DNA of 58,677 nt from a virus (IMGVR_UViG_3300046817_000092:1-58677); one strand, 5' to 3'; positions 1-58,677 are shown, counted from the stretch's first letter. Notes: generated from the letters alone by a model not told the origin. Made by a program: numbers and translations.

Positions 1-4
1 CTGT

Positions 5-175
5 TCATCCATTAGTTCTACTCACCACCTCGTTTCTGCGATCTAACCATTTGTCGGCTTGTTTAAAACAGTGAACTTTATTGCGGTTTTTACTGAACTT
101 GATAATGTTGACAATCACGGTTAATTGTTCATCAATTTCTGTAAGTGTATAAGTGTGAAGTTGAGCTACACCCAT
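5..175 (-). CDS. small hypothetical protein (56 aa, MGVAQLHTYTLTEIDEQL...), not in ORF track
   Basis: ATG overlaps the portal stop codon; open to TGA at 5-7, which overlaps the start of the protease gene. Confidence 0.6.
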   Translation of the reverse strand: MGVAQLHTYTLTEIDEQLTVIVNIIKFSKNRNKVHCFKQADKWLDRRNEVVSRTNG

Positions 176-1653
176 CATGCACCAGAGCTAGGTGATTTGC
201 CTATGTTACCGCCTCCACCATTATTGCTCTTTTGGTTATTATCTGCCTGATTGCCATTACCACCAGCGACGCCACTTTCAATCTTAGTGGGATCACCAGT
301 CTCTTGTATGAGTTCCTGCACCTTTGTGGGCCTTTCGTCGGGAGGAATCCAATCAGCGACAAGTGCTGGCGCATCGATCTGCTGCCTAACCCACGTGTCG
401 AAGTATTCATCTATCTGGATCGCACCGGACGTAACCAAGTTATTAATTGCAGACGAGAACATCTGCATATCCTTGACTTCTCCGACACCCCTTGCACAGA
501 GCGTGGGAAATCTATCTGTCGGGAAGTTGTAGGCAACCATATTAGGAATCAGATACATATTGATTCCGTCGCAGATAGTCCCAGCTATGTGTCGCATAGC
601 CTTAAGGAACATATCCATGCCTGTTGCGCCAGTGGCTCTACCTCCACCTTCTGACGTAACGCCCATATTAAGGAACTGCACCATGATGTACTTCATAATC
701 TGAATATCGTGGTGGTCAGCACTCTCAAGTACGTTAACAAGGTTGTTCTTAATCTCAGCGAATCCAACCTCTAACGTGCTTGGTGCGACTATATAGGCAA
801 ACTCGTTTGTGCGAAGGTTGCGCGCCATGATGTGAGCCAACTCAATATCTGCTGGCGCTGCACCAGGCATCACCTTAACGTATGGCACACCTATGCCGTG
901 ATGCTCCTTCTGAATAGCATCAATAGCATAGAACTTATCCTTGTAGAACCAATGCTTGTAGGCAGATCTGAGTATGGACATACCCTCAAGCCCGCCGCCC
1001 TGCTGATCGAATGTGAATACAAGCAGCTTCTCAATTGGCAGGTCAACCTGTGTACTGTTGCCAGTAGCACCAATGGCTGTGTGTGCTATAGACACCGGGC
1101 CACCATTATCGTCATACGTGACTTTCCCGAGTGTGAGCGGTGGCCGGAATGCGAGCTTACGCAACATAGTGTATTGCTTGCGATTAGCACCAGCAGATGA
1201 CTTCTTAGGTGCCCATTCACGCAGTTCCCACACTGGTTCAAATACTGACTTCTCAGCCTCGTACATAGTAAGAGCCTGTTCAAGAAACTTGATCCACGTT
1301 ATAGTCATGCCGTGGAACAGGTTAAACTCGACAAACTCAGCTATGGATACATCGAGCGGGTCCTTACTAAATGGTTGAACGTAATACTCCGCTCCAAGTA
1401 CCGGAGCCTTCCCTGCTCGTAAACTAACCCGAACCGAGGCGTCGTCCCTAACCATCTTAAGATAGGTACGTACCGCTGTAGACTTATTGCCTACATCGGG
1501 TACAGGATCGACAATGGTAGCACTCTGTGAGCTACCAATCTCTTTCAAGTCAGGAGGCTTTACACCTGTCGCATTAGGCGTCACGTATGACGTACCCGTA
1601 TTCTGACGGGCAGGTGTACTCTTGGACTTACGGAGTTTTGGGAAGGAAGCCAC
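175..1653 (-). CDS. portal protein (Mu gp29/DUF935-like)
   Basis: 492 aa directly after TerL; G.SILRSAY.HW..K and E.HG.G.P motifs typical of this portal family. Confidence 0.88.
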   Translation of the reverse strand: MASFPKLRKSKSTPARQNTGTSYVTPNATGVKPPDLKEIGSSQSATIVDPVPDVGNKSTAVRTYLKMVRDDASVRVSLRAGKAPVLGAEYYVQPFSKDPLDVSIAEFVEFNLFHGMTITWIKFLEQALTMYEAEKSVFEPVWELREWAPKKSSAGANRKQYTMLRKLAFRPPLTLGKVTYDDNGGPVSIAHTAIGATGNSTQVDLPIEKLLVFTFDQQGGGLEGMSILRSAYKHWFYKDKFYAIDAIQKEHHGIGVPYVKVMPGAAPADIELAHIMARNLRTNEFAYIVAPSTLEVGFAEIKNNLVNVLESADHHDIQIMKYIMVQFLNMGVTSEGGGRATGATGMDMFLKAMRHIAGTICDGINMYLIPNMVAYNFPTDRFPTLCARGVGEVKDMQMFSSAINNLVTSGAIQIDEYFDTWVRQQIDAPALVADWIPPDERPTKVQELIQETGDPTKIESGVAGGNGNQADNNQKSNNGGGGNIGKSPSSGA

Positions 1654-1658
1654 TTATG

Positions 1659-3080
1659 TTACCTACTGTTTTGTACCGTCTGGTTGTAATACCGGAAGAA
1701 CCCGGCTGCCTCACTTCCACCATAGCCAGCATACACTTGGGCTAGGTTAAAGTTGCCGCCCATCACGAAATACTCATTGAAGAAGTATCTAAGTGCATCA
1801 GCCGGATGATCGAATTGACCACGACCTATTTCGTACCCCGGAGCACCCTCTTTTGAATGAATCGTCTTAAGACTCTTGATCGTATTAACACATCGAGGAT
1901 GAATAACTAACCCCGGTAATCCATCATCGCGTATCTTCATTGCACGCTTAATAGCCTCACAACCCATAGTAACGCCAACACTGTTGTGCGATATAGAACC
2001 TAGAATCCATGCAAGAGTTGCAATCTCGTCTGCACCCTTTGGATCGGCAGCAATTGCATCAACGTGGAACCCATCGGGGTTATCCCTGTTCTTGAGAATA
2101 ATACCATGATCACCAGTTGACTTGTAACTAACAACATACTCACGCCAAACGTAGACACGATCGCTTGAGTCGATCATTATATCTAAGCAGATAAAAGGAT
2201 CATTGTATCCAAAGTCCAATGCCCACCAGTTCTTCCAAGAGGGGTTAAATGCAAACTCTCGAACGTGTGTGCGCTCTTGGAACTCTGGATATATGAGTCC
2301 TTCAAAGGCTGTGAACTCGGCTGCATACTCCTGCAACCAGTACATATAACTAACTGTGTTGAATGTCGTGACTAACTCAAGATCACACGTACATGGATGA
2401 TTGGTGTAGTGGTGCCCTTCAAGTATATTGATGCAGTTGGGATCAAACCCACCAGGGAAGATTGCTGCATTAGTCCACGTGGGCAATCTCCATGATGCAT
2501 ATTCAACTAACTGCTGGTCGTCACTTTGCCCAAGTTGATAGAGTCCCTCGTACCAGTTGAAGCCTTGTGGCGTAGAGGGGAAGTCTGCCGAACCTCGTTT
2601 GTCCGTAAGAGCAGGCTGGATATACATTTGCCACGTACTCATCTTGTGTTTTGCTGCTTCTGACATGATTACATGGTCGAGTCCTTCACCAACGAGGCTA
2701 TCGGGTCTTTCAGCAGACTTGACTTCAATGAGCGAGTTCAGTTCCTTGAAATGAATCCGCATATTACCCTGCTTCACGTTATAAGATTTGTTGCAGTACT
2801 TCATTAAACCGAGCTTACGAAAGTCGTTCCACACAATGCGAAACTCTTTCTCACCGAGTCCATAGTCAGGACCAACTACCCAGTTTACACTATCAGGCAC
2901 GAACATCTTAAGTGTGCCCTCATGCCCTGCCCAAGTGGACTTACCCCATCTACGTCCACAACAAGGCACACGGAATCTAGCATCCGAACGGTGGATATCC
3001 CACTGTTCTTCTGAGTGAGGTTCGTACTCAATCTGCTCAAACAGAGCTTCACGACTTATGTTGGGTTCTACTCTGGGCAT
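1659..3080 (-). CDS. terL: terminase large subunit
   Basis: Walker A CGRRWGKS, LVGEGLD..IMSEAA Walker B, STPQG motif III, nuclease LDFGYNDP and DHPADALRY. Confidence 0.95.
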   Translation of the reverse strand: MPRVEPNISREALFEQIEYEPHSEEQWDIHRSDARFRVPCCGRRWGKSTWAGHEGTLKMFVPDSVNWVVGPDYGLGEKEFRIVWNDFRKLGLMKYCNKSYNVKQGNMRIHFKELNSLIEVKSAERPDSLVGEGLDHVIMSEAAKHKMSTWQMYIQPALTDKRGSADFPSTPQGFNWYEGLYQLGQSDDQQLVEYASWRLPTWTNAAIFPGGFDPNCINILEGHHYTNHPCTCDLELVTTFNTVSYMYWLQEYAAEFTAFEGLIYPEFQERTHVREFAFNPSWKNWWALDFGYNDPFICLDIMIDSSDRVYVWREYVVSYKSTGDHGIILKNRDNPDGFHVDAIAADPKGADEIATLAWILGSISHNSVGVTMGCEAIKRAMKIRDDGLPGLVIHPRCVNTIKSLKTIHSKEGAPGYEIGRGQFDHPADALRYFFNEYFVMGGNFNLAQVYAGYGGSEAAGFFRYYNQTVQNSR

Positions 3081-3081
3081 A

Positions 3082-3384
3082 TTAACTCAGGCCAAACTCA
3101 ACGGGTCCGAGTATTACAACCTCGGGGGCTATCGTAATTTTGAGGTATAACTTGTACGTGCCCTCTGACCACAATCCAACAGTCGTGTCTATTAACACGT
3201 CAACGCGCATGAGAACTTTGTTGGCTACATTGGAGTATGCCTGTGGCGTGGTTAACTCATCTTCCGACTTGATGCACGCCTGGACGACATACGGGGATAT
3301 GTCGCTAATCCCCTGAATACGATCAGCAAGATCAATTGACATTAACTCTTTAGTACCTACGTTTAGTGTGACCATCCGGCCCAT
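3082..3384 (-). CDS. small beta-rich virion protein (fibre adaptor-like)
   Basis: 100 aa, beta-strand pattern with W.EGTY.LY; lies between the giant repeat protein and TerL. Confidence 0.5.
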   Translation of the reverse strand: MGRMVTLNVGTKELMSIDLADRIQGISDISPYVVQACIKSEDELTTPQAYSNVANKVLMRVDVLIDTTVGLWSEGTYKLYLKITIAPEVVILGPVEFGLS

Positions 3385-6300
3385 CTCCTTTTAACACCTT
3401 GCACAGCCCAACGAGGCGAATGTGCCATTAGCTGCCAACGCTGTCTAGTGGAACTAATACTCCACCGTGGCATAGCTTCGGTAATTGCCCAACGAGATTG
3501 TGCTCCAATTATGTATAAGTCAGAGTACGCAGTAATGATTGGTGTGTAATCTTCAAACGAGAAAACTGATGTAACTGTGCGAAGTAGCCCAGACTCGACA
3601 TACTGTGCGGTTTCTGTCGATGTGAGGGTTGTTGTGCCATTGACTGTTAGTGAGTCGGTCCCACTGGGAATCTCCGTGAATGTAATGGTGGTCTTGCAAG
3701 CAGCAGGGACACCATCAACAAAGTCAGTTGTCTCAGTACTAGTCGGACTAGTCGATGTTGAGATTGTTGCACTCTCAACATAATTGACTCTAACCGAGTC
3801 AGCAAACGTAAGTCGATTGTTGTGAAGTTTGGTGCCATGACCAAATTTGATGAGTAGTGGTATTGGTGCAAATTGAGTAATTATGCCTAGTGGCGCGTAC
3901 TGCTCGTTGCTCTGCAACGACGTAATACTTGTGACCAATGCGGTTTCTACATAATCAGTAGTTTCTGTGCTAATGACGACTGTTACAGTAGCGCCAATAT
4001 TCTGGTCAACGTAGGTACTCGTCTCAGTGGTGCTGAGAGATGTTGTGGACGCAACGGTCGCAGGGTCAACGTATTGAGCAGTTTCTGTGCTTGTGACAGT
4101 TGATGTGCCACTAATCGTTCCAGCAGTATCAACCCAATCACCAGTTTCTGTGCTAGTAGTCGCAGTAACCGACGTGATGGTAGCAGAATCTACGTAATTG
4201 ACTCTGACCGAATCTGCTGGATTAAGCCGATTATTGTGGAGTAAGCCGTGACGTGCGAGCGCAATTAAGAGAGGCTGCGGTGTGATAGTGAGCGGTGCAG
4301 TAGTGAATGGAATGTACTGATCGGCGGTAGTTACAGTTGTAACGCCGGCGATCGTAGCAGTTTCTACATAGTCTGCCGTATCGACACTGGTTATACTCGT
4401 TACACTTGAAACAGTCGCAGAGTCTACGTATGCAGCAACGTCTGCGGAAGTGACTACTGTAATAGTCGCACCAGTGGCGCTATCAACATACTGTGCCGTA
4501 TCAGTCGTGCTGATTGAGGTAACACCAGCGACTGTTGCGCTCTCAACGAATTGAGCAGTTTCTGTTGATGTTATGGACGAAGTACCCTGAACCGTCCCAG
4601 ATGTATCAAGGAAGTCAGTATTCTCACTAGACTGTATGCTCGTTATTCCAGCAACAGTCGATGAATCCGTGTAATTGACTCTAACAGAGTCGGCCGGATT
4701 GAGGATCAGGTTATGGAGTCTAACACCCTTGCCAGCGATCTTTATGAGTAACGGAGTTACTGACGCCGGTGGTGTTGGATATGTTTCAACCTGTACTGTA
4801 AGCGTCGTGATTGATGAGATCGTCGAAGTCTCGACATAATCAGTCGTTTCGACGCTAGTTATACTAGTGGTACACGCGATTGTAGCACTTTCAACATATT
4901 GTGAGGTTTCAGTACTTGTTATGGATGACGTGCCATTGATGCTTCCAGAGGTATCTAACCAATCAGTATTCTCAGAACTCTGAACACTGGTGACGGAAGC
5001 AACGACCGCTGAATCCGTATAAACAACACCTGTTATCACATAATCGGGATTAAGGATTAGATTGTGTAGACGGTCACCCCTACCAAGTGTCACCAATAAC
5101 GGGGTTATAAATGCTGGTGGAGTTGGGTATGTTTCGACCTGTACTGAGATTGTCGTGACAGACGCGATAGTTGCAGTTTCGACGTAATCCGTCGTCTCAA
5201 CACTCGTTAACGAAGTGGTACTGCTAACGGTACTAGCTTCAACGTACTGTGCAGTCTCTGTGCTAGTTACGGAGCTAGTGCCGTTAATACTACCACTAGT
5301 ATCTAAGAAATCAGTGTTCTCCGAGCTTTGAACACTTGTAACGCCAGATACAGTTGCGGAGTCTGTGTAGTTAACGCCAACTATTACAATAAAGTCCGGC
5401 ACAGGTACTGGCATGATAAGCCTCATACCAGCGACGTCTCTCAAGTGCATCAAGAGAGGTTGTACCGCAGCCTTCTGTATAAATGGCGCGAATACCTCAA
5501 CGCTTGTAAGCGCCGTGACCGAACTAATCGTTGCTACTTCAACAAACTGGCTCGTCTCAGTTGTAGTGATGGATGAGACGCCATTAATTGAGCCTGATGT
5601 ATCGAGCCAGTCTGTGTTCTCGGAACTTTGAACACTGGTGACACTAGATATGGTTGCAGATTCTACATAATCAACAGGTCCTCCGGCTGGAATAAATGCT
5701 TCATTGATAATTTGTGTGTTAGTGAGAAACTTCTGTCCCATCCATTCCGCGATAAGAGGTAAAAGCGGTTGAGACTCGGGAACAAAAACTCCTGGTGTGT
5801 AGATTTCGTAATTTATTGGACCCCCACCAAAATTATCTACAGCAAGGGCATAAGACCCTACTGTACTTACTAAATGCATTCCAGTACCAATAAATCCAGA
5901 AAAATAGGTAAAATCTACAGCTGTTGTATAAATTTTCCAAACTCCACCATCTGCTGCAAGTTTTCCCCATGCCTCGATTCTAGAACCTAAGCATCGGATC
6001 GCAAACTGATCTCCATTAGTTGTTGTTAATGATGCTGAAGTTGTTGCTATTTGAGTTGGGGTGCCGTTGTTATAACGAGTTAGAACAAATCGACCAATTG
6101 GACTAAGTTCAAGTAAATACCCACTGAAAGTTGAGGTTGAATCTCCCTGAACACGTCCAACAACAACCGCTCCAGCATTATTATCAGTAGCTGCAACTGT
6201 CGCATACGCTTCACAATCGATAAGTATTCCCAATCCCTCACAAACTGCGACCTGGAGACCAACACTGTTAACAGTATTTCTAAGCTGGCCACTAAGAACT

Positions 6301-8048
6301 TGGAGTGGGGAAGGAACAGGAGGACCGCCACCAGTTCGTCTCTTAAATATACCACCATAACTAAGAGGGCTTTCATCTGGGATATCGAATGAATAAAGAA
6401 GTGGTGTAGATGGTGGTATTCCTTCTAATGTTCCAGCTCGTGTAATAGATGTTATCGTTGTCGAATCAACATAATCTACATCTGTTACAACTATACGATG
6501 TGGTATAACAAGTGAAATCCCGAAGGTTTTCTGTAAGTTGAATAGTAGTGGTCTTAGACCTGATGGCGGCGCTCCTGAAGATACATAAAGTTCCGCGGAT
6601 GAAACGGACGTTGTGGTACTAATAGTATCAGAATCCACAAAGTCTGTAGTTTCTGCTTGGGCAACTAGCGCTCCACCACCAAAATCATCAAATACTATAT
6701 TAAGGCTGTGTGAAGCTATACCTAGATACCCAGAGCTGAATGTTGTACTTGTGACAGATGATTGCAGGGTCCAAGAACCACTGTGGAACAGCCAGGATTC
6801 AATAGTAGTTCCATTACACCTTATCCCTATCTTGTCACCAGATACGACTGATGCTGGTGTAACAGACGCTAGTGTTGCTGGGATTGTTATACCAGCCGCA
6901 CCATAACGGTATATTGTAAGATTGCCAGTACTAAAGTTATAGTTAACGCCATAACCTTGTAAGTTATCAGAAGCTAATGAACCTTGCACTCTAGCTAGAA
7001 TTGCATGATCATCAGTAACGGTATCATTTATTGTGACGTAAGCTTCACAGTCAGTTAGGACTGGAGTTCCTTGATATACAGCAGCATTCCATCCAGGAGA
7101 GCCGGTGGGAACGCAATTTCCACCAAAAGCTTGATACGTATTAAGTACCACAACAGAGTCTAACCTACTGGTCCAAGGGGCTCCTAAGAAACTATTACCA
7201 GTATTGAAATTGTCCAGTACTGGTGAAGTAAGCGGAGGAATTGCATAAGTAGTTAGAACAGTAGTTGTACTTTGGACTGGTGCTACTTCAACATAAGCTA
7301 TCTCTCGTTGTGGAGCGAGTATGTTGTTGTGCAATGACCATATTTTGGGACTGAATCTACTTAATCCTAATAGGAGCGGTTGAGCTTTAGGCAGAACAGG
7401 TGGACCAATAAATTCTATCGGTGATGGAGATAGAATGTATGAAGCTGCTGTTGTTGCGGCAGTTCCATTAGTGGGATCAACGGTACCATCATACGAAAAT
7501 TGATCCGTATACGCAGTTGACATAATCTGCGAGAATGCAGAATAAACATCAAAAACAAGAATATCGCCTTTTTGGGCAACAGTCGTACCGTCCCATGTGG
7601 CAGTAGTGACATATCCTGTTTCTGTTAGATTAGCAACAAGTGCCGGGTTAAATGTGACTGCCTGTGTGCCAACACGAGCACCCGTACTAGGTCTCCACAC
7701 ATAACCTCTAATAATAATACCAGCATTATGGTTTGCGTTTGATTCTTGCCACGCCCAAGCAGATGTCCAATTGCCGTCAGCAATAGCAAAAGTTTGCGCT
7801 ACAAGAGGTGGACTGACGAAACGTCTGTGACCCCATGTCTGAAACACGGTATTTGCGGTTGCAGTTATTAATGATTTTGTGTCGGGAGTAGCAGCTCCAA
7901 TTACATTATTAGCAGTTCTTGCTGTGGATGCTCCAGTTGCATCGCCAGTAACAGACGAACCACTAACCACGGCAGGTGAGTTCGACGGCATAGTCCCCGA
8001 ATTAAGGGTAGCAGCATCGTGTAAGTAGAATTTCTGTATTGCTGTCAT
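3363..8048 (-). CDS. giant Ser/Thr-rich repeat fibre/decoration protein with two lectin-like (jelly-roll) domains
   Basis: 1561 aa; dozens of ~20-21 aa repeats YV[DE]SAT[IV]SSVTSITSTET; two related globular domains ending FDDFGGG / VDNFGGG. Confidence 0.7.
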   Translation of the reverse strand: MTAIQKFYLHDAATLNSGTMPSNSPAVVSGSSVTGDATGASTARTANNVIGAATPDTKSLITATANTVFQTWGHRRFVSPPLVAQTFAIADGNWTSAWAWQESNANHNAGIIIRGYVWRPSTGARVGTQAVTFNPALVANLTETGYVTTATWDGTTVAQKGDILVFDVYSAFSQIMSTAYTDQFSYDGTVDPTNGTAATTAASYILSPSPIEFIGPPVLPKAQPLLLGLSRFSPKIWSLHNNILAPQREIAYVEVAPVQSTTTVLTTYAIPPLTSPVLDNFNTGNSFLGAPWTSRLDSVVVLNTYQAFGGNCVPTGSPGWNAAVYQGTPVLTDCEAYVTINDTVTDDHAILARVQGSLASDNLQGYGVNYNFSTGNLTIYRYGAAGITIPATLASVTPASVVSGDKIGIRCNGTTIESWLFHSGSWTLQSSVTSTTFSSGYLGIASHSLNIVFDDFGGGALVAQAETTDFVDSDTISTTTSVSSAELYVSSGAPPSGLRPLLFNLQKTFGISLVIPHRIVVTDVDYVDSTTITSITRAGTLEGIPPSTPLLYSFDIPDESPLSYGGIFKRRTGGGPPVPSPLQVLSGQLRNTVNSVGLQVAVCEGLGILIDCEAYATVAATDNNAGAVVVGRVQGDSTSTFSGYLLELSPIGRFVLTRYNNGTPTQIATTSASLTTTNGDQFAIRCLGSRIEAWGKLAADGGVWKIYTTAVDFTYFSGFIGTGMHLVSTVGSYALAVDNFGGGPINYEIYTPGVFVPESQPLLPLIAEWMGQKFLTNTQIINEAFIPAGGPVDYVESATISSVTSVQSSENTDWLDTSGSINGVSSITTTETSQFVEVATISSVTALTSVEVFAPFIQKAAVQPLLMHLRDVAGMRLIMPVPVPDFIVIVGVNYTDSATVSGVTSVQSSENTDFLDTSGSINGTSSVTSTETAQYVEASTVSSTTSLTSVETTDYVETATIASVTTISVQVETYPTPPAFITPLLVTLGRGDRLHNLILNPDYVITGVVYTDSAVVASVTSVQSSENTDWLDTSGSINGTSSITSTETSQYVESATIACTTSITSVETTDYVETSTISSITTLTVQVETYPTPPASVTPLLIKIAGKGVRLHNLILNPADSVRVNYTDSSTVAGITSIQSSENTDFLDTSGTVQGTSSITSTETAQFVESATVAGVTSISTTDTAQYVDSATGATITVVTSADVAAYVDSATVSSVTSITSVDTADYVETATIAGVTTVTTADQYIPFTTAPLTITPQPLLIALARHGLLHNNRLNPADSVRVNYVDSATITSVTATTSTETGDWVDTAGTISGTSTVTSTETAQYVDPATVASTTSLSTTETSTYVDQNIGATVTVVISTETTDYVETALVTSITSLQSNEQYAPLGIITQFAPIPLLIKFGHGTKLHNNRLTFADSVRVNYVESATISTSTSPTSTETTDFVDGVPAACKTTITFTEIPSGTDSLTVNGTTTLTSTETAQYVESGLLRTVTSVFSFEDYTPIITAYSDLYIIGAQSRWAITEAMPRWSISSTRQRWQLMAHSPRWAVQGVKRRWAGWSH

Positions 8049-8365
8049 TATGCCGACTCTAATTCGTTATACGTGAATGGGCAACAACCACGAAATTCTG
8101 GCGTAACAGGTGTATCCATCTCAGTCATACTGATGGTGCCATCAGCAATAAGCTGATTCAAGTGTTGGACACTCTGAATCTGAATGCCGTCTACAACGGC
8201 ACCCACCATGCAATCGCCTCTATGGTCACAAGTGCCAAATACTTCCCAACGGCGTCCATCAGTAATACGACGGTAACGAACATAACCGTCGTATTGTTCC
8301 TCAATTACCACATATGGATCGACTGTGGGTTCAGTGGGTTTCGTGGGTTCCGTGGGTTCATCCAT
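8048..8365 (-). CDS. hypothetical protein with Cys motifs (C-x4-C ... CC)
   Basis: 105 aa, stop coupled to the start of the 1561-aa gene; N-terminal EPT repeats. Confidence 0.6.
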   Translation of the reverse strand: MDEPTEPTKPTEPTVDPYVVIEEQYDGYVRYRRITDGRRWEVFGTCDHRGDCMVGAVVDGIQIQSVQHLNQLIADGTISMTEMDTPVTPEFRGCCPFTYNELESA

Positions 8366-8370
8366 TTAAC

Positions 8371-8411
8371 ACAATGCCCCAATTGTCATACGTGACCAAT
8401 CGGGGCATTGT
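8371..8411. terminator. intergenic hairpin, possible terminator or processing site
   Basis: ACAATGCCCC ... GGGGCATTGT inverted repeat between CDSs. Confidence 0.5.
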
Positions 8412-8441
8412 ATTCTACGGATCAATTTTGGTCAACAGAGA

Positions 8442-9185
8442 CTAGTTAAGTGCAGTTACCTCTAAGTCCTGAACCCACATATGCTCTGCCGTAGAACCTG
8501 ACCGCTTGAACTGCAACGAGATGATGTTAGCAGCCGTGAGGTCAACAGATCCTGATGCAACTGCGGTGCTTGTCGGGATTAAGAGAGGCTGCAAAGTTGA
8601 TGCAACAACAGCGTTATTGAACAACGCATGACCATCAGCAAACAGCGTACCCGTTGCACCCGGAGTCTGACAACGAACGTAGAAATCAATCTCCCACGAA
8701 AGTGTCGTCTGGGTTGCAGTTAGAGCGAACGTGGAGCTAGACACGACAATAGTACCAGTCGCATCAGCGCCCGAACCGTAGTAAATGTCGAACGTGCCGT
8801 TACCAGGCGTAGCCGCCGTGGTGATCTTACCAAATGCACGAATTCGCATCTTCTTACCGACACGCGACCAATACTGACCGCCTAATACCGGGAATGCAGC
8901 AGCCGCATAAAGTGCCTTATCGGTAGTAGCTAGCGTGATATCTACTTCTGCAATACCACCGAAGAAAGGCTCTCTAAGGTCGTTATAGAAGATACCGTCC
9001 GAGTTGGTCGGAACCCCACTCGTCATTAACTTACCATAACGAGACTTCCACTCTGACTCCTGATGCTCCTTAAGAGCCATTACGTCGTCGTCAAAGCCAA
9101 TCCAATCAACACTTCCACGAGGAAACGGTGCAGGGCTATCGAGAATAACAGCCGACCGCTCAAACTCACTTAAACCAGTTCTCAT
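8442..9185 (-). CDS. beta-sandwich virion structural protein
   Basis: 247 aa, Thr/Ala/Gly-rich beta pattern; AGGGAGG RBS. Confidence 0.6.
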   Translation of the reverse strand: MRTGLSEFERSAVILDSPAPFPRGSVDWIGFDDDVMALKEHQESEWKSRYGKLMTSGVPTNSDGIFYNDLREPFFGGIAEVDITLATTDKALYAAAAFPVLGGQYWSRVGKKMRIRAFGKITTAATPGNGTFDIYYGSGADATGTIVVSSSTFALTATQTTLSWEIDFYVRCQTPGATGTLFADGHALFNNAVVASTLQPLLIPTSTAVASGSVDLTAANIISLQFKRSGSTAEHMWVQDLEVTALN

Positions 9186-9197
9186 TGTTCCTCCCTC

Positions 9198-9773
9198 TTA
9201 ACCGGACTTGAGTGTGCCAGTGACCTTTTCAGTGTCACCGTTTGCAAAGTTGCGTGTAGCTGCTGTGTCGGCTGCTACGTAGATGTTACCTCCGTTGACT
9301 GTGGTACCGTCTCCCATGAACCAACTATTAGCACCGTTAGGTACTGGCCCACCGGAGAACGTAAATGTGACCTGATCGCCTGCCATGCTCGTACCACCAG
9401 TAGACAGTGTATTGTCGAACGTGCTAGCTGCCCAGTCTACTGAGCCTGTGCCAATTGAAGCCGCAATGCTCGGACGACTATATCCAGCCGTTGTGCCGGA
9501 TGCAATCTCATTGACGTTAGTACCTGTGATCGTTACGGAGATTGCGGAGTTACGAGCCATTGACGACACGGCTGTCGTTGATAAGCCAATGCGCCAAGGC
9601 GACGGAGGAACAATCGTTGCCGATGCACCTAGGATATAGTTAAGGTGCAAATCCGTCCAACGCTGAAACACGATGGTTGCAAACCTAACCGAATTCGCCG
9701 GACCTTCTCCTAACAAACCCTGCACAGGGTCTGCGTGGTGGAAATGCTCGCCAGGACTCATTGAATCAAACAT
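9198..9773 (-). CDS. virion structural protein (fibre-associated beta-sandwich)
   Basis: Start moved to ATG 9773 behind AAGGTGA; C-terminal TRNFANGDTEKVT resembles the R....GD...VT ending of phage fibre-associated proteins. Confidence 0.6.
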   Translation of the reverse strand: MFDSMSPGEHFHHADPVQGLLGEGPANSVRFATIVFQRWTDLHLNYILGASATIVPPSPWRIGLSTTAVSSMARNSAISVTITGTNVNEIASGTTAGYSRPSIAASIGTGSVDWAASTFDNTLSTGGTSMAGDQVTFTFSGGPVPNGANSWFMGDGTTVNGGNIYVAADTAATRNFANGDTEKVTGTLKSG

Positions 9774-10269
9774 CACTGTCACCTTCTGACTCACTCTCGG
9801 TGTTATCAGCCGTGAGGAAACTTAAGTCCATCTCATCACCAGGTGCCTTATACATTGAACGATGTGCGCCCTGATCTACTGGATACAGTGGACTACTCTC
9901 GTTGCGAACCGCCTGTATAAGAGCGTGTGGATCGACGTTACCATCTTCGTCCTTAAGACCGTCAAATAACTCCTGCATCACGTCTGCACTTAACGGCGCA
10001 GGCTGGAAATCAGCCGGATGCTGTTCACCGTACAGAATGACTCTTTTAACGTGTTCCGCCGGACGCTGCTTTGCAGTATCAGGATGAACCATGCCCGGAA
10101 CACTGTAGTCAATGTCATCACGCGCTACCTGATCCTGTGCTGCACCAGGCTGTCCATTGAGCGCACGATCATTATGGTTCTTAAGTGCGCCCTGCAACTC
10201 ATCGAGACTATCGTAACTCATTACACTCTTAGAGCCAGTCTCGAATATAATCTCAGCGTACTCTGTCAT
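9766..10269 (-). CDS. hypothetical protein
   Basis: 167 aa, ATGA-coupled to the upstream gene. Confidence 0.65.
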   Translation of the reverse strand: MTEYAEIIFETGSKSVMSYDSLDELQGALKNHNDRALNGQPGAAQDQVARDDIDYSVPGMVHPDTAKQRPAEHVKRVILYGEQHPADFQPAPLSADVMQELFDGLKDEDGNVDPHALIQAVRNESSPLYPVDQGAHRSMYKAPGDEMDLSFLTADNTESESEGDSDV

Positions 10270-10709
10270 CTTTCACCACCCTCATGTTCGTGTAATGGCG
10301 CTCTAGGCGCTGTTGCCATTGCGTTTATAATCTCATCGTGCATGTTACCCGTCGGGAATATGCCATATGGCGTAAGTCTTTCGGCTGCTTCGGGAAACAT
10401 TGCCCATCCAGCTGCATTAAGCTGTTTGACTAACTTCTCAGCATCTGGGTGTTCACGCTTATTGTGGACTTCTTCCCACTTCTGCCTACGCGAGAGAGCA
10501 GCTTGCATTATCTCAACGTAACCGCTTCCTGGGTCTACGTCGTCCATTAGCCACATCGCATATTGACGCAGATCGAGCGTACTCTGATATAAAGCCCCGC
10601 ACAGGCGGCAAGCTCTAAATGGTGCTTGCGCGTTAAATGACGAACCAAGATCAACCAGCCCAACAGGTTGATGAATCATAACTAGTTCGGCTGGTCTGTT
10701 GTGGTTCAT
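10266..10709 (-). CDS. hypothetical protein with CxxC ... HxxxxH Zn-finger-like motif
   Basis: 147 aa, CRLCG and HNKREH; ATGA-coupled. Confidence 0.65.
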   Translation of the reverse strand: MNHNRPAELVMIHQPVGLVDLGSSFNAQAPFRACRLCGALYQSTLDLRQYAMWLMDDVDPGSGYVEIMQAALSRRQKWEEVHNKREHPDAEKLVKQLNAAGWAMFPEAAERLTPYGIFPTGNMHDEIINAMATAPRAPLHEHEGGER

Positions 10710-11083
10710 GTTGCGGGTGATGCCTTCTCGTCGTTCTTCGCCAACTGGCCCATGAGTCCTCTGAGTGTTTCCTCGCCAGAGTCGGTTAACCTGTCCGACA
10801 ATAACAACTCAACAACCCACTTACTGAGGCTGGCCTTAACCGAGTCACTCTCACTGTGTTTCATGAGTGCACCGATGATATTCAATGCATCCGGCGCAAG
10901 GTCCTTCATACCCTTACGTGCGGCTTCTCTCATATCATCGAAGTTCTCGCAACTGGCAAACTCACCTATTAAGGCTGCGTTGGCCTGCGCTAACTTCTCG
11001 TTCTTATTACGTTCCTCATCCAGAAGTGACTGGAGTGCTTGCGCGGCTGAGTTGCTGGGGTTGCTTGGGTTCTCTTGTGACAT
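10706..11083 (-). CDS. probable terminase small subunit
   Basis: First gene of the late arm, all-helical, APDALNII..L..HSESDSVK pattern; GAAAGG RBS. Confidence 0.5.
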   Translation of the reverse strand: MSQENPSNPSNSAAQALQSLLDEERNKNEKLAQANAALIGEFASCENFDDMREAARKGMKDLAPDALNIIGALMKHSESDSVKASLSKWVVELLLSDRLTDSGEETLRGLMGQLAKNDEKASPAT

Positions 11084-11111
11084 AATTGCCTTTCACGTTT
11101 TTGCAGAGAGT

Positions 11112-11203
11112 TGCGGGACTAGGTGGTGGAAGTAAGGCAACCGAGTGAACTGGTCAACGTGTATTCGTGACCGCCAACGACGCCTTGCTAACCTAGCCCC
11201 GCA
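11112..11203 (-). promoter_or_regulatory. structured 5' leader of the late operon
   Basis: 12-bp stem (11112-11123 / 11192-11203) whose one mismatch is G-U on the minus strand, just upstream of the TerS RBS. Confidence 0.45.
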
Positions 11204-11277
11204 CCCGCATAATACACGTGTGCTGGGTTAAAATGACACTGACCGAGTGTTAGTAATTCATGAGAGAGAGTTGTTGT

Positions 11278-11360
11278 AGTTATGAAATGGAGTTTTTAAA
11301 AACACCAATTTTTGGATCGTGTTTAAGAGAGTTACGAAATGGGTATTTTAAAACAATCAA
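11278..11360. repeat. imperfect ~31-bp direct repeat pair in the divergent non-coding region
   Basis: AGTTATGAAATGGAGTTTTTAAAAACACCAA vs AGTTACGAAATGGGTATTTTAAAACAATCAA. Confidence 0.65.
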
Positions 11361-11847
11361 CTGGGTGACTGTACGCCGGCACGCGTTTATTACTTATAAA
11401 CAATACTTCTCTCTGACGCCATAGGAGCCCTTCTAACGTCACGCGACGTTCGAGCGGTAACTATGTTGCCTCTCGCCCGCGATGCCCTTAGCGTTACGCG
11501 TGTGACCTTACAGGGCTATCGTACGCGTGATACCTCACGTACACTCAATAAACCCTTATCACTTACAAAGATCAGTAGTTACTACTGATGTATTCGCTAC
11601 TTGACCTGTCATTATCCCTCGTGTTGTTGCTGTTGTTGGTGAGTCGGCTACGTGCTGTTAGTGGCGATTTCTTATTAGTCACTGTTTTCCTCACGTACGT
11701 GCGACGGGGGTACGTGGGCGATGCACACGTGCGCGGGGGAGATCCGCACCGGTACAGATGTACGCACGTAGTGTGCGCAGAGTCCAGGGCCACCACATCA
11801 CTAGCCTATCGTAGTGGCGCACGTTCACCACTAACGATTGGAGTACC

Positions 11848-11997
11848 ATGTATACAGTCGTAGTGTTTGATGCGTTGAATGGCGAGGCCGTCACAAGCCG
11901 AGACTTTGCTTTCGGTACTTGGGCAGAAATTGGCTTCTGGCTTGACCACTACGGTTACAACGATGATCGGTTCTACTTGAACATCAACTTTTCCTAG
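11848..11997 (+). CDS. small hypothetical protein (49 aa, MYTVVVFDALNG...), not in ORF track
   Basis: GGAG RBS, ATG..TAG. Confidence 0.6.
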   Translation: MYTVVVFDALNGEAVTSRDFAFGTWAEIGFWLDHYGYNDDRFYLNINFS

Positions 11998-11998
11998 C

Positions 11999-12028
11999 TT
12001 GACAGTACGTGCGTCACCACGATAGGCT
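11999..12028 (+). promoter_or_regulatory. sigma70/SigA-type promoter
   Basis: TTGACA-18 bp-TAGGCT. Confidence 0.65.
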
Positions 12029-12089
12029 AGTGAGTATGCAAAGGTTCAACGGCGCACCCTACTTCACTCTTACTCAGAATGGAGTAGTC

Positions 12090-12410
12090 ATGCCGGATTC
12101 AAAGATGATGATTCGTGCCGATGCCAAAGCAATCGGAATGGTGACTGCACTAAGCACCACCAACCGTCGCAAGCCTCGCACGTATCCTCGCGCAAGTGAC
12201 TGCATCACCTACACCTACAAGGGTGAGTACGTACCGCACAAGTCGATGGATGAGCGTGACCGCACCGGCGCAACGATCTTCAAGAGCGCAAGAGCGGAAA
12301 AGCGCGCAACGTCCAAGCGTTCTTCGAGTGCTTCTGCCCCGAAGCGTTATCTCACTTCGGACGATCATCGGATCATGCGGGAACTGCCCGCAATCAACAC
12401 AGAGTACTAA
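12090..12410 (+). CDS. basic hypothetical early protein
   Basis: Start moved to ATG behind GGAG (MPDSKMMIR...). Confidence 0.65.
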   Translation: MPDSKMMIRADAKAIGMVTALSTTNRRKPRTYPRASDCITYTYKGEYVPHKSMDERDRTGATIFKSARAEKRATSKRSSSASAPKRYLTSDDHRIMRELPAINTEY

Positions 12411-12472
12411 ACCGCTCAAGCCTTGTAGGGTGCGCTCTTGAACCTTTGTTACAACACAACAAGAAAGGTGTC

Positions 12473-12679
12473 ATGGGTACACTAACCCTTGCACAGATTG
12501 ATGCCGCGTTGGAAATTGATAACCGCGGCAAGGCACCGAAAGCCGCTCGTTGGTTCGATGGTAACGAATGGCATAGCACCAATCCGCCGACTGGCTATAC
12601 TATCGGCATCTTTGAAGGTAAGGCCGGTAAGTCTCGCCGCTTCATCACTACTCGTTCGGTCGTTGCATACAAGCCTTAG
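12473..12679 (+). CDS. hypothetical early protein (MGTLTLAQIDAALE...)
   Basis: AGAAAGGTG RBS then ATG 12473. Confidence 0.7.
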   Translation: MGTLTLAQIDAALEIDNRGKAPKAARWFDGNEWHSTNPPTGYTIGIFEGKAGKSRRFITTRSVVAYKP

Positions 12680-12762
12680 TTGTTAGAACAGCCGATAGGC
12701 GCCGCGATAACGCGCTTAATCGTCCTATCGGCTATTCCAACTACTTAAGGGGGTGATAATAA

Positions 12763-12861
12763 GTGTTCAATCTGCCTCATCATGAATTGCGAGTTATTGT
12801 CGCGGTTATCCTGCTTTATGTACTAATGTTCGTGATATACAAGATCGCCGACCGCGCCTAA
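12763..12861 (+). CDS. 32-aa single-pass membrane peptide, not in ORF track
   Basis: AAGGGGGTGA RBS, GTG start, hydrophobic VIVAVILLYVLMFVIY. Confidence 0.6.
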   Translation: MFNLPHHELRVIVAVILLYVLMFVIYKIADRA

Positions 12862-12964
12862 CCCGCTAACGCGCCAATGATCCGCGATTTTAGTCGGATC
12901 GGCATGATTTTGCTAGCCTTTTTGTTGTTCCACCAGTCGCAGCCCCTTAAAGGGAAAAAGCTAA

Positions 12965-13078
12965 GGTGGATAACACGGATAACACGGATAAGTAGTACGT
13001 TTCTGTAGTATAATCACGTAGAGTATACTATAGGGTACAGACTGACGAATATTTGAGCCCGCAAGTATCTACTTATCC
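12965..13078. repeat. GGATAA iteron-like cluster, candidate replication origin
   Basis: GGATAACAC-GGATAACAC-GGATAAGTAG tandem plus inverted CTACTTATCC at 13069-13078, in a non-coding gap. Confidence 0.5.
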
Positions 13079-13219
13079 AAGTTCTTAAAGTTCTGACGAG
13101 CAAACAAGGTCGTAACTTTATCGAACAATCAGGTTCGTGAGGTTAGCAGCATAAGGTTTCCTAATGTGGACGAATACACCACATAAGAAATCCTGATCCC
13201 ACCACCCCGCGAATCAGGC

Positions 13220-13248
13220 TTGACATGCGAGTCCGAACCTGCTAGAGT
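13220..13248 (+). promoter_or_regulatory. sigma70/SigA-type promoter with extended -10
   Basis: TTGACA-17 bp-TAGAGT, TGn before -10. Confidence 0.7.
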
Positions 13249-13307
13249 TCTAATCACGGCCGGACGATTCCAGTCGGCCCGAGCTAACTTTTTTGACCAC
13301 ACTCACC

Positions 13308-13444
13308 AGATAGGCTTAATAAGGCACATAAGTAAGACGGTAGCACCTGACCCCATAAACCGCTCCGGTTACCCCGGATCGAACGTCAGTCATACCGCGA
13401 CCAATAAGCACAACGGTCACTTGTGTGTCTTATTAAGTCAATCT
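13308..13444 (+). ncRNA. long-stem structured RNA cassette
   Basis: ~26-bp closing stem with three G-U pairs, nested inner stems, ends at the RBS of the 13462 gene. Confidence 0.6.
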
Positions 13445-13461
13445 AGGAAGGGGGTGATAAG

Positions 13462-13677
13462 ATGGACGAACGAATGCGAATTGCAGAAATTAACGTGAAG
13501 GTAGGCGGAACTACGCCTAACGATGCAAAGCGTATTATGCGGCAAGCAGAAAAGGCTTTGCAGTCAGTCGAAGGGCTAACAGTAACGTCAATGTGGCTAG
13601 TTCGTGAAACGAACGTGCCACTAATTGACGAAGAACTTGATTCCGTGCTAAGACCAAAAGACGATTGGATACGCTGA
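13462..13677 (+). CDS. hypothetical protein
   Basis: 71 aa, AAGGGGGTGA RBS. Confidence 0.7.
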   Translation: MDERMRIAEINVKVGGTTPNDAKRIMRQAEKALQSVEGLTVTSMWLVRETNVPLIDEELDSVLRPKDDWIR

Positions 13678-13767
13678 CTAGAGTGAGGCTGTTAGGGTAA
13701 ATCCGGCGAGTCACATGGAATTGACCATGCGCTTATTAAGTGGATGCGGAATCGCACCCGTCGGTAC

Positions 13768-13796
13768 TTGACAGTCTCACGGTAGTCTGGTACAAT
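13768..13796 (+). promoter_or_regulatory. sigma70/SigA-type promoter with extended -10
   Basis: TTGACA-17 bp-TACAAT. Confidence 0.8.
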
Positions 13797-13850
13797 GCCA
13801 CTAGATCGTTAAAACAAACCGCAAACAGACATCGGAAGGGGGTGAACAAT

Positions 13851-14207
13851 ATGTCAGACATGATTCTTTCACTTGCTGAGATTGATGCAATCCTCGCAGA
13901 GCCGCGTCGTACTCGCGGTGAGTACAAGCCGGTTGTGACTAACTTCGCTGATTCCGGTGAGATTGCAATGGATCTCACGGCTCGTTTTCCTGGTAAGACC
14001 GCTGCAAGTCTTAAGCAGTCGGTCAATGTTAACATCGAGAAGCATGGTGTTAAGGAGAATTGGCCCGCATTCAAGCTGCTTATCACTGGTAAGGATGATG
14101 AGTCCACTGGTGAGAAGGCTACGCTGCTTCTCGTTAATCTCGATGCCCACGCTGCTGCTACGGCCGCTGCTAAGGCTGCTGAGGTCGATACCGACGACGA
14201 CGAGTAA
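13851..14207 (+). CDS. early protein, paralog family member 1 (MSDMILSLAEIDAIL...)
   Basis: AAGGGGGTGA RBS then ATG 13851; similar to the 21412 and 23092 proteins. Confidence 0.75.
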   Translation: MSDMILSLAEIDAILAEPRRTRGEYKPVVTNFADSGEIAMDLTARFPGKTAASLKQSVNVNIEKHGVKENWPAFKLLITGKDDESTGEKATLLLVNLDAHAAATAAAKAAEVDTDDDE

Positions 14208-14336
14208 GAACTAAGGGTCAGTCCAGCGGTAAAGATCGGATGTAGTGGCTGGAGTTAGGCCGATTACCCTTAGTAGTCCAGCTAACTAACGGGTCAAGCC
14301 GAGTTAGCTAATCGAAACAACGTAAGGGGGTGAATA

Positions 14337-14630
14337 ATGCATTACGTGATGAAGTATGAGGTCTACCAACAGTACGGTGGGCCGGAGGAAGGCGGATGGT
14401 GGTATGAGGAGGGTATTGCACAATGGCGATTCCCGATTCCTGTACCGTCCCAAAGTCTCGCCTACAGACTGTGCAGGGTTCTTAACGACCGCGAACACGA
14501 ACGTCGTAAGACTGAGTGTGATTATGAGTACACTTCAGTCTTGAGTGATCGTGATACGTTCTACGGTTACGGTATTGCTGATACATTCCGGCCGCAGAAC
14601 TACCCAGAGCTTAAACCGCATTACGAGTAA
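14337..14630 (+). CDS. hypothetical phage protein (YGGPEEGGWWY motif)
   Basis: 97 aa, strong RBS. Confidence 0.75.
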   Translation: MHYVMKYEVYQQYGGPEEGGWWYEEGIAQWRFPIPVPSQSLAYRLCRVLNDREHERRKTECDYEYTSVLSDRDTFYGYGIADTFRPQNYPELKPHYE

Positions 14631-14645
14631 GTTTCACGACAACGC

Positions 14646-14674
14646 TTGACAATCGCACCAACCTGTGCAAGAAT
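14646..14674 (+). promoter_or_regulatory. promoter overlapped by an inverted repeat
   Basis: TTGACA-17 bp-AAGAAT with TGn; CTTGACAAT...ATTGTCAAG palindromic arms. Confidence 0.55.
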
Positions 14675-14717
14675 TGTCAAGTAAGGAAACCGCGAACGAG
14701 GGAAGGGGGTGATTGCC

Positions 14718-14930
14718 ATATATACCGACACCAACTTCAAGACTAAGAAGGCACTTAAAGAGGCTGTTGCCGACGGTAAGGAAGTGACCGTATTTCAGCC
14801 TAACAACATCTTTGGTAACCCAACACCGAAAGACGGTAACATCACACTGGAAGGGCCGCACTATCCTGCACCACATTCCTGGTACGCTCAGGCTACGCTT
14901 AAGGATGGCCTGGTCATTAAGGTGAAATAA
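14718..14930 (+). CDS. hypothetical phage protein (NFKTKKALKEAV...EGPHYP.PH.WYA), probable ATA start
   Basis: The annotated GTG lies inside the RBS; ATA sits at the spacing used by sister genes. Confidence 0.7.
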   Translation: MYTDTNFKTKKALKEAVADGKEVTVFQPNNIFGNPTPKDGNITLEGPHYPAPHSWYAQATLKDGLVIKVK

Positions 14931-14962
14931 GTAACAAGCAGGGGTGCGGCTGCACAACGCAC

Positions 14963-15087
14963 AGTAGGGTTAATGAAGCAATTAGGATGGATATGAGGGG
15001 CGACAATTGCAGCCAAATCGTCCGTCCTTGCTGCAAGGAAAAGCGATCGGACAGATCGCCTGTTCTAATTGTCTCATTAACTCTATT
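14963..15087 (+). ncRNA. long-stem structured RNA cassette
   Basis: 28-position stem with six G-U pairs and one mismatch; two inner hairpins; followed by CAACGAAAGG RBS. Confidence 0.65.
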
Positions 15088-15110
15088 CAACGAAAGGGGG
15101 TGAACAAACA

Positions 15111-15560
15111 ATGAAGTATTCCGAGTTGGATGCCACGATCGTAAACCTGCGAGAGTGTGCTGATTGGCTTGAGTCTAATCCAAGGGCTATCGAATTGCCC
15201 GCGATGAGGTTTGAGTCACAAGAGCGGATTTACGAGTATGCTAAGAACGCTGATGGTACTACGGATTGGGAGACGGTTAACGAGTTTGCCGTCCGTAGTA
15301 AGATGCGTCAAATCGCGAAAGCTCTGCGCAACGCTACGAAGGATTATTCCGGTCACGTCTTTAGGCTTACTAAGACGTTCGGTGATAGTCGATGGTCTAA
15401 GGGTTCTGTTACACTTGACTTCACTTCGGATCGTAACGCAATCTGCCGTAAGGTAGTCAAAGAGACTAAGCTTATTCCAGAAAGGACAGAGGTTTATCCT
15501 GCTAGGACAGAGGAAGTGGTAGAGTGGGTGTGCGACGACGCACTACTCGCCTCTAAGTAA
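15111..15560 (+). CDS. hypothetical phage protein
   Basis: 149 aa, strong RBS, C-terminal EEVVEWVC. Confidence 0.75.
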   Translation: MKYSELDATIVNLRECADWLESNPRAIELPAMRFESQERIYEYAKNADGTTDWETVNEFAVRSKMRQIAKALRNATKDYSGHVFRLTKTFGDSRWSKGSVTLDFTSDRNAICRKVVKETKLIPERTEVYPARTEEVVEWVCDDALLASK

Positions 15561-15596
15561 GTTAAAGGACGTAAAGAGGGTACGATACAGATTCGT

Positions 15597-15762
15597 GCCC
15601 CCGGAGTGACTATTAGTGAGTTCATCACTTAACAACTCGTTAAACCCAAAGGTTAATATCCCGTTCACAGGATAGATACCGCGTGTTCAGGTAGAGTTGG
15701 CTAGTAGAGTTGACTTCACTCAGCCACGTATAAGGTCGCAGGTTTGAATCCTGCCGGGGGCT
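15597..15762 (+). ncRNA. tRNA-like RNA with enlarged core
   Basis: 7-bp acceptor GCCCCCG/CGGGGGC, T-arm GCAGG-TTTGAAT-CCTGC, AGGTC variable loop, ~130 nt between acceptor 5' strand and variable loop. Confidence 0.65.
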
Positions 15763-15817
15763 GCTCTTTACCTAGTAACGAGGCGTCATAATCCACGCCT
15801 ACCTTTAACACTAGCTC

Positions 15818-15961
15818 GTAAGGGCTAGTGGGATTTAGTGAAGTGTTACAAGGAATGACAAAGGAAGGCCCGCTGCAACGGTTAACCTTCTACAAATCAT
15901 TCGCTCTTGCAGGAGAATCCGGCTTTCGTCGGCACATTCACTAAGTCCCACTAGCTCTTAC
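15818..15961 (+). ncRNA. long-stem structured RNA cassette
   Basis: GTAAGGGCTAGTGGGATTTAGTGAA / TTCACTAAGTCCCACTAGCTCTTAC, 25 bp with two G-U pairs; rod-like interior plus side hairpin. Confidence 0.65.
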
Positions 15962-15965
15962 AAGC

Positions 15966-16130
15966 CTAACGTCGATTGTACCTGTTACCGCAGATAGTAA
16001 GACAAAGCCCTAAAGGTTGATGCATAAATGGTTAGGTGCCAAATTAGAGGCATAAAAGAATGATCCGGTTAAACTCCGCGCATTACCTAATCCGCTAGCT
16101 GCTACTTCTGCCATTAGAGGGAGACGTTAG
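15966..16130 (+). ncRNA. possible structured RNA
   Basis: CTAACGTC/GACGTTAG closing stem, nested GCAGATAGTA/TACTTCTGC; no credible ORF. Confidence 0.4.
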
Positions 16131-16136
16131 AACAAA

Positions 16137-16257
16137 AGTAGAGTTAATGAGCTAATAGCCGGAACCGAAGTGACCTGACACTGACTAAGAGGAAGTGACT
16201 AGCCTCCGGTGATTAGGTGCCTAGTCAGCAGATGGTTATTAGCTCATTAACTCTATT
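16137..16257 (+). ncRNA. long-stem structured RNA cassette
   Basis: 24-bp stem with two G-U pairs, inner CTGACTA/TAGTCAG; ends at the AACGAAAGGAGG RBS of NADAR. Confidence 0.65.
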
Positions 16258-16278
16258 AACGAAAGGAGGGTAGACACC

Positions 16279-16701
16279 ATGATAGGAGCATTCTCGGGAA
16301 AGTGGAAAGGATTATCTAACTTTGAACCTTGCGAAATAGTCTGGGAAGGGTTAAGATTTCCAACTACTGAACATGCTTTTCAGGCTGCTAAGACACTTGA
16401 CATGGATGAGCGTCATGTGATAAGATTGATGAAATCTCCTGGTCAAGCTAAACGTGCTGGACGAGTTGTTACACTTAGACCGAATTGGGAGGAAATCAAG
16501 ATTCCCACAATGGAACAGATTGTTAGACTCAAGTTCATTCAACCTGAGTTCAAAGAATTGTTACTTTCAACTGGTGAACAAGAATTACAAGAGGGTAACT
16601 GGTGGGGTGACACGTTCTGGGGTGTCTCCATCCAAACAGGTAGAGGCCGTAACGAGTTAGGTAAGATCCTAATGAGACTTCGTGAATCGCTTGAGAGTTA
16701 A
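16279..16701 (+). CDS. NADAR (YbiA-like) family hydrolase
   Basis: LSNF, PTTEHAFQAAK, K..GR, LLSTG..EL.EGN.WGDTFWG, G.N.LGKILM.LR motifs. Confidence 0.92.
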   Translation: MIGAFSGKWKGLSNFEPCEIVWEGLRFPTTEHAFQAAKTLDMDERHVIRLMKSPGQAKRAGRVVTLRPNWEEIKIPTMEQIVRLKFIQPEFKELLLSTGEQELQEGNWWGDTFWGVSIQTGRGRNELGKILMRLRESLES

Positions 16702-16702
16702 G

Positions 16703-16731
16703 TTGACACAGAGGCAGAATGCTGCTAGACT
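16703..16731 (+). promoter_or_regulatory. sigma70/SigA-type promoter with extended -10
   Basis: TTGACA-17 bp-TAGACT. Confidence 0.75.
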
Positions 16732-16817
16732 GTATAATCAACGGCATGGTGTCAACTCACCATATCGCAGACTTTTCCACGGTATAGCATATATAGCTAG
16801 AAGGGAGGTTTACCGCC

Positions 16818-17066
16818 ATGTACGATGATGAAGGTTACGACGATTACGACCGCGATGATGACGAATACCGCATCGACTTTGCTAATCCTGGCTCTGCACT
16901 AAGAGCCGCATCGGCATCAAATCCCCGTAACTTGCCTTGTCCTAGTTGTCACTGGCCAAACCGCTTGACGCCAGAGGATGTTGCACACCACTATCAGTGT
17001 GATAGTTGTGCCAACGCTGCTGAAACAGGCCGTGACATTGACTACTACGAAGGTGATGATGAGTAA
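16818..17066 (+). CDS. small Zn-ribbon protein
   Basis: CPSC...CDSC; GGGAGG RBS. Confidence 0.7.
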   Translation: MYDDEGYDDYDRDDDEYRIDFANPGSALRAASASNPRNLPCPSCHWPNRLTPEDVAHHYQCDSCANAAETGRDIDYYEGDDE

Positions 17067-17086
17067 TTATGGGAGGGTGATTCATA

Positions 17087-17248
17087 ATGGGTTGGGTTGT
17101 TGTTATTCCATCAGTCGGTAAATCTCCAAATCTGCACAAGTTGTTGGGGTATGAGGTTATCAGAGACGTGTCAGTTTCTGCCACGATGACCGCTATTGCA
17201 CTTGATCGTGCGGCAACTAAAATCGACAGGTCTTTTAACCGCAACTGA
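17087..17248 (+). CDS. small hypothetical protein (53 aa), not in ORF track
   Basis: GGAGGGTGA RBS, ATG..TGA. Confidence 0.55.
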   Translation: MGWVVVIPSVGKSPNLHKLLGYEVIRDVSVSATMTAIALDRAATKIDRSFNRN

Positions 17249-17258
17249 CCGCTTTATC

Positions 17259-17342
17259 GCCCCGATGGTGGAATTGGCATACACAACAGACTTAAAATCT
17301 GTCGCCTGTAAAGGCTTGAGGGTTCGAGTCCCTCTCGGGGCA
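17259..17342 (+). tRNA. tRNA-Leu(UAA)
   Basis: GCCCCGA/TCGGGGC acceptor, ACAGA-CTTAAAA-TCTGT anticodon arm, long variable arm, GAGGG-TTCGAGT-CCCTC; no encoded CCA. Confidence 0.95.
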
Positions 17343-17359
17343 TTCATCTACAAAGAAAG

Positions 17360-19392
17360 GTGGTGAATCTAATGAGTGATGATGCAATTATTATCGACAC
17401 GCCTGATGGTATTGAGGCTTATCGACTTTTGGCTATTAAGGGCCGTCTATGGCTTGAGTTGAAGGGTATTCACTTTAAGCCACTACCGGGTTACGGTTCA
17501 ACATTCTCTTACGTCAAAAAGACGTATGGATTTAAAGGCCCCAAAGTTGATGTATACTATCGGTACGTTGCTATGCTCAAGGAGAGAGGAGTGTTACAGG
17601 AAGATGTATGTGACTAAGACACCTGCTGAGAAAGAAGGGTTTGTTGTACTTAAGTGCAAACCTTGCACAGTGTGTGGTACTACAAAAGAGTTCACACTTA
17701 ATGATATGGCTGTAGCTGCTTGGGAGGCTGGTGGGCATATTCAGAAGGTTATGCCAGACTTGACCCAAATGGATCGTGAGACACTTATCTCTGGGGTTTG
17801 TAGTGATAAGTGTTGGGACGAGTTGTGGGGTGAAGGGTTTGAGTAAGCCATTCGATCACACTGATCCTAATACATTCGTTAGGAATCAAAAGGTGTGGAT
17901 TATGATTGATGGTAAGCGTGTTATGGGAATTTATGATGAACCTAGCGGTGATGGTTTTCACTACGTACACACAGTTGAGACACCTGCTGGTTCATACAGA
18001 GCAACATCATCGGAAGTCACTGAACGTCACATCTAACGAAAGGAGTTAGCATGAAGTATCTAGTTCTTAGGAATGAGGCAATTCACCGTAAGGGTCGGAA
18101 GTCTCAGATGAACAGTAGCATGTTTCCGATCGAGATTGAGGTTGAAAACTATAGAGCGATGGAGTATAGTTCAGAACAAATCGTGCGTATGGCACTTGAT
18201 ACCATCAACCCCGGTTATGTGGGCATGTATGAGTATGTGGTAGTCCCCATGTTCAATGCAAGCGTAGTCCAGTTTAGGCCGGTTAAGCCTCAGCTTGATG
18301 TTCAGGTTAAAGCATACGACGACTCAAGCCGAGTTAGGTAAGCCATGTCATTCACGTTTAGGACAGACACCGCAATTGGTGAACACTACTTCGAGAAGCC
18401 TAGTTGGGCTACCGATGCTTTCGTTCTTGTGGTGGATATGCCTGGTCGTGCAACATTGGACGTACTGAGGACGAATCTATCTGAGTGGATTAGACAGATT
18501 GATGAGATTAGAAAGCTAATGAAACCGCTAGGAGAATGGGATGAGGACTAAAGCTCTCCTACATACCACTACCTGTGCAGATTGTAAAAGAGAAGATCCG
18601 CCGGTTGTTAAAGCCGCAGCAGTAACAATCTGCATTAATGGAATACCGCGAGGATTTTGCGTACAACATCTAATCGACCATAAGGACCCAAAGGTGCGAG
18701 CCGCTATTAAGGGTGAAGCACCTGAAATTGAAGCACTTATTGAGGAACTGATGATGAAGGGAGTGTGATGCATAGAAACAATAGCCCACTTCGTGCGTAC
18801 ATTATGTATGCGCAACTTAACAATGTTACAGAAGCTGAGGGTTGGAAGATTTGGAACAGGGTTCTTAATCCTGGTGCCAACTCCGAGTTCTTTAGAATTG
18901 AGTGGGATAAGTGTAAGAATGGTCATTCCGACTATGACTTTGAGTTGCAGAAGTTGAACTTAACCATTCACGACAGGAGAGAGGATTAACGTGTCAAAAA
19001 CACCACGAACATTGGTCTTACGTAAGAGTGTTGGGCCATATAGTGCTGGCACCCCAATGAATAAGGTAGACTATGGTGGAGTCATTGATTTGAGTTTAGT
19101 AGAGATGTTGCGTTCACGCACAGATATTGTGCCTGCTGAGAACCGCTCAACTAGACGTGCAAAGAGTGGTAAGAAGCTAGTCTATGATATGCTCCATGCC
19201 AATTTTAACACCAATGCGTAACGGTGGGGTATATTGTACTACCGAAACAATTAAAACGTATTCAAGAGTTAAGCACAACCGCGGAAAGTATTGAGTTGTT
19301 ATGGTTGCCTGGAGGCATACTTCTAATCACTTGGATAAAAGGTCAAGCCCACAGACACCGAATCGACAGGGATGGGGTTGTAAAAGATGAAT
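17360..19392 (+). CDS. run of about nine closely packed small hypothetical early genes (17360, ~17604, ~17839, 18051, 18345, 18541, 18765, 18991, 19224), several with CxxC motifs
   Basis: Overlapping or abutting ORFs, most with RBSs; no function recognised. Confidence 0.6.
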
Positions 19393-19436
19393 AATCTAGT
19401 ATGGCATCTGTATGAGAAGGTGGTGATTAACAAGCA

Positions 19437-20024
19437 ATGAACCTAAACAGTCTGTGGCAAGGAAGTGATTATGCTTATTACCAGTCCAAAGGTCGTGGTG
19501 AAACTTACCGCCGCGGTGCATTACGTGTTCGTGTCATTAGAACCTTTGGTGAGGTATTGTATGGTAATACGCGAGAAACAGGGTTCGCTGATGTTCTCCT
19601 AATTGATGAGGAAGGTGAGCCTAAAGAGGATGATTATGGTAGGCATATCACCCGTAAGGTTAAAGCGCGTGATATCGCTATGCTTTGGGAACAGTATGAG
19701 GAAGAACATGCTGATCGTGAGGTAGAGCGATTAGAGCGCGAAGCGCGTTATGCAGAAGAAAGACGTGAGCGTGATGAACGCTATGCTAAGTTAAATGCAG
19801 AGCGTATTGAGCGTGAGCGTATTAATGCCGAACGTCGTGCTGCTGAGTTAGCCGAATTTAACCGGCAGAAGGCAATTACCGAACAAAAGATCTATGACCT
19901 TCTGTACTTGGGTGGTATTGACAAGTCGTGCGTAACAAGTATCTCAGACTATTCGATTACATTGGATCGTAGAAAACTTTTAAATGAACAAATGGAGGAA
20001 AAAAGTGAGCCAGTTAATGGATGA
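19437..20024 (+). CDS. hypothetical protein with long E/R coiled coil
   Basis: 195 aa; AAGGTGGTGA RBS. Confidence 0.7.
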   Translation: MNLNSLWQGSDYAYYQSKGRGETYRRGALRVRVIRTFGEVLYGNTRETGFADVLLIDEEGEPKEDDYGRHITRKVKARDIAMLWEQYEEEHADREVERLEREARYAEERRERDERYAKLNAERIERERINAERRAAELAEFNRQKAITEQKIYDLLYLGGIDKSCVTSISDYSITLDRRKLLNEQMEEKSEPVNG

Positions 20025-20361
20025 AAGTTCTAACACAAGAGGATTATCGGGTGATGAAATCACCAAACTGTTAACCACCGAACGAATGAATCAACAGCAT
20101 GATCCTGCTGCTAGATGGCCGGTGCTTGAAGATATGTTACTTCTTGCACAGGCTGTGAATGAGAGGTCACACTTCGTTACATTCACTGGTGGAAAGAGAT
20201 ATGTTATCAGGTATAAGAGTCGGTACAAGGCTGTGTTCATTAGCCCCGATGATCCAAAGTTATTCGTGCCTTGTGGTTACTTCGGTTACGAGAACTTACA
20301 GGGTCTATTGAAAGAGTTAAAGCAGGCCGCCGAGTCGGACGATGATGTTTCGGGAACGTGA
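20017..20361 (+). CDS. hypothetical protein
   Basis: Likely start MDESSNTRGLSGDEITKLL overlapping the previous stop. Confidence 0.6.
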   Translation: MDESSNTRGLSGDEITKLLTTERMNQQHDPAARWPVLEDMLLLAQAVNERSHFVTFTGGKRYVIRYKSRYKAVFISPDDPKLFVPCGYFGYENLQGLLKELKQAAESDDDVSGT

Positions 20362-20512
20362 GAAAAATTGCCCAAACAAAAAGAAACACACTAAGGGGGC
20401 ACCTGAGGGTTATGCAGATTGGTTCGATTGGGCTGAAAAGAAGGAAAAAACTCACAAGCAGACCAGATGCGAAGGATGTGGATTGTATGTTATATGGGTC
20501 AGACGTAAATGA
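20342..20512 (+). CDS. small Zn-binding protein (PEGY..W..WAE...TH.Q.RC.GCGLY.IW), not in ORF track
   Basis: 56-aa ORF filling the gap, ATGA-coupled to 20509. Confidence 0.65.
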   Translation: MMFREREKNCPNKKKHTKGAPEGYADWFDWAEKKEKTHKQTRCEGCGLYVIWVRRK

Positions 20513-20844
20513 GTAGCCTAAATGACGATCTAATCGCACAACTCTTAAAAGAGGAAGCGGCTAATCCCACAACCTCGTCCGGTGGAACTAGAACAAGAGG
20601 CCCAAAGGTTGATCCTACTGCAATAAGAGAGATTAACGTCTGGATGAAGTTAAACCATCATATGTGCTTACCTGATTGTGAACATCGTGGTGACCCACCG
20701 CGGGCCTTAGCGTGTAGTAATCCTAATTGTGTGGATACGCGAGGTCCAGAGGATAGAGGCCGTAATATTGTAGCCCTAGTCAAAGGTCAGTATGTATGTC
20801 GGTATTGTTTCTTAGGTCGCTATTTGAAAGTTGATGGTGAATGA
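20509..20844 (+). CDS. Cys-rich hypothetical protein
   Basis: 111 aa, CLPDC, CSNPNC, CRYC. Confidence 0.65.
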   Translation: MSSLNDDLIAQLLKEEAANPTTSSGGTRTRGPKVDPTAIREINVWMKLNHHMCLPDCEHRGDPPRALACSNPNCVDTRGPEDRGRNIVALVKGQYVCRYCFLGRYLKVDGE

Positions 20845-21357
20845 GTGAGTAGTGATGTTGGATCGGTTAAGGCCGAACAGCCTAAACTGTTTAGTTACTG
20901 CAATTCATTGTATGAGTTTATGGACTCTAATAGCACACCGGGTCTATCTGACACCGATACGCCAAACAATGATATTCAAGTGTGGCGTGGAAGGCTATTA
21001 GAGACTTGTGAGTCTTTAGGTATACCGAAGGGAGGCACAACTAGGGTAGTTGGTGCGTTACGCGCTTTAGGATGCGTCGAACAGATAGCGCGAGGCTTTA
21101 GAGGTACTGCACTTAGCGAGTTTATCCTGCACTACCCTCCGACCGCCGAGGTTTGGGCCGCGTCGTCTGCCCTGAATGTAAAGTCTCGGGCGGAAGGCTT
21201 GACACGCGGGCCGTCACCTGATAGACTGGCGGCAGACGTGAGGGACTTGAAGCAACAGCTAGGAGGTATTAATTTAATAGAGGCGATAGCAGAATTAGAC
21301 CGTAGAATCAGTAAGTTAGAAAGTTTAGTAAAGAACGGAACCGCAGAAGTTTCGTAG
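20845..21357 (+). CDS. putative winged-helix DNA-binding protein with C-terminal coiled coil
   Basis: helix-LGI-helix-LGCVEQ..RG.RG pattern. Confidence 0.55.
   Translation: MSSDVGSVKAEQPKLFSYCNSLYEFMDSNSTPGLSDTDTPNNDIQVWRGRLLETCESLGIPKGGTTRVVGALRALGCVEQIARGFRGTALSEFILHYPPTAEVWAASSALNVKSRAEGLTRGPSPDRLAADVRDLKQQLGGINLIEAIAELDRRISKLESLVKNGTAEVS
21199..21227 (+). promoter_or_regulatory. intragenic promoter driving the 21412 gene
   Basis: TTGACA-17 bp-TAGACT with TGn, inside CDS 20845-21357. Confidence 0.7.
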
Positions 21358-21411
21358 TAGTACGACAAACACAAAGCGCAATAAAGCGCAAATAACAAGG
21401 AGAGATACATT

Positions 21412-21771
21412 ATGTCTGCACTTTCACTCGATGCCATTAATGATCTGCTTAAGGGTGGAAAGACCCGCGGCGATTATGATGGCGTGCTTGATAACTTCCT
21501 TTCCAGTGATGATGCTGGTATCGAGGTTGACCTCACTAGTGGTCCTCTCGCTGGTAAGGATGCAAAGAACGTCGTGACCGGATTCAATAACGCTAAGACT
21601 CGTATGGTTAAGGAGACGGGTCAGCCGAAGCATCCGGGTGGTCATGCTGTTAAGGTTATTAAGCGCACGGTTGGTGAGGGAGACTCTGCTGTTGACCATG
21701 TTTTCCTTATTAATACCGCGAAGGTTGGCGGCGCCGCAACTGAGGCACCGGCAGAAGCACCTGCTGAGTAA
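21412..21771 (+). CDS. early protein, paralog family member 2 (MSALSLDAINDLL...)
   Basis: AAGGAG RBS; TRG.Y..V..NF..S alignment with the 13851 protein. Confidence 0.75.
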   Translation: MSALSLDAINDLLKGGKTRGDYDGVLDNFLSSDDAGIEVDLTSGPLAGKDAKNVVTGFNNAKTRMVKETGQPKHPGGHAVKVIKRTVGEGDSAVDHVFLINTAKVGGAATEAPAEAPAE

Positions 21772-21777
21772 CTAATA

Positions 21778-22127
21778 AGTGTGGGATGGGGTTAGCTTCC
21801 ACAGTAACCCCATCTCATACTGTACCCCAGGTGAGAGTAGTGTTAGCCGCTACGGGCATTACTCAATATACTGGGGTACAGTATGGGAATCTCATAATGA
21901 ACCACTGGTGAAGGTGCGACAGTAGCCAAGAGTAATCAGTGGTTCATTATGGGAAGTGTCGCAAATTGCGCTAGGCACTATCCAGAAGTGGTAGGGGTAA
22001 GCGCACACTACTACCTACCACATAAGAAATTTGGAAGAGTTCTTAGTCGGACTAAGTTAGAGGAAATCAATGCAACGGTACAGATCGTTGGTTGACTAGA
22101 TTCACTTAGTCCGACTAAGGACTTTTC
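21778..22127 (+). ncRNA. tandem array of five long hairpins
   Basis: Stems at 21778-21821, 21813-21888, 21890-21954, 21988-22021, 22034-22127, with G-U pairs on the plus strand. Confidence 0.65.
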
Positions 22128-22150
22128 TTAATAACTAGGAGAGAGGCACC

Positions 22151-22405
22151 ATGAAGATCATAACCACTTCATACGAGGATTTCATCAAGAGTGAGATCAA
22201 GGAACATGGCTTCGATTATGTAGAAGCACAGTTCCTCATGGGTTATGAGCCTGCGTTTACTAATGGTGTCTGGTTATGGGCGGGTGATAAGGCTAATGCA
22301 ATCCCTTTACGCATTAATCTCGGCAATCGTCACAACGCTAGTAATAGTCTATCTAATAGCGGTGGTCGTGTACTGGCTCGCATAACTGGCAAGAGTGGAT
22401 TGTAA
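22151..22405 (+). CDS. hypothetical protein
   Basis: 84 aa, AGGAGAGAGG RBS immediately after the last hairpin. Confidence 0.65.
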   Translation: MKIITTSYEDFIKSEIKEHGFDYVEAQFLMGYEPAFTNGVWLWAGDKANAIPLRINLGNRHNASNSLSNSGGRVLARITGKSGL

Positions 22406-22422
22406 AGTCCTTAAGTTGAGGG

Positions 22423-22451
22423 TTGATTTCTTTACTCCATTGTGCTATACT
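22423..22451 (+). promoter_or_regulatory. promoter followed by a ~250-nt hairpin-rich leader
   Basis: TTGATT-17 bp-TATACT with TGTGn; hairpins TGGTGGGGTTAT/ATAACCCCACCA and 22629-22675 follow. Confidence 0.65.
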
Positions 22452-22706
22452 GGCCGCATGGCAGCGCGCGCCTGGTGGGGTTATATGCGGTTTCGCGGTT
22501 TCCGTAATAACCCCACCATTTTTCTTTACGCTGATAACTGGGTTAGTGCCCCACAACGCGCTAACTCAGTTAGGAGCGTAACGCTCCGAACACCCCAGAA
22601 CCACCCCCAGGGTCACGCAGACCCTAAAAGTGATAAGGGGGCTAGCTACAATAGTGGTCTAGTCCCCTTATTACTGTCTCTGTAAACTAAGCAGGAGGTC
22701 GGCGTC

Positions 22707-23063
22707 ACGTTACGTCGTATTGTCCCCATACTGATAATTGCGGTCATTTGCATTGCCGCAGTTAACACAGCCAAGGCAAGTAGACTAACGCACAAAGATT
22801 TAGACGCTTGGATTTGCATTCATAATGGAGAGGGTGCCTGGAATGCAGCCACTGGTAATGGATATTATGGTGGGTTGCAGATGGACTTAGGATTTCAGCA
22901 AACGTACGGGTCAGAATATCTTGCTAAGTATGGAACGGCAGATAAATGGCCCACTTGGATACAGATTAAAGTAGCACGTAGAGCAAGAGATGGTTATCAT
23001 GGGCATGGAGCAAGAGGTTATCATCCGTGGCCTAATACTGCGAGGTATTGTGGCCTAATCTAA
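22707..23063 (+). CDS. secreted Rpf-like lytic transglycosylase, probable ACG start
   Basis: W.CIH.GEG.WN.ATGNGYYGGLQM, Q..VA, PWP..A..CG motifs; signal peptide ending AKA; frame extends 56 codons upstream of the track ORF. Confidence 0.85.
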   Translation, partial: TLRRIVPILIIAVICIAAVNTAKASRLTHKDLDAWICIHNGEGAWNAATGNGYYGGLQMDLGFQQTYGSEYLAKYGTADKWPTWIQIKVARRARDGYHGHGARGYHPWPNTARYCGLI

Positions 23064-23091
23064 TGAAGGGGTGTGAGGGCGTGTTATTGGA

Positions 23092-23319
23092 ATGACTGAG
23101 AATGGACAACAAAAAATAACAGCTAGAGACGAGATACAAAACTTCTTGTTAACGAACGAAGCTGGTATCATTAGTTCATTCTCTGCGCCAGCACTAATTA
23201 AGGCCGCTGAGTCTCTTTACACAGCTAATGGACTACAGTGTCCTGTCAAGATACTGAACACGAACGGTTCGGTGCTGCTGATTAACAGGGAGGTCTATCT
23301 TGCCTCTCAAGCGCCGTAG
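23092..23319 (+). CDS. early protein, probable paralog family member 3
   Basis: NFLLTNEAGI and VKI...VLLIN segments match the 21412 protein. Confidence 0.6.
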   Translation: MTENGQQKITARDEIQNFLLTNEAGIISSFSAPALIKAAESLYTANGLQCPVKILNTNGSVLLINREVYLASQAP

Positions 23320-23491
23320 ACTTTCGTTCGTTAATGATGATGGTGAGGAAACATACTCAGAAATGTTACTCACTATGTCAGAAGAAGATATTGTTGAGCG
23401 TGAACAACTTAATGCAGCAAACACCACAGGTGCTCGTAGAGCAGCCGTTGTAGCAGAACTTACTAAAAGTAACGGTCACGCAACTAGGTGA
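23300..23491 (+). CDS. hypothetical protein
   Basis: 63 aa filling the gap; GGGAGG RBS. Confidence 0.55.
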   Translation: MPLKRRRLSFVNDDGEETYSEMLLTMSEEDIVEREQLNAANTTGARRAAVVAELTKSNGHATR

Positions 23492-23494
23492 CTG

Positions 23495-23983
23495 ATGAGT
23501 TCTGTTGAATTAGAAGTATGTTCCTCTTGTGGTGAGTTTGTATTAACGCTCAATGAGGAAACGGGCTGGTGTGACCCTTGTAGTGGGGTCACATCAGTCC
23601 TACGTTGTCGTACTTGTAACTTCATCATAGACGAAGGTAAGTACTGCAAACGATGTAAATATCTGTATTGGATGGAAACAAATGCAGACGAGATTGAACG
23701 ATATATGGTGGTCTTTTGTGTTACGGCAACTATCGCCAAACGTCAGGTTCGTGATAATAACCGACCTTTGTGTCATAGCTGCGGTAACCCAATTAAAGGC
23801 GGCACCAAAGGTCGTCACTTCTTTTGTAAGAAAACCGCACACTGTGTGAAAGCACACAATTCATATAACTTTCATCGAAGGATACAAAACCGCTCGCACG
23901 AGGAATCAATCCAACGAGCAGTAGTAGCTTCACAAATACTCAAACTCACGAATGAAGCATTAGGAGGTGAATCGCATGGTTAA
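23495..23983 (+). CDS. multi-Zn-finger protein
   Basis: Five CxxC motifs plus FCKKTAHC. Confidence 0.7.
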   Translation: MSSVELEVCSSCGEFVLTLNEETGWCDPCSGVTSVLRCRTCNFIIDEGKYCKRCKYLYWMETNADEIERYMVVFCVTATIAKRQVRDNNRPLCHSCGNPIKGGTKGRHFFCKKTAHCVKAHNSYNFHRRIQNRSHEESIQRAVVASQILKLTNEALGGESHG

Positions 23984-25826
23984 AAATCTTTCAGAAGATG
24001 AATATAACCGCATGATGGGCATTGTGCCTAAGCCTGCACCAGTTGAACCTGCACCACCTGTGCAGGAATTAGGTACAAACGGGTCCGCGCCCGTTAAGTC
24101 TATTGAGTCTCAGCTTGATGATGAAGACTTAGCTATCATTGCAATGGATGATGATGAACCTGTTGTCGTTGAAGATGACTCTCAGATTTTTGATAGTTAC
24201 ACTAAGAAGTTTGTTAAGCAGGAATGGCAGATTATCGATATCTTCCATCTGTTGCGTTCCTTTGAACGTGGTGGTGCTAGTTCACCTAATGCTGGTACTG
24301 CGAATTGGTCCGAGATGGGCTGCTTTAAAACCAGCACAGGGTTGTGGTATAGTGAGCGTATGATTAATGAGGCTATAACCGCGAACAAGCTCAAGAACGC
24401 AAAAGCGCCTAGTATCCTTATTGTGACTAGTAAGGGTGGTAAGGGTACATACTTTGAGGCTATTCCTGAGATTCTGCCTGAGTGGACTATTATCAATATT
24501 GAAACTCAGCAGCTCTTTGTGCTTATGAATGGGCAGATGTTACCCCTTCCGAAAGATACACACAAGTTCGTTCCCAAAGAGTTTACGATGCCTACTGTCT
24601 GTATTGCTCATTATGACATTTTCAGTCGAAGCAATCATGGAAAGTTTGAGACTGATAATGAGGGCAATCCTATTCAGATTGATGGCAAGTTTATCTTTAA
24701 GGAGCCGTTGCAGTCAGATCATATTGCTAACCGCGAATGGGATATTATGATCTGCGATGAGTTCCACCGCTTAAAGGATCGTAATGCTAGATGGACTGTT
24801 AACATCAAGCGTGTTAAGACCCGTATCGGTCGGCATGGTATGACTGGTACTGGATTTATTAACCGGCCTGATGAGATTTGGTCATTATTGAACTGGCTGG
24901 ACAAATCGCGGTTCGGTTCGTTCAACAAGTTTAAGGAAGTATTCTGCGAGATTGATACAGGCGATGATGGATATGCTCGTGTTATGGGGTGTAAGCCTGA
25001 AATGCAAGATGCGTTCCGTGCTCTTGTTAGAGACATTGGAGTGCGTCGTACACTTGATGGAGTTATGCCTCATATCAAGCGGCCTGTGTTCGTACCGATC
25101 GACGTTGACCTTAATAAGGAACAGCGTCGTATGTACGATGCAATCCGTATGGACTTGAAAGCATTAGATCAGGCTGGTACTCCACTGTATGCAGCTAATG
25201 TCTTGACGTTACTTCAACGGTTGAGGCAAATCTGCGTAGCAACACCGGAGGTAGTTGAGGACTATTATGATCCGGTGTTAGAACGCCGATTCCAGAAGGT
25301 ACGGTTAGTTGAGCCGTCAAGTAAGCTGGATGAGGTTATGAGGGTGCTTGAAGGCTTACAGTGGGATGATGAAAAGAAGGAGCCACTGGTTATCTTTAGT
25401 AACTTCAAGGACCCGCTTGAATTGCTCAAAGCCCGTCTTAATAAACACAATACATTCATCACGGAAAATGGTTTCCATGATGATATGCTCTACAAGTATA
25501 TTCACCTAGATGTGAAGGACAGTGATGTTGAACGCTACCGTAAGTGGCACGACGAGTTTCCAAAACTTGAACACAGAGTATTCATGTCCACTCTACAGTT
25601 GGGTGGGGAGTCTATTAATCTCACACCCGCAAGGCACGTCATATTCCTCGACCGTTCGTGGTCCCCTAAAGACAATGCACAGGGTATCGGACGTATCAGA
25701 CGACCAGGACAAGAAGGTCAGCCCGTAGTTATTCATATCAACGCTAATAATACCACTGACCAGTATATCGAACAGGTCAATGATATTAAGCAGGGTTGGT
25801 ACAATCAGATCTTCGGTGATGAATAG
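23976..25826 (+). CDS. SNF2-family helicase/ATPase
   Basis: EMGCFKT motif I, DEFH, TGT, LRQ, GGESINL, QGIGRIRRPGQ; start behind AGGAGGTGA. Confidence 0.9.
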   Translation: MVKNLSEDEYNRMMGIVPKPAPVEPAPPVQELGTNGSAPVKSIESQLDDEDLAIIAMDDDEPVVVEDDSQIFDSYTKKFVKQEWQIIDIFHLLRSFERGGASSPNAGTANWSEMGCFKTSTGLWYSERMINEAITANKLKNAKAPSILIVTSKGGKGTYFEAIPEILPEWTIINIETQQLFVLMNGQMLPLPKDTHKFVPKEFTMPTVCIAHYDIFSRSNHGKFETDNEGNPIQIDGKFIFKEPLQSDHIANREWDIMICDEFHRLKDRNARWTVNIKRVKTRIGRHGMTGTGFINRPDEIWSLLNWLDKSRFGSFNKFKEVFCEIDTGDDGYARVMGCKPEMQDAFRALVRDIGVRRTLDGVMPHIKRPVFVPIDVDLNKEQRRMYDAIRMDLKALDQAGTPLYAANVLTLLQRLRQICVATPEVVEDYYDPVLERRFQKVRLVEPSSKLDEVMRVLEGLQWDDEKKEPLVIFSNFKDPLELLKARLNKHNTFITENGFHDDMLYKYIHLDVKDSDVERYRKWHDEFPKLEHRVFMSTLQLGGESINLTPARHVIFLDRSWSPKDNAQGIGRIRRPGQEGQPVVIHINANNTTDQYIEQVNDIKQGWYNQIFGDE

Positions 25827-25832
25827 ACCATC

Positions 25833-26171
25833 ATGCCATTAACGTTTGAGGACAGAGAACTTATTAAGCAAGTTCGTTCGCTTAGAAAGAAACAAGCCCT
25901 TAACGTGGGTGATGGTCGTGATGGCACTAGACCCAAGCCTGGACCTAAACCCACAATAGTTACATATGAACAATATCAAGCTAAACAAGCAATTAAAGGA
26001 ACACGCAAAACAGCTTCCAATAGAGACAGAATATCAATGCAAGGATATTCATGGGTAACTTGGAAGATATTAAAGTGTGATACTTGCTTGAAAGAAGCGA
26101 GTAAGCACGCTAATCTCCGGTTCAGACATAACCTGGACTGTCCACTTAGGCCCACAAGTGATACAAATTGA
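25833..26171 (+). CDS. basic hypothetical protein
   Basis: 112 aa, CDTC...H...C. Confidence 0.6.
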   Translation: MPLTFEDRELIKQVRSLRKKQALNVGDGRDGTRPKPGPKPTIVTYEQYQAKQAIKGTRKTASNRDRISMQGYSWVTWKILKCDTCLKEASKHANLRFRHNLDCPLRPTSDTN

Positions 26172-26174
26172 CCC

Positions 26175-26203
26175 TTGACTTTTCGGGCCGAGTGTGCTAT
26201 AAT
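26175..26203 (+). promoter_or_regulatory. strong promoter for the recombination/replication genes
   Basis: TTGACT-17 bp-TATAAT with TGTGn. Confidence 0.85.
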
Positions 26204-26263
26204 GCAGCATACCGCAAGTTCACAAATCACGCAACGCAACTAACCGCGAAAGAGAGATAAACC

Positions 26264-27622
26264 GTGAGCAGCATTAAGCTCGATTTCTCGCATATGGCGA
26301 CAAAGGCGCCACCCACGCCTAGTAAGTGGGATATCATCCCCATTCATAACTCTGATCGTGGTACGTTTAAAGAGTGTAGGCGTAAGTGGGCATGGTCTAG
26401 TCCGTCACAACGCAACCTCATTCCAATGGCTAGTGTCAGTGGAGTAGTTGAACCGCTTTGGTTCGGTACTGGTATTCACTATGCGTTGGAGAGGTACTAC
26501 AACCCGGTCATTAAAGAGGACCCGGTTATTGCGTTCGAGACGTGGTTTAACTTACAGTGGCGCGGTGGTGTCATTGACGCCTCGGAAGTTAAACAGTATG
26601 CAGACCGTGACCCACAACCCATTCCAAAAGAAGTAACCGATGATAGTCCCAAAGCATTGGCTTACAAGGTCGATGGTCTTAAGGACATTCTTCCTGATGG
26701 TATCTATGACGAGGATAAGTTCCTTGGTTATCTCGACTTAGGTAAGGGCATGATGGAGTTTTACAAGGGTTACAGTGAAGCTCACGATAACTTCACTGTG
26801 ATCCTTGTTGAGCATGACTTCTCTGTTCCTGTTCTCGACAAAGATGGCGCTCCGATGTATGCCATTGATAAGCGAGTTATGCCAGAAGGTTGGGAACCTG
26901 ACTTTGATAAGGGTAATGAGTTTGGTCCGTTGATTCGGCGTAAGAATGTTGATGATTCAAACGCCTATTATCTTGAAAAGCAGGTTCACACCCGCGGTCG
27001 GCAGGATATGATTAAGCAGGACAACGAGTTTGGTAACTACGGCATCCTTGACTACAAAACCGCAGCTAAGGTTGACGACGATTACTTCCGTCACTTAGAC
27101 TTGGATGAACAATGCACGTCTTATCTGGCATTCGGTGAACTAGAAGCCAGACTGTATGATCTTGAGTTTAAAGACTTAGATCATATCACGTATCAGGCCA
27201 TGTTAAAGGGTTATCCCAAGCCACCGAGTATTCTTAAGAGTGGACTTCCGAGTCTTAACCGCACGGAAGAGACTACAACCGCAGAAATGTTTGAGAAGCA
27301 TATTATTGACAATGGACTTAAGCCCATCTTTGACTTAGACCCAAAGATGCAGAGTTACTACACCTATCTGTTAGAGTTGGGTGATAAGCGTTATGTCCGT
27401 CGAACCGACACACATCGTAACCCTGCACAGCGTAAGAATGCAATGACTCGGTTGTACTATGAGGCGCAGGATATGTTGAACGATCCGGTTCCGTATCCTA
27501 ATCCGACTAAGAACTATGGTTGTCTTAACTGTGTGTTTAGGGGACCTTGCATCGCTGCTGAATCTGGCGATGATTACGCTGCTATGTTGGAAGATGGATT
27601 TATGCCGAATTGGGACCGATGA
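26264..27622 (+). CDS. PD-(D/E)xK exonuclease (Cas4/RecB-like, Fe-S)
   Basis: S....FK.C.R.W, GT.IH.ALE, GR.D, ILDYKT, Q...Y, C-terminal C..C.....C. Confidence 0.88.
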   Translation: MSSIKLDFSHMATKAPPTPSKWDIIPIHNSDRGTFKECRRKWAWSSPSQRNLIPMASVSGVVEPLWFGTGIHYALERYYNPVIKEDPVIAFETWFNLQWRGGVIDASEVKQYADRDPQPIPKEVTDDSPKALAYKVDGLKDILPDGIYDEDKFLGYLDLGKGMMEFYKGYSEAHDNFTVILVEHDFSVPVLDKDGAPMYAIDKRVMPEGWEPDFDKGNEFGPLIRRKNVDDSNAYYLEKQVHTRGRQDMIKQDNEFGNYGILDYKTAAKVDDDYFRHLDLDEQCTSYLAFGELEARLYDLEFKDLDHITYQAMLKGYPKPPSILKSGLPSLNRTEETTTAEMFEKHIIDNGLKPIFDLDPKMQSYYTYLLELGDKRYVRRTDTHRNPAQRKNAMTRLYYEAQDMLNDPVPYPNPTKNYGCLNCVFRGPCIAAESGDDYAAMLEDGFMPNWDR

Positions 27623-27975
27623 ACGGTCTTGACTTTGATACCATCAATGAACTACTAAAAGGTGAGACTAAATCTGAGTCTGGAATGACAACAGGCACAG
27701 AAGGTCAGCCTATTAGTAAAGCTCTCAGTCAGCGTCTAAAGGAGTTATATCCAACAAGACCTCAGATTGGACCACTACGTTACACAGACACAGAGAATAG
27801 ATGTATGAGCAGGAATTGTAGAGCACCAACTCATTACAAACTATTCGGTGTACCTAAGTGTGACATTCATTGTCTTAGAGAAATGAATCTCTTACTCGTT
27901 GACACAGAAGAACTCAAGTCTCAACACGAATCTCAATCCGAACAAGTCGAACCGGAGGTTCCAGGTCTATTATGA
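27619..27975 (+). CDS. hypothetical protein with Cys/His motif
   Basis: ATGA-coupled start MNGLDFDTINELLKG; CMSRNC...CDIHC. Confidence 0.65.
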   Translation: MNGLDFDTINELLKGETKSESGMTTGTEGQPISKALSQRLKELYPTRPQIGPLRYTDTENRCMSRNCRAPTHYKLFGVPKCDIHCLREMNLLLVDTEELKSQHESQSEQVEPEVPGLL

Positions 27976-28886
27976 CCACCACTGTTCCCGAAACACCCAC
28001 TGAAACACCAACGCAACCTGCTCAACTAACTCTCGCACAGAGGATTGGCGCAGGCCCGCCTGATGGTACTGTTAAGTACCTCAATGAGTTGTTATATGCT
28101 GAACCGTCAATTGGTAAGACGTACCATTATGGTACAATAGTTGACTGGCCTGAGGAATTTCTGCCTAGTCTACTAATCGACATTGATGGCGGAACGGATA
28201 CGATTAAAGACTTAGGCTTGAAGCATCCGAACTTTCATGTATCTCCACCAATCCGTAGTTTGGATGCATTGAAGGAACTTTATCGTGAGTTGGCCGCAGA
28301 CTTTTCAAGTGGTGCTAGTTTCTATAAGAGCATTTGTCTCGACAACATAACTGAGTTGCAGAAGATGGATATGAACGAAGTTATGGTTGAGGCTAAAGCC
28401 TCTGCTAACAATCCCGAGAACGTAGACCTTTACGTTCCTTCTCAGCGTGAGTGGGGTAAGTCGGGTGAGCGTATGAGGATTGTTATTCGCTCGTTCAGAG
28501 ATTTACCGTGTCATACTATTTGTATGGCTTACACTGATGAACGCGAGAACAAGCTCACGAAGATTAACCAAATTTGGCCAGGTATGCCGGGAAAGTTACG
28601 CCACGAGATAAGTGGATTTTTCTCGGTAATCGGTTATATGTCTGTATATGAAGAAGGGGGTGAGACACACCGGCAGATTCAATTTAAGAAAACGCGAGTA
28701 GTGCAAGCGCGTGACAGGTTCCAAGTGTTACCTGAACTAATGAAGAATGATCCTACGCTACCTGATGTATGGCGTATTATTAAGGAGAGTGGTGCTCAAT
28801 TACACGTTGATGACCCGCTCGCAACACAAGTCGCACAAGTCGCACCCGATCCACTCGCTGCATTATCCGCAGCAGTTACTCCATAA
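27972..28886 (+). CDS. Sak4-like AAA ATPase (single-strand annealing protein)
   Basis: YAEPSIGKT Walker A, IDIDGG, CLDNITELQ; sits between exonuclease and SSB. Confidence 0.8.
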   Translation: MTTTVPETPTETPTQPAQLTLAQRIGAGPPDGTVKYLNELLYAEPSIGKTYHYGTIVDWPEEFLPSLLIDIDGGTDTIKDLGLKHPNFHVSPPIRSLDALKELYRELAADFSSGASFYKSICLDNITELQKMDMNEVMVEAKASANNPENVDLYVPSQREWGKSGERMRIVIRSFRDLPCHTICMAYTDERENKLTKINQIWPGMPGKLRHEISGFFSVIGYMSVYEEGGETHRQIQFKKTRVVQARDRFQVLPELMKNDPTLPDVWRIIKESGAQLHVDDPLATQVAQVAPDPLAALSAAVTP

Positions 28887-28913
28887 TCGTCTCAAATCAC
28901 GAAAGGTGTTATA

Positions 28914-29408
28914 ATGTCTGTTGATGAACAGAATGCGGTAGATGGTTTTCCTGCTACGCTTGACCTCTCTACTGCTGATACTCGCGGCAATCTCATGGAT
29001 AACGGTTGGAAGGATGCAATCGTTTTTGAGGTTACGCCGGTTCTTACTGAGAATCCGAATGGCAACCTGCCTGTCGGTACGCCTGGTATCAATGTAGCAT
29101 TCAAGATCGACGGTGGTTCTTACGATAACCGTCGTGTTTGGAACTACTATTGGATGCCTACCGCTGATGGTGGTTATGACGCTGAGAAGCGCATGAAGTT
29201 GTTAGGTATGCTTGCAAGGTTCCTCATCGCAATTGGTTATTCTGATGAATCTGTCAAGTCTCCTAGCTTCACACTTGACTTCGCTGATATGCAGGGTCGT
29301 GAGTGCTCCATCAACACGAAGTATGATGAGGAGTACGACAACAACAAGGTTAGTGGTGTTAAGGCCCGCAAGGAAGGTACTTCTTCCGCTGGTGCTGGTC
29401 TGCTCTAA
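28914..29408 (+). CDS. single-stranded DNA-binding protein (DUF669-like)
   Basis: GW.DA.VFEV, FKI..G.Y.NR.VW, D..GREC.I, N.V..V pattern; follows Sak4. Confidence 0.75.
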   Translation: MSVDEQNAVDGFPATLDLSTADTRGNLMDNGWKDAIVFEVTPVLTENPNGNLPVGTPGINVAFKIDGGSYDNRRVWNYYWMPTADGGYDAEKRMKLLGMLARFLIAIGYSDESVKSPSFTLDFADMQGRECSINTKYDEEYDNNKVSGVKARKEGTSSAGAGLL

Positions 29409-29543
29409 AGATTAACAATTTGGGCACACCGAGGCTTATAGAAAATAAGAGAAGCGTCGGAGGGAAGGGTGGTTTGATCTGGTGAAAGCGCGTAAGTAGC
29501 CAGTGAGAGGTAGGTGTGCCTATTCTTATGAATAAGGAGATCA

Positions 29544-30191
29544 ATGAAGAATGCAATTATCGCGGCAATCGTTGCTGCTGTTGTTAGTGTTAGTGTAGGA
29601 GCAGCAGCAACTGATGGTCCATTACCGGGTAAGCAGCACTTTGCTAACTTCGGTCCGTTCTGTATTGCTAAGGGACCAAATTGGTTAGCTCGCGGTGGTG
29701 TTATGCGAGCAGTAAGAACGGGACAGAAGTGTTTTCCTGGTGAGAGACGGATTTTCCATAAGAGAATCCCGATTGGTTCGTCTATTCGTATCACTGGTAA
29801 GCAGGGTGCTACTGGATTGACTGGTCCTTCTGGTGCAATTGGAGCAACTGGTCCAGCCGGACCTAGTGGTTCTAATGGATCGAATGGTTCTAATGGTTCA
29901 AGTGGTACACCCGGTTCAAAGGGTGACACTGGTTCTAATGGTTCAATTGGTCCCGCTGGTCCCACTGGTTTAACGGGACCTATGGGTGCTACTGGTGCCA
30001 CTGGTCCACAGGGACCGGCTGGTAAAGATGGCACTAACGGTACTAACGGTAAGGATGGTGCTGGATTAGGTAACGGCACAATCCAGGTTTGTGTAAGTAA
30101 TGGTGGTTCATTGCAGATGGATGTTAATGGACAGCCCTGTGATAATCAGGGACACACACCTATTACGTTGGTCGTAGTCAATTCCGGTTAA
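29544..30191 (+). CDS. secreted collagen-like protein
   Basis: Signal peptide, Cys-containing N-domain, about 30 Gly-X-Y triplets, Cys pair in the C-domain. Confidence 0.85.
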   Translation: MKNAIIAAIVAAVVSVSVGAAATDGPLPGKQHFANFGPFCIAKGPNWLARGGVMRAVRTGQKCFPGERRIFHKRIPIGSSIRITGKQGATGLTGPSGAIGATGPAGPSGSNGSNGSNGSSGTPGSKGDTGSNGSIGPAGPTGLTGPMGATGATGPQGPAGKDGTNGTNGKDGAGLGNGTIQVCVSNGGSLQMDVNGQPCDNQGHTPITLVVVNSG

Positions 30192-30352
30192 CGATCGCCC
30201 TAACGGACTGGTGGGGTGTAACCCGATGCCAGCGAGTTAGGGTATGGGGCACTACGGGTGAGGGCTTTAACAGGCAATACTATATGGGCCGTAGTGGTGC
30301 TAGTAGGGGCAAGGCTAGCATACAATGTTGTCAACACAACGAAAGGAAATAC

Positions 30353-30538
30353 ATGACTGAGATTGAGGAAACTCCCGTTGATCCTGCACCTGATAGTGAT
30401 GCACCGGGTCGCCCGCCTATTGAGGTTACTACGCCTGAGCCTGATGAGGCCGGAGACACCCCCGCTGATGGTGATGATAGTAATACTAATGATAACGATG
30501 ATTCGTCTGATGCATCTACTGACGAGTCTGCTGAGTAA
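30353..30538 (+). CDS. very acidic, low-complexity small protein
   Basis: ACGAAAGGA RBS then MTEIEETPVD...; D/E/P/T-rich. Confidence 0.65.
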   Translation: MTEIEETPVDPAPDSDAPGRPPIEVTTPEPDEAGDTPADGDDSNTNDNDDSSDASTDESAE

Positions 30539-30581
30539 TTAGTATCTAACAGGGGTTGGTGTCACAACCGCCCCTGTTATT

Positions 30582-30731
30582 ATGCAACTGCATGATGGTC
30601 TTTATCAAGTTACCACCCGCTACTTCTGTGCGGGTTTTGTTGTAGAGAACGGCAGCATTGTGGCTTGTGCGCCTATACTTCGTAAGCGCATTAAGTATTG
30701 GGCTACCATAGCCACTTTAATAACCGCGTAA
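30582..30731 (+). CDS. small hypothetical phage protein (DGLYQV.T.YFCAGFVVENG....CAPILRK), not in ORF track
   Basis: 49-aa ORF filling the gap before the primase. Confidence 0.6.
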   Translation: MQLHDGLYQVTTRYFCAGFVVENGSIVACAPILRKRIKYWATIATLITA

Positions 30732-30746
30732 GTAGTCAGGAGATTT

Positions 30747-32942
30747 ATGGCCGTATCAGCACCACCCGCTAATCTACAGTTGCGGGTACAATTCTTCGAC
30801 TACCTGTTTGGCGTCAATAAGGGCTTTCTGTGTATTGCCACCGCAAGCAAGAATAAAGGCAATTTCGCGCAGAAATTTTTTGAGTGGCCTGGGCAACGTC
30901 ATAACGTAGCTAACTTTATCGAAGATATGTACCCGAACCGCGACGTGTGGTTCTGCGTCAATCTGCTCTCTATGCCAGAGCGACGTAAAGAGTTTGCGTT
31001 GGGCAGTACATTTGCATGGTCCGACCTTGATTATGCCAACCCTGCACAGTTGGAGCCGATTCCAACCTGTGTTGTTGAATCGTCACCCGGACGTTGGCAA
31101 GCATATTGGCGTGTTACTGGTGAGCCTATCCCTGCCGATGTTGCTGAGGATTATTCAAAGAAGCTCGCCTATAAGATTGGTGCAGATAAGAGTGGTTGGG
31201 ATCTTACGCAATTGTTGCGTGTTCCTTGGACTGAGAATCAGAAGTACCACCCACCTGTGCCGGTTAAACTTATTAGTATCACCGACACGACGTATGACAT
31301 TGGGGTCTTTGATGCTATACCGGAAGCGATTATTGAGAACTCAGAAGCTACGGTTATCGCTAACAATCCGATGCCTGTTATCGAGAAGTTACCCGATCCG
31401 GGCATGGTGCTTTATCGGTATAAAGCAGAAGGTAAGCTAGACGAGGAATTTGCGTCACTGTATACAACCGCGCCTGATGCAAATGCAGACTGGTCACGCA
31501 TCTTATGGCGCTTTATCCACAAGTGTTTTGAGTTGGGCTTATTGCAAGACGAGGTTTTCGTGCTTGCTATAAACGCAGCGTGTAACAAGTATGCCAGAGA
31601 TAACCGTCCATTGAGTTACCTGTGGCGAGACGTTATTAAGGCCGCGAAGGAACACAGTCATTTTGAGGTACTACTTGGTGGTAAGGTAGAAATAGTCACG
31701 ATGCCTCATCTAGTGGACTTCGATGAGATTGAGGAAGATACGTTCATCGCAGACTACAAGGGTTGGGCTAATGCTGCGACTGATGCACCTGAGCAATATC
31801 ATGAACTTGGTATGTTTATTGCTTTGAGTGCTGTCGTCTCGGCTGGTTTGAGTCTAAAGGTACAGTGGGGAGAAATCGTACCTAACCTGTGGGGGTTGGT
31901 CTTGGGGGAGAGCACCCTTACACGAAAGACAACCGCGATGCGTCTTGTCATTGATATTCTAAAAGACATTGACGAGAGTTTAATCCTGGCGACTGATGGT
32001 AGTGCCGAAGGACTATTGACCGGATTAAGTGGCCGACCCAAAAGAGTGTCTATTTATTGGAGGGATGAAGTTAGTGGACTTTTCGACTCAATCAACAGAA
32101 AAGATTATCTCGCCGGTTTACCGGAGACGCTTACTCATCTCTACGATGTTCCGCCGATTTATACTCGTCTCTTACGGAAAGAGACAATTACAATATCCGA
32201 ACCCTACTTCATATTCTTTGGCGGTGGAATTAGGGACAAGGTATACTCTCTTATCAATGACGAGTATATCCTATCTGGATTCTTACCAAGGTTCTTGGTC
32301 GTATCAGGTGAGAATGACTTGTCAAGGTTACGACGAACAGGACCACCCACAGAAGTATCTACAGAACGTAAAGACAATATCGTTAGATCGCTTACTGATA
32401 TCTGCGAGCGTTATAACACTAGCGTTACGACTTCGATCGCTGGTCAGCAAATAGAAATGCCGATCAAGATTGAAGCTAGATTGTCTGAGGAAGCATGGGA
32501 CTATTATCGCAATCTTGAGGATATTATGACTAACGCCGGCATTGAGACTGATATGTCTATGTTGGCTCTGCCGACGTTCTCTCGTTTGAGCTATTCGTTG
32601 CTCAAAATGTCAATGCTTGTTGCTGCGAGTCGTAGGCTTCCTGACCAGTCAAACCGTTTAGCTGTTGAAACGTCTGATGTGAAACAAGCCGCGTTCTATA
32701 TCGAGAAGTGGGGACATTACTCTATTGATCTGATCCTGAATGCTGGTCGATCTACGGCAGAGAAGGCAATAGACCGCGCTATTAATATTGTCAAACGTAA
32801 GGAGGGATTGACAAAAGCTGAGTTTATGCAACGTCAACATCTTAGTGCAAGAGAAGCTAAAGACATTATCGAGACGATGGTACAGCGTGGACTTATTGAT
32901 GTTAAAGCAGCCGGGAGAGGACACAGGATATACAGCGTATGA
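30747..32942 (+). CDS. DNA primase (RepB'/AEP-like) fused to DUF3987-like helicase domain
   Basis: WSDLD, ESSPGRWQAYW, D.SG.D..QLLRVP.T.N.KY; C-half GES.L.RKT, SAEGL, DE, SGFLPRF. Confidence 0.85.
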   Translation: MAVSAPPANLQLRVQFFDYLFGVNKGFLCIATASKNKGNFAQKFFEWPGQRHNVANFIEDMYPNRDVWFCVNLLSMPERRKEFALGSTFAWSDLDYANPAQLEPIPTCVVESSPGRWQAYWRVTGEPIPADVAEDYSKKLAYKIGADKSGWDLTQLLRVPWTENQKYHPPVPVKLISITDTTYDIGVFDAIPEAIIENSEATVIANNPMPVIEKLPDPGMVLYRYKAEGKLDEEFASLYTTAPDANADWSRILWRFIHKCFELGLLQDEVFVLAINAACNKYARDNRPLSYLWRDVIKAAKEHSHFEVLLGGKVEIVTMPHLVDFDEIEEDTFIADYKGWANAATDAPEQYHELGMFIALSAVVSAGLSLKVQWGEIVPNLWGLVLGESTLTRKTTAMRLVIDILKDIDESLILATDGSAEGLLTGLSGRPKRVSIYWRDEVSGLFDSINRKDYLAGLPETLTHLYDVPPIYTRLLRKETITISEPYFIFFGGGIRDKVYSLINDEYILSGFLPRFLVVSGENDLSRLRRTGPPTEVSTERKDNIVRSLTDICERYNTSVTTSIAGQQIEMPIKIEARLSEEAWDYYRNLEDIMTNAGIETDMSMLALPTFSRLSYSLLKMSMLVAASRRLPDQSNRLAVETSDVKQAAFYIEKWGHYSIDLILNAGRSTAEKAIDRAINIVKRKEGLTKAEFMQRQHLSAREAKDIIETMVQRGLIDVKAAGRGHRIYSV

Positions 32943-33493
32943 GCAAAGGCGCACGACTCCGTAATAAGCGTAAACAAATCGAACACGAAAGGTTGTCTCG
33001 CGTGAGCGCAATTAATGGTACTGGTGAACCTGACGTTGGACCGGATATTGAGTGGGACTCACTTAATCCACCTACTGTGCATGAATGTAGTTTCGCGGAT
33101 CATTTCCATGCACCATTTTGTGACGGTACCTGTGCAGATGTTGTTATGGACGAGCTTGATGTTAAGATCCTTAATGAGAAGAAGGCATGGACTCGCGCTG
33201 GTATGCATATCGTAGCAGTACCGTATGGTGTTGCAGATCAGGTTTGTATGCCTGGAATGAAGATTGAGTTGTTTGAGATGGAAGCTAAGTTAGTTGGTCT
33301 TATTGAAGCTGTGCAAGAAGCTGTTGGTATCAGCGACGAGGCGTATAACTTCCATTATCGTCAAGCTATCTACAACCGCTTAAAGATGGTTCGTGAGGCT
33401 AACGAGAATCGTGTTAAGCAGGAACGTCTTGCTGCACAGATGGGTATTGCACCTAAGAAGATTCTTGGTCCTGACGGTACACCCCTTTCCTAA
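32939..33493 (+). CDS. hypothetical protein
   Basis: 184 aa, ATGA-coupled. Confidence 0.65.
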   Translation: MSKGARLRNKRKQIEHERLSRVSAINGTGEPDVGPDIEWDSLNPPTVHECSFADHFHAPFCDGTCADVVMDELDVKILNEKKAWTRAGMHIVAVPYGVADQVCMPGMKIELFEMEAKLVGLIEAVQEAVGISDEAYNFHYRQAIYNRLKMVREANENRVKQERLAAQMGIAPKKILGPDGTPLS

Positions 33494-33810
33494 TGGCTCT
33501 CACTGAGGGTGTTAAATTAGACGAAGGAAAAACTCGTTGGGACTTGTGGAGTCCTGATGCTTTAGAGGCTACTGCCAACGTGCTTGAGTTTGGTGCTCGT
33601 AAGTATGAAGAACACAACTGGGCTAAAGGACTTAAGTACAGTCGCGTATTTAGAGCATTACTTGGTCACTTGTGGGACTTTTGGCGCGGGCGTAAGAACG
33701 ACGAAGAAACAGGCTTACCTCATTTAGCTCATGCTATGTGTTGTCTTATGTTCTTGCTTCACTATGAATGCAATAGACGCAAATATAGACCGTTCGACGA
33801 TAGGCCGTAG
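33493..33810 (+). CDS. dATP/dGTP diphosphohydrolase domain protein (DUF5664)
   Basis: K.D.GK.RWDL, V..FGA.KY..HNW.KG, D.ETGL.HLAHA.CC..FL. Confidence 0.88.
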   Translation: MALTEGVKLDEGKTRWDLWSPDALEATANVLEFGARKYEEHNWAKGLKYSRVFRALLGHLWDFWRGRKNDEETGLPHLAHAMCCLMFLLHYECNRRKYRPFDDRP

Positions 33811-34011
33811 ATGATTATGACTATGACGCCTGCTGCAATTGAACAGCGTCGTGCCAATTCTAAGGCAATTGCAGATCGTAAACGTGCTGAAACCGAATGC
33901 AGTAGAGGTCACAGTAATTGGCGAGTCCGTCCAAAGAATGGTAGACGATACTGTCTAACGTGTCAACTTGATCGACAATGGTATGGAAGGAGGGGACTAC
34001 CCTACGTATGA
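33811..34011 (+). CDS. small Zn-binding protein (C.RGH...R.C..C)
   Basis: Motif like the C-terminal Zn module of actinophage HNH proteins, without an HNH core. Confidence 0.55.
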   Translation: MIMTMTPAAIEQRRANSKAIADRKRAETECSRGHSNWRVRPKNGRRYCLTCQLDRQWYGRRGLPYV

Positions 34012-34220
34012 AGGAGACAGATCCGTTCATTATGAATGAGACAGAGTGGTTTTATGTGTATACCATAGATTTTGATCAAGACAATTTTGGCATCTTTTCT
34101 ACGCGAGAAGAAGCTGAGAAATCATTAGAAGAACAAATTACAGGTCACGGACCAGCGTGGGAGGATTGTCATATTACTCGACGTATGATTCACGGAAAGC
34201 CTGAAATTGATGGACGTTAA
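34008..34220 (+). CDS. hypothetical protein
   Basis: ATGA-coupled start MKETDPF; GIFSTREEAE motif. Confidence 0.6.
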   Translation: MKETDPFIMNETEWFYVYTIDFDQDNFGIFSTREEAEKSLEEQITGHGPAWEDCHITRRMIHGKPEIDGR

Positions 34221-36618
34221 ACGTAAACATCCACTTGCCGAGTGTGAGAGTTGTCCTCTTGCTAAAGAGAAGATGGCGCCTACTTGTGGTGATCCTAACT
34301 CTAAGGTGGCATTCGTCTCTCGTAGTCCTGGCAAGTATGACATAGCTACTGGTGTGCCATTTAGTAACCCACACGGTTCTAAGGCCGTGCTTGAGAACCT
34401 GTTAGGGAGGTACAGAATTGCGCGCAAAGATATTATTACTACGAATGTTGTTCTGTGTAGAACGGATGATCCTTCGCCTGCTGCTATCAAATCATGCAAG
34501 CCTAGACTTGAGGACGAAATCAAAAATTGTAGTCTTGTTATTGCCGCAGGAACCGAAGCTACCATTGCTCTTACAAGATATAGAGCCGTCTTTACTGCAA
34601 GACCATTTGTTCATAACCGAACTTCTAGTGGAGGAACTCCGCAACGAGTTATCGTCACTAACAATCCCGCAATTGTAGTTCGTGATTCAGACAAGTATCC
34701 AGATATGGTGGATGACTTTAAGAGGGCATTCGATCCTATTCCACCTCCTGTATTTCCTAGCGTGGAGATAATCAACGATGTTGATAGAGCTAGAGTTGCA
34801 CTCGAAAGATGGACAGAGAATCTTCCTGTATTATTGGCGTCCGACCTTGAGTGGCAACAAGATGACACACCAACTTGCGCTGGATTCTCTGCAAGAGGCG
34901 AGAAAGCAGTTGTATTTGGTTTGGGAGCAATTAGCGATAGACGAGTATGGGATCTTATCAGAAGAATCTACGAACGAACTGAAACTAGCTTCATCTGGCA
35001 CAACGGTAAGTCTGACACTAAAGTCTTAGTCAAAGCTGGTGTCGATGCGCGTGTAGACGAGGACACTTACTTGATGAGTGTGGCACTTGATGAACGTCCT
35101 GGTTATCATAGTCTTGAGTATCTTATGAGTACACAGTTCGGTTGGCCAGACTATGAACCCAAAAGTGTTAAGCACTTTAAGACGACGGGAGAGTTTCTTG
35201 GAAAGACCGATGCCGAAAAGAGAATGTCAGAACGTGAGTTGTACAAATACAATGGTTGGGATACAGCCGGCACATTCCAACTATATAATGTACTTGAGCC
35301 GAAACTTGACTCTGATAGAGGCGGTTCCGTCAGACCTGTATATAAGCGTCTATTACATGCAGGAGAACGATTCCGTATAGTTGAACTTAACGGATTCCCG
35401 TTCGATTCAGAAACCGCGTTGAATATTAATGAACGTGAAGCAATACCGCGAATGCTGGAACTAAGCGAACGAGAGCGTGAAATCACCAAGCATCCTCTTT
35501 TAAATCCCAACTCGTCTCAACAGCTTAAAGCAATCATTTATGATGAGTGGGGACTTAAGCACTCTTTGCGTGATGCCGGTCCCAAGAAACTCTCAACCAG
35601 CACAGGCAAAGAAGTTAGAGAGATTATTGAACGTGGCGAATTCATTTCTAATCTTGAAAACCGCACACAACTTATGGAATGGGCTGCGACTCATCGAGCC
35701 TATAAAAAGATTCAGGATATCAGGAGCAGATACATTGAAGGATTGGTTAGACGAGCACAACGAGACGGAAAGATTTACGGTCACTTTAACGTGGGTGGAG
35801 GAACAGTCTCCGGACGGGCGAGTAGTAACGATCCAAACCTGCAAAACATTATCAGAGAAGGGTACGAGAACATCCCAGGTATGCGAACTATGTTCTTACC
35901 TTCTCCGGGAAACGTTATCATCTCGGCAGATTTCTCCCAAGCTGAGCTTAGAACATGTGCAAAACTTAGCGGAGATGATGCTCTATTGGGCATATATCGG
36001 GATAGTACCCGAAGTCTCCATAAAGAGCGAGCCGCTAAGTTTTATGGACCGGGGTATACGAAAGAAGAGTACGTTAAGTCTAAGAATATTAATTTCGGCG
36101 TGACATATGGGCAGGGCGCAGATGCCTTTGCACAGATGTATCATATGGACAAGGATGAAGCACAAGAGTATATTAATGACTGGTGGGGTCAATTCTCTCA
36201 ATTAAAGGCGTGGACACTTGAAACCGCACAGCGAGCAAGAAAAGATGGATATGTTATCTCTCCATTCGGACACAAACGGCGGTTCCACCTTATCACAGAC
36301 GAAAACTTGGGAGATGTGGAGAGAGAATCGGTTTCTTTCCTTCCTCAGAATATTGCTGCTTGGCTCACTATTTGTGCTCTTTGTGATCTTGTGGATAATG
36401 GCATCCGTATTGTGGCTACTGTGCACGACAGTATCGTGGCTGACATACCAATTAGTCAAACTGATGAGGTTGCTGGGATGATGCGTGAGGTTATGATTGC
36501 TCAGGCATCTAAGCAACTAGGTTGGGATGATATCCCATTTGAGGTTGATGTTAGTATTGGACCCAATTGGGGCGACTTGCACGATTGGGTGATGAGCGAT
36601 GAGAGGATTGCAGCATGA
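34207..36618 (+). CDS. polA: family A DNA polymerase with N-terminal UDG-like (family 4) domain and 3'-5' exonuclease
   Basis: CESCPL/NVVLCR/SC.PRL; Exo DLE, HNGKSD, YNGWD; SGR.SS..PNLQNI, ADFSQAELR, K..NFG.TYG, VHDS. Confidence 0.95.
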   Translation: MMDVKRKHPLAECESCPLAKEKMAPTCGDPNSKVAFVSRSPGKYDIATGVPFSNPHGSKAVLENLLGRYRIARKDIITTNVVLCRTDDPSPAAIKSCKPRLEDEIKNCSLVIAAGTEATIALTRYRAVFTARPFVHNRTSSGGTPQRVIVTNNPAIVVRDSDKYPDMVDDFKRAFDPIPPPVFPSVEIINDVDRARVALERWTENLPVLLASDLEWQQDDTPTCAGFSARGEKAVVFGLGAISDRRVWDLIRRIYERTETSFIWHNGKSDTKVLVKAGVDARVDEDTYLMSVALDERPGYHSLEYLMSTQFGWPDYEPKSVKHFKTTGEFLGKTDAEKRMSERELYKYNGWDTAGTFQLYNVLEPKLDSDRGGSVRPVYKRLLHAGERFRIVELNGFPFDSETALNINEREAIPRMLELSEREREITKHPLLNPNSSQQLKAIIYDEWGLKHSLRDAGPKKLSTSTGKEVREIIERGEFISNLENRTQLMEWAATHRAYKKIQDIRSRYIEGLVRRAQRDGKIYGHFNVGGGTVSGRASSNDPNLQNIIREGYENIPGMRTMFLPSPGNVIISADFSQAELRTCAKLSGDDALLGIYRDSTRSLHKERAAKFYGPGYTKEEYVKSKNINFGVTYGQGADAFAQMYHMDKDEAQEYINDWWGQFSQLKAWTLETAQRARKDGYVISPFGHKRRFHLITDENLGDVERESVSFLPQNIAAWLTICALCDLVDNGIRIVATVHDSIVADIPISQTDEVAGMMREVMIAQASKQLGWDDIPFEVDVSIGPNWGDLHDWVMSDERIAA

Positions 36619-37510
36619 AAGACTATAGGGGCTTAATAGCATTACTCGTCTCAGCAGCACTTATGTTTGCGCTTCTGACGGGTGTTGCTGGTATTATTTG
36701 GTGGGGCACTAAGATATCGACAGAAGGATCTGTTGTCATTGGTATGCTTATCGGAGCAATCACGATAATTGGTTCTGCATATCTTGGCGTCTATCTTACT
36801 TATATTCGTACTAGTGGACGAAGGCAGAGATGGCCTGGGGAGAAGAATGATGATGAGGACACGTTAGTACCATGATGAGCGCAAGAAATAGAATGCACAA
36901 CGATCCAGTATTCGCAACTTTAGTTAAAAGTATGTACGATATATTTGAGACTACTTGTGGAACTGGTGCGGGTGTTACTCCAACTGAGATACGTGAAGCT
37001 AGTGGGTTAGCTTGGCAAATATATGTAGAACGTCACGCAGAACCAATTACTTTTAAGCCCACTGAATGGGGTCACCCACGATGATTAAGAAACTTGACAA
37101 TTGTGACATAATCCCGCGTGAGATTTTAGTTAGTAAGATCAATGAGTTAATCGTAGATGTTAACAGATTAGCTCAAATCATGTTAGATGAGGAAGATGAT
37201 TCACTAAAGGAAGCCCTGGAGGAGATACGGGCGACACTCTTCAAAGATGGAAGCATACAAATCATTAAGGGTTTGGATAGTTGTGACTGAACTGTGCAAT
37301 GAACCCACTACTTCAGGGAAGCCTTGTAACATGAAGAAGGGGCATCCCGCACGCTTCCATCGTCACCGTGAATACACAAGAACAGAGTGGATAATGAAGA
37401 ATAGTGACGGTAAGCGAGTAACCTCGGGGGTCGGCATAAATGACTTAACTGCCGCAATCGCTATATACCGCAAGAGTGATATAACCCTAACAATCGAAAT
37501 CCTGTGCTGA
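36615..37510 (+). CDS. four small hypothetical genes (36615-36875 two-TM membrane protein; 36872-37084; ~37081-37290; ~37283-37510)
   Basis: Closely coupled ORFs after polA. Confidence 0.6.
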
Positions 37511-37639
37511 ACCGTCCGAGCGAATCGAGCTATGAGCGGCTGCCCAGGGGGTACGCTAAGGCTACCCTAGGCCGATCCGGGGCTGTCCTGCCAGACTTAG
37601 AGGCCGTCACACAGGGCCGCTCAGAGCGGGGCGCATAAT

Positions 37640-38158
37640 ATGGTTAACCTACCTAGAGCCGAGAAAGTCAATACTGACGATAAACCCATCAAGGTTGTAT
37701 GGTTCGATCCTGGTGGTACTACTGGATATGCAGTAGGTATCATAGAGAATGGTATGATGGGTGTTATTAGTGGGCAGGCTGTTTGGAATGAATGGGATTT
37801 GTACTCAGAACTTAAAAGGTCACACCCAGACATAATGGGTTATGAATCATTTGAATACCGTAAGAACGTTAAAGGTGGTGTTCAGATGAAACTCATTTTG
37901 TTCCCACGTAACCTCATTGGTGTGATGAATCTTTACTACTACGAACGAGCGGCCAATAGTTCACCCATCCAATGTTTTCAACAAACCCCTGCACAGGGTA
38001 AGAAGGGATACTACTCAGATGCCCGCCTGAAATCCGACAAGCTATACAAGACACTTCCGGGCGGTCATTGTAATGATGCACTTAGACACTTGTTACACTG
38101 GTACACTTTCGGTGCAGGTTTCAAATACAACAAACACGGATATAAGGGGTTGGCATGA
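37640..38158 (+). CDS. RuvC-like Holliday junction resolvase
   Basis: FDPGGTTGYA, YESF, H.NDALRH motifs as in actinophage resolvases. Confidence 0.8.
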   Translation: MVNLPRAEKVNTDDKPIKVVWFDPGGTTGYAVGIIENGMMGVISGQAVWNEWDLYSELKRSHPDIMGYESFEYRKNVKGGVQMKLILFPRNLIGVMNLYYYERAANSSPIQCFQQTPAQGKKGYYSDARLKSDKLYKTLPGGHCNDALRHLLHWYTFGAGFKYNKHGYKGLA

Positions 38159-38310
38159 GAATTGTGGTTCAAATTGATAGTAGGGAAATTCCTCCTAACA
38201 CCGATCCGATCATGGAACTTATCCCAATGTTTGAAGAAAACGGTTACAAACTTATAGAGAACGGTGTTGGTTCAAGTTACCGTCATTTAGTGTTTGAAAA
38301 GATCGAGTAG
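38155..38310 (+). CDS. small hypothetical protein (51 aa), not in ORF track
   Basis: ATGA-coupled to the resolvase, open to TAG. Confidence 0.55.
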   Translation: MRIVVQIDSREIPPNTDPIMELIPMFEENGYKLIENGVGSSYRHLVFEKIE

Positions 38311-38315
38311 TTTCA

Positions 38316-38388
38316 GGACCCGTAGCTCAACGGTTAGAGCAGCGCGCTCATAACGCGAGGGTTGTAGGTTCGATTCCTACCGGGTCCA
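38316..38388 (+). tRNA. tRNA with CAU anticodon, most likely tRNA-Ile2 (lysidine type)
   Basis: GGACCCG/CGGGTCC-A acceptor, CTCATAA loop; G1-C72 paired and no GGG/CCC anticodon stem, so not initiator; resembles B. subtilis tRNA-Ile2. Confidence 0.88.
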
Positions 38389-38402
38389 TCTGTCTTAACA
38401 AA

Positions 38403-38452
38403 GTTAAGCCCCGTAACTTAACCGAGGAGAGGACGGTGTTACGGGGCTTAAC
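38403..38452. terminator. hairpin between convergent arms (bidirectional terminator)
   Basis: Perfect 15-bp inverted repeat GTTAAGCCCCGTAAC / GTTACGGGGCTTAAC. Confidence 0.75.
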
Positions 38453-38495
38453 AACCTTGCACAGTGGTACGGCAAGGCATCTTTTGAGGGATTAG

Positions 38496-39479
38496 TTAGA
38501 GAGCAGTAACCCTCACATAATCAATAAGGAAGTGCCAAGGTCCTGGGCTATTAGGATCGGGTTGTGTTCCTCCTGCTGCCCACTGTCCTACGTCGGCAAT
38601 TTCTGCATGGAGTTGAGCACCAAACACACCACTAACAGCACTATGCGTAGCAACGAGAGTACCGTCCAAATAATACTTGGTACTATCTGCTAATGCATCA
38701 ACGCGCATAACGTGCCAATTAGTGCGTCCATCGGAACCGTTGCCTCCACCATTCTCGGCAACTCCAACCTCGGCACCATTCTGCCACTTATGCTGATTAG
38801 CACCAAACCATGTTGGATTCATGCTACGAATCTCGCCCAGGTCAATCTCGTTAATAACCTGTGAAGTTGGGCGGTCAATGTTCTGATTCCAACCAGGGCT
38901 AATCCATGCGCCTAATACATCAGGAAGCAGGAAACGAGTTTCGTAACTAAATGGTGCTTTCCATGATGCCTTGATATCCTGTGCAGGAACGGGCCAACCT
39001 GTCTGATACAGGTAAGTGCCTACACTTGCGCCAGCATATGCCTTACCGTTCCAATTCTCTCTAGTGATTTTAAGATCCAAGTTACCATTACCATCCAGAG
39101 TGGCATTCGCAGCCTTACTATAGCTCATACCACCATACTGAATGTTATCGGCGTTGTACCACTTGGTCGAGTCCAGTGTTGTACCGTTGAACTCATCATT
39201 AAAGAGATACGTCGTGGGCGGTGGCTTAGTGGGTGGAACACTCGGAGCCGGTGGAATCGGTGCTACTGGTATGTTCAAGTACATGATACCAGCGTCAACT
39301 AGACCTGCACCGTATTTTGTGGTCATTGTTGGGACTACGGGTGTTCCACCATTAACCACCGAATCTCTAAACGTAGTCCAACGCTTTAACTCAGCAGGAC
39401 TCTGTGACCCCCACTTGCTGTAATAGCTGGATGCCTCCGAGTCAGCTATAAACTTCTTGAAGTCAGCTAATGCAGTCAC
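38496..39479 (-). CDS. GH16-family glycoside hydrolase with N-terminal helical domain and Pro linker
   Basis: F.DEFNGT.LD..KW, EIDLGE catalytic motif, WH, Y.DG, IDYVRV. Confidence 0.85.
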   Translation of the reverse strand: MTALADFKKFIADSEASSYYSKWGSQSPAELKRWTTFRDSVVNGGTPVVPTMTTKYGAGLVDAGIMYLNIPVAPIPPAPSVPPTKPPPTTYLFNDEFNGTTLDSTKWYNADNIQYGGMSYSKAANATLDGNGNLDLKITRENWNGKAYAGASVGTYLYQTGWPVPAQDIKASWKAPFSYETRFLLPDVLGAWISPGWNQNIDRPTSQVINEIDLGEIRSMNPTWFGANQHKWQNGAEVGVAENGGGNGSDGRTNWHVMRVDALADSTKYYLDGTLVATHSAVSGVFGAQLHAEIADVGQWAAGGTQPDPNSPGPWHFLIDYVRVTAL

Positions 39480-39742
39480 TCTGCCACTACCTCAGTTGGG
39501 TCAGTCGTTGTGTCAATGCCCACTGTGCCATCTGTGCCCATTGCACCACTAGGCCCGTATGGAATACCACTCTTGGCAGTACCACGACTGACTGTGTATG
39601 CTGCGGCTAATATGGCTTGAATGAGTCCAGACCACTTGGCGGGTAAGTACGTCCAAACCTGCAAAGTGTTGAGCAAGAAGAATAACTGTAAAGCTGCGTG
39701 AATCCAGAACTCACTGGTCTTAATAGATGGCTTAGTCTCCAT
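39476..39742 (-). CDS. holin
   Basis: KP..KTSEFW, two TM segments, AY..SRG.AK; follows the endolysin. Confidence 0.75.
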   Translation of the reverse strand: METKPSIKTSEFWIHAALQLFFLLNTLQVWTYLPAKWSGLIQAILAAAYTVSRGTAKSGIPYGPSGAMGTDGTVGIDTTTDPTEVVAE

Positions 39743-39756
39743 GTGTCTCAGTCTCC

Positions 39757-40449
39757 TTATGTTGTGGTCTTTGGCGGAGTAGGCTTCGCTACAGGTATTT
39801 CTTCGATTGTTATAGCCTTGTGGTTCTTGACAGATTTGGTGATGAATGGGATCAGATTCGGCAAAGTGCGTCCACTCACCACGATCTGCTTAGAGCCATT
39901 GATGCTAGTAACGATCTGATACTTCTTAGGCTTCATCAGCTTTGGTGTAACAGGCGCAATCTTCTTCTGTGCCAATTCAGGTACGTGCATATACCCCGCC
40001 ACTAAACTGGCGGGGCGTTTGCATATCAGTACTGCATCACTGACGTTACCGTCCACTGTTACGATGTAGGTGCCTTCGCGCCTTAAAAACATGGACCAGT
40101 GGCCGCTACCCATATTCCAGCAAACACCGTCACCGGGTATGGGAGTCTTAGTGGTCCAATTAGCCTTTTTAGCCCAGGCCAACATATCGTAGGCACCTGC
40201 CCCTTTATAGGGGAGTCCATGCTTGCCCGGTTCAGCTATGAGCCAATTGTACTGAAAGAACGCAACACACCATGCCCAACCTGTTCCTTTAAGAAATGTT
40301 GCGGCCTGATACTTGCGTATCTCTGGTGATGTGTTACTGTGGCTACCAGGAGGTATCTCAATTATTTTCTTGTTGTACTCGGCTAACGCGCTCTTAACGG
40401 CTGCGTCGTGTAGTGGAAACTTCTGTGCGTCGAGTGTGTATTGACTCAT
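39757..40449 (-). CDS. endolysin, CHAP domain
   Basis: AWCVAF, P.PGD, GH, TVDGN.SDAV. Confidence 0.85.
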   Translation of the reverse strand: MSQYTLDAQKFPLHDAAVKSALAEYNKKIIEIPPGSHSNTSPEIRKYQAATFLKGTGWAWCVAFFQYNWLIAEPGKHGLPYKGAGAYDMLAWAKKANWTTKTPIPGDGVCWNMGSGHWSMFLRREGTYIVTVDGNVSDAVLICKRPASLVAGYMHVPELAQKKIAPVTPKLMKPKKYQIVTSINGSKQIVVSGRTLPNLIPFITKSVKNHKAITIEEIPVAKPTPPKTTT

Positions 40450-40835
40450 TTTAAACTTCCACTCTCCTTGATTATATCTATCAGCTTAATGCGCCTATAG
40501 TAGATAAGACCAGCAAACACAGTTGAAGAAATCGACGAGAATATAACGATTCCTGCAATTGATATACTAGCTGCCGTAGGATGGTCGTGTGAACTTTTTT
40601 GCGTCATAGCAATAACACCTGTTGACAAATAAGATAACTGTGTTACGCAGGCTGCTATGAATATGAGCATAGACGTCACAGCTGAGTATTTACGAAGGCC
40701 ATTTACTTTAGCATGATTTATGAACATTAAATCACCCCAAGATCTACCCAACAAACCGCCAACAAAAATCAAACCAATACCCGCAATTAGCGTCCACACT
40801 AATTCTAATACTGTTATAGTACTAGTCAGTTCCAT
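40446..40835 (-). CDS. three-TM membrane protein (lysis region)
   Basis: Three hydrophobic segments. Confidence 0.7.
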   Translation of the reverse strand: MELTSTITVLELVWTLIAGIGLIFVGGLLGRSWGDLMFINHAKVNGLRKYSAVTSMLIFIAACVTQLSYLSTGVIAMTQKSSHDHPTAASISIAGIVIFSSISSTVFAGLIYYRRIKLIDIIKESGSLK

Positions 40836-40838
40836 TAA

Positions 40839-40979
40839 TTAATGTCCTTGCCGTGTTTGATTCTTGAATGACAGCTCTACAGCAGTTAACCGTGCTGCGA
40901 CATTTTTCTGCGCCTCCGCTTCCATTTGTAAACGTGCATTGAAACTTTGCCGCTCGTATTTTCTATGTCTCCTTCTCAT
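40839..40979 (-). CDS. small coiled-coil protein (46 aa, MRRRHRKYERQ...), not in ORF track
   Basis: Fills the gap exactly between two membrane-protein genes. Confidence 0.55.
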   Translation of the reverse strand: MRRRHRKYERQSFNARLQMEAEAQKNVAARLTAVELSFKNQTRQGH

Positions 40980-40980
40980 C

Positions 40981-41250
40981 TTAAACGTTTTCAGTAGATT
41001 CATCTTTTACACCACTTACTATTTTCTCCGTTATGTTGACCCCGCGTAGAGAAATCTGCATCCACATTAGATTAGATTGTTCTACCTTTTCGTATCTGTC
41101 TTGAAGGTCTTTGTATTGCCAACCAAACACCCACCATTTTCGAGAACCGCCTACTATGATAAAAAGTAGTAAGCCAATTATACCTCCTGACTGTATCCAG
41201 TCTAGGCCAGAGGTTGGATTTACAACGTCATAGAAAATTGAAGAGATCAT
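40981..41250 (-). CDS. membrane protein with coiled coil (lysis region)
   Basis: One TM, WWVFGWQY motif; start moved to the ATGA overlap at 41250. Confidence 0.7.
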   Translation of the reverse strand: MISSIFYDVVNPTSGLDWIQSGGIIGLLLFIIVGGSRKWWVFGWQYKDLQDRYEKVEQSNLMWMQISLRGVNITEKIVSGVKDESTENV

Positions 41251-43136
41251 ATTGTTGGGCCAATCCAAAATGCTATTGATTCCCAAGGCCACTTACCGTC
41301 TGAGCCTGAATAAAATGATCCAGACCACAAAACACTTATAGGTGTTGTTATTGGATTCAGATCAGTTGCAGCACTTGGTAATATAGCAAACGAAGGCCAT
41401 AAGCCCACACCAATCCCAGCACCAACATTTACATACGTTTCATTTGGAAGAGTTTGCCAAGATAAAACACTTGTATCATATGTTCCAGATGTTGGTCCAA
41501 CATTAGTGTTTGCTGACGGGAAAGAACCAAAGTTCACACCGAATTGAGCCATGTCCATATTGGCGAGAATACCACCCATCATAACCCCGTTACCAAAACT
41601 ATTTGGTGTAGTTGAACGTTGGGGTGAACCATTGGGAGTTATTCCAACTGATGCGATATAATCAACGAATGATATTCCGTGACCATTACCCTCATCCAAA
41701 TTAGCAAATGCTGCACCTACAATTGCCCAAGCTGCTGGAGCACTAGTTGGAGTTTCACTATAATCTGTCCAATGCAAAGTAAGATTATCGGTTGAAAATA
41801 ATGTAGTTGTTACCTGCATGTAATATATTTCATCATATCCATCAACATCGCCAAACTTACTTATCGCGTTTATTGCATTTGGCCAAACATTACCACGATT
41901 ATCTGTTATGTGGTCAACGACGCTAGGTGGGCTTCCAACAACATCATTGTAAGCAATCCACAAAACTATGTAACTACCAACACGTACTGTTCTATTAAAT
42001 GTTATTGTTGTAGTTGTAGGACCGCCATTACCATGACCACGAATACATTCTCCAATAAATACAGGTCTATATGCTGTTGAGAGTTCGGGTGCCCATGCTA
42101 TACCATCATATGTTTTATTATTCAATGTGGCAATTACATCGACATTGTAATAACCTAAAGTAGTACCAGTAGTAGTATCTACTGTTATAAATCGTGAGTT
42201 ATTGATACTTACTGTGTCGTGTGTGAGACACCAGAATAAACCGTCTCTGAATGAAGCAGCAACTATTGCATCATTTGAGAAACCAGTACCGTCCATATGG
42301 GGAGGACCAAATCCATCAGGAATCGTGTGCCAAACACCAGTAGATGGATCAACAACACTTAATGTACCATTTGCCCCATCTCTAAAAAAGTATCCCAAAC
42401 CATTTGGAGCAAAATCAAGACCAGTACCATTCTCGAATGTAGTACCGGTCCCACCAACGACCGTAAATACGGCTGTTGATTTATTTATGCTAACTAAACG
42501 GTTTCCTGAGTTCCAACCAAAAAGATTACCATTAGCATCAAATGCTATATCTTCTGCAAAAGGTCCTGATGATACAATATCATTTACTAAGAATCCAGTA
42601 CCAATGTTGGGGTCTATAATAATAAGCTTTTGTGAACTGTCGGTTGTTACTGCATAAAGACTTGTCGTGATTGGGTCAAAAGCCATACCCTGTATACCAA
42701 ATCCAATTGGACCAATTGTTGTAAGTGTCCCGGTCACAGGATCAATTCGATAAAGGTTACTAGACGGATCACGGTTTGCTACGTATAACCCAGATGGAGC
42801 TGGTGGTGGAGTGAACAGGGCAAAAGTCCACCACTGGCCTTCGTCAAACCAACACGGCGCTCCAACACCTAATACGAGTTGACCCTGTACTGCATCCTGT
42901 GGTGCATTGCCAGTTGCCGGTGTTCCAGGTGCTCCGTACCAAGTATCATTGACACACCAATTTAATGAATGATCAGAGCCAATCGCAATCTGCCCATTAA
43001 CTGCATCCTGTGGAGGATTACCGCCAGACGGAATACCAACCTTAGTCTGCCATTCTGTGCCATTAAACCAGTTAATAGAACCATCTGTGCCAACCGCAAT
43101 TTGGCCCTTGATTGAGTCTTGAGGAAAAATACTCAT
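41247..43136 (-). CDS. tail fibre/receptor-binding protein: three PQD.V.GQ repeats, beta-propeller, C-terminal beta domain
   Basis: 629 aa; LY.IDP.TG..T.IG / MAFDP propeller blades. Confidence 0.7.
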   Translation of the reverse strand: MSIFPQDSIKGQIAVGTDGSINWFNGTEWQTKVGIPSGGNPPQDAVNGQIAIGSDHSLNWCVNDTWYGAPGTPATGNAPQDAVQGQLVLGVGAPCWFDEGQWWTFALFTPPPAPSGLYVANRDPSSNLYRIDPVTGTLTTIGPIGFGIQGMAFDPITTSLYAVTTDSSQKLIIIDPNIGTGFLVNDIVSSGPFAEDIAFDANGNLFGWNSGNRLVSINKSTAVFTVVGGTGTTFENGTGLDFAPNGLGYFFRDGANGTLSVVDPSTGVWHTIPDGFGPPHMDGTGFSNDAIVAASFRDGLFWCLTHDTVSINNSRFITVDTTTGTTLGYYNVDVIATLNNKTYDGIAWAPELSTAYRPVFIGECIRGHGNGGPTTTTITFNRTVRVGSYIVLWIAYNDVVGSPPSVVDHITDNRGNVWPNAINAISKFGDVDGYDEIYYMQVTTTLFSTDNLTLHWTDYSETPTSAPAAWAIVGAAFANLDEGNGHGISFVDYIASVGITPNGSPQRSTTPNSFGNGVMMGGILANMDMAQFGVNFGSFPSANTNVGPTSGTYDTSVLSWQTLPNETYVNVGAGIGVGLWPSFAILPSAATDLNPITTPISVLWSGSFYSGSDGKWPWESIAFWIGPTI

Positions 43137-44086
43137 ACGAGCATCTCACTGATTTGCACAGAAAATGATTCCATCGCGCGACCACGTAATACATTGGATG
43201 GTGAACCACCAGCATTATCTGTAACTGATGAAGGATATTTTGTTATATCAGCAGATGGATCAAGTCTAACTGTATTTAACATACACGTTTGAATAACTAA
43301 ACCAGATGGAGCAGTTATGTCTTGTGTTACTTCCACTTTGACGAAGTTTTCGTTAACACTTCTTCCGCGGCCTACAATTCCTGGATGAATTGTTGGCGTT
43401 CCAGCAGTTCTAATTGTTGTTATTCCTGCTATGCAAGTTGTATCAAAGTTTGAATTAAAGATTTGCAAATCGTCGGTTACTGGACTTGAGAAATAGTTAT
43501 ACACAGAACTATAGTGACCAGTTCTACTCGGTGGTGTATTACCCACGACATAAGGCGATATATCATCATCACGAGAATCAAACGGAGGATTATACGGATT
43601 GAAGATTACATCTTCATTTTGAAGCATTGGATGATCCCATTCAACAAAATCTGTTATGGCGGAATCTTCTAAAAACATGAATCCATATAACCCAGACCAC
43701 GGATTTGGAAAAAATACAGCGGTGCGGGATACAAAAAATTCACTCGTAGTAACATGTTGTGAAAATCCTAATGAGCCACCAAACGGATTATCACCCCACG
43801 GTGATGAAGTTACACTTCCAGAAAAACTAAGATTATCTATCTGCTTGAGTTTAACACCTATCCAGTATATTGGCAGTATGCTGTTAGCAAAGTTTATTGT
43901 AAGGATTGTACCTGCTGGAATATTAGAACGAACTTGGTATACAGCCCCATAAGGGCAGGAGAAATATGGGCTACCGACAGATACAAGTTCGTGAGTATCG
44001 TAAATTGGAAATGTGGGAGCAGCAATCACTGACGCAAGACTGCGCTCAACCGAAGAAAGACGATGATGAAATTGATCGTAAGACAT
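43133..44086 (-). CDS. putative receptor-binding protein with shared N-terminal anchor
   Basis: Start moved to MSYDQFHHRL at 44086, 2 nt after the upstream stop; APTFPIYD motif. Confidence 0.65.
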   Translation of the reverse strand: MSYDQFHHRLSSVERSLASVIAAPTFPIYDTHELVSVGSPYFSCPYGAVYQVRSNIPAGTILTINFANSILPIYWIGVKLKQIDNLSFSGSVTSSPWGDNPFGGSLGFSQHVTTSEFFVSRTAVFFPNPWSGLYGFMFLEDSAITDFVEWDHPMLQNEDVIFNPYNPPFDSRDDDISPYVVGNTPPSRTGHYSSVYNYFSSPVTDDLQIFNSNFDTTCIAGITTIRTAGTPTIHPGIVGRGRSVNENFVKVEVTQDITAPSGLVIQTCMLNTVRLDPSADITKYPSSVTDNAGGSPSNVLRGRAMESFSVQISEMLV

Positions 44087-44088
44087 TG

Positions 44089-44841
44089 TTAAATGAGTGA
44101 CGTAAATTGAGGATATATATAGAGGCCGTGTTCCCATACCTGAGAAAGACTAAAATAACAGGCATTTATAAATGGATCATTTAACAAAAGATTAAATGTA
44201 GATACTGGGAACTGTACATGAAAACTCGTCCATATATCAGTATGAAAACCCAATGTACTATTTTTAGTAAAGAAAACATTCGATCCACCACCATCAATTA
44301 TATGTGTTAATTCCAACACAGTTCCGTGTGGTGATAGATTCACATTCGTCATCCCAAACATTCCATCATCAACCGGATTAACTACCAATTCCCACGGTGG
44401 ATCAGTTGGAAATGAACTAAGTGGATCACTAAAATATTCAGTTCCTCCACGTGTAGAACCTACACGCACATCCCACAAATAATAGGTCATATCTGGGTAA
44501 CTGATTAGATCATTAGGTCCGCCAATATCTGGAAACATTGTAGTTGCAAACTCAAGATTTGGTGCTTCTATACCTGGTGTGAGAGTACCCACTAAAACTC
44601 CATTCACATACCAATCCCAAACACCAGTGGAAACAAGATCGGTTACAAAATGTACTTCCACAAAATAGTCTACATTTGGTGATAATGGGAATAGAATTCT
44701 ACCACCAGGTATAAAGACCATCATAAATAGCTCAACACCATTTGTCAAATCGTACTTTGGTATCGTGGGCGCAGCAATATTCTCGAGCTTTTCGAGTTTG
44801 TTGCGCGCAGCCATGATACGTGGTTTAAAGGTTTCGTACAT
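44089..44841 (-). CDS. putative receptor-binding protein (lectin/jelly-roll-like) with shared N-terminal anchor
   Basis: APTIPKYD motif; Y.VEVH, WYVNG, YLWDVRV strands. Confidence 0.65.
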   Translation of the reverse strand: MYETFKPRIMAARNKLEKLENIAAPTIPKYDLTNGVELFMMVFIPGGRILFPLSPNVDYFVEVHFVTDLVSTGVWDWYVNGVLVGTLTPGIEAPNLEFATTMFPDIGGPNDLISYPDMTYYLWDVRVGSTRGGTEYFSDPLSSFPTDPPWELVVNPVDDGMFGMTNVNLSPHGTVLELTHIIDGGGSNVFFTKNSTLGFHTDIWTSFHVQFPVSTFNLLLNDPFINACYFSLSQVWEHGLYIYPQFTSLI

Positions 44842-44842
44842 T

Positions 44843-45958
44843 TTAAGGATGTCCGTAAGTTGCTATTCTAGCTTGAGGACCCAAAAATCCAGTAGCAACT
44901 ACAACATCAAGTGATGGTGAATAAGCTAGTGAATATACACCGTCAAAAGGAATATTAGCATTTACCCATTCAACATTTCCATTCGGTGATAAGAATGCTG
45001 CACGGTCCGAGAAGCCGTTTGTGTATCCACCAACTATAACGTTTTGTCCATCATCTATGATACATATAGCCTCACCTGCCGCAAAGGTACCAATTATTCC
45101 ATCAAACATAGGTGGTGTTTCAGTCCAAGTTAACCCACCATCGCTTGATTGTATGACCGACGAATGACTTGGATCAAAGACACCTGTCACTGGATCAGAA
45201 TTACCACTTCCAGCTATGAATACTTTACCTAAACGTGGAGACTCTGTTATATCGTAGCAAAAGGACCACTGATCTAATGGTGTAGATACAGATTGCCACG
45301 CTATCCCGTCGTCCGATCTAAGAACAGTGTGATATGGAGCAGCCGTGTCTCCTGCTAATATAAAACAATTAAATATAGCTGACCACATACCAGTGAATAC
45401 ATCAGGAGAACGACTATCCCACGGAGTAGTTCTATTTGTCCACGTTGTTCCATTATCATCAGAAGTTGCTACAGTATTACCACCCAAATGGATAGCAACC
45501 CACCTATTCAATGTCGGAGAATATGCAGCAACTTCATCACTAAAACCAGAAGGTGTTATTGACCAACTTAAACCATCACTTGTTTGCCTGTTCTTACCAG
45601 AGTAATAACGGGGTTGCACATCACTACCAGGCAAGTGTCCCCATAACCCGCTAGATTGAAGTGTGCCTGGGCCTGCTCTACCAGTCCACGTTATACCATC
45701 AGTTGAGGTTAATTCTGAGTATGGAGAGTTGCCTAATGCAACAATAATAAACATTCCCAATTTCTCAGACCACGCTATCTGACCAGGACTATTGCTACCG
45801 AAATCCCAATCATTGTGTCTTATAGTCCAAACTTTTGGAACCATTGAATCTAAATCATAGACCGGCACAGTAGGTGCCGTGTTATTCTGTAACCTTCGTG
45901 TCCGGTTTTCAAGGTGAGTGATATGGTCGTGCAACATCTGTTGATCGTAGTCGTGCAT
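44843..45958 (-). CDS. putative receptor-binding protein, BNR/Asp-box beta-propeller with shared N-terminal anchor
   Basis: Repeated S.DG..W Asp-boxes; APTVPVYD motif. Confidence 0.75.
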   Translation of the reverse strand: MHDYDQQMLHDHITHLENRTRRLQNNTAPTVPVYDLDSMVPKVWTIRHNDWDFGSNSPGQIAWSEKLGMFIIVALGNSPYSELTSTDGITWTGRAGPGTLQSSGLWGHLPGSDVQPRYYSGKNRQTSDGLSWSITPSGFSDEVAAYSPTLNRWVAIHLGGNTVATSDDNGTTWTNRTTPWDSRSPDVFTGMWSAIFNCFILAGDTAAPYHTVLRSDDGIAWQSVSTPLDQWSFCYDITESPRLGKVFIAGSGNSDPVTGVFDPSHSSVIQSSDGGLTWTETPPMFDGIIGTFAAGEAICIIDDGQNVIVGGYTNGFSDRAAFLSPNGNVEWVNANIPFDGVYSLAYSPSLDVVVATGFLGPQARIATYGHP

Positions 45959-47191
45959 TTAACCCTCAGGTGTACCTGTGTTAATGCTCAAAGCATATAT
46001 CTGGTCTAATGTGATATCAACGAGTACCCCACCCTCGGGGTCCATTGTCGCTGAGTATGACTTGATCTGTTGTGGTGAATCTATCATGTGGAAGATCATT
46101 TCATAATCAATGTAGATTGCGCGGCCAATACGGAATGTAAGCCAATAGTCTGTGATGAGGTATGGATCGACCTTAAGTGTTATAACGTGTTGAGGCTGCA
46201 AGTCCCGACTAAGCTGCTTCTGTGTAAGATTGATTAACTGTTGGAATGATCTAATGTCACCAAAGTCATATGAAGCATCCAGTCGTGAGAATTGTACCTG
46301 ACCAGGAAGATAACCGTATGCTCGACCTAATGTGGTTTGTGATGCTAGTCCAGCACCCTTACCTAACACATGAGTTGCCGCTGGTCCATTGTTAGTAAAT
46401 CCTAAATCAATAGGAATGTGTGAACTATCAATGGTGTAATAGATCGCCGGACTGGTCGGATTACCGAATCTGTATGGTGTTGCCCAATGGAATGCCATAT
46501 CATGACCAATCCACCAATCGAATCCATTATGCGTTCCAGCCAATGTGTTGATGATCGAATCTAAGTATGAATCATCCCCAAGGCTGAGATTCATATTGGT
46601 GCGAATACCACTGAGTCCAGACAGTGAACTAAGATCGAATGTAATGCGATTACCCACATTCATGACCTCTGGGATGATATCACCTAGTATGCGGATTAAG
46701 TCACGGTTAAATGCCTGATACGCAAGTCCGTCCGGTGTTGCTGCACCAGACCCAATGAGTTCATTGTTGTTGTACGTATTCGGGTGTTGGAAATCAAATG
46801 TATGATCCGGTGGACCGAAACGTGGATCGAATGGATACTGCCAACGCTCAAAATAGTGTTCCCACGTCTTACCAGCTACGCTCATAAAGTCGTCATGGAA
46901 GCTAGTGCGCTCAGATGAAACTATCGGCCCACTCATAATAACCACGTCACCATATCGTAGCCGGAACCATGAGCGCATCGGGCCTATGAAGTCGTGGCCG
47001 CTAACTATGACAGCGCCATCAACATCGAGCGCACTAAAACTGATCTGATAAGAGCAGTTACCAACCCCACGTATCTGTTCATCCCAAGCCAGATTCTCGG
47101 GCTTAAAGCTGATGAATGACCCAGGCGTGAACGTCGGGTCTGTTGAAGTGTGATCTATGTAATACGTGAAATCATGGGCTACAGTAGGCAT
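45959..47191 (-). CDS. minor tail / baseplate hub protein
   Basis: 410 aa, position after Dit; SGPI...., ATHV.G.G, ...G..I.I pattern. Confidence 0.7.
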   Translation of the reverse strand: MPTVAHDFTYYIDHTSTDPTFTPGSFISFKPENLAWDEQIRGVGNCSYQISFSALDVDGAVIVSGHDFIGPMRSWFRLRYGDVVIMSGPIVSSERTSFHDDFMSVAGKTWEHYFERWQYPFDPRFGPPDHTFDFQHPNTYNNNELIGSGAATPDGLAYQAFNRDLIRILGDIIPEVMNVGNRITFDLSSLSGLSGIRTNMNLSLGDDSYLDSIINTLAGTHNGFDWWIGHDMAFHWATPYRFGNPTSPAIYYTIDSSHIPIDLGFTNNGPAATHVLGKGAGLASQTTLGRAYGYLPGQVQFSRLDASYDFGDIRSFQQLINLTQKQLSRDLQPQHVITLKVDPYLITDYWLTFRIGRAIYIDYEMIFHMIDSPQQIKSYSATMDPEGGVLVDITLDQIYALSINTGTPEG

Positions 47192-47457
47192 CAGATTTGT
47201 CCATTATCTGTGTCGAATGGTCCCCATTGACCTGCGGGGTGTACGAATTCTAACTCACCTGTTGGCACACTCGTCACAATTGCAAATGTTGCTGAGTCTG
47301 AGTATGGCCCACCTTCAACATATAATACCTGGGTTATACTCGTGATGATTACTGATGGTGTATCATAACTTGTACGACCAATACCCACTTGCGCGGGTAC
47401 TAAAAAACCCACCTGCACAGGTGAGTCGTGAGAGTGCCCTGGATTAACGAGCGGCAT
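47191..47457 (-). CDS. small tail-associated protein
   Basis: 88 aa between Dit and hub; contains one YSDSAT repeat. Confidence 0.6.
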   Translation of the reverse strand: MPLVNPGHSHDSPVQVGFLVPAQVGIGRTSYDTPSVIITSITQVLYVEGGPYSDSATFAIVTSVPTGELEFVHPAGQWGPFDTDNGQI

Positions 47458-47463
47458 TGTGGC

Positions 47464-47949
47464 CTACGCCGCGTAGTAGAGATTGGTCGGAGTTGTTGCA
47501 CCAAAGAACCACGGCGTCCAACTCTCAAACGTAATGAGATAATCCGTCATACTCGGATACAATGCGGTTATCGGTGCGCTGAATGCGCTGATGGTTACGT
47601 CACACTTCCAATCTTCTGATTCACCAGCAAATCCCACTTGTAAGAATCCCAGCTTACGGTCGGTTAAGACCGGAGTAAGAGTTGGTGCACCAAACAAAGC
47701 TCGTAACATCAATTTGCGCTCTGCCCAATAACCCGGACTATCGTTCCCAAAGATGCTACCTTCGGCGTGTATGGTCATTGACCCACGAAGGCTATTAGTG
47801 GGATACACACCGTGTTGCTGAGACTTCTCACGGTCGGTTGTCACACGCTGATTGACCGTGATATCGAACTCCTTCAACGGAGACGTATCGCTGTTGAGCG
47901 AATAAACAGTTGATCCGTCAATGTTATGGAAATCACATTTTGTAAGCAT
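47464..47949 (-). CDS. distal tail (Dit-like) protein
   Basis: Directly after the tape measure; HG, R...I..EG, F....PW.F pattern. Confidence 0.7.
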   Translation of the reverse strand: MLTKCDFHNIDGSTVYSLNSDTSPLKEFDITVNQRVTTDREKSQQHGVYPTNSLRGSMTIHAEGSIFGNDSPGYWAERKLMLRALFGAPTLTPVLTDRKLGFLQVGFAGESEDWKCDVTISAFSAPITALYPSMTDYLITFESWTPWFFGATTPTNLYYAA

Positions 47950-50900
47950 TATCTAGTGCCAGGGAACTGGCCCTTTCCACGATTGGTATATCTGTTCTTA
48001 TTGACGAAATGGGCATGCTTAAGTTGTGTTTTAATACTCGCATCTTTGCCAGGAACTGTAACATGATAGTGTGTATGCTGATCACCAGTTTTTCCTGATG
48101 CTGCGGGATGTGGTATGTGAGGCGGTGCCTTGTGACCAGGCTTACCACCTGCACCAGTATTACCGACTGGAAGTCCGGGGAACATATTTTTAATCATGCC
48201 AGTGATAGCATTGGTCATAGCAACATTCTCGTCTCTGAGTCCAGCTACGATTGCTATGGCAATGTTGCGCCCATGCTGACGATATATCTTTAATTGATCT
48301 TTAAGATCCGCAAGTGCAGCATTCTGCGTGGCCTTTGTCTGTGCTCTAATTCCATCAAAATACTTTTTGCGATCAGCAGGAGATAACCCAATGAGTTCCT
48401 GAATTAAAGACTTCCTTTGGCGACCGAATGCATCTGTCCTCATCACACCATCAGGACCCTTTGCCATTAACTCTTTAATTAACTCTGCTGGAGCACCCTT
48501 GCCGCGAAGTTGGTTCAACTGTGCATGGAACGCATGGAATCGAGACAAACTCGCCATTTCGTCCTTAAGCAAGTCTTTACCAGTCAGCATTCCACCCCAT
48601 TGTAAGCGATTTTGAACTCGGGGTGTGTTAACGAATGGGCCAGAGAATAACTCTCCCATCGCAGATTGTTCTTGTCCAAGGAATGTATTGTACATACTCA
48701 TCACGCCCTGCAACACATCTTGGAAAGTAGTTCCTAATGTTTTCGTAGAATCAGTCGCCTGTTGAACTTGATCGTTGTATGCACCTAATACATCATTGAT
48801 GGCAGCAAGCAACACAGGTTGATTCTTGAACTGTGCGTTCAATAGAGCTTCTGCGCCTTCCATCCTTTTCTGTGCTTGAATGTCAAATGGATTCTTTGCA
48901 GCAGCAGTTTTAGCCTTCTCTATCAATGCAATCCAACCTTGAACAGAGCGCACCTTTAGGCTACCAGTGACGCCTGTTTCTCTATCAATCGCATTGGAAA
49001 TGCGTTGTGCGGCGGCTTCCATTTGCAGAGCCTTTGTAAAGGCATTAACGGCCTTCTGATTGGCTCCGATAGCATGTTGATAACGAGGCGAATCCGCAAC
49101 AGCTTGATTAATAGCATGGGCACTAGCAGCCTCTTGTGTTGTTATTGCACCACGAGGTGCTCTCGTAAGTCTACCACCACCAGGCTGTTGTATGTATCTA
49201 ACTCCATTAGAAGTTACAATGTTTGTACTACTTAAGCCGCTCGTACCCCTAGTATGTCCCACAACCGTAGGTGCTGCTGTCGCAAGAGCTTTTCCTAAAA
49301 GGGCCAGTAGTGCTAGACCAGCTAAGAGTGGAGCTAATTCTACCTCAACTGCGCCAACCGTATCACCCAATATACCAACTTCTGTTGATAATTCAGCTGT
49401 GCCAAGTGCGGCAGCTTGAGACGCTAAGCGCCATAGCATGAACGTGCTGACCATTGAAGCTATGCTACCACCAACAATAGCTAGTGAACCGACCAGCACA
49501 CCAAGTATTGCACTCATCGTGATAAAGTACCCAATCGCATGCTTGGTGCTCGTACCTAACCCATTAAACCAATTTATAATAGCTTCAACAGGTTTCGCCA
49601 AAGATACGAACGCTGGGATGGCACCTTGACCTAAAGTAATTATTAAAGCCTGGAACTGGGTTTTAAGTTCTTTTAACTTAACTTCACCAGTCTTACTTAA
49701 AGCTGTCGCAGATGCATTAACGAGTCCCGCGGCCTGTGCAGGAATGTTGCGACTAAATCGATCCAACCCAGGTTGATCTTGCACAGCTACAGTAAATGCT
49801 CTGCGAGCACCAATAAATCCTGTCTGCCCAGAGAACTGCTTAAAGAAGTTTTGTACGAACAGGCCGCCCTTGGCAAGATCGGGGAACTTCTTAACCAATC
49901 GTGTTATAACTTGTTCAAACGGTAATAGGTGCTTACCCGTAGTGTCGGTTATTGTGACACCAACTGCCTTTAGTCCGGCTATAAACTTTTGGTTAGCAAG
50001 TATCTCAACTAATCTCGCATAACCAATTGCTGCGCGGTTATAATTAGGGAACTTAGTTGACAAGAAACTTAATGTTCCAGCCATTTGATCGAATGTATAC
50101 CCTGCGGCTTTCGCTGCGGGTGCGGTTTGATTCAATCCATCAGTAAACTGGCCCATAGTAATACGACCGCGGTTAACGGCATTCTGCATAACATCGAACT
50201 CGTGGGGTAAATTTCTAACACTAGTACCAAAAGTATTCAATAGAGTAATACCAGCCTGTGTAATCTGATCCAAACTGACCAAACCAAAGTTAGCCTTAGT
50301 AACCAGATTAAATTCCTTAATCAGGCTAATTGCTTCTTTAGCCTTCTGCATACTATTTCCCTTTAGGCCAGTCACACCCGAAAGGATTGAATAACCCGAA
50401 GTAGAAAATTCTGATGAACTAGCTACAGCTTTACCTGATGCCATTAATTTCAGGATGCCATCACTTAAAGCACCAGAAATTTGTTTTATCTGTTGAACAC
50501 TGTTTTTCCCAGGAGTAATATCCTGAGTAGCAGCTAATGTAACTTGTGTATTAAATTTAGCAGCCTGGTCAGCAGCATAACCCATTGCTGCTCCAGTAAT
50601 AATACCAAACATTTGTGTTACACGTCCTGCATGTTCTACTGTTCTGGCATAACCCTGCCATCTCTGTACACTTAGTGCCTTATCTTCCATTAAACTTAAA
50701 CGCTCAAGTTGTAGTTCTTGCGCCTTAATAGCCTCTGTTTGAATATCCTCAAACTGAGTTAAGTGGCTCACACGATGTGCTGCATTATCCTCATCGGCTG
50801 CTAACTTTCTAACTGCCGTTGCTTGATTTAGAATAGCCTGTTTTGTGGCATCAACTTGCATCTTTTGGGCTTTTATGAATTGAGAGGATTCATAAGGCGT

Positions 50901-51248
50901 CTGTCCAGGCAAGGCACCTTGTGCTCTAACAACCCTTCGCATTCTTCTAAGTTCAGTCTGCTGTTGAAGTAATCTTGCATTAGATCTTTCTGCTGCAACA
51001 GCTTGAGCCTGTACTGCTTTATCCATAGTTAATCTACGAGAGCCACTTTCGATCGACTTTCTCTCTGCTTCTGCATTACTTCTAGTCAACATAGCTCTTT
51101 GTTGTGCTATCTGCAACTGCTGCTTTTGTCTAGCGACAGTTTGAGCACTACTAAGTTTACCAACATCTGATCCAACACGGCGAATGGCGCTAGAGAGGTA
51201 ATTCTGACCTCTGAATACCATAATTACCTCTCTAGCTGTAACTGCCAT
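47949..51248 (-). CDS. tape measure protein
   Basis: ~1100 aa, Ala-rich helical, TP901-like core (D....AVN.G.IT..Q....L....P.A.A.G), hydrophobic segment; start behind GGAGGTGG. Confidence 0.9.
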   Translation of the reverse strand: MAVTAREVIMVFRGQNYLSSAIRRVGSDVGKLSSAQTVARQKQQLQIAQQRAMLTRSNAEAERKSIESGSRRLTMDKAVQAQAVAAERSNARLLQQQTELRRMRRVVRAQGALPGQTPYESSQFIKAQKMQVDATKQAILNQATAVRKLAADEDNAAHRVSHLTQFEDIQTEAIKAQELQLERLSLMEDKALSVQRWQGYARTVEHAGRVTQMFGIITGAAMGYAADQAAKFNTQVTLAATQDITPGKNSVQQIKQISGALSDGILKLMASGKAVASSSEFSTSGYSILSGVTGLKGNSMQKAKEAISLIKEFNLVTKANFGLVSLDQITQAGITLLNTFGTSVRNLPHEFDVMQNAVNRGRITMGQFTDGLNQTAPAAKAAGYTFDQMAGTLSFLSTKFPNYNRAAIGYARLVEILANQKFIAGLKAVGVTITDTTGKHLLPFEQVITRLVKKFPDLAKGGLFVQNFFKQFSGQTGFIGARRAFTVAVQDQPGLDRFSRNIPAQAAGLVNASATALSKTGEVKLKELKTQFQALIITLGQGAIPAFVSLAKPVEAIINWFNGLGTSTKHAIGYFITMSAILGVLVGSLAIVGGSIASMVSTFMLWRLASQAAALGTAELSTEVGILGDTVGAVEVELAPLLAGLALLALLGKALATAAPTVVGHTRGTSGLSSTNIVTSNGVRYIQQPGGGRLTRAPRGAITTQEAASAHAINQAVADSPRYQHAIGANQKAVNAFTKALQMEAAAQRISNAIDRETGVTGSLKVRSVQGWIALIEKAKTAAAKNPFDIQAQKRMEGAEALLNAQFKNQPVLLAAINDVLGAYNDQVQQATDSTKTLGTTFQDVLQGVMSMYNTFLGQEQSAMGELFSGPFVNTPRVQNRLQWGGMLTGKDLLKDEMASLSRFHAFHAQLNQLRGKGAPAELIKELMAKGPDGVMRTDAFGRQRKSLIQELIGLSPADRKKYFDGIRAQTKATQNAALADLKDQLKIYRQHGRNIAIAIVAGLRDENVAMTNAITGMIKNMFPGLPVGNTGAGGKPGHKAPPHIPHPAASGKTGDQHTHYHVTVPGKDASIKTQLKHAHFVNKNRYTNRGKGQFPGTR

Positions 51249-51249
51249 C

Positions 51250-51564
51250 CTAACTACCACCTCCACTAGTCAGCCGGTCCATTTCCAACTTACGCCAACT
51301 ATCTACATGATCATAAACAACTAACATTCGTTTAATGTCATCTTCATTTTGTTGTAGTACACCACCACTATTAGGAAGCACGTGGAGCCTTTCACATATC
51401 AGAGCTATGTTTATCCACTCCTGCGCTTCATAATAGACCCACGACTCTACGAAACGACTTTCTCCGTCACTGGGAGTTCCATCTGCGTTTGTGTTTCTAA
51501 TCCATCCGTTTTCGACGAATCGACTTCGGCCGTAGATGGTGTATTTGACCGTAGCAGAAAATCC
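51250..51564 (-). CDS. tail assembly chaperone, -1 frameshift extension (G-T)
   Basis: The -1 frame opens right after TGA at GGATTTT (51564-51558) and runs to TAG next to the TMP start; ICERLHVLP..GG.LQQ motif. Confidence 0.8.
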   Translation of the reverse strand, partial: GFSATVKYTIYGRSRFVENGWIRNTNADGTPSDGESRFVESWVYYEAQEWINIALICERLHVLPNSGGVLQQNEDDIKRMLVVYDHVDSWRKLEMDRLTSGGGS

Positions 51565-51983
51565 TCAAACGCTTCCTCATCATCATCATTATTGAGTTTA
51601 TCAATAAGCGTCTCAATCTCCGAACCAACACGAGGATCGAGCATCTTAAGACTCATCGGTCTAGTGAAGTCGATAAGAGAACCATCTGGATTCTGCAAGT
51701 TATGAGTACCAATACAGTACGCAAAGTCGTGGGCCATTGCCCACTCATCATGCGATTCTAACTCAAAGACCTGATCCTGTTCCTGAGCCTGCTTACGATT
51801 CTGGACAGGCTTACTACGCATCATCATCTTAGTAGCCTTACTACGACGACTCAACTTCATGCCGTAAGGCAGAGGACGAAGCATAACGTACCCGGCTTCA
51901 TCACCAGGTACGTTAGGATCAGCTGGTGCTGTCTTTAATTCATGCCTCTCGAACGCGTTCTCATCTACAGTAACTACGGGCAT
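51447..51983 (-). CDS. tail assembly chaperone (G)
   Basis: Between tail tube and TMP; I..HNL...DG motif. Confidence 0.8.
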   Translation of the reverse strand: MPVVTVDENAFERHELKTAPADPNVPGDEAGYVMLRPLPYGMKLSRRSKATKMMMRSKPVQNRKQAQEQDQVFELESHDEWAMAHDFAYCIGTHNLQNPDGSLIDFTRPMSLKMLDPRVGSEIETLIDKLNNDDDEEAFEDFLLRSNTPSTAEVDSSKTDGLETQTQMELPVTEKVVS

Positions 51984-52011
51984 AACTCTCTCCTTATTGG
52001 ATATTACAGTA

Positions 52012-53034
52012 TTACGGTGTTAAGTTAGCAAGTGACTTACAAGTGATCGTGTATGGTGCAGCACCGCTAATACCAATTGAACGACCAGTAACACGAGCCA
52101 TAATTAAATCGCCCATGCCAGTAAGACCAACATCATAAGTGTCATAGTTACTACGACGCGTTATGATCTGTAATGCGCTAGTCGCAGCAGCGAACGTTCC
52201 GCTCACACCACCAGGGTTAATCGACTCCAACTTGATTGCGCGAAGGGTATTAGCCTTCATGTTGTTGTATTCAGTTTTACTCACGAAATCAAGTTCAGTC
52301 TCATAGGTCGCCTCAATCTCACCATACGAGATATACGTAGCAGACCTAGTAGGAACGATCCTGTTCTGCGGAGTACCGTTATAATTAGCACGCCACGTAA
52401 ATCCGTTAAACGTGTTATCACGGCCACCACCGAATGTCGGCGCAGTACCAGCAGTATCAAGATAGATACTGTGTGCATCTGCACCAAGAAGCAGTGGATC
52501 AATCCACGACTGGCTAGGCGCACCAGCAAGGTCAGTTTCAGCAAGACCAAGAATGCCCATTGTGACCTTAAGCACACCATTGTCAATCATGAACTCCCAG
52601 TTGTTAACCACGCAGCCGCTATAAAGGAAGCCAACTGCATCACGAACAATCGCGATACTAAGACCACGACCTGTACCACCAGGATACGTAGAACCGATGT
52701 TAGTCGGCGTCGCAGCATAGTTGTAGACCAGCGAAACCGGGCCAGTCTTTGCAATACTATGCCGAGAAGCAATAAGGAAGTAAGGCAGATAATTCGAGTC
52801 TACCTCCATAACGATATCGCCCTCAACATGGTAGTAAGACTGTCTAACATCGCTGACGATGGCAGACTGTCTAATCTGAGGCGAGTAATACTTAGCCTCA
52901 GTGTACTTCAACGTCTCTGACAAGATCGGACACCATACGCCGACACCTGATGCTGTAGGATCAACAGGCGTACCATACGTTGTTTCAAGGCCGATCCATA
53001 CAGAACCGTTACCTGCAATATCAGCGTTAGGCAT
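52012..53034 (-). CDS. major tail tube protein
   Basis: IG.ETTYGT.V, VEGDI, Y.GC.V, ...E.T...DF motifs. Confidence 0.85.
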   Translation of the reverse strand: MPNADIAGNGSVWIGLETTYGTPVDPTASGVGVWCPILSETLKYTEAKYYSPQIRQSAIVSDVRQSYYHVEGDIVMEVDSNYLPYFLIASRHSIAKTGPVSLVYNYAATPTNIGSTYPGGTGRGLSIAIVRDAVGFLYSGCVVNNWEFMIDNGVLKVTMGILGLAETDLAGAPSQSWIDPLLLGADAHSIYLDTAGTAPTFGGGRDNTFNGFTWRANYNGTPQNRIVPTRSATYISYGEIEATYETELDFVSKTEYNNMKANTLRAIKLESINPGGVSGTFAAATSALQIITRRSNYDTYDVGLTGMGDLIMARVTGRSIGISGAAPYTITCKSLANLTP

Positions 53035-53386
53035 CGTTGCTCACCGCCTTTGAATCAATAACCTCAGTCGGCGCCTCTGGCTTAACAGATTCCTGCACAG
53101 TGGTTGGTGAAGAATCGTCAGAACCTTCCTCAACCTCAGGTGCGGGAACAAGCTGCTTAACCACTTCGTCGCTTAATGAAGTATTGCCCGTTAGTGTAAC
53201 TTCTGGTGAATCATTAAAAGCATCCTCAAGAGTCATACCCCTAGAAGCGACGAAGGAATACTCCATATCTTCATCAACGTCTAGTGTGCCCCCATTGATA
53301 ACGCGGCCTAATCCACTAATACCGAATTCGATGCCATCGTCACCAGTAGGGAACTGAGGATGCTCATACTTTAGCTTATATGTCAT
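53027..53386 (-). CDS. acidic hypothetical virion-region protein
   Basis: 119 aa, coupled to neighbours. Confidence 0.6.
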   Translation of the reverse strand: MTYKLKYEHPQFPTGDDGIEFGISGLGRVINGGTLDVDEDMEYSFVASRGMTLEDAFNDSPEVTLTGNTSLSDEVVKQLVPAPEVEEGSDDSSPTTVQESVKPEAPTEVIDSKAVSNDA

Positions 53387-53387
53387 C

Positions 53388-53840
53388 CTAGAACCTACCT
53401 TCTTGAGTTCCTTGCCACTTTAAGAGGGTACTAACTACTGCATCACCCTTATTCGTTCTTGGCGGCATAGCCCCTGGAGTTTCAGTAACAACCCAACCAG
53501 CTATGATACGTCCACCAAGCGTAAGATCATTTTCAAGAAATGCAACTAGATCAGTTGCAAGTTTAAGATCGTTGTAGTTACGAGTCTGACGATCTTCCGT
53601 CAATTTTGCGTGCATCACATATATGTCTGCCCTAAGTGTGAGCAAGAATGTATGTGTACCATACAATTCTTTCTGAAACTCACCACTCATAACCTGAACA
53701 GCGGGATATGCCGATGCGTGAAATTCATTGTACTTCAAGACATTTTCAAACGGTAATGCACTTCCCTCGATGTAATCCGATATGTACTCGACTACATCTT
53801 CTGGCCGCAATAACCTCGCTGGCGTAACGACAGGACTCAT
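53388..53840 (-). CDS. tail terminator
   Basis: YPAV.V, D.TLGG motif; position. Confidence 0.7.
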   Translation of the reverse strand: MSPVVTPARLLRPEDVVEYISDYIEGSALPFENVLKYNEFHASAYPAVQVMSGEFQKELYGTHTFLLTLRADIYVMHAKLTEDRQTRNYNDLKLATDLVAFLENDLTLGGRIIAGWVVTETPGAMPPRTNKGDAVVSTLLKWQGTQEGRF

Positions 53841-54493
53841 CGTTTACGACCGAATCGTCCACCAGCTATCTGAGGCTGACCAGTCTTTAGGACATTGATT
53901 ATCTGAGACGGTCCATGTATGTTACTGCTGATGCCTGGGAAGTGTACCGGACCATCATCTATATCCTTATCGACCATTGCATTAATATACCGAATGAAAA
54001 TACCCTCAACTGTGTTGATTGCGTCCTCGCTTGCCCCAATGAACATACGTTGGGGCAAGGTTTTTGTTTTAATCCCATAACCAGACGTAACACCTGACTG
54101 GTGATAAGGACCATAGAACGGAAGTTCATCAACACGAAAGATAACTTCTCTTTCAGTTATTAGCCAAGCTGACTCACTTATAGCAGCTTGACGCAACGTA
54201 TCATCACGTTCCAATATTCGGTCAGGAAAACCTAAAGCAAGTTTATCTTTAAGGTAACCATCAGACAGAGCTTGCCAAGGTCTACCATAAGGGTCCATTT
54301 CGTTCTGGAAGTGCATTCTTGTATCATGTATGAATGCTTGGCGTGCTTCCGTTAATGGTACGCCCCAATCTTCAATGTCGTTGGCTAACCTGAACAATTC
54401 TTGTTCGACAACTTCTGGATCGGGGTACCATTCGGCTACGACGAATTGTTCGCCAGTCTCACCAATCGGAAATATGCCAGCAATCTTGCCCAT
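53837..54493 (-). CDS. neck/tail-completion protein (phage virion morphogenesis family)
   Basis: F..E.DP.G.PW..LS..Y, IL, Y..YHQ.G, LPQR.FIG. Confidence 0.8.
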   Translation of the reverse strand: MGKIAGIFPIGETGEQFVVAEWYPDPEVVEQELFRLANDIEDWGVPLTEARQAFIHDTRMHFQNEMDPYGRPWQALSDGYLKDKLALGFPDRILERDDTLRQAAISESAWLITEREVIFRVDELPFYGPYHQSGVTSGYGIKTKTLPQRMFIGASEDAINTVEGIFIRYINAMVDKDIDDGPVHFPGISSNIHGPSQIINVLKTGQPQIAGGRFGRKR

Positions 54494-54499
54494 GATATT

Positions 54500-54607
54500 T
54501 TATGGACGATTCCTTACAGCCCAACCAGTAATAAAGATAGCAACGATAACCAGCAAGAAGATCAGCAGGAAATCAAGCCAACTAAGTGTGGTACTGACTG
54601 CGAGCAT
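54500..54607 (-). CDS. 35-aa membrane peptide, not in ORF track
   Basis: TAATG-coupled start; MLAVSTTLSWLDFLLIFLLVIVAIFITGWAVRNRP. Confidence 0.6.
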   Translation of the reverse strand: MLAVSTTLSWLDFLLIFLLVIVAIFITGWAVRNRP

Positions 54608-54897
54608 TAGACTCTCCGACTCACCTTAACACGAGCAGTAGTCGTAGTAGTCGCCGTAACATCAAACACGCTAAAGTTAACGTGCCCTTCCTCTGCTGCT
54701 GCAACATCAAGCAGACCAGTGGAGTCAAACGTAGTAGCACCAAGAGTGAACTGGCCCTGACGAACCTCAAGACCACCAACAGCACCCTCAGCATAGACAG
54801 CAACTCTAATGACACCAGTGTTCGTAAACCCGGTGCCAGTTAGCTTAATGATATCACCCACACTTACTTCGGCGGGGACGGTTAAAACAACAGCCAT
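54607..54897 (-). CDS. small Ig-like virion protein
   Basis: P..V.VGD.I.LTGTGF pattern. Confidence 0.6.
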   Translation of the reverse strand: MAVVLTVPAEVSVGDIIKLTGTGFTNTGVIRVAVYAEGAVGGLEVRQGQFTLGATTFDSTGLLDVAAAEEGHVNFSVFDVTATTTTTARVKVSRRV

Positions 54898-54918
54898 TTT
54901 TAGCCACCCTTCTTGTTA

Positions 54919-55356
54919 TTAAGCGAACGTCTGATCCATAGTGAATACTGGCAGAGTTGTGTTATCCGGCCAGAAACTCAATATGTTTGATCCAGATGTA
55001 TCAACTGGAGTATCCGTGTCATCGAGTACAACTAAGCTACCACTTTTGATATCTTGAAGCATACCAATAGCTTCGTTATACAAACTCTGAGCATACTCGG
55101 GTATAGTGTCTGATTCCTCCGAGTAGATCGTGCGATACATAAAAGCGGCCGTGAGCCGACCCGCTATTGACCGAATTGTTTCCGGTGTGGTAGTCGGGTC
55201 GGCCCACGATGATAACGTCACTGGTGCAAACAAACCACTTAACTGACCTTTGATAAGTCGCTCTGCTTCGATATTAGGCTTATTTGAATTAGCATCGTCA
55301 ACTGTAATCTTGTCAGATTGCAGCCAAGCCTGTATATCGAGTTTAGATGCGAACAT
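54919..55356 (-). CDS. head-tail adaptor (Mu gp36/DUF1320-like)
   Basis: A...I.G.L, P..IR.IA..L.A, Y.EA...L.DI..G. Confidence 0.75.
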   Translation of the reverse strand: MFASKLDIQAWLQSDKITVDDANSNKPNIEAERLIKGQLSGLFAPVTLSSWADPTTTPETIRSIAGRLTAAFMYRTIYSEESDTIPEYAQSLYNEAIGMLQDIKSGSLVVLDDTDTPVDTSGSNILSFWPDNTTLPVFTMDQTFA

Positions 55357-55358
55357 TG

Positions 55359-55700
55359 TTAAGTGGTAGTCTTGTCGCTACTAGTGTCGGTCTTAGTGGG
55401 ATCGGTCTTAGCATCGTCAGTCTTAGCCGGTTCCTGATTAACAGGCTGGTCAGCCTGCTCAGGAGTACCAACTGCAACCGCTGTGTTGAATGCTGCGAGT
55501 GCATCAGAATTCATACGACTTCTAACGGACTCGTATACACCAACACCTTCCGGGAATTCAACAGGACGAATAACACCTTCTGCCAGGAACTGCTCGAAGT
55601 CACCTTCCGGTAAATCAGCAGCGGTAACTTCGTCACCAGGCTTAAGGTCCTTAGCATCACCCATCTGAATGGGTGCCCACACATATGCTTTATCAGCCAT
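55359..55700 (-). CDS. small capsid-adjacent protein
   Basis: PGD.V......L..GVI motif common downstream of MCP genes. Confidence 0.6.
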   Translation of the reverse strand: MADKAYVWAPIQMGDAKDLKPGDEVTAADLPEGDFEQFLAEGVIRPVEFPEGVGVYESVRSRMNSDALAAFNTAVAVGTPEQADQPVNQEPAKTDDAKTDPTKTDTSSDKTTT

Positions 55701-55717
55701 ATATCATCACCCTTCCG

Positions 55718-56764
55718 TTACGGGATTGTATTAACAGCAGTCTTGATAAGATAGCCAGCGAGCGAGCTAACAACTTTCTGATCGTAAGAGTAAGAAGTAC
55801 GCACAACATCAGTCTTGCGATTCTCCTCACGCCAATTCTCAGTAGGACGAGTAGCTCCACCAGCCTCAGTGTACTCCTGTGCAAACGTCTTAGCAAACGT
55901 AAACGTGCGCTGCCCAGGCGTCTGGTCAACAAGTCCAACCCAAACGTCCTGTCCCCAGAATGTTGAAATGCTCTCAGCAACATCAAGGTTATCAGACGTG
56001 TTATACTTGCTGTCAACAACAAAGATGTTGAGGTCAGCAACAGCAGCATCGGGCAGACCCATTAACTGCTGCCACGCAAGAGGATTGGTAAGTGCAAAGT
56101 TGAGGAAGCGCCTAACAACACGCGGGTGATTCTCAACAACACCCAATGCCTCGAACGGAATAGCAACAGTATTAGGCCAACGGCCCGTGTCAAGATACAC
56201 ACGCTGCCAAGCCGTCTTAAGGTTAGCAACCGGATCACTGTATGCCGTGGTCGGATCACCAGGGGTAACAAGTGCATAGTTGTCCCAACGCGTACCAGTA
56301 CCACCCGACGTTAGAGTAGTAGTGTGGTTGGACGGATACTGCGTGGTATCACGGAACAACGTCGTAACCTTAAGCTCAAGCTCAAGCATAAGAGACTGCA
56401 TAACGAAGTCAGCAGCATCCTGCTCTGGATCAACGTCAATACCAGAAGCATTAGAAGCAATGCCACCCTGACTCTGTAACTGACGACGTTCCTCATCATA
56501 AATCTCGGCCTGGAGTGAATGCTCTTTCGTGTCGAAAATATCCTCACTCCACTTGCGACCCATGATCGTGTTAGCCTGTGTACCCGGCTCACGACGACTA
56601 CGATAGATCAACCTGTTTGAACGGTCGAACACACGATAACGCCCAGACTTAGTAATAACAGGCGTCTCAGGTGCAAGACGAAGTGCATACAGGTTCTGAT
56701 CCTGCCAACCAACTGAGAAGTTGGTCAGGATAGGATCAACGTATAGTCCACTAGGATCATACAT
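55718..56764 (-). CDS. major capsid protein
   Basis: Start moved to MYDPSGLYVDPILTNFSVG; P..PV...G.Y, EH.L, DP, G..PN, HP motifs. Confidence 0.88.
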   Translation of the reverse strand: MYDPSGLYVDPILTNFSVGWQDQNLYALRLAPETPVITKSGRYRVFDRSNRLIYRSRREPGTQANTIMGRKWSEDIFDTKEHSLQAEIYDEERRQLQSQGGIASNASGIDVDPEQDAADFVMQSLMLELELKVTTLFRDTTQYPSNHTTTLTSGGTGTRWDNYALVTPGDPTTAYSDPVANLKTAWQRVYLDTGRWPNTVAIPFEALGVVENHPRVVRRFLNFALTNPLAWQQLMGLPDAAVADLNIFVVDSKYNTSDNLDVAESISTFWGQDVWVGLVDQTPGQRTFTFAKTFAQEYTEAGGATRPTENWREENRKTDVVRTSYSYDQKVVSSLAGYLIKTAVNTIP

Positions 56765-56765
56765 A

Positions 56766-57167
56766 TTATGCCTTCGCTCCTGCAATACCAAGCTGGATTG
56801 CACACTCGTTGCCGAGAGCCGAAGCAGGCTCGACAACCGTACCAAGCACATACAGACCAGCCGTTGCAACAGCAGCACGACCGTTAGCATCAGTCATAAC
56901 AGCCTGACCAACAGTAAGAGCAGCAGAAGCCTCAACGATGGCAATACCATCAGTCTGGACACTAGCACCCTTACCACGAACAATCTCGCTGCCTGACACA
57001 CTAAACAGTGAAACACCGAAGGCCATTTCGCCAGCGACGCTACACTGTACGCACGTCTCGCCATCAGGCGCCGCAGCAGCGGTAGCTAACTTAACGAAAC
57101 GCTTATGCGTAATCGGGCCACCAGCATTCTTACCTTTGGCCTGATCAATATTCATTGTTGCGGGCAT
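56766..57167 (-). CDS. capsid decoration/cement protein (DUF2190-like)
   Basis: GV......G...V...GIA.VEA..A...G..V..DA.GRA. Confidence 0.8.
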   Translation of the reverse strand: MPATMNIDQAKGKNAGGPITHKRFVKLATAAAAPDGETCVQCSVAGEMAFGVSLFSVSGSEIVRGKGASVQTDGIAIVEASAALTVGQAVMTDANGRAAVATAGLYVLGTVVEPASALGNECAIQLGIAGAKA

Positions 57168-57196
57168 TCTTCACCACCTTCTTTAACTCGGAACCA

Positions 57197-57427
57197 TTAA
57201 CCAATTGGTAAATCAAATGTAGACTGTCTTGGAATGATTGGCAATACTCCACCACCACGCACAGAGTGATTAGCTCCTGTTACCGTTAAACTTACATCAG
57301 GCACAGTACCATCTTCTCCTGGCGGTGGTGTAATTCTACGCCAACCATTAGTTGCAGCAAGACCATCAGACCCGATACGATAGTCGGGACCCATACCGGG
57401 TTCCATAAATTGTTCGGGCTGTGCCAT
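57197..57427 (-). CDS. hypothetical protein
   Basis: 76 aa between scaffold and decoration genes. Confidence 0.55.
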   Translation of the reverse strand: MAQPEQFMEPGMGPDYRIGSDGLAATNGWRRITPPPGEDGTVPDVSLTVTGANHSVRGGGVLPIIPRQSTFDLPIG

Positions 57428-57433
57428 GATCTA

Positions 57434-58677
57434 TTAACCTGTGACGACTGGCTTCTTAGTCTTATACGCCTGATACAGCTCAGGATACTTCTCCGCTGCC
57501 TGAGCCATAGCAGCATTAAGATCGAGCTTATCATCTTCCTGAATCTTGAACACGATATCACTAAACTGCTTACGTGCATCCGAAAAGTCCTTGGGTGCAG
57601 TCCGATTAACCTCATCATCAACATCAACGGTGCGCTCACTACCATGCACACCATAATCAACGATGCCATCATCGGTGATAGAATCAAGAACACCCTTGAA
57701 TCCCTCAAGAGTAGCCTTACCATCACTGAACGCCTTAACCTCATCACGAATCTTGTCGAGGACGAGGGCACTAAAACCAAGACCAGTCGGAGTAGAAACA
57801 ACCTCGTCACTACCCTCAGTCTTAGACTTACGAACAACACGAGCAGTAGCAAGATTATCACTGAACTGCTTTGCGAAGTTCTCGCGCTCACTAATACGGA
57901 GACGCTCCAACTCAGCAGCCTGCTCAGGATAAATATCGCTGAATGCCTTGCGCTCGCTATGCTCCTTCTTAAGCTCACGAAGCGGGCCAACCTCATCATT
58001 GATACCCGCGATGTGTGCCATTAAATCAACATCATCACCCAGGCCCAACTTCTCACGGAGAGCCTTCTGGAACTCTGCATCATCCACTACTTGTTCACCA
58101 CCTTTATGTACGTTACCAGGATCAATTAACTTGTCGTATTCTTCCTTAGTAATGGTAACATCACCATCCTCAATACCGTGTTCCATCACGATCTCAGAAA
58201 AGTTAATAGGACTCATACCACGAACATACGGCCTATTAGTAAGAGAGGGATTCTCGGGTACAAACTCATGAGTTTCCTGAGTCTGAGGATTGGTCCAACT
58301 GTCGTAGTGAGAGTTGGACATATAACGCCATTCGCCATTATCAATCTCAGTCTTAGCAACTTCATTGAACTCCACTAACCCGTACAATCCATCCTCGCGG
58401 GCTTCCTGCTTGACAACAACGCCAGCAGCTTTACCGCCCTTTGCCTTGTCAAGACCGTGATCGTATTCAACCACTAACTCACGTCCGACAACCTTGTCGT
58501 CAAAGTTCTTGACGAGCTTATCGGCAACAACCTTGTCAATGGTAGTATCGCTAAAGAGTGGGTGAGTCCACGAACCATACGGATATAACTGAACCCACTT
58601 ACGATTCCCGTCCACCCATTCGGTGTCAGAGAACTCTTTAGCGATATCATGCAAATAACCTTTAAGAGACTGTTCAT
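57434..58677 (-). CDS. prohead protease/scaffold (Mu gpI-like); true start across the window junction at position 12
   Basis: YDH, KAAG.V, GL...VEF, I..GE.RY.S, LTNRP motifs; joined frame reads MDEQSLKGYLHDIAKEF. Confidence 0.85.
   Translation of the reverse strand, partial: EQSLKGYLHDIAKEFSDTEWVDGNRKWVQLYPYGSWTHPLFSDTTIDKVVADKLVKNFDDKVVGRELVVEYDHGLDKAKGGKAAGVVVKQEAREDGLYGLVEFNEVAKTEIDNGEWRYMSNSHYDSWTNPQTQETHEFVPENPSLTNRPYVRGMSPINFSEIVMEHGIEDGDVTITKEEYDKLIDPGNVHKGGEQVVDDAEFQKALREKLGLGDDVDLMAHIAGINDEVGPLRELKKEHSERKAFSDIYPEQAAELERLRISERENFAKQFSDNLATARVVRKSKTEGSDEVVSTPTGLGFSALVLDKIRDEVKAFSDGKATLEGFKGVLDSITDDGIVDYGVHGSERTVDVDDEVNRTAPKDFSDARKQFSDIVFKIQEDDKLDLNAAMAQAAEKYPELYQAYKTKKPVVTG
58670..58677. 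repeat. 8-bp terminal overlap with positions 1-8 (CTGTTCAT)
   Basis: Identical first and last 8 nt; collapsing them restores a reading frame with its RBS. Confidence 0.85.

Follow-up and report, generated by a model that had tools for sequence, protein, structure and literature searches.

Long stems with variable interiors in the early region of an uncultivated soil siphophage and its relatives

We found that the early region of an uncultivated soil phage contains long RNA stems belonging to a family that extends across its clade. The stems are strand-specific, maintained by compensatory changes, constrained in length and enriched among early genes, and their interiors are not conserved. The window, a stretch of 58,677 nucleotides (58.7 kb; IMGVR_UViG_3300046817_000092), is a near-complete siphophage genome. 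We tentatively propose that the stems are cis-acting double-stranded RNA modules of early mRNA, ahead of very strong ribosome-binding sites, that are cut by a host enzyme of the RNase III type or else act as insulators.

Long stems are concentrated in the early region

We counted 9 long stems (at least 16 bp, score at least 14) at 12001-24000, in the rightward early region (12-24 kb), compared to a mean of 0.1 in 30 shuffles. Elsewhere in the genome there was one in 24001-38400 and three in the other 30.6 kb. All eight inverted repeats of the original prediction were found, in place or displaced by a few bases. That list was incomplete, as three stems within its range (~21785-21821, 21813-21888 and 21890-21954) had been overlooked. 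It had also counted 29422-29521 as a family member. The repeat exists, but it belongs to a separate motif with a conserved interior. This element (E8, Table 1) is a conserved structured RNA motif outside the cassette family, and its neighborhood (29300-29650) had no credible match in Rfam at E values up to 10. The long stems of the early region are real and more extensive than first noted.

Table 1. Stems, promoter-like sites and related features of the window
Feature	Position	Strand	Structure	Relation to neighboring features
Stem	12678..12745	+	22 bp, 24-nt loop	then strong SD and short GTG ORF
Promoter, sigma-70-like	13220..13248	+	extended -10	~60 nt upstream of E1
E1, class I cassette	13306..13446	+	helix 28-30 bp; interior 81-85 nt	SD begins 1-2 nt past stem; ATG at 13462
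E7, weak short stem	14210..14275	+	z -2.1	second small hairpin, then SD of 14337 gene
E2, class I cassette	14963..15087	+	helix 25-28 bp; interior 69-75 nt	very strong SD (-21.0 kcal/mol); ATG at 15111
tRNA-like element and hairpin	15600..15813	+	stem resembling an acceptor, with a T arm; no tRNA call	
E3, class I cassette	15814..15965	+	helix 29 bp; interior 94 nt	no gene start after
E4, class I cassette	16137..16257	+	helix 24-25 bp; interior 71-73 nt; frame as E2	ATG at 16279, NADAR-domain gene
Family B	21785..21954	+	small hairpin and two long hairpins (21813-21888, 21890-21954)	begins directly past stop of conserved gene 21412-21771
E5	22029..22132	+	29-bp stem; interior 46 nt	ATG at 22151
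Promoter-like site (22423-22451) and leader	22423..22875	+	~420 nt leader, several hairpins; E6 (22629-22675) is the last	
E8, conserved structured RNA motif	29413..29531	+	9-bp closing stem; conserved interior	

The long stems lie between + strand ORFs, past sigma-70-like promoters and before Shine-Dalgarno sequences (SDs). From the promoters, SDs and gene orientation, the stems are probably transcribed early. Promoter-like sites at 13220, 13768, 14646, 16703, 21199 and 22423 are all outside E1-E6, and the position of the first of these indicates that E1 sits in a 5' leader. Several features recur in relatives. The tRNA-like element is kept in two relatives and is followed by E3 here and by a class I cassette in one of them (L200). 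The leader layout at 22423..22875 is also found in another relative (L031), where the stems are altered on both sides. The hairpins of Family B have a common 8-nt word that is able to pair to either side, and the two long ones have their own common frame. Searches of Rfam found nothing credible in 12400-23200 at E values up to 5, and in the whole window only two tRNAs reached the gathering score.

The stems are maintained as RNA of the + strand

We folded the eight listed elements on both strands. The + strand RNA had the lower minimum free energy in 8 of 8 (-53.4 vs -40.7 kcal/mol for E2, -50.5 vs -40.2 for E5 and -31.7 vs -19.3 for E6). The six long elements had z-scores of -6.2 to -9.9 relative to dinucleotide shuffles, and the two shorter ones were weak as plain folds (14210-14275, z -2.1; 29422-29521, z -2.5). 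The claim that departures from Watson-Crick pairing are dominated by G-U on the transcribed strand held up: ten stems in 13306-23600 have 23 G:T, 4 A:C and 2 other such positions. A similar bias was found upstream of the helicase gene in 61 non-redundant related loci (G:T 140 vs A:C 47, binomial p 6e-12). Because the excess of G:U is strand-specific and the changes are compensatory, we conclude that selection acts on the + strand RNA, as had been suggested. One stem, 12678-12745, is an exception to the strand bias, with no G:T and 2 A:C on the + strand and a better fold on the - strand.

It is very improbable that these are elements of DNA only, that is, miniature inverted-repeat transposons, attC-like sites or cruciforms. 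Their arms are conserved inverted repeats with variable insides, the early genes are mosaic, and two replaced blocks end in stems, all of which would suit such elements. However, the bias of G:T over A:C is strand-specific, the cassettes occur in a single orientation on the transcribed strand, and the compensatory changes keep G.U but not DNA pairing. In addition, E2 and E4 have no flanking direct repeats, block boundaries are not generally enriched at stems, and a scan of 71 ORFs gave no transposase, integrase or reverse transcriptase. A test of the integron attC reading found no integrase or recombinase family in these 71 ORFs or in a smaller set of 20. Correia-type elements are transcribed, intergenic and cut by RNase III, with arms of ~20-30 bp and interiors of ~50-100 nt; their interiors are conserved, and they occur with target duplications, in both orientations and as many dispersed copies, all of which is absent here. 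Unlike these and other miniature inverted repeats, the cassettes here have unrelated interiors, E2 and E4 differ in their flanks, and the G.U pairs are all on the + strand.

We give almost no weight to the possibility that the stems are plain intrinsic terminators. They are stable intergenic hairpins, and a scan of E1-E6 for promoter-like and terminator-like sites gave one weak terminator-like match, in the inner part of E5, and no promoter-like site. But no run of T follows E1-E4 or E6; E1, E2 and E4 lead to an SD and start codon, and the region has 8 terminator-like sites vs 11.3 expected.

Helix length and the base of the helix are conserved across the clade

We compared the stems to those in the 61 related loci. 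The 348 kb of sequence before the helicase gene contained 108 stems (0.31 per kb), and the 578 kb downstream of it contained 31 (0.054 per kb), a density about six times greater upstream. Among the non-redundant loci with 2 kb or more of upstream sequence, 37 of 42 had one or more upstream stems.

E1-E4 have one degenerate frame, which is common to cassettes of six other phages. The original prediction had noted the same frame around unrelated inserts in two elements. We confirmed this for 14963-15087 and 16137-16257, whose interiors are without similarity. Across the clade, the basal 12-14 bp of these class I cassettes have the consensus TAGGG(T/C)TA(A/G)TGA in the 5' arm and TCA(C/T)TAAC(T/C)CTA in the 3' arm. 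In the upper helix the sequence is free and pairing is kept. An alignment of 22 class I elements, drawn from 7 genomes, had 94.2% of cells paired across the 17 outer pairs, compared to 31-49% in slid controls, and 13 of these 17 pairs had changes on both sides. The covariation expected among homologs was present, with a score of 0.537 vs 0.207 in shuffles; none of 500 shuffles reached 0.537.

The length of the helix is also constrained. The median was 22 bp (n=122), or 23 bp for the 75 stems whose interiors are 30 nt or longer (quartiles 20-25); helices in this genome are about 17-29 bp. In a strictly defined set of 19 elements, we looked at positions 17-19, which had played no part in the selection; these were paired in 19, 19 and 17 elements. 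Pairing then decayed: position 22 was paired in 10 of the 19 and position 23 in 6.

RNase III makes few demands on sequence, yet the base of the helix is strongly conserved and, in a sister class, a G.G mismatch is invariant, which hints at a more specific reader or some other role. The stems could be address tags, in which a sequence-specific RNA-binding protein of phage or host (an antiterminator or translational regulator) reads the helix base and its G.U or G.G signature. The base keeps its sequence even among phages with helicases only 37-64% identical. In class I, a G.U is often found at the second G, and 11 of 22 elements have a G.U at one fixed position. In the sister class, the G.G mismatch is flanked by conserved pairs in 41 elements and accounts for 41 of 91 + strand single mismatches vs 3 of 53 on the - strand. 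The common word of Family B, which covaries in three parts, permits alternative pairing. On the other hand, exchange between cassettes could itself yield conservation of the base, and we found no candidate protein: searches of 71 ORFs against Pfam and of 20 early and middle proteins against PHROGs gave no RNA-binding or nuclease family besides a PD-(D/E)XK nuclease. Overall, we regard address tags as doubtful.

The interiors are not conserved

The original prediction was that a dsRNA nuclease matures the downstream mRNA and releases a panel of small structured RNAs; taken in full, it would make the helices processing stalks whose interiors are functional RNAs. The cassettes are modular, as predicted, with a common frame and differing interiors. 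The interiors themselves have little in common. Among 93 distinct interiors there were 3 weak matches, and comparison with this phage's genome and with its relatives gave no match above chance. Interiors range from 20 to 170 nt across modules; where the frames are the same, they can be as short as 3 nt or as long as 157 nt. One orthologous site, compared between near-identical genomes, differs in both the length and the sequence of its interior, which had been replaced outright.

The interiors had been described as separately folded. They have some structure (z -0.16 to -2.48), but it is no more than modest. The mean was -1.28 (n=56) vs -0.80 for flanking controls (n=104; p 0.0016). This slight excess is consistent with useful small RNAs, as are the tRNA-like element and the true tRNA genes that the early region also contains, a T-arm-like word in one related interior, and the likeness in architecture to the processing stalks of rRNA. 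In rRNA precursors, the sequences on either side of a large interior pair in a long-range helix, which RNase III cuts. There, however, the interior is the conserved product, and here it is the least conserved part. With 3 weak matches among 93 interiors, no match to Rfam, lengths that vary under the same frames, z-scores near those of controls and the outright replacement of an orthologous interior, we find no support for the release of a panel of functional small RNAs, and we consider that model in full to be improbable. We also give little credence to a combined reading, in which the helix bases, with their G.U or G.G, are tags for a dedicated double-stranded RNA factor. This factor would excise the hypervariable interiors, which would form a rapidly evolving small-RNA library and be swapped whole between phages via the arms. 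If true, such a library could provide decoys or guides against host defenses.

Many stems precede strong ribosome-binding sites

An SD-led start was present within 25 nt after 28 of 119 stems of the clade, compared to 4.6% of random positions. By the criteria used here, 74 of the 119 had no SD-led start within 100 nt. In the window, the earlier view that most stems end within about 20 nt of an SD is correct for E1, E2, E4, E5 and E8, and for E6 in a place with no clear start codon. It is not correct for E3 and E7. SDs of early genes have duplex energies of -15.8 to -21.4 kcal/mol, vs mostly -7 to -13 elsewhere, and complementarity of up to 12 nt.

Our proposed mechanism is as follows. Each module would present a helix of about two turns, many of them 0-25 nt before an unusually strong SD. 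A host double-strand-specific endonuclease of the RNase III type would cut this helix, freeing leaders and cistrons from one another in the polycistronic early transcript. A 3' half-stem would remain on the upstream RNA, and the downstream mRNA would then start a few bases before the SD. Because complementarity of the SD reaches 12 nt, a bound 30S subunit could shield the new 5' end. The excised interior would be a by-product rather than a payload. Some observations do not fit easily: a plain hairpin would suffice for processing, long interiors are unexplained except as tolerated filler, the stem at 12678-12745 has the opposite strand bias, and most stems of the clade (the 74 above) are not followed by a nearby start.

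It is also possible, although we think it unlikely, that the stems are not cleaved by an endonuclease. As structural modules, they could insulate the ribosome-binding site from the sequence before it, block exonucleases in both directions (5'-to-3' and 3'-to-5') and hinder loading of Rho where the RNA is untranslated over long stretches. The anatomy fits equally well (helices with z of -6 to -10, enrichment before SD-led starts, strong SDs). Furthermore, E1 is in a leader with no upstream cistron to separate from, and E3 and the tandem stems at 21785-21954 do not adjoin a start. But a stabilizer requires neither a helix of two turns nor a conserved basal sequence; in known cases of stabilizing hairpins, helices of 8-12 bp suffice. 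According to a review, mRNA in B. subtilis is stabilized by a 5' stem-loop together with ribosome binding (PMC7509114).

Early genes are patchy and may be exchanged across the clade

The distribution of early genes in the clade is patchy: of 30 early and middle genes that were searched, 21 had homologs in 0-4 related loci. Some are more alike than the core helicase. For example, phages with helicases that are 41-52% identical have versions of the 16818 gene that are 64-75% identical. In one pair of close genomes (L215 and L216), two replaced blocks terminate inside conserved stems. We analyzed 6 such pairs, one of which had no blocks. Helices of at least 10 bp flanked 2 of 59 divergent blocks, compared to 1-3% of random placements. 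Block boundaries at stems are not a general pattern. As a second role, the basal sequence could provide short homology across phage cassettes and thereby help exchange of early orphan genes.

Comparison to known systems

The early mRNA of phage T7 has RNase III processing stem-loops in leaders and between cistrons. Like RNase III sites of phage early mRNA, the stems here have about two turns, with a median of 22-23 bp. They differ in that the helix encloses a long branched interior (20-170 nt), not a simple loop, and has a clade-wide basal sequence and, in the sister class, the G.G. Cleavage of the stems here is putative. RNase III of B. subtilis cleaves early RNA of phage SP82, a non-native target, and 30S precursor rRNA (PMC4838370), and mutation of a ribosome-binding site shortens the half-life of an SP82 phage mRNA (PMC7509114). 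The sites of T7 and SP82 resemble ours in being repeated, related stem-loops in early leaders or between cistrons, followed by ribosome-binding sites.

Promoter-early stem-loops (PeSLs) of T4-type phages have conserved regulatory motifs, with a stem-loop and a 3' SD, and contain a strong sigma-70 promoter; the stem-loops act as terminators (PMC2839356). They lie between orphan genes in hyperplastic regions and were proposed to mediate modular shuffling (PMC2839356). Our cassettes are similar in lying amid variable orphan genes, with SDs after E1, E2, E4 and E5. Unlike PeSLs, they have no promoter-like site or T run, and their helices are longer, with long interiors. Shuffling is proposed for PeSLs; here, recombination is suggested only by the two block ends in L215 and L216.

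In Cluster K mycobacteriophages, a conserved 13-bp word, the start-associated sequence (SAS), is found at translation starts of non-structural genes (PMC3203893). About half of the SASs have, just upstream, 17-bp imperfect inverted repeats (ESAS), in one orientation and with function unknown; the variable spacers are mostly 4-13 bp, and the authors found little support for an mRNA hairpin (PMC3203893). The likeness is in inverted repeats near translation starts in one orientation. In contrast to ESAS, the cassettes have spacers of 20-170 nt and compensatory changes that maintain their pairing. Their sequences do not resemble SAS or ESAS, the phage lineage is unrelated, and the only shared start word here is the SD.

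The cassettes are most likely processing and stabilizing modules rather than carriers of useful small RNAs, and their conserved bases may serve these phages as recombination linkers between cassettes.

Strand-specific long stems in the early region

We found that predicted early transcripts of this soil siphophage contain a family of RNA-level helices that are strand-specific and constrained in length, and have a conserved base. We call each of these a cassette, that is, a long RNA helix whose conserved basal arm sequences (the frame) enclose a variable interior. All of the inverted repeats listed in the original prediction were found in the window. A single stem finder detected 9 long stems in 12001-24000, where 30 dinucleotide shuffles averaged 0.1, and the same stem finder gave 1 in 24001-38400 and 3 in the remaining genome. 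Fold z-scores of the six long elements ranged from -6.2 to -9.9. Plain folds were weak for E7 (z -2.1) and for 29422-29521 (z -2.5). The family B region holds a small hairpin and two more long hairpins that the first reading had overlooked.

The stems had been proposed to be selected as RNA, with most departures from Watson-Crick pairing being G-U on the transcribed strand. Our results agree on both points. When both strands were folded, the + strand RNA gave the stronger fold for all 8 elements. In 10 stems between 13306 and 23600, the non-Watson-Crick positions were 23 G:T, 4 A:C and 2 other. There is a sole exception to the strand rule, a 22-bp stem that precedes a strong Shine-Dalgarno (SD) sequence. 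Its mismatches are A:C on the + strand, and its minimum free energy is -37.0 kcal/mol for the - strand RNA versus -27.9 kcal/mol for the + strand RNA.

An SD begins 1-10 nt past the end of E1, E2, E4 and E5. SD energies against the 3' end of 16S rRNA are -15.8 to -21.4 kcal/mol in the early region, compared to mostly -7 to -13 kcal/mol elsewhere. Promoters in the early region resemble sigma-70 promoters and carry an extended -10 box; one promoter-like site lies ~60 nt upstream of E1, which is within a leader. The SDs and these promoters may point to a Gram-positive host. No promoter-like site was found inside any of E1 to E6, and no T run was found 3' of the stems. We gave no weight to what we take to be a boxA-like word after E2 and E4 (not kept by relatives), to a presumed translational-enhancer-like word in the 3' arm, or to an assumed likeness to promoters of phage RNA polymerases, an enzyme not found among the ORFs scanned.

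Positions of the stems, structured elements and genes discussed
Feature	Window position	Strand	Description	Related loci
Early stem	12678-12745		exception to the strand rule
E1	13306-13446	+	class I cassette
E7	14210-14275	+	short element
E2	14963-15087	+	class I cassette
tRNA-like element	15600-15813		acceptor-like stem, T arm, hairpin	L204 1830-2050; L200 400-630 (3' part)
E3	15814-15965	+	class I cassette
E4	16137-16257	+	class I cassette
NADAR-domain gene	16279-16701		directly follows E4
119-aa gene	21412-21771		upstream of family B
Family B	21785-21954		small and long hairpins
E5	22029-22132	+	long element
Leader-like region	22423-22875		promoter-like site, 4-5 hairpins	L031 2250-2660
E6	22629-22675	+	long element
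Helicase gene	23976-25826		SNF2-type
E8	29413-29531	+	structured RNA
215-aa gene	29544-30191		directly downstream of E8
105-aa gene	33493-33807		just upstream of polymerase

The phage and the spread of stems across its clade

The window spans an entire virus record of 58,677 bp, with an estimated completeness of 98%. Structural genes are on the - strand, and early and replication genes are on the + strand from ~12 kb to 38 kb. The window encodes an SNF2-type helicase, a PD-(D/E)XK nuclease, a RepB-primase/DUF3987 protein and a DNA polymerase of family A that carries a fused uracil-DNA-glycosylase domain. A tape measure, a Mu-like portal and a tail tube are encoded as well. The phage is present in 24 DNA sequencing runs, all from soil or rhizosphere and none of them RNA runs, and contigs from four of these runs contain pieces identical to the window. 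No nucleotide relative was found among GenBank phages with megablast or blastn, and the top helicase matches there had less than 27% identity. Thus, the phage represents a lineage without a cultured member in that set.

Using the helicase as query, we found five related virus contigs and 19 metagenome loci, and aligned helicases as query gave 80 virus loci with identities of 37-64%. Six of these relatives were retrieved as whole genomes or large parts, and 61 loci were left for stem counts after redundancy was removed. Sequence upstream of the helicase had 0.31 long stems per kb (108 in 348 kb), compared to 0.054 per kb (31 in 578 kb) downstream. At least one stem was present in 37 of the 42 loci that have at least 2 kb upstream of the helicase. 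Non-Watson-Crick positions upstream of the helicase were 140 G:T versus 47 A:C (p 6e-12). Based on the density and the G:T excess, we infer that the stems are a property of the early region of this clade and of its transcribed strand. Of 119 distinct stems, 28 had an ORF (at least 40 codons) with an SD-led start in the 25 nt after them, compared to 4.6% for random positions, and 74 of the 119 had no such start in the following 100 nt.

In further searches of viral contigs, a 149-aa early protein revealed no relatives, and the exact 3' frame pattern of E2 and E4 had zero matches. Matches to two loose frame patterns were mostly due to chance; after filtering for protein-likeness and fold, only one locus (L038) was a true relative with a hairpin. 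In another relative (L020, 892-3315), the helicase match covers 2424 nt for 569 residues, so the helicase gene there seems to contain an insertion of several hundred bases.

Conserved stem bases and compensatory changes

By recurring sequence, the stem bases can be sorted into class I, class II and family B. The frame reported as common to E2 and E4 was confirmed, as was the lack of relationship between their inserts. Class I comprises E1 to E4 and cassettes from six other genomes, with the consensus TAGGG(T/C)TA(A/G)TGA in the 5' arm and TCA(C/T)TAAC(T/C)CTA in the 3' arm. One genome (G007) has six class I cassettes in series, each a few bases upstream of an SD and start codon.

Covariation among homologs, which the proposal of an RNA-level function called for, was clear in class I. 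We aligned 22 elements from 7 genomes and scored the 17 outer pairs, of which 94.2% were paired, compared to 31-49% in slid controls. Two-sided changes were found at 13 of these 17 pairs, and the covariation score was 0.537 versus 0.207 in shuffles (0 of 500 reached it). One position was G.U in 11 of the 22 elements, G-C in 7 and A-U in 2.

Class II has no member in the window and is common in relatives. In its members, an invariant G.G mismatch separates a 5-6 bp basal helix from a long helix, and these elements are also arranged in tandem, 2 nt apart. Among helices with 5 bp, one mismatch and at least 10 bp, G.G accounted for 41 of 91 single mismatches on the + strand versus 3 of 53 on the - strand. 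Family B, found in the window and at 15 related loci, consists of a small and a long hairpin that immediately follow the stop codon of a conserved gene for a 119-aa protein. In it, a purine-rich word of 8-10 nt occurs three times (word, complement, word), and the middle copy can pair with either side. In sequences compared by eye, changes in one copy are matched in the other two in 13 of 15 genomes. This two-hairpin motif may be a switch.

Helix length is constrained and interiors are not

With single mismatches included, the helices had a median length of 22 bp (n=122). The median was 23 bp, with quartiles of 20-25, for helices whose interiors are 30 nt or longer (n=75). In a strict class I set of 19 elements, positions 17, 18 and 19, none of which was used in selecting the set, were paired in 19, 19 and 17 elements, and fewer elements were paired further in, 10 at position 22 and 6 at position 23. 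Together with the 2-3 pairs outside the anchor, this indicates a helix of approximately two turns.

Interiors range from 3 to 157 nt, and an all-against-all comparison of 93 distinct interiors gave three weak matches. The inserts in the window had been described as separately folded; we found structure, at only a modest level (z -0.16 to -2.48). More broadly, the mean interior fold z was -1.28 (n=56) versus -0.80 in flanking controls (n=104; p 0.0016). We considered whether interiors are spacer-like sequences copied from the phage or from relatives and rejected this possibility, as the interiors in the window match nothing else in these genomes above chance. No Rfam family matched the cassettes.

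Other structured RNAs nearby

E8 is not a member of the cassette family. It is ~120 nt long, and its interior is kept in six distinct phages. Its 9-bp closing stem covaries, and two-sided changes occur in 11 of 17 predicted pairs. A covariance model gave 7 matches in the 97 sources searched, representing these six phages, and Rfam had no match. The genes downstream of E8 are unrelated among the phages. E8 is a candidate for a new phage RNA distinct from the cassettes. In the window, the gene adjoining it, among the replication genes, encodes a 215-aa protein whose N terminus is signal-like and which contains collagen-like Gly-X-Y repeats.

A tRNA-like element with a T arm at its end lies upstream of E3; its 7-bp acceptor-like stem encloses ~150 nt, and a hairpin follows. 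The 3' part of the element is conserved at two related loci, and a class I cassette comes after the element in the window and in one of them (L200). It was not called as a tRNA by ARAGORN or Rfam; ARAGORN run on 15500-16300 with introns and low thresholds gave only weak overlapping calls. A second region has a promoter-like site and then ~420 nt without a convincing ORF. Its layout recurs in a relative, with stems altered on both sides. This region represents a non-coding RNA or else a long structured leader.

Gene turnover and exchange of interiors

Judging from sequence comparisons, the early genes are a mosaic. The window's 30 early and middle genes include 10 that lack any homolog in the related loci examined and many with homologs in one to five of them. 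Some early genes are more similar than core genes: the gene at 16818 has 64-75% identity in phages whose helicases have 41-52%. Homologs of early genes elsewhere sometimes have a cassette upstream, though not regularly. The NADAR-domain gene after E4 (Pfam E 1.5e-24) has homologs in three relatives immediately upstream of the helicase, and its product may serve anti-defence. The 105-aa protein encoded near the polymerase matches dATP/dGTP diphosphohydrolases in their N-terminal domain (Pfam E 2.3e-33), a possible sign of modified DNA or of altered nucleotide pools.

Replacement of interiors between retained arms, which bears on the cargo swapping that the first reading wished to see tested, was seen in one pair but is not general. 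Two loci (L215 and L216) are near-identical over most of a ~1.1 kb stretch, and within it the family B hairpin and a class II element have kept their arms, but the interior of the former and the upper part of the latter are wholly replaced. Among 59 divergent blocks from 6 close genome pairs (one of which contributed none), 2 were flanked by a helix of at least 10 bp, compared to 1-3% of random placements, which does not support interior replacement as a general mode of divergence.

Proposed processing of the helices and comparison to known systems

RNase III sites in T7 early RNA provide a precedent for processing at such stems. The nearest known systems are these, the RNase III sites of phage SP82, PeSLs, and the SAS/ESAS repeats of Cluster K mycobacteriophages. 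According to passages in the respective reports, the SP82 sites are cut by Bacillus subtilis RNase III (PMC4838370), the half-life of SP82 mRNA is affected by its ribosome-binding site (PMC7509114), PeSLs were proposed to be recombination linkers (PMC2839356), and the authors on ESAS found little support for an RNA hairpin (PMC3203893). In contrast to all of these, the cassettes occur in tandem arrays, show clear compensatory change, and have a two-turn helix that encloses a long unconstrained interior, with basal sequences that are conserved across the clade and contain fixed non-canonical pairs. A narrow literature search found no published description of the cassette family, which does not prove its absence from print.

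By analogy to these systems, the best-supported reading is that an RNase III-type double-strand-specific endonuclease processes the helices, or that the helices at least provide structural insulation. Following processing, the very strong SD could protect the new 5' end. The conserved arms may double as recombination linkers, as proposed for PeSLs. We found no recognizable RNase III, reverse transcriptase, integrase or RNA polymerase among the phage ORFs scanned, so a reader of the helices would be a host enzyme or an unrecognized protein. Searches with Pfam and PHROGs gave no candidate for a reader protein. The basal conservation and the G.U and G.G signatures exceed the known needs of RNase III, and thus a sequence-specific reader may be involved. 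These fixed signatures are a concrete handle for finding such a factor.

If the interiors are functional, the finding would gain much in weight. The cassettes could also be used as natural insulator parts in synthetic operons. If processing by an RNase III-type enzyme is correct, it would broaden ideas drawn from T7, SP82, T4-type PeSLs and the unexplained ESAS repeats of mycobacteriophages. Each cassette would then be a portable 5'-UTR module, a two-turn dsRNA helix with a conserved base and a near-maximal SD, that makes any newly gained early gene expressible and stable, and RNA processing would be tied to the modular evolution of phage early regions.
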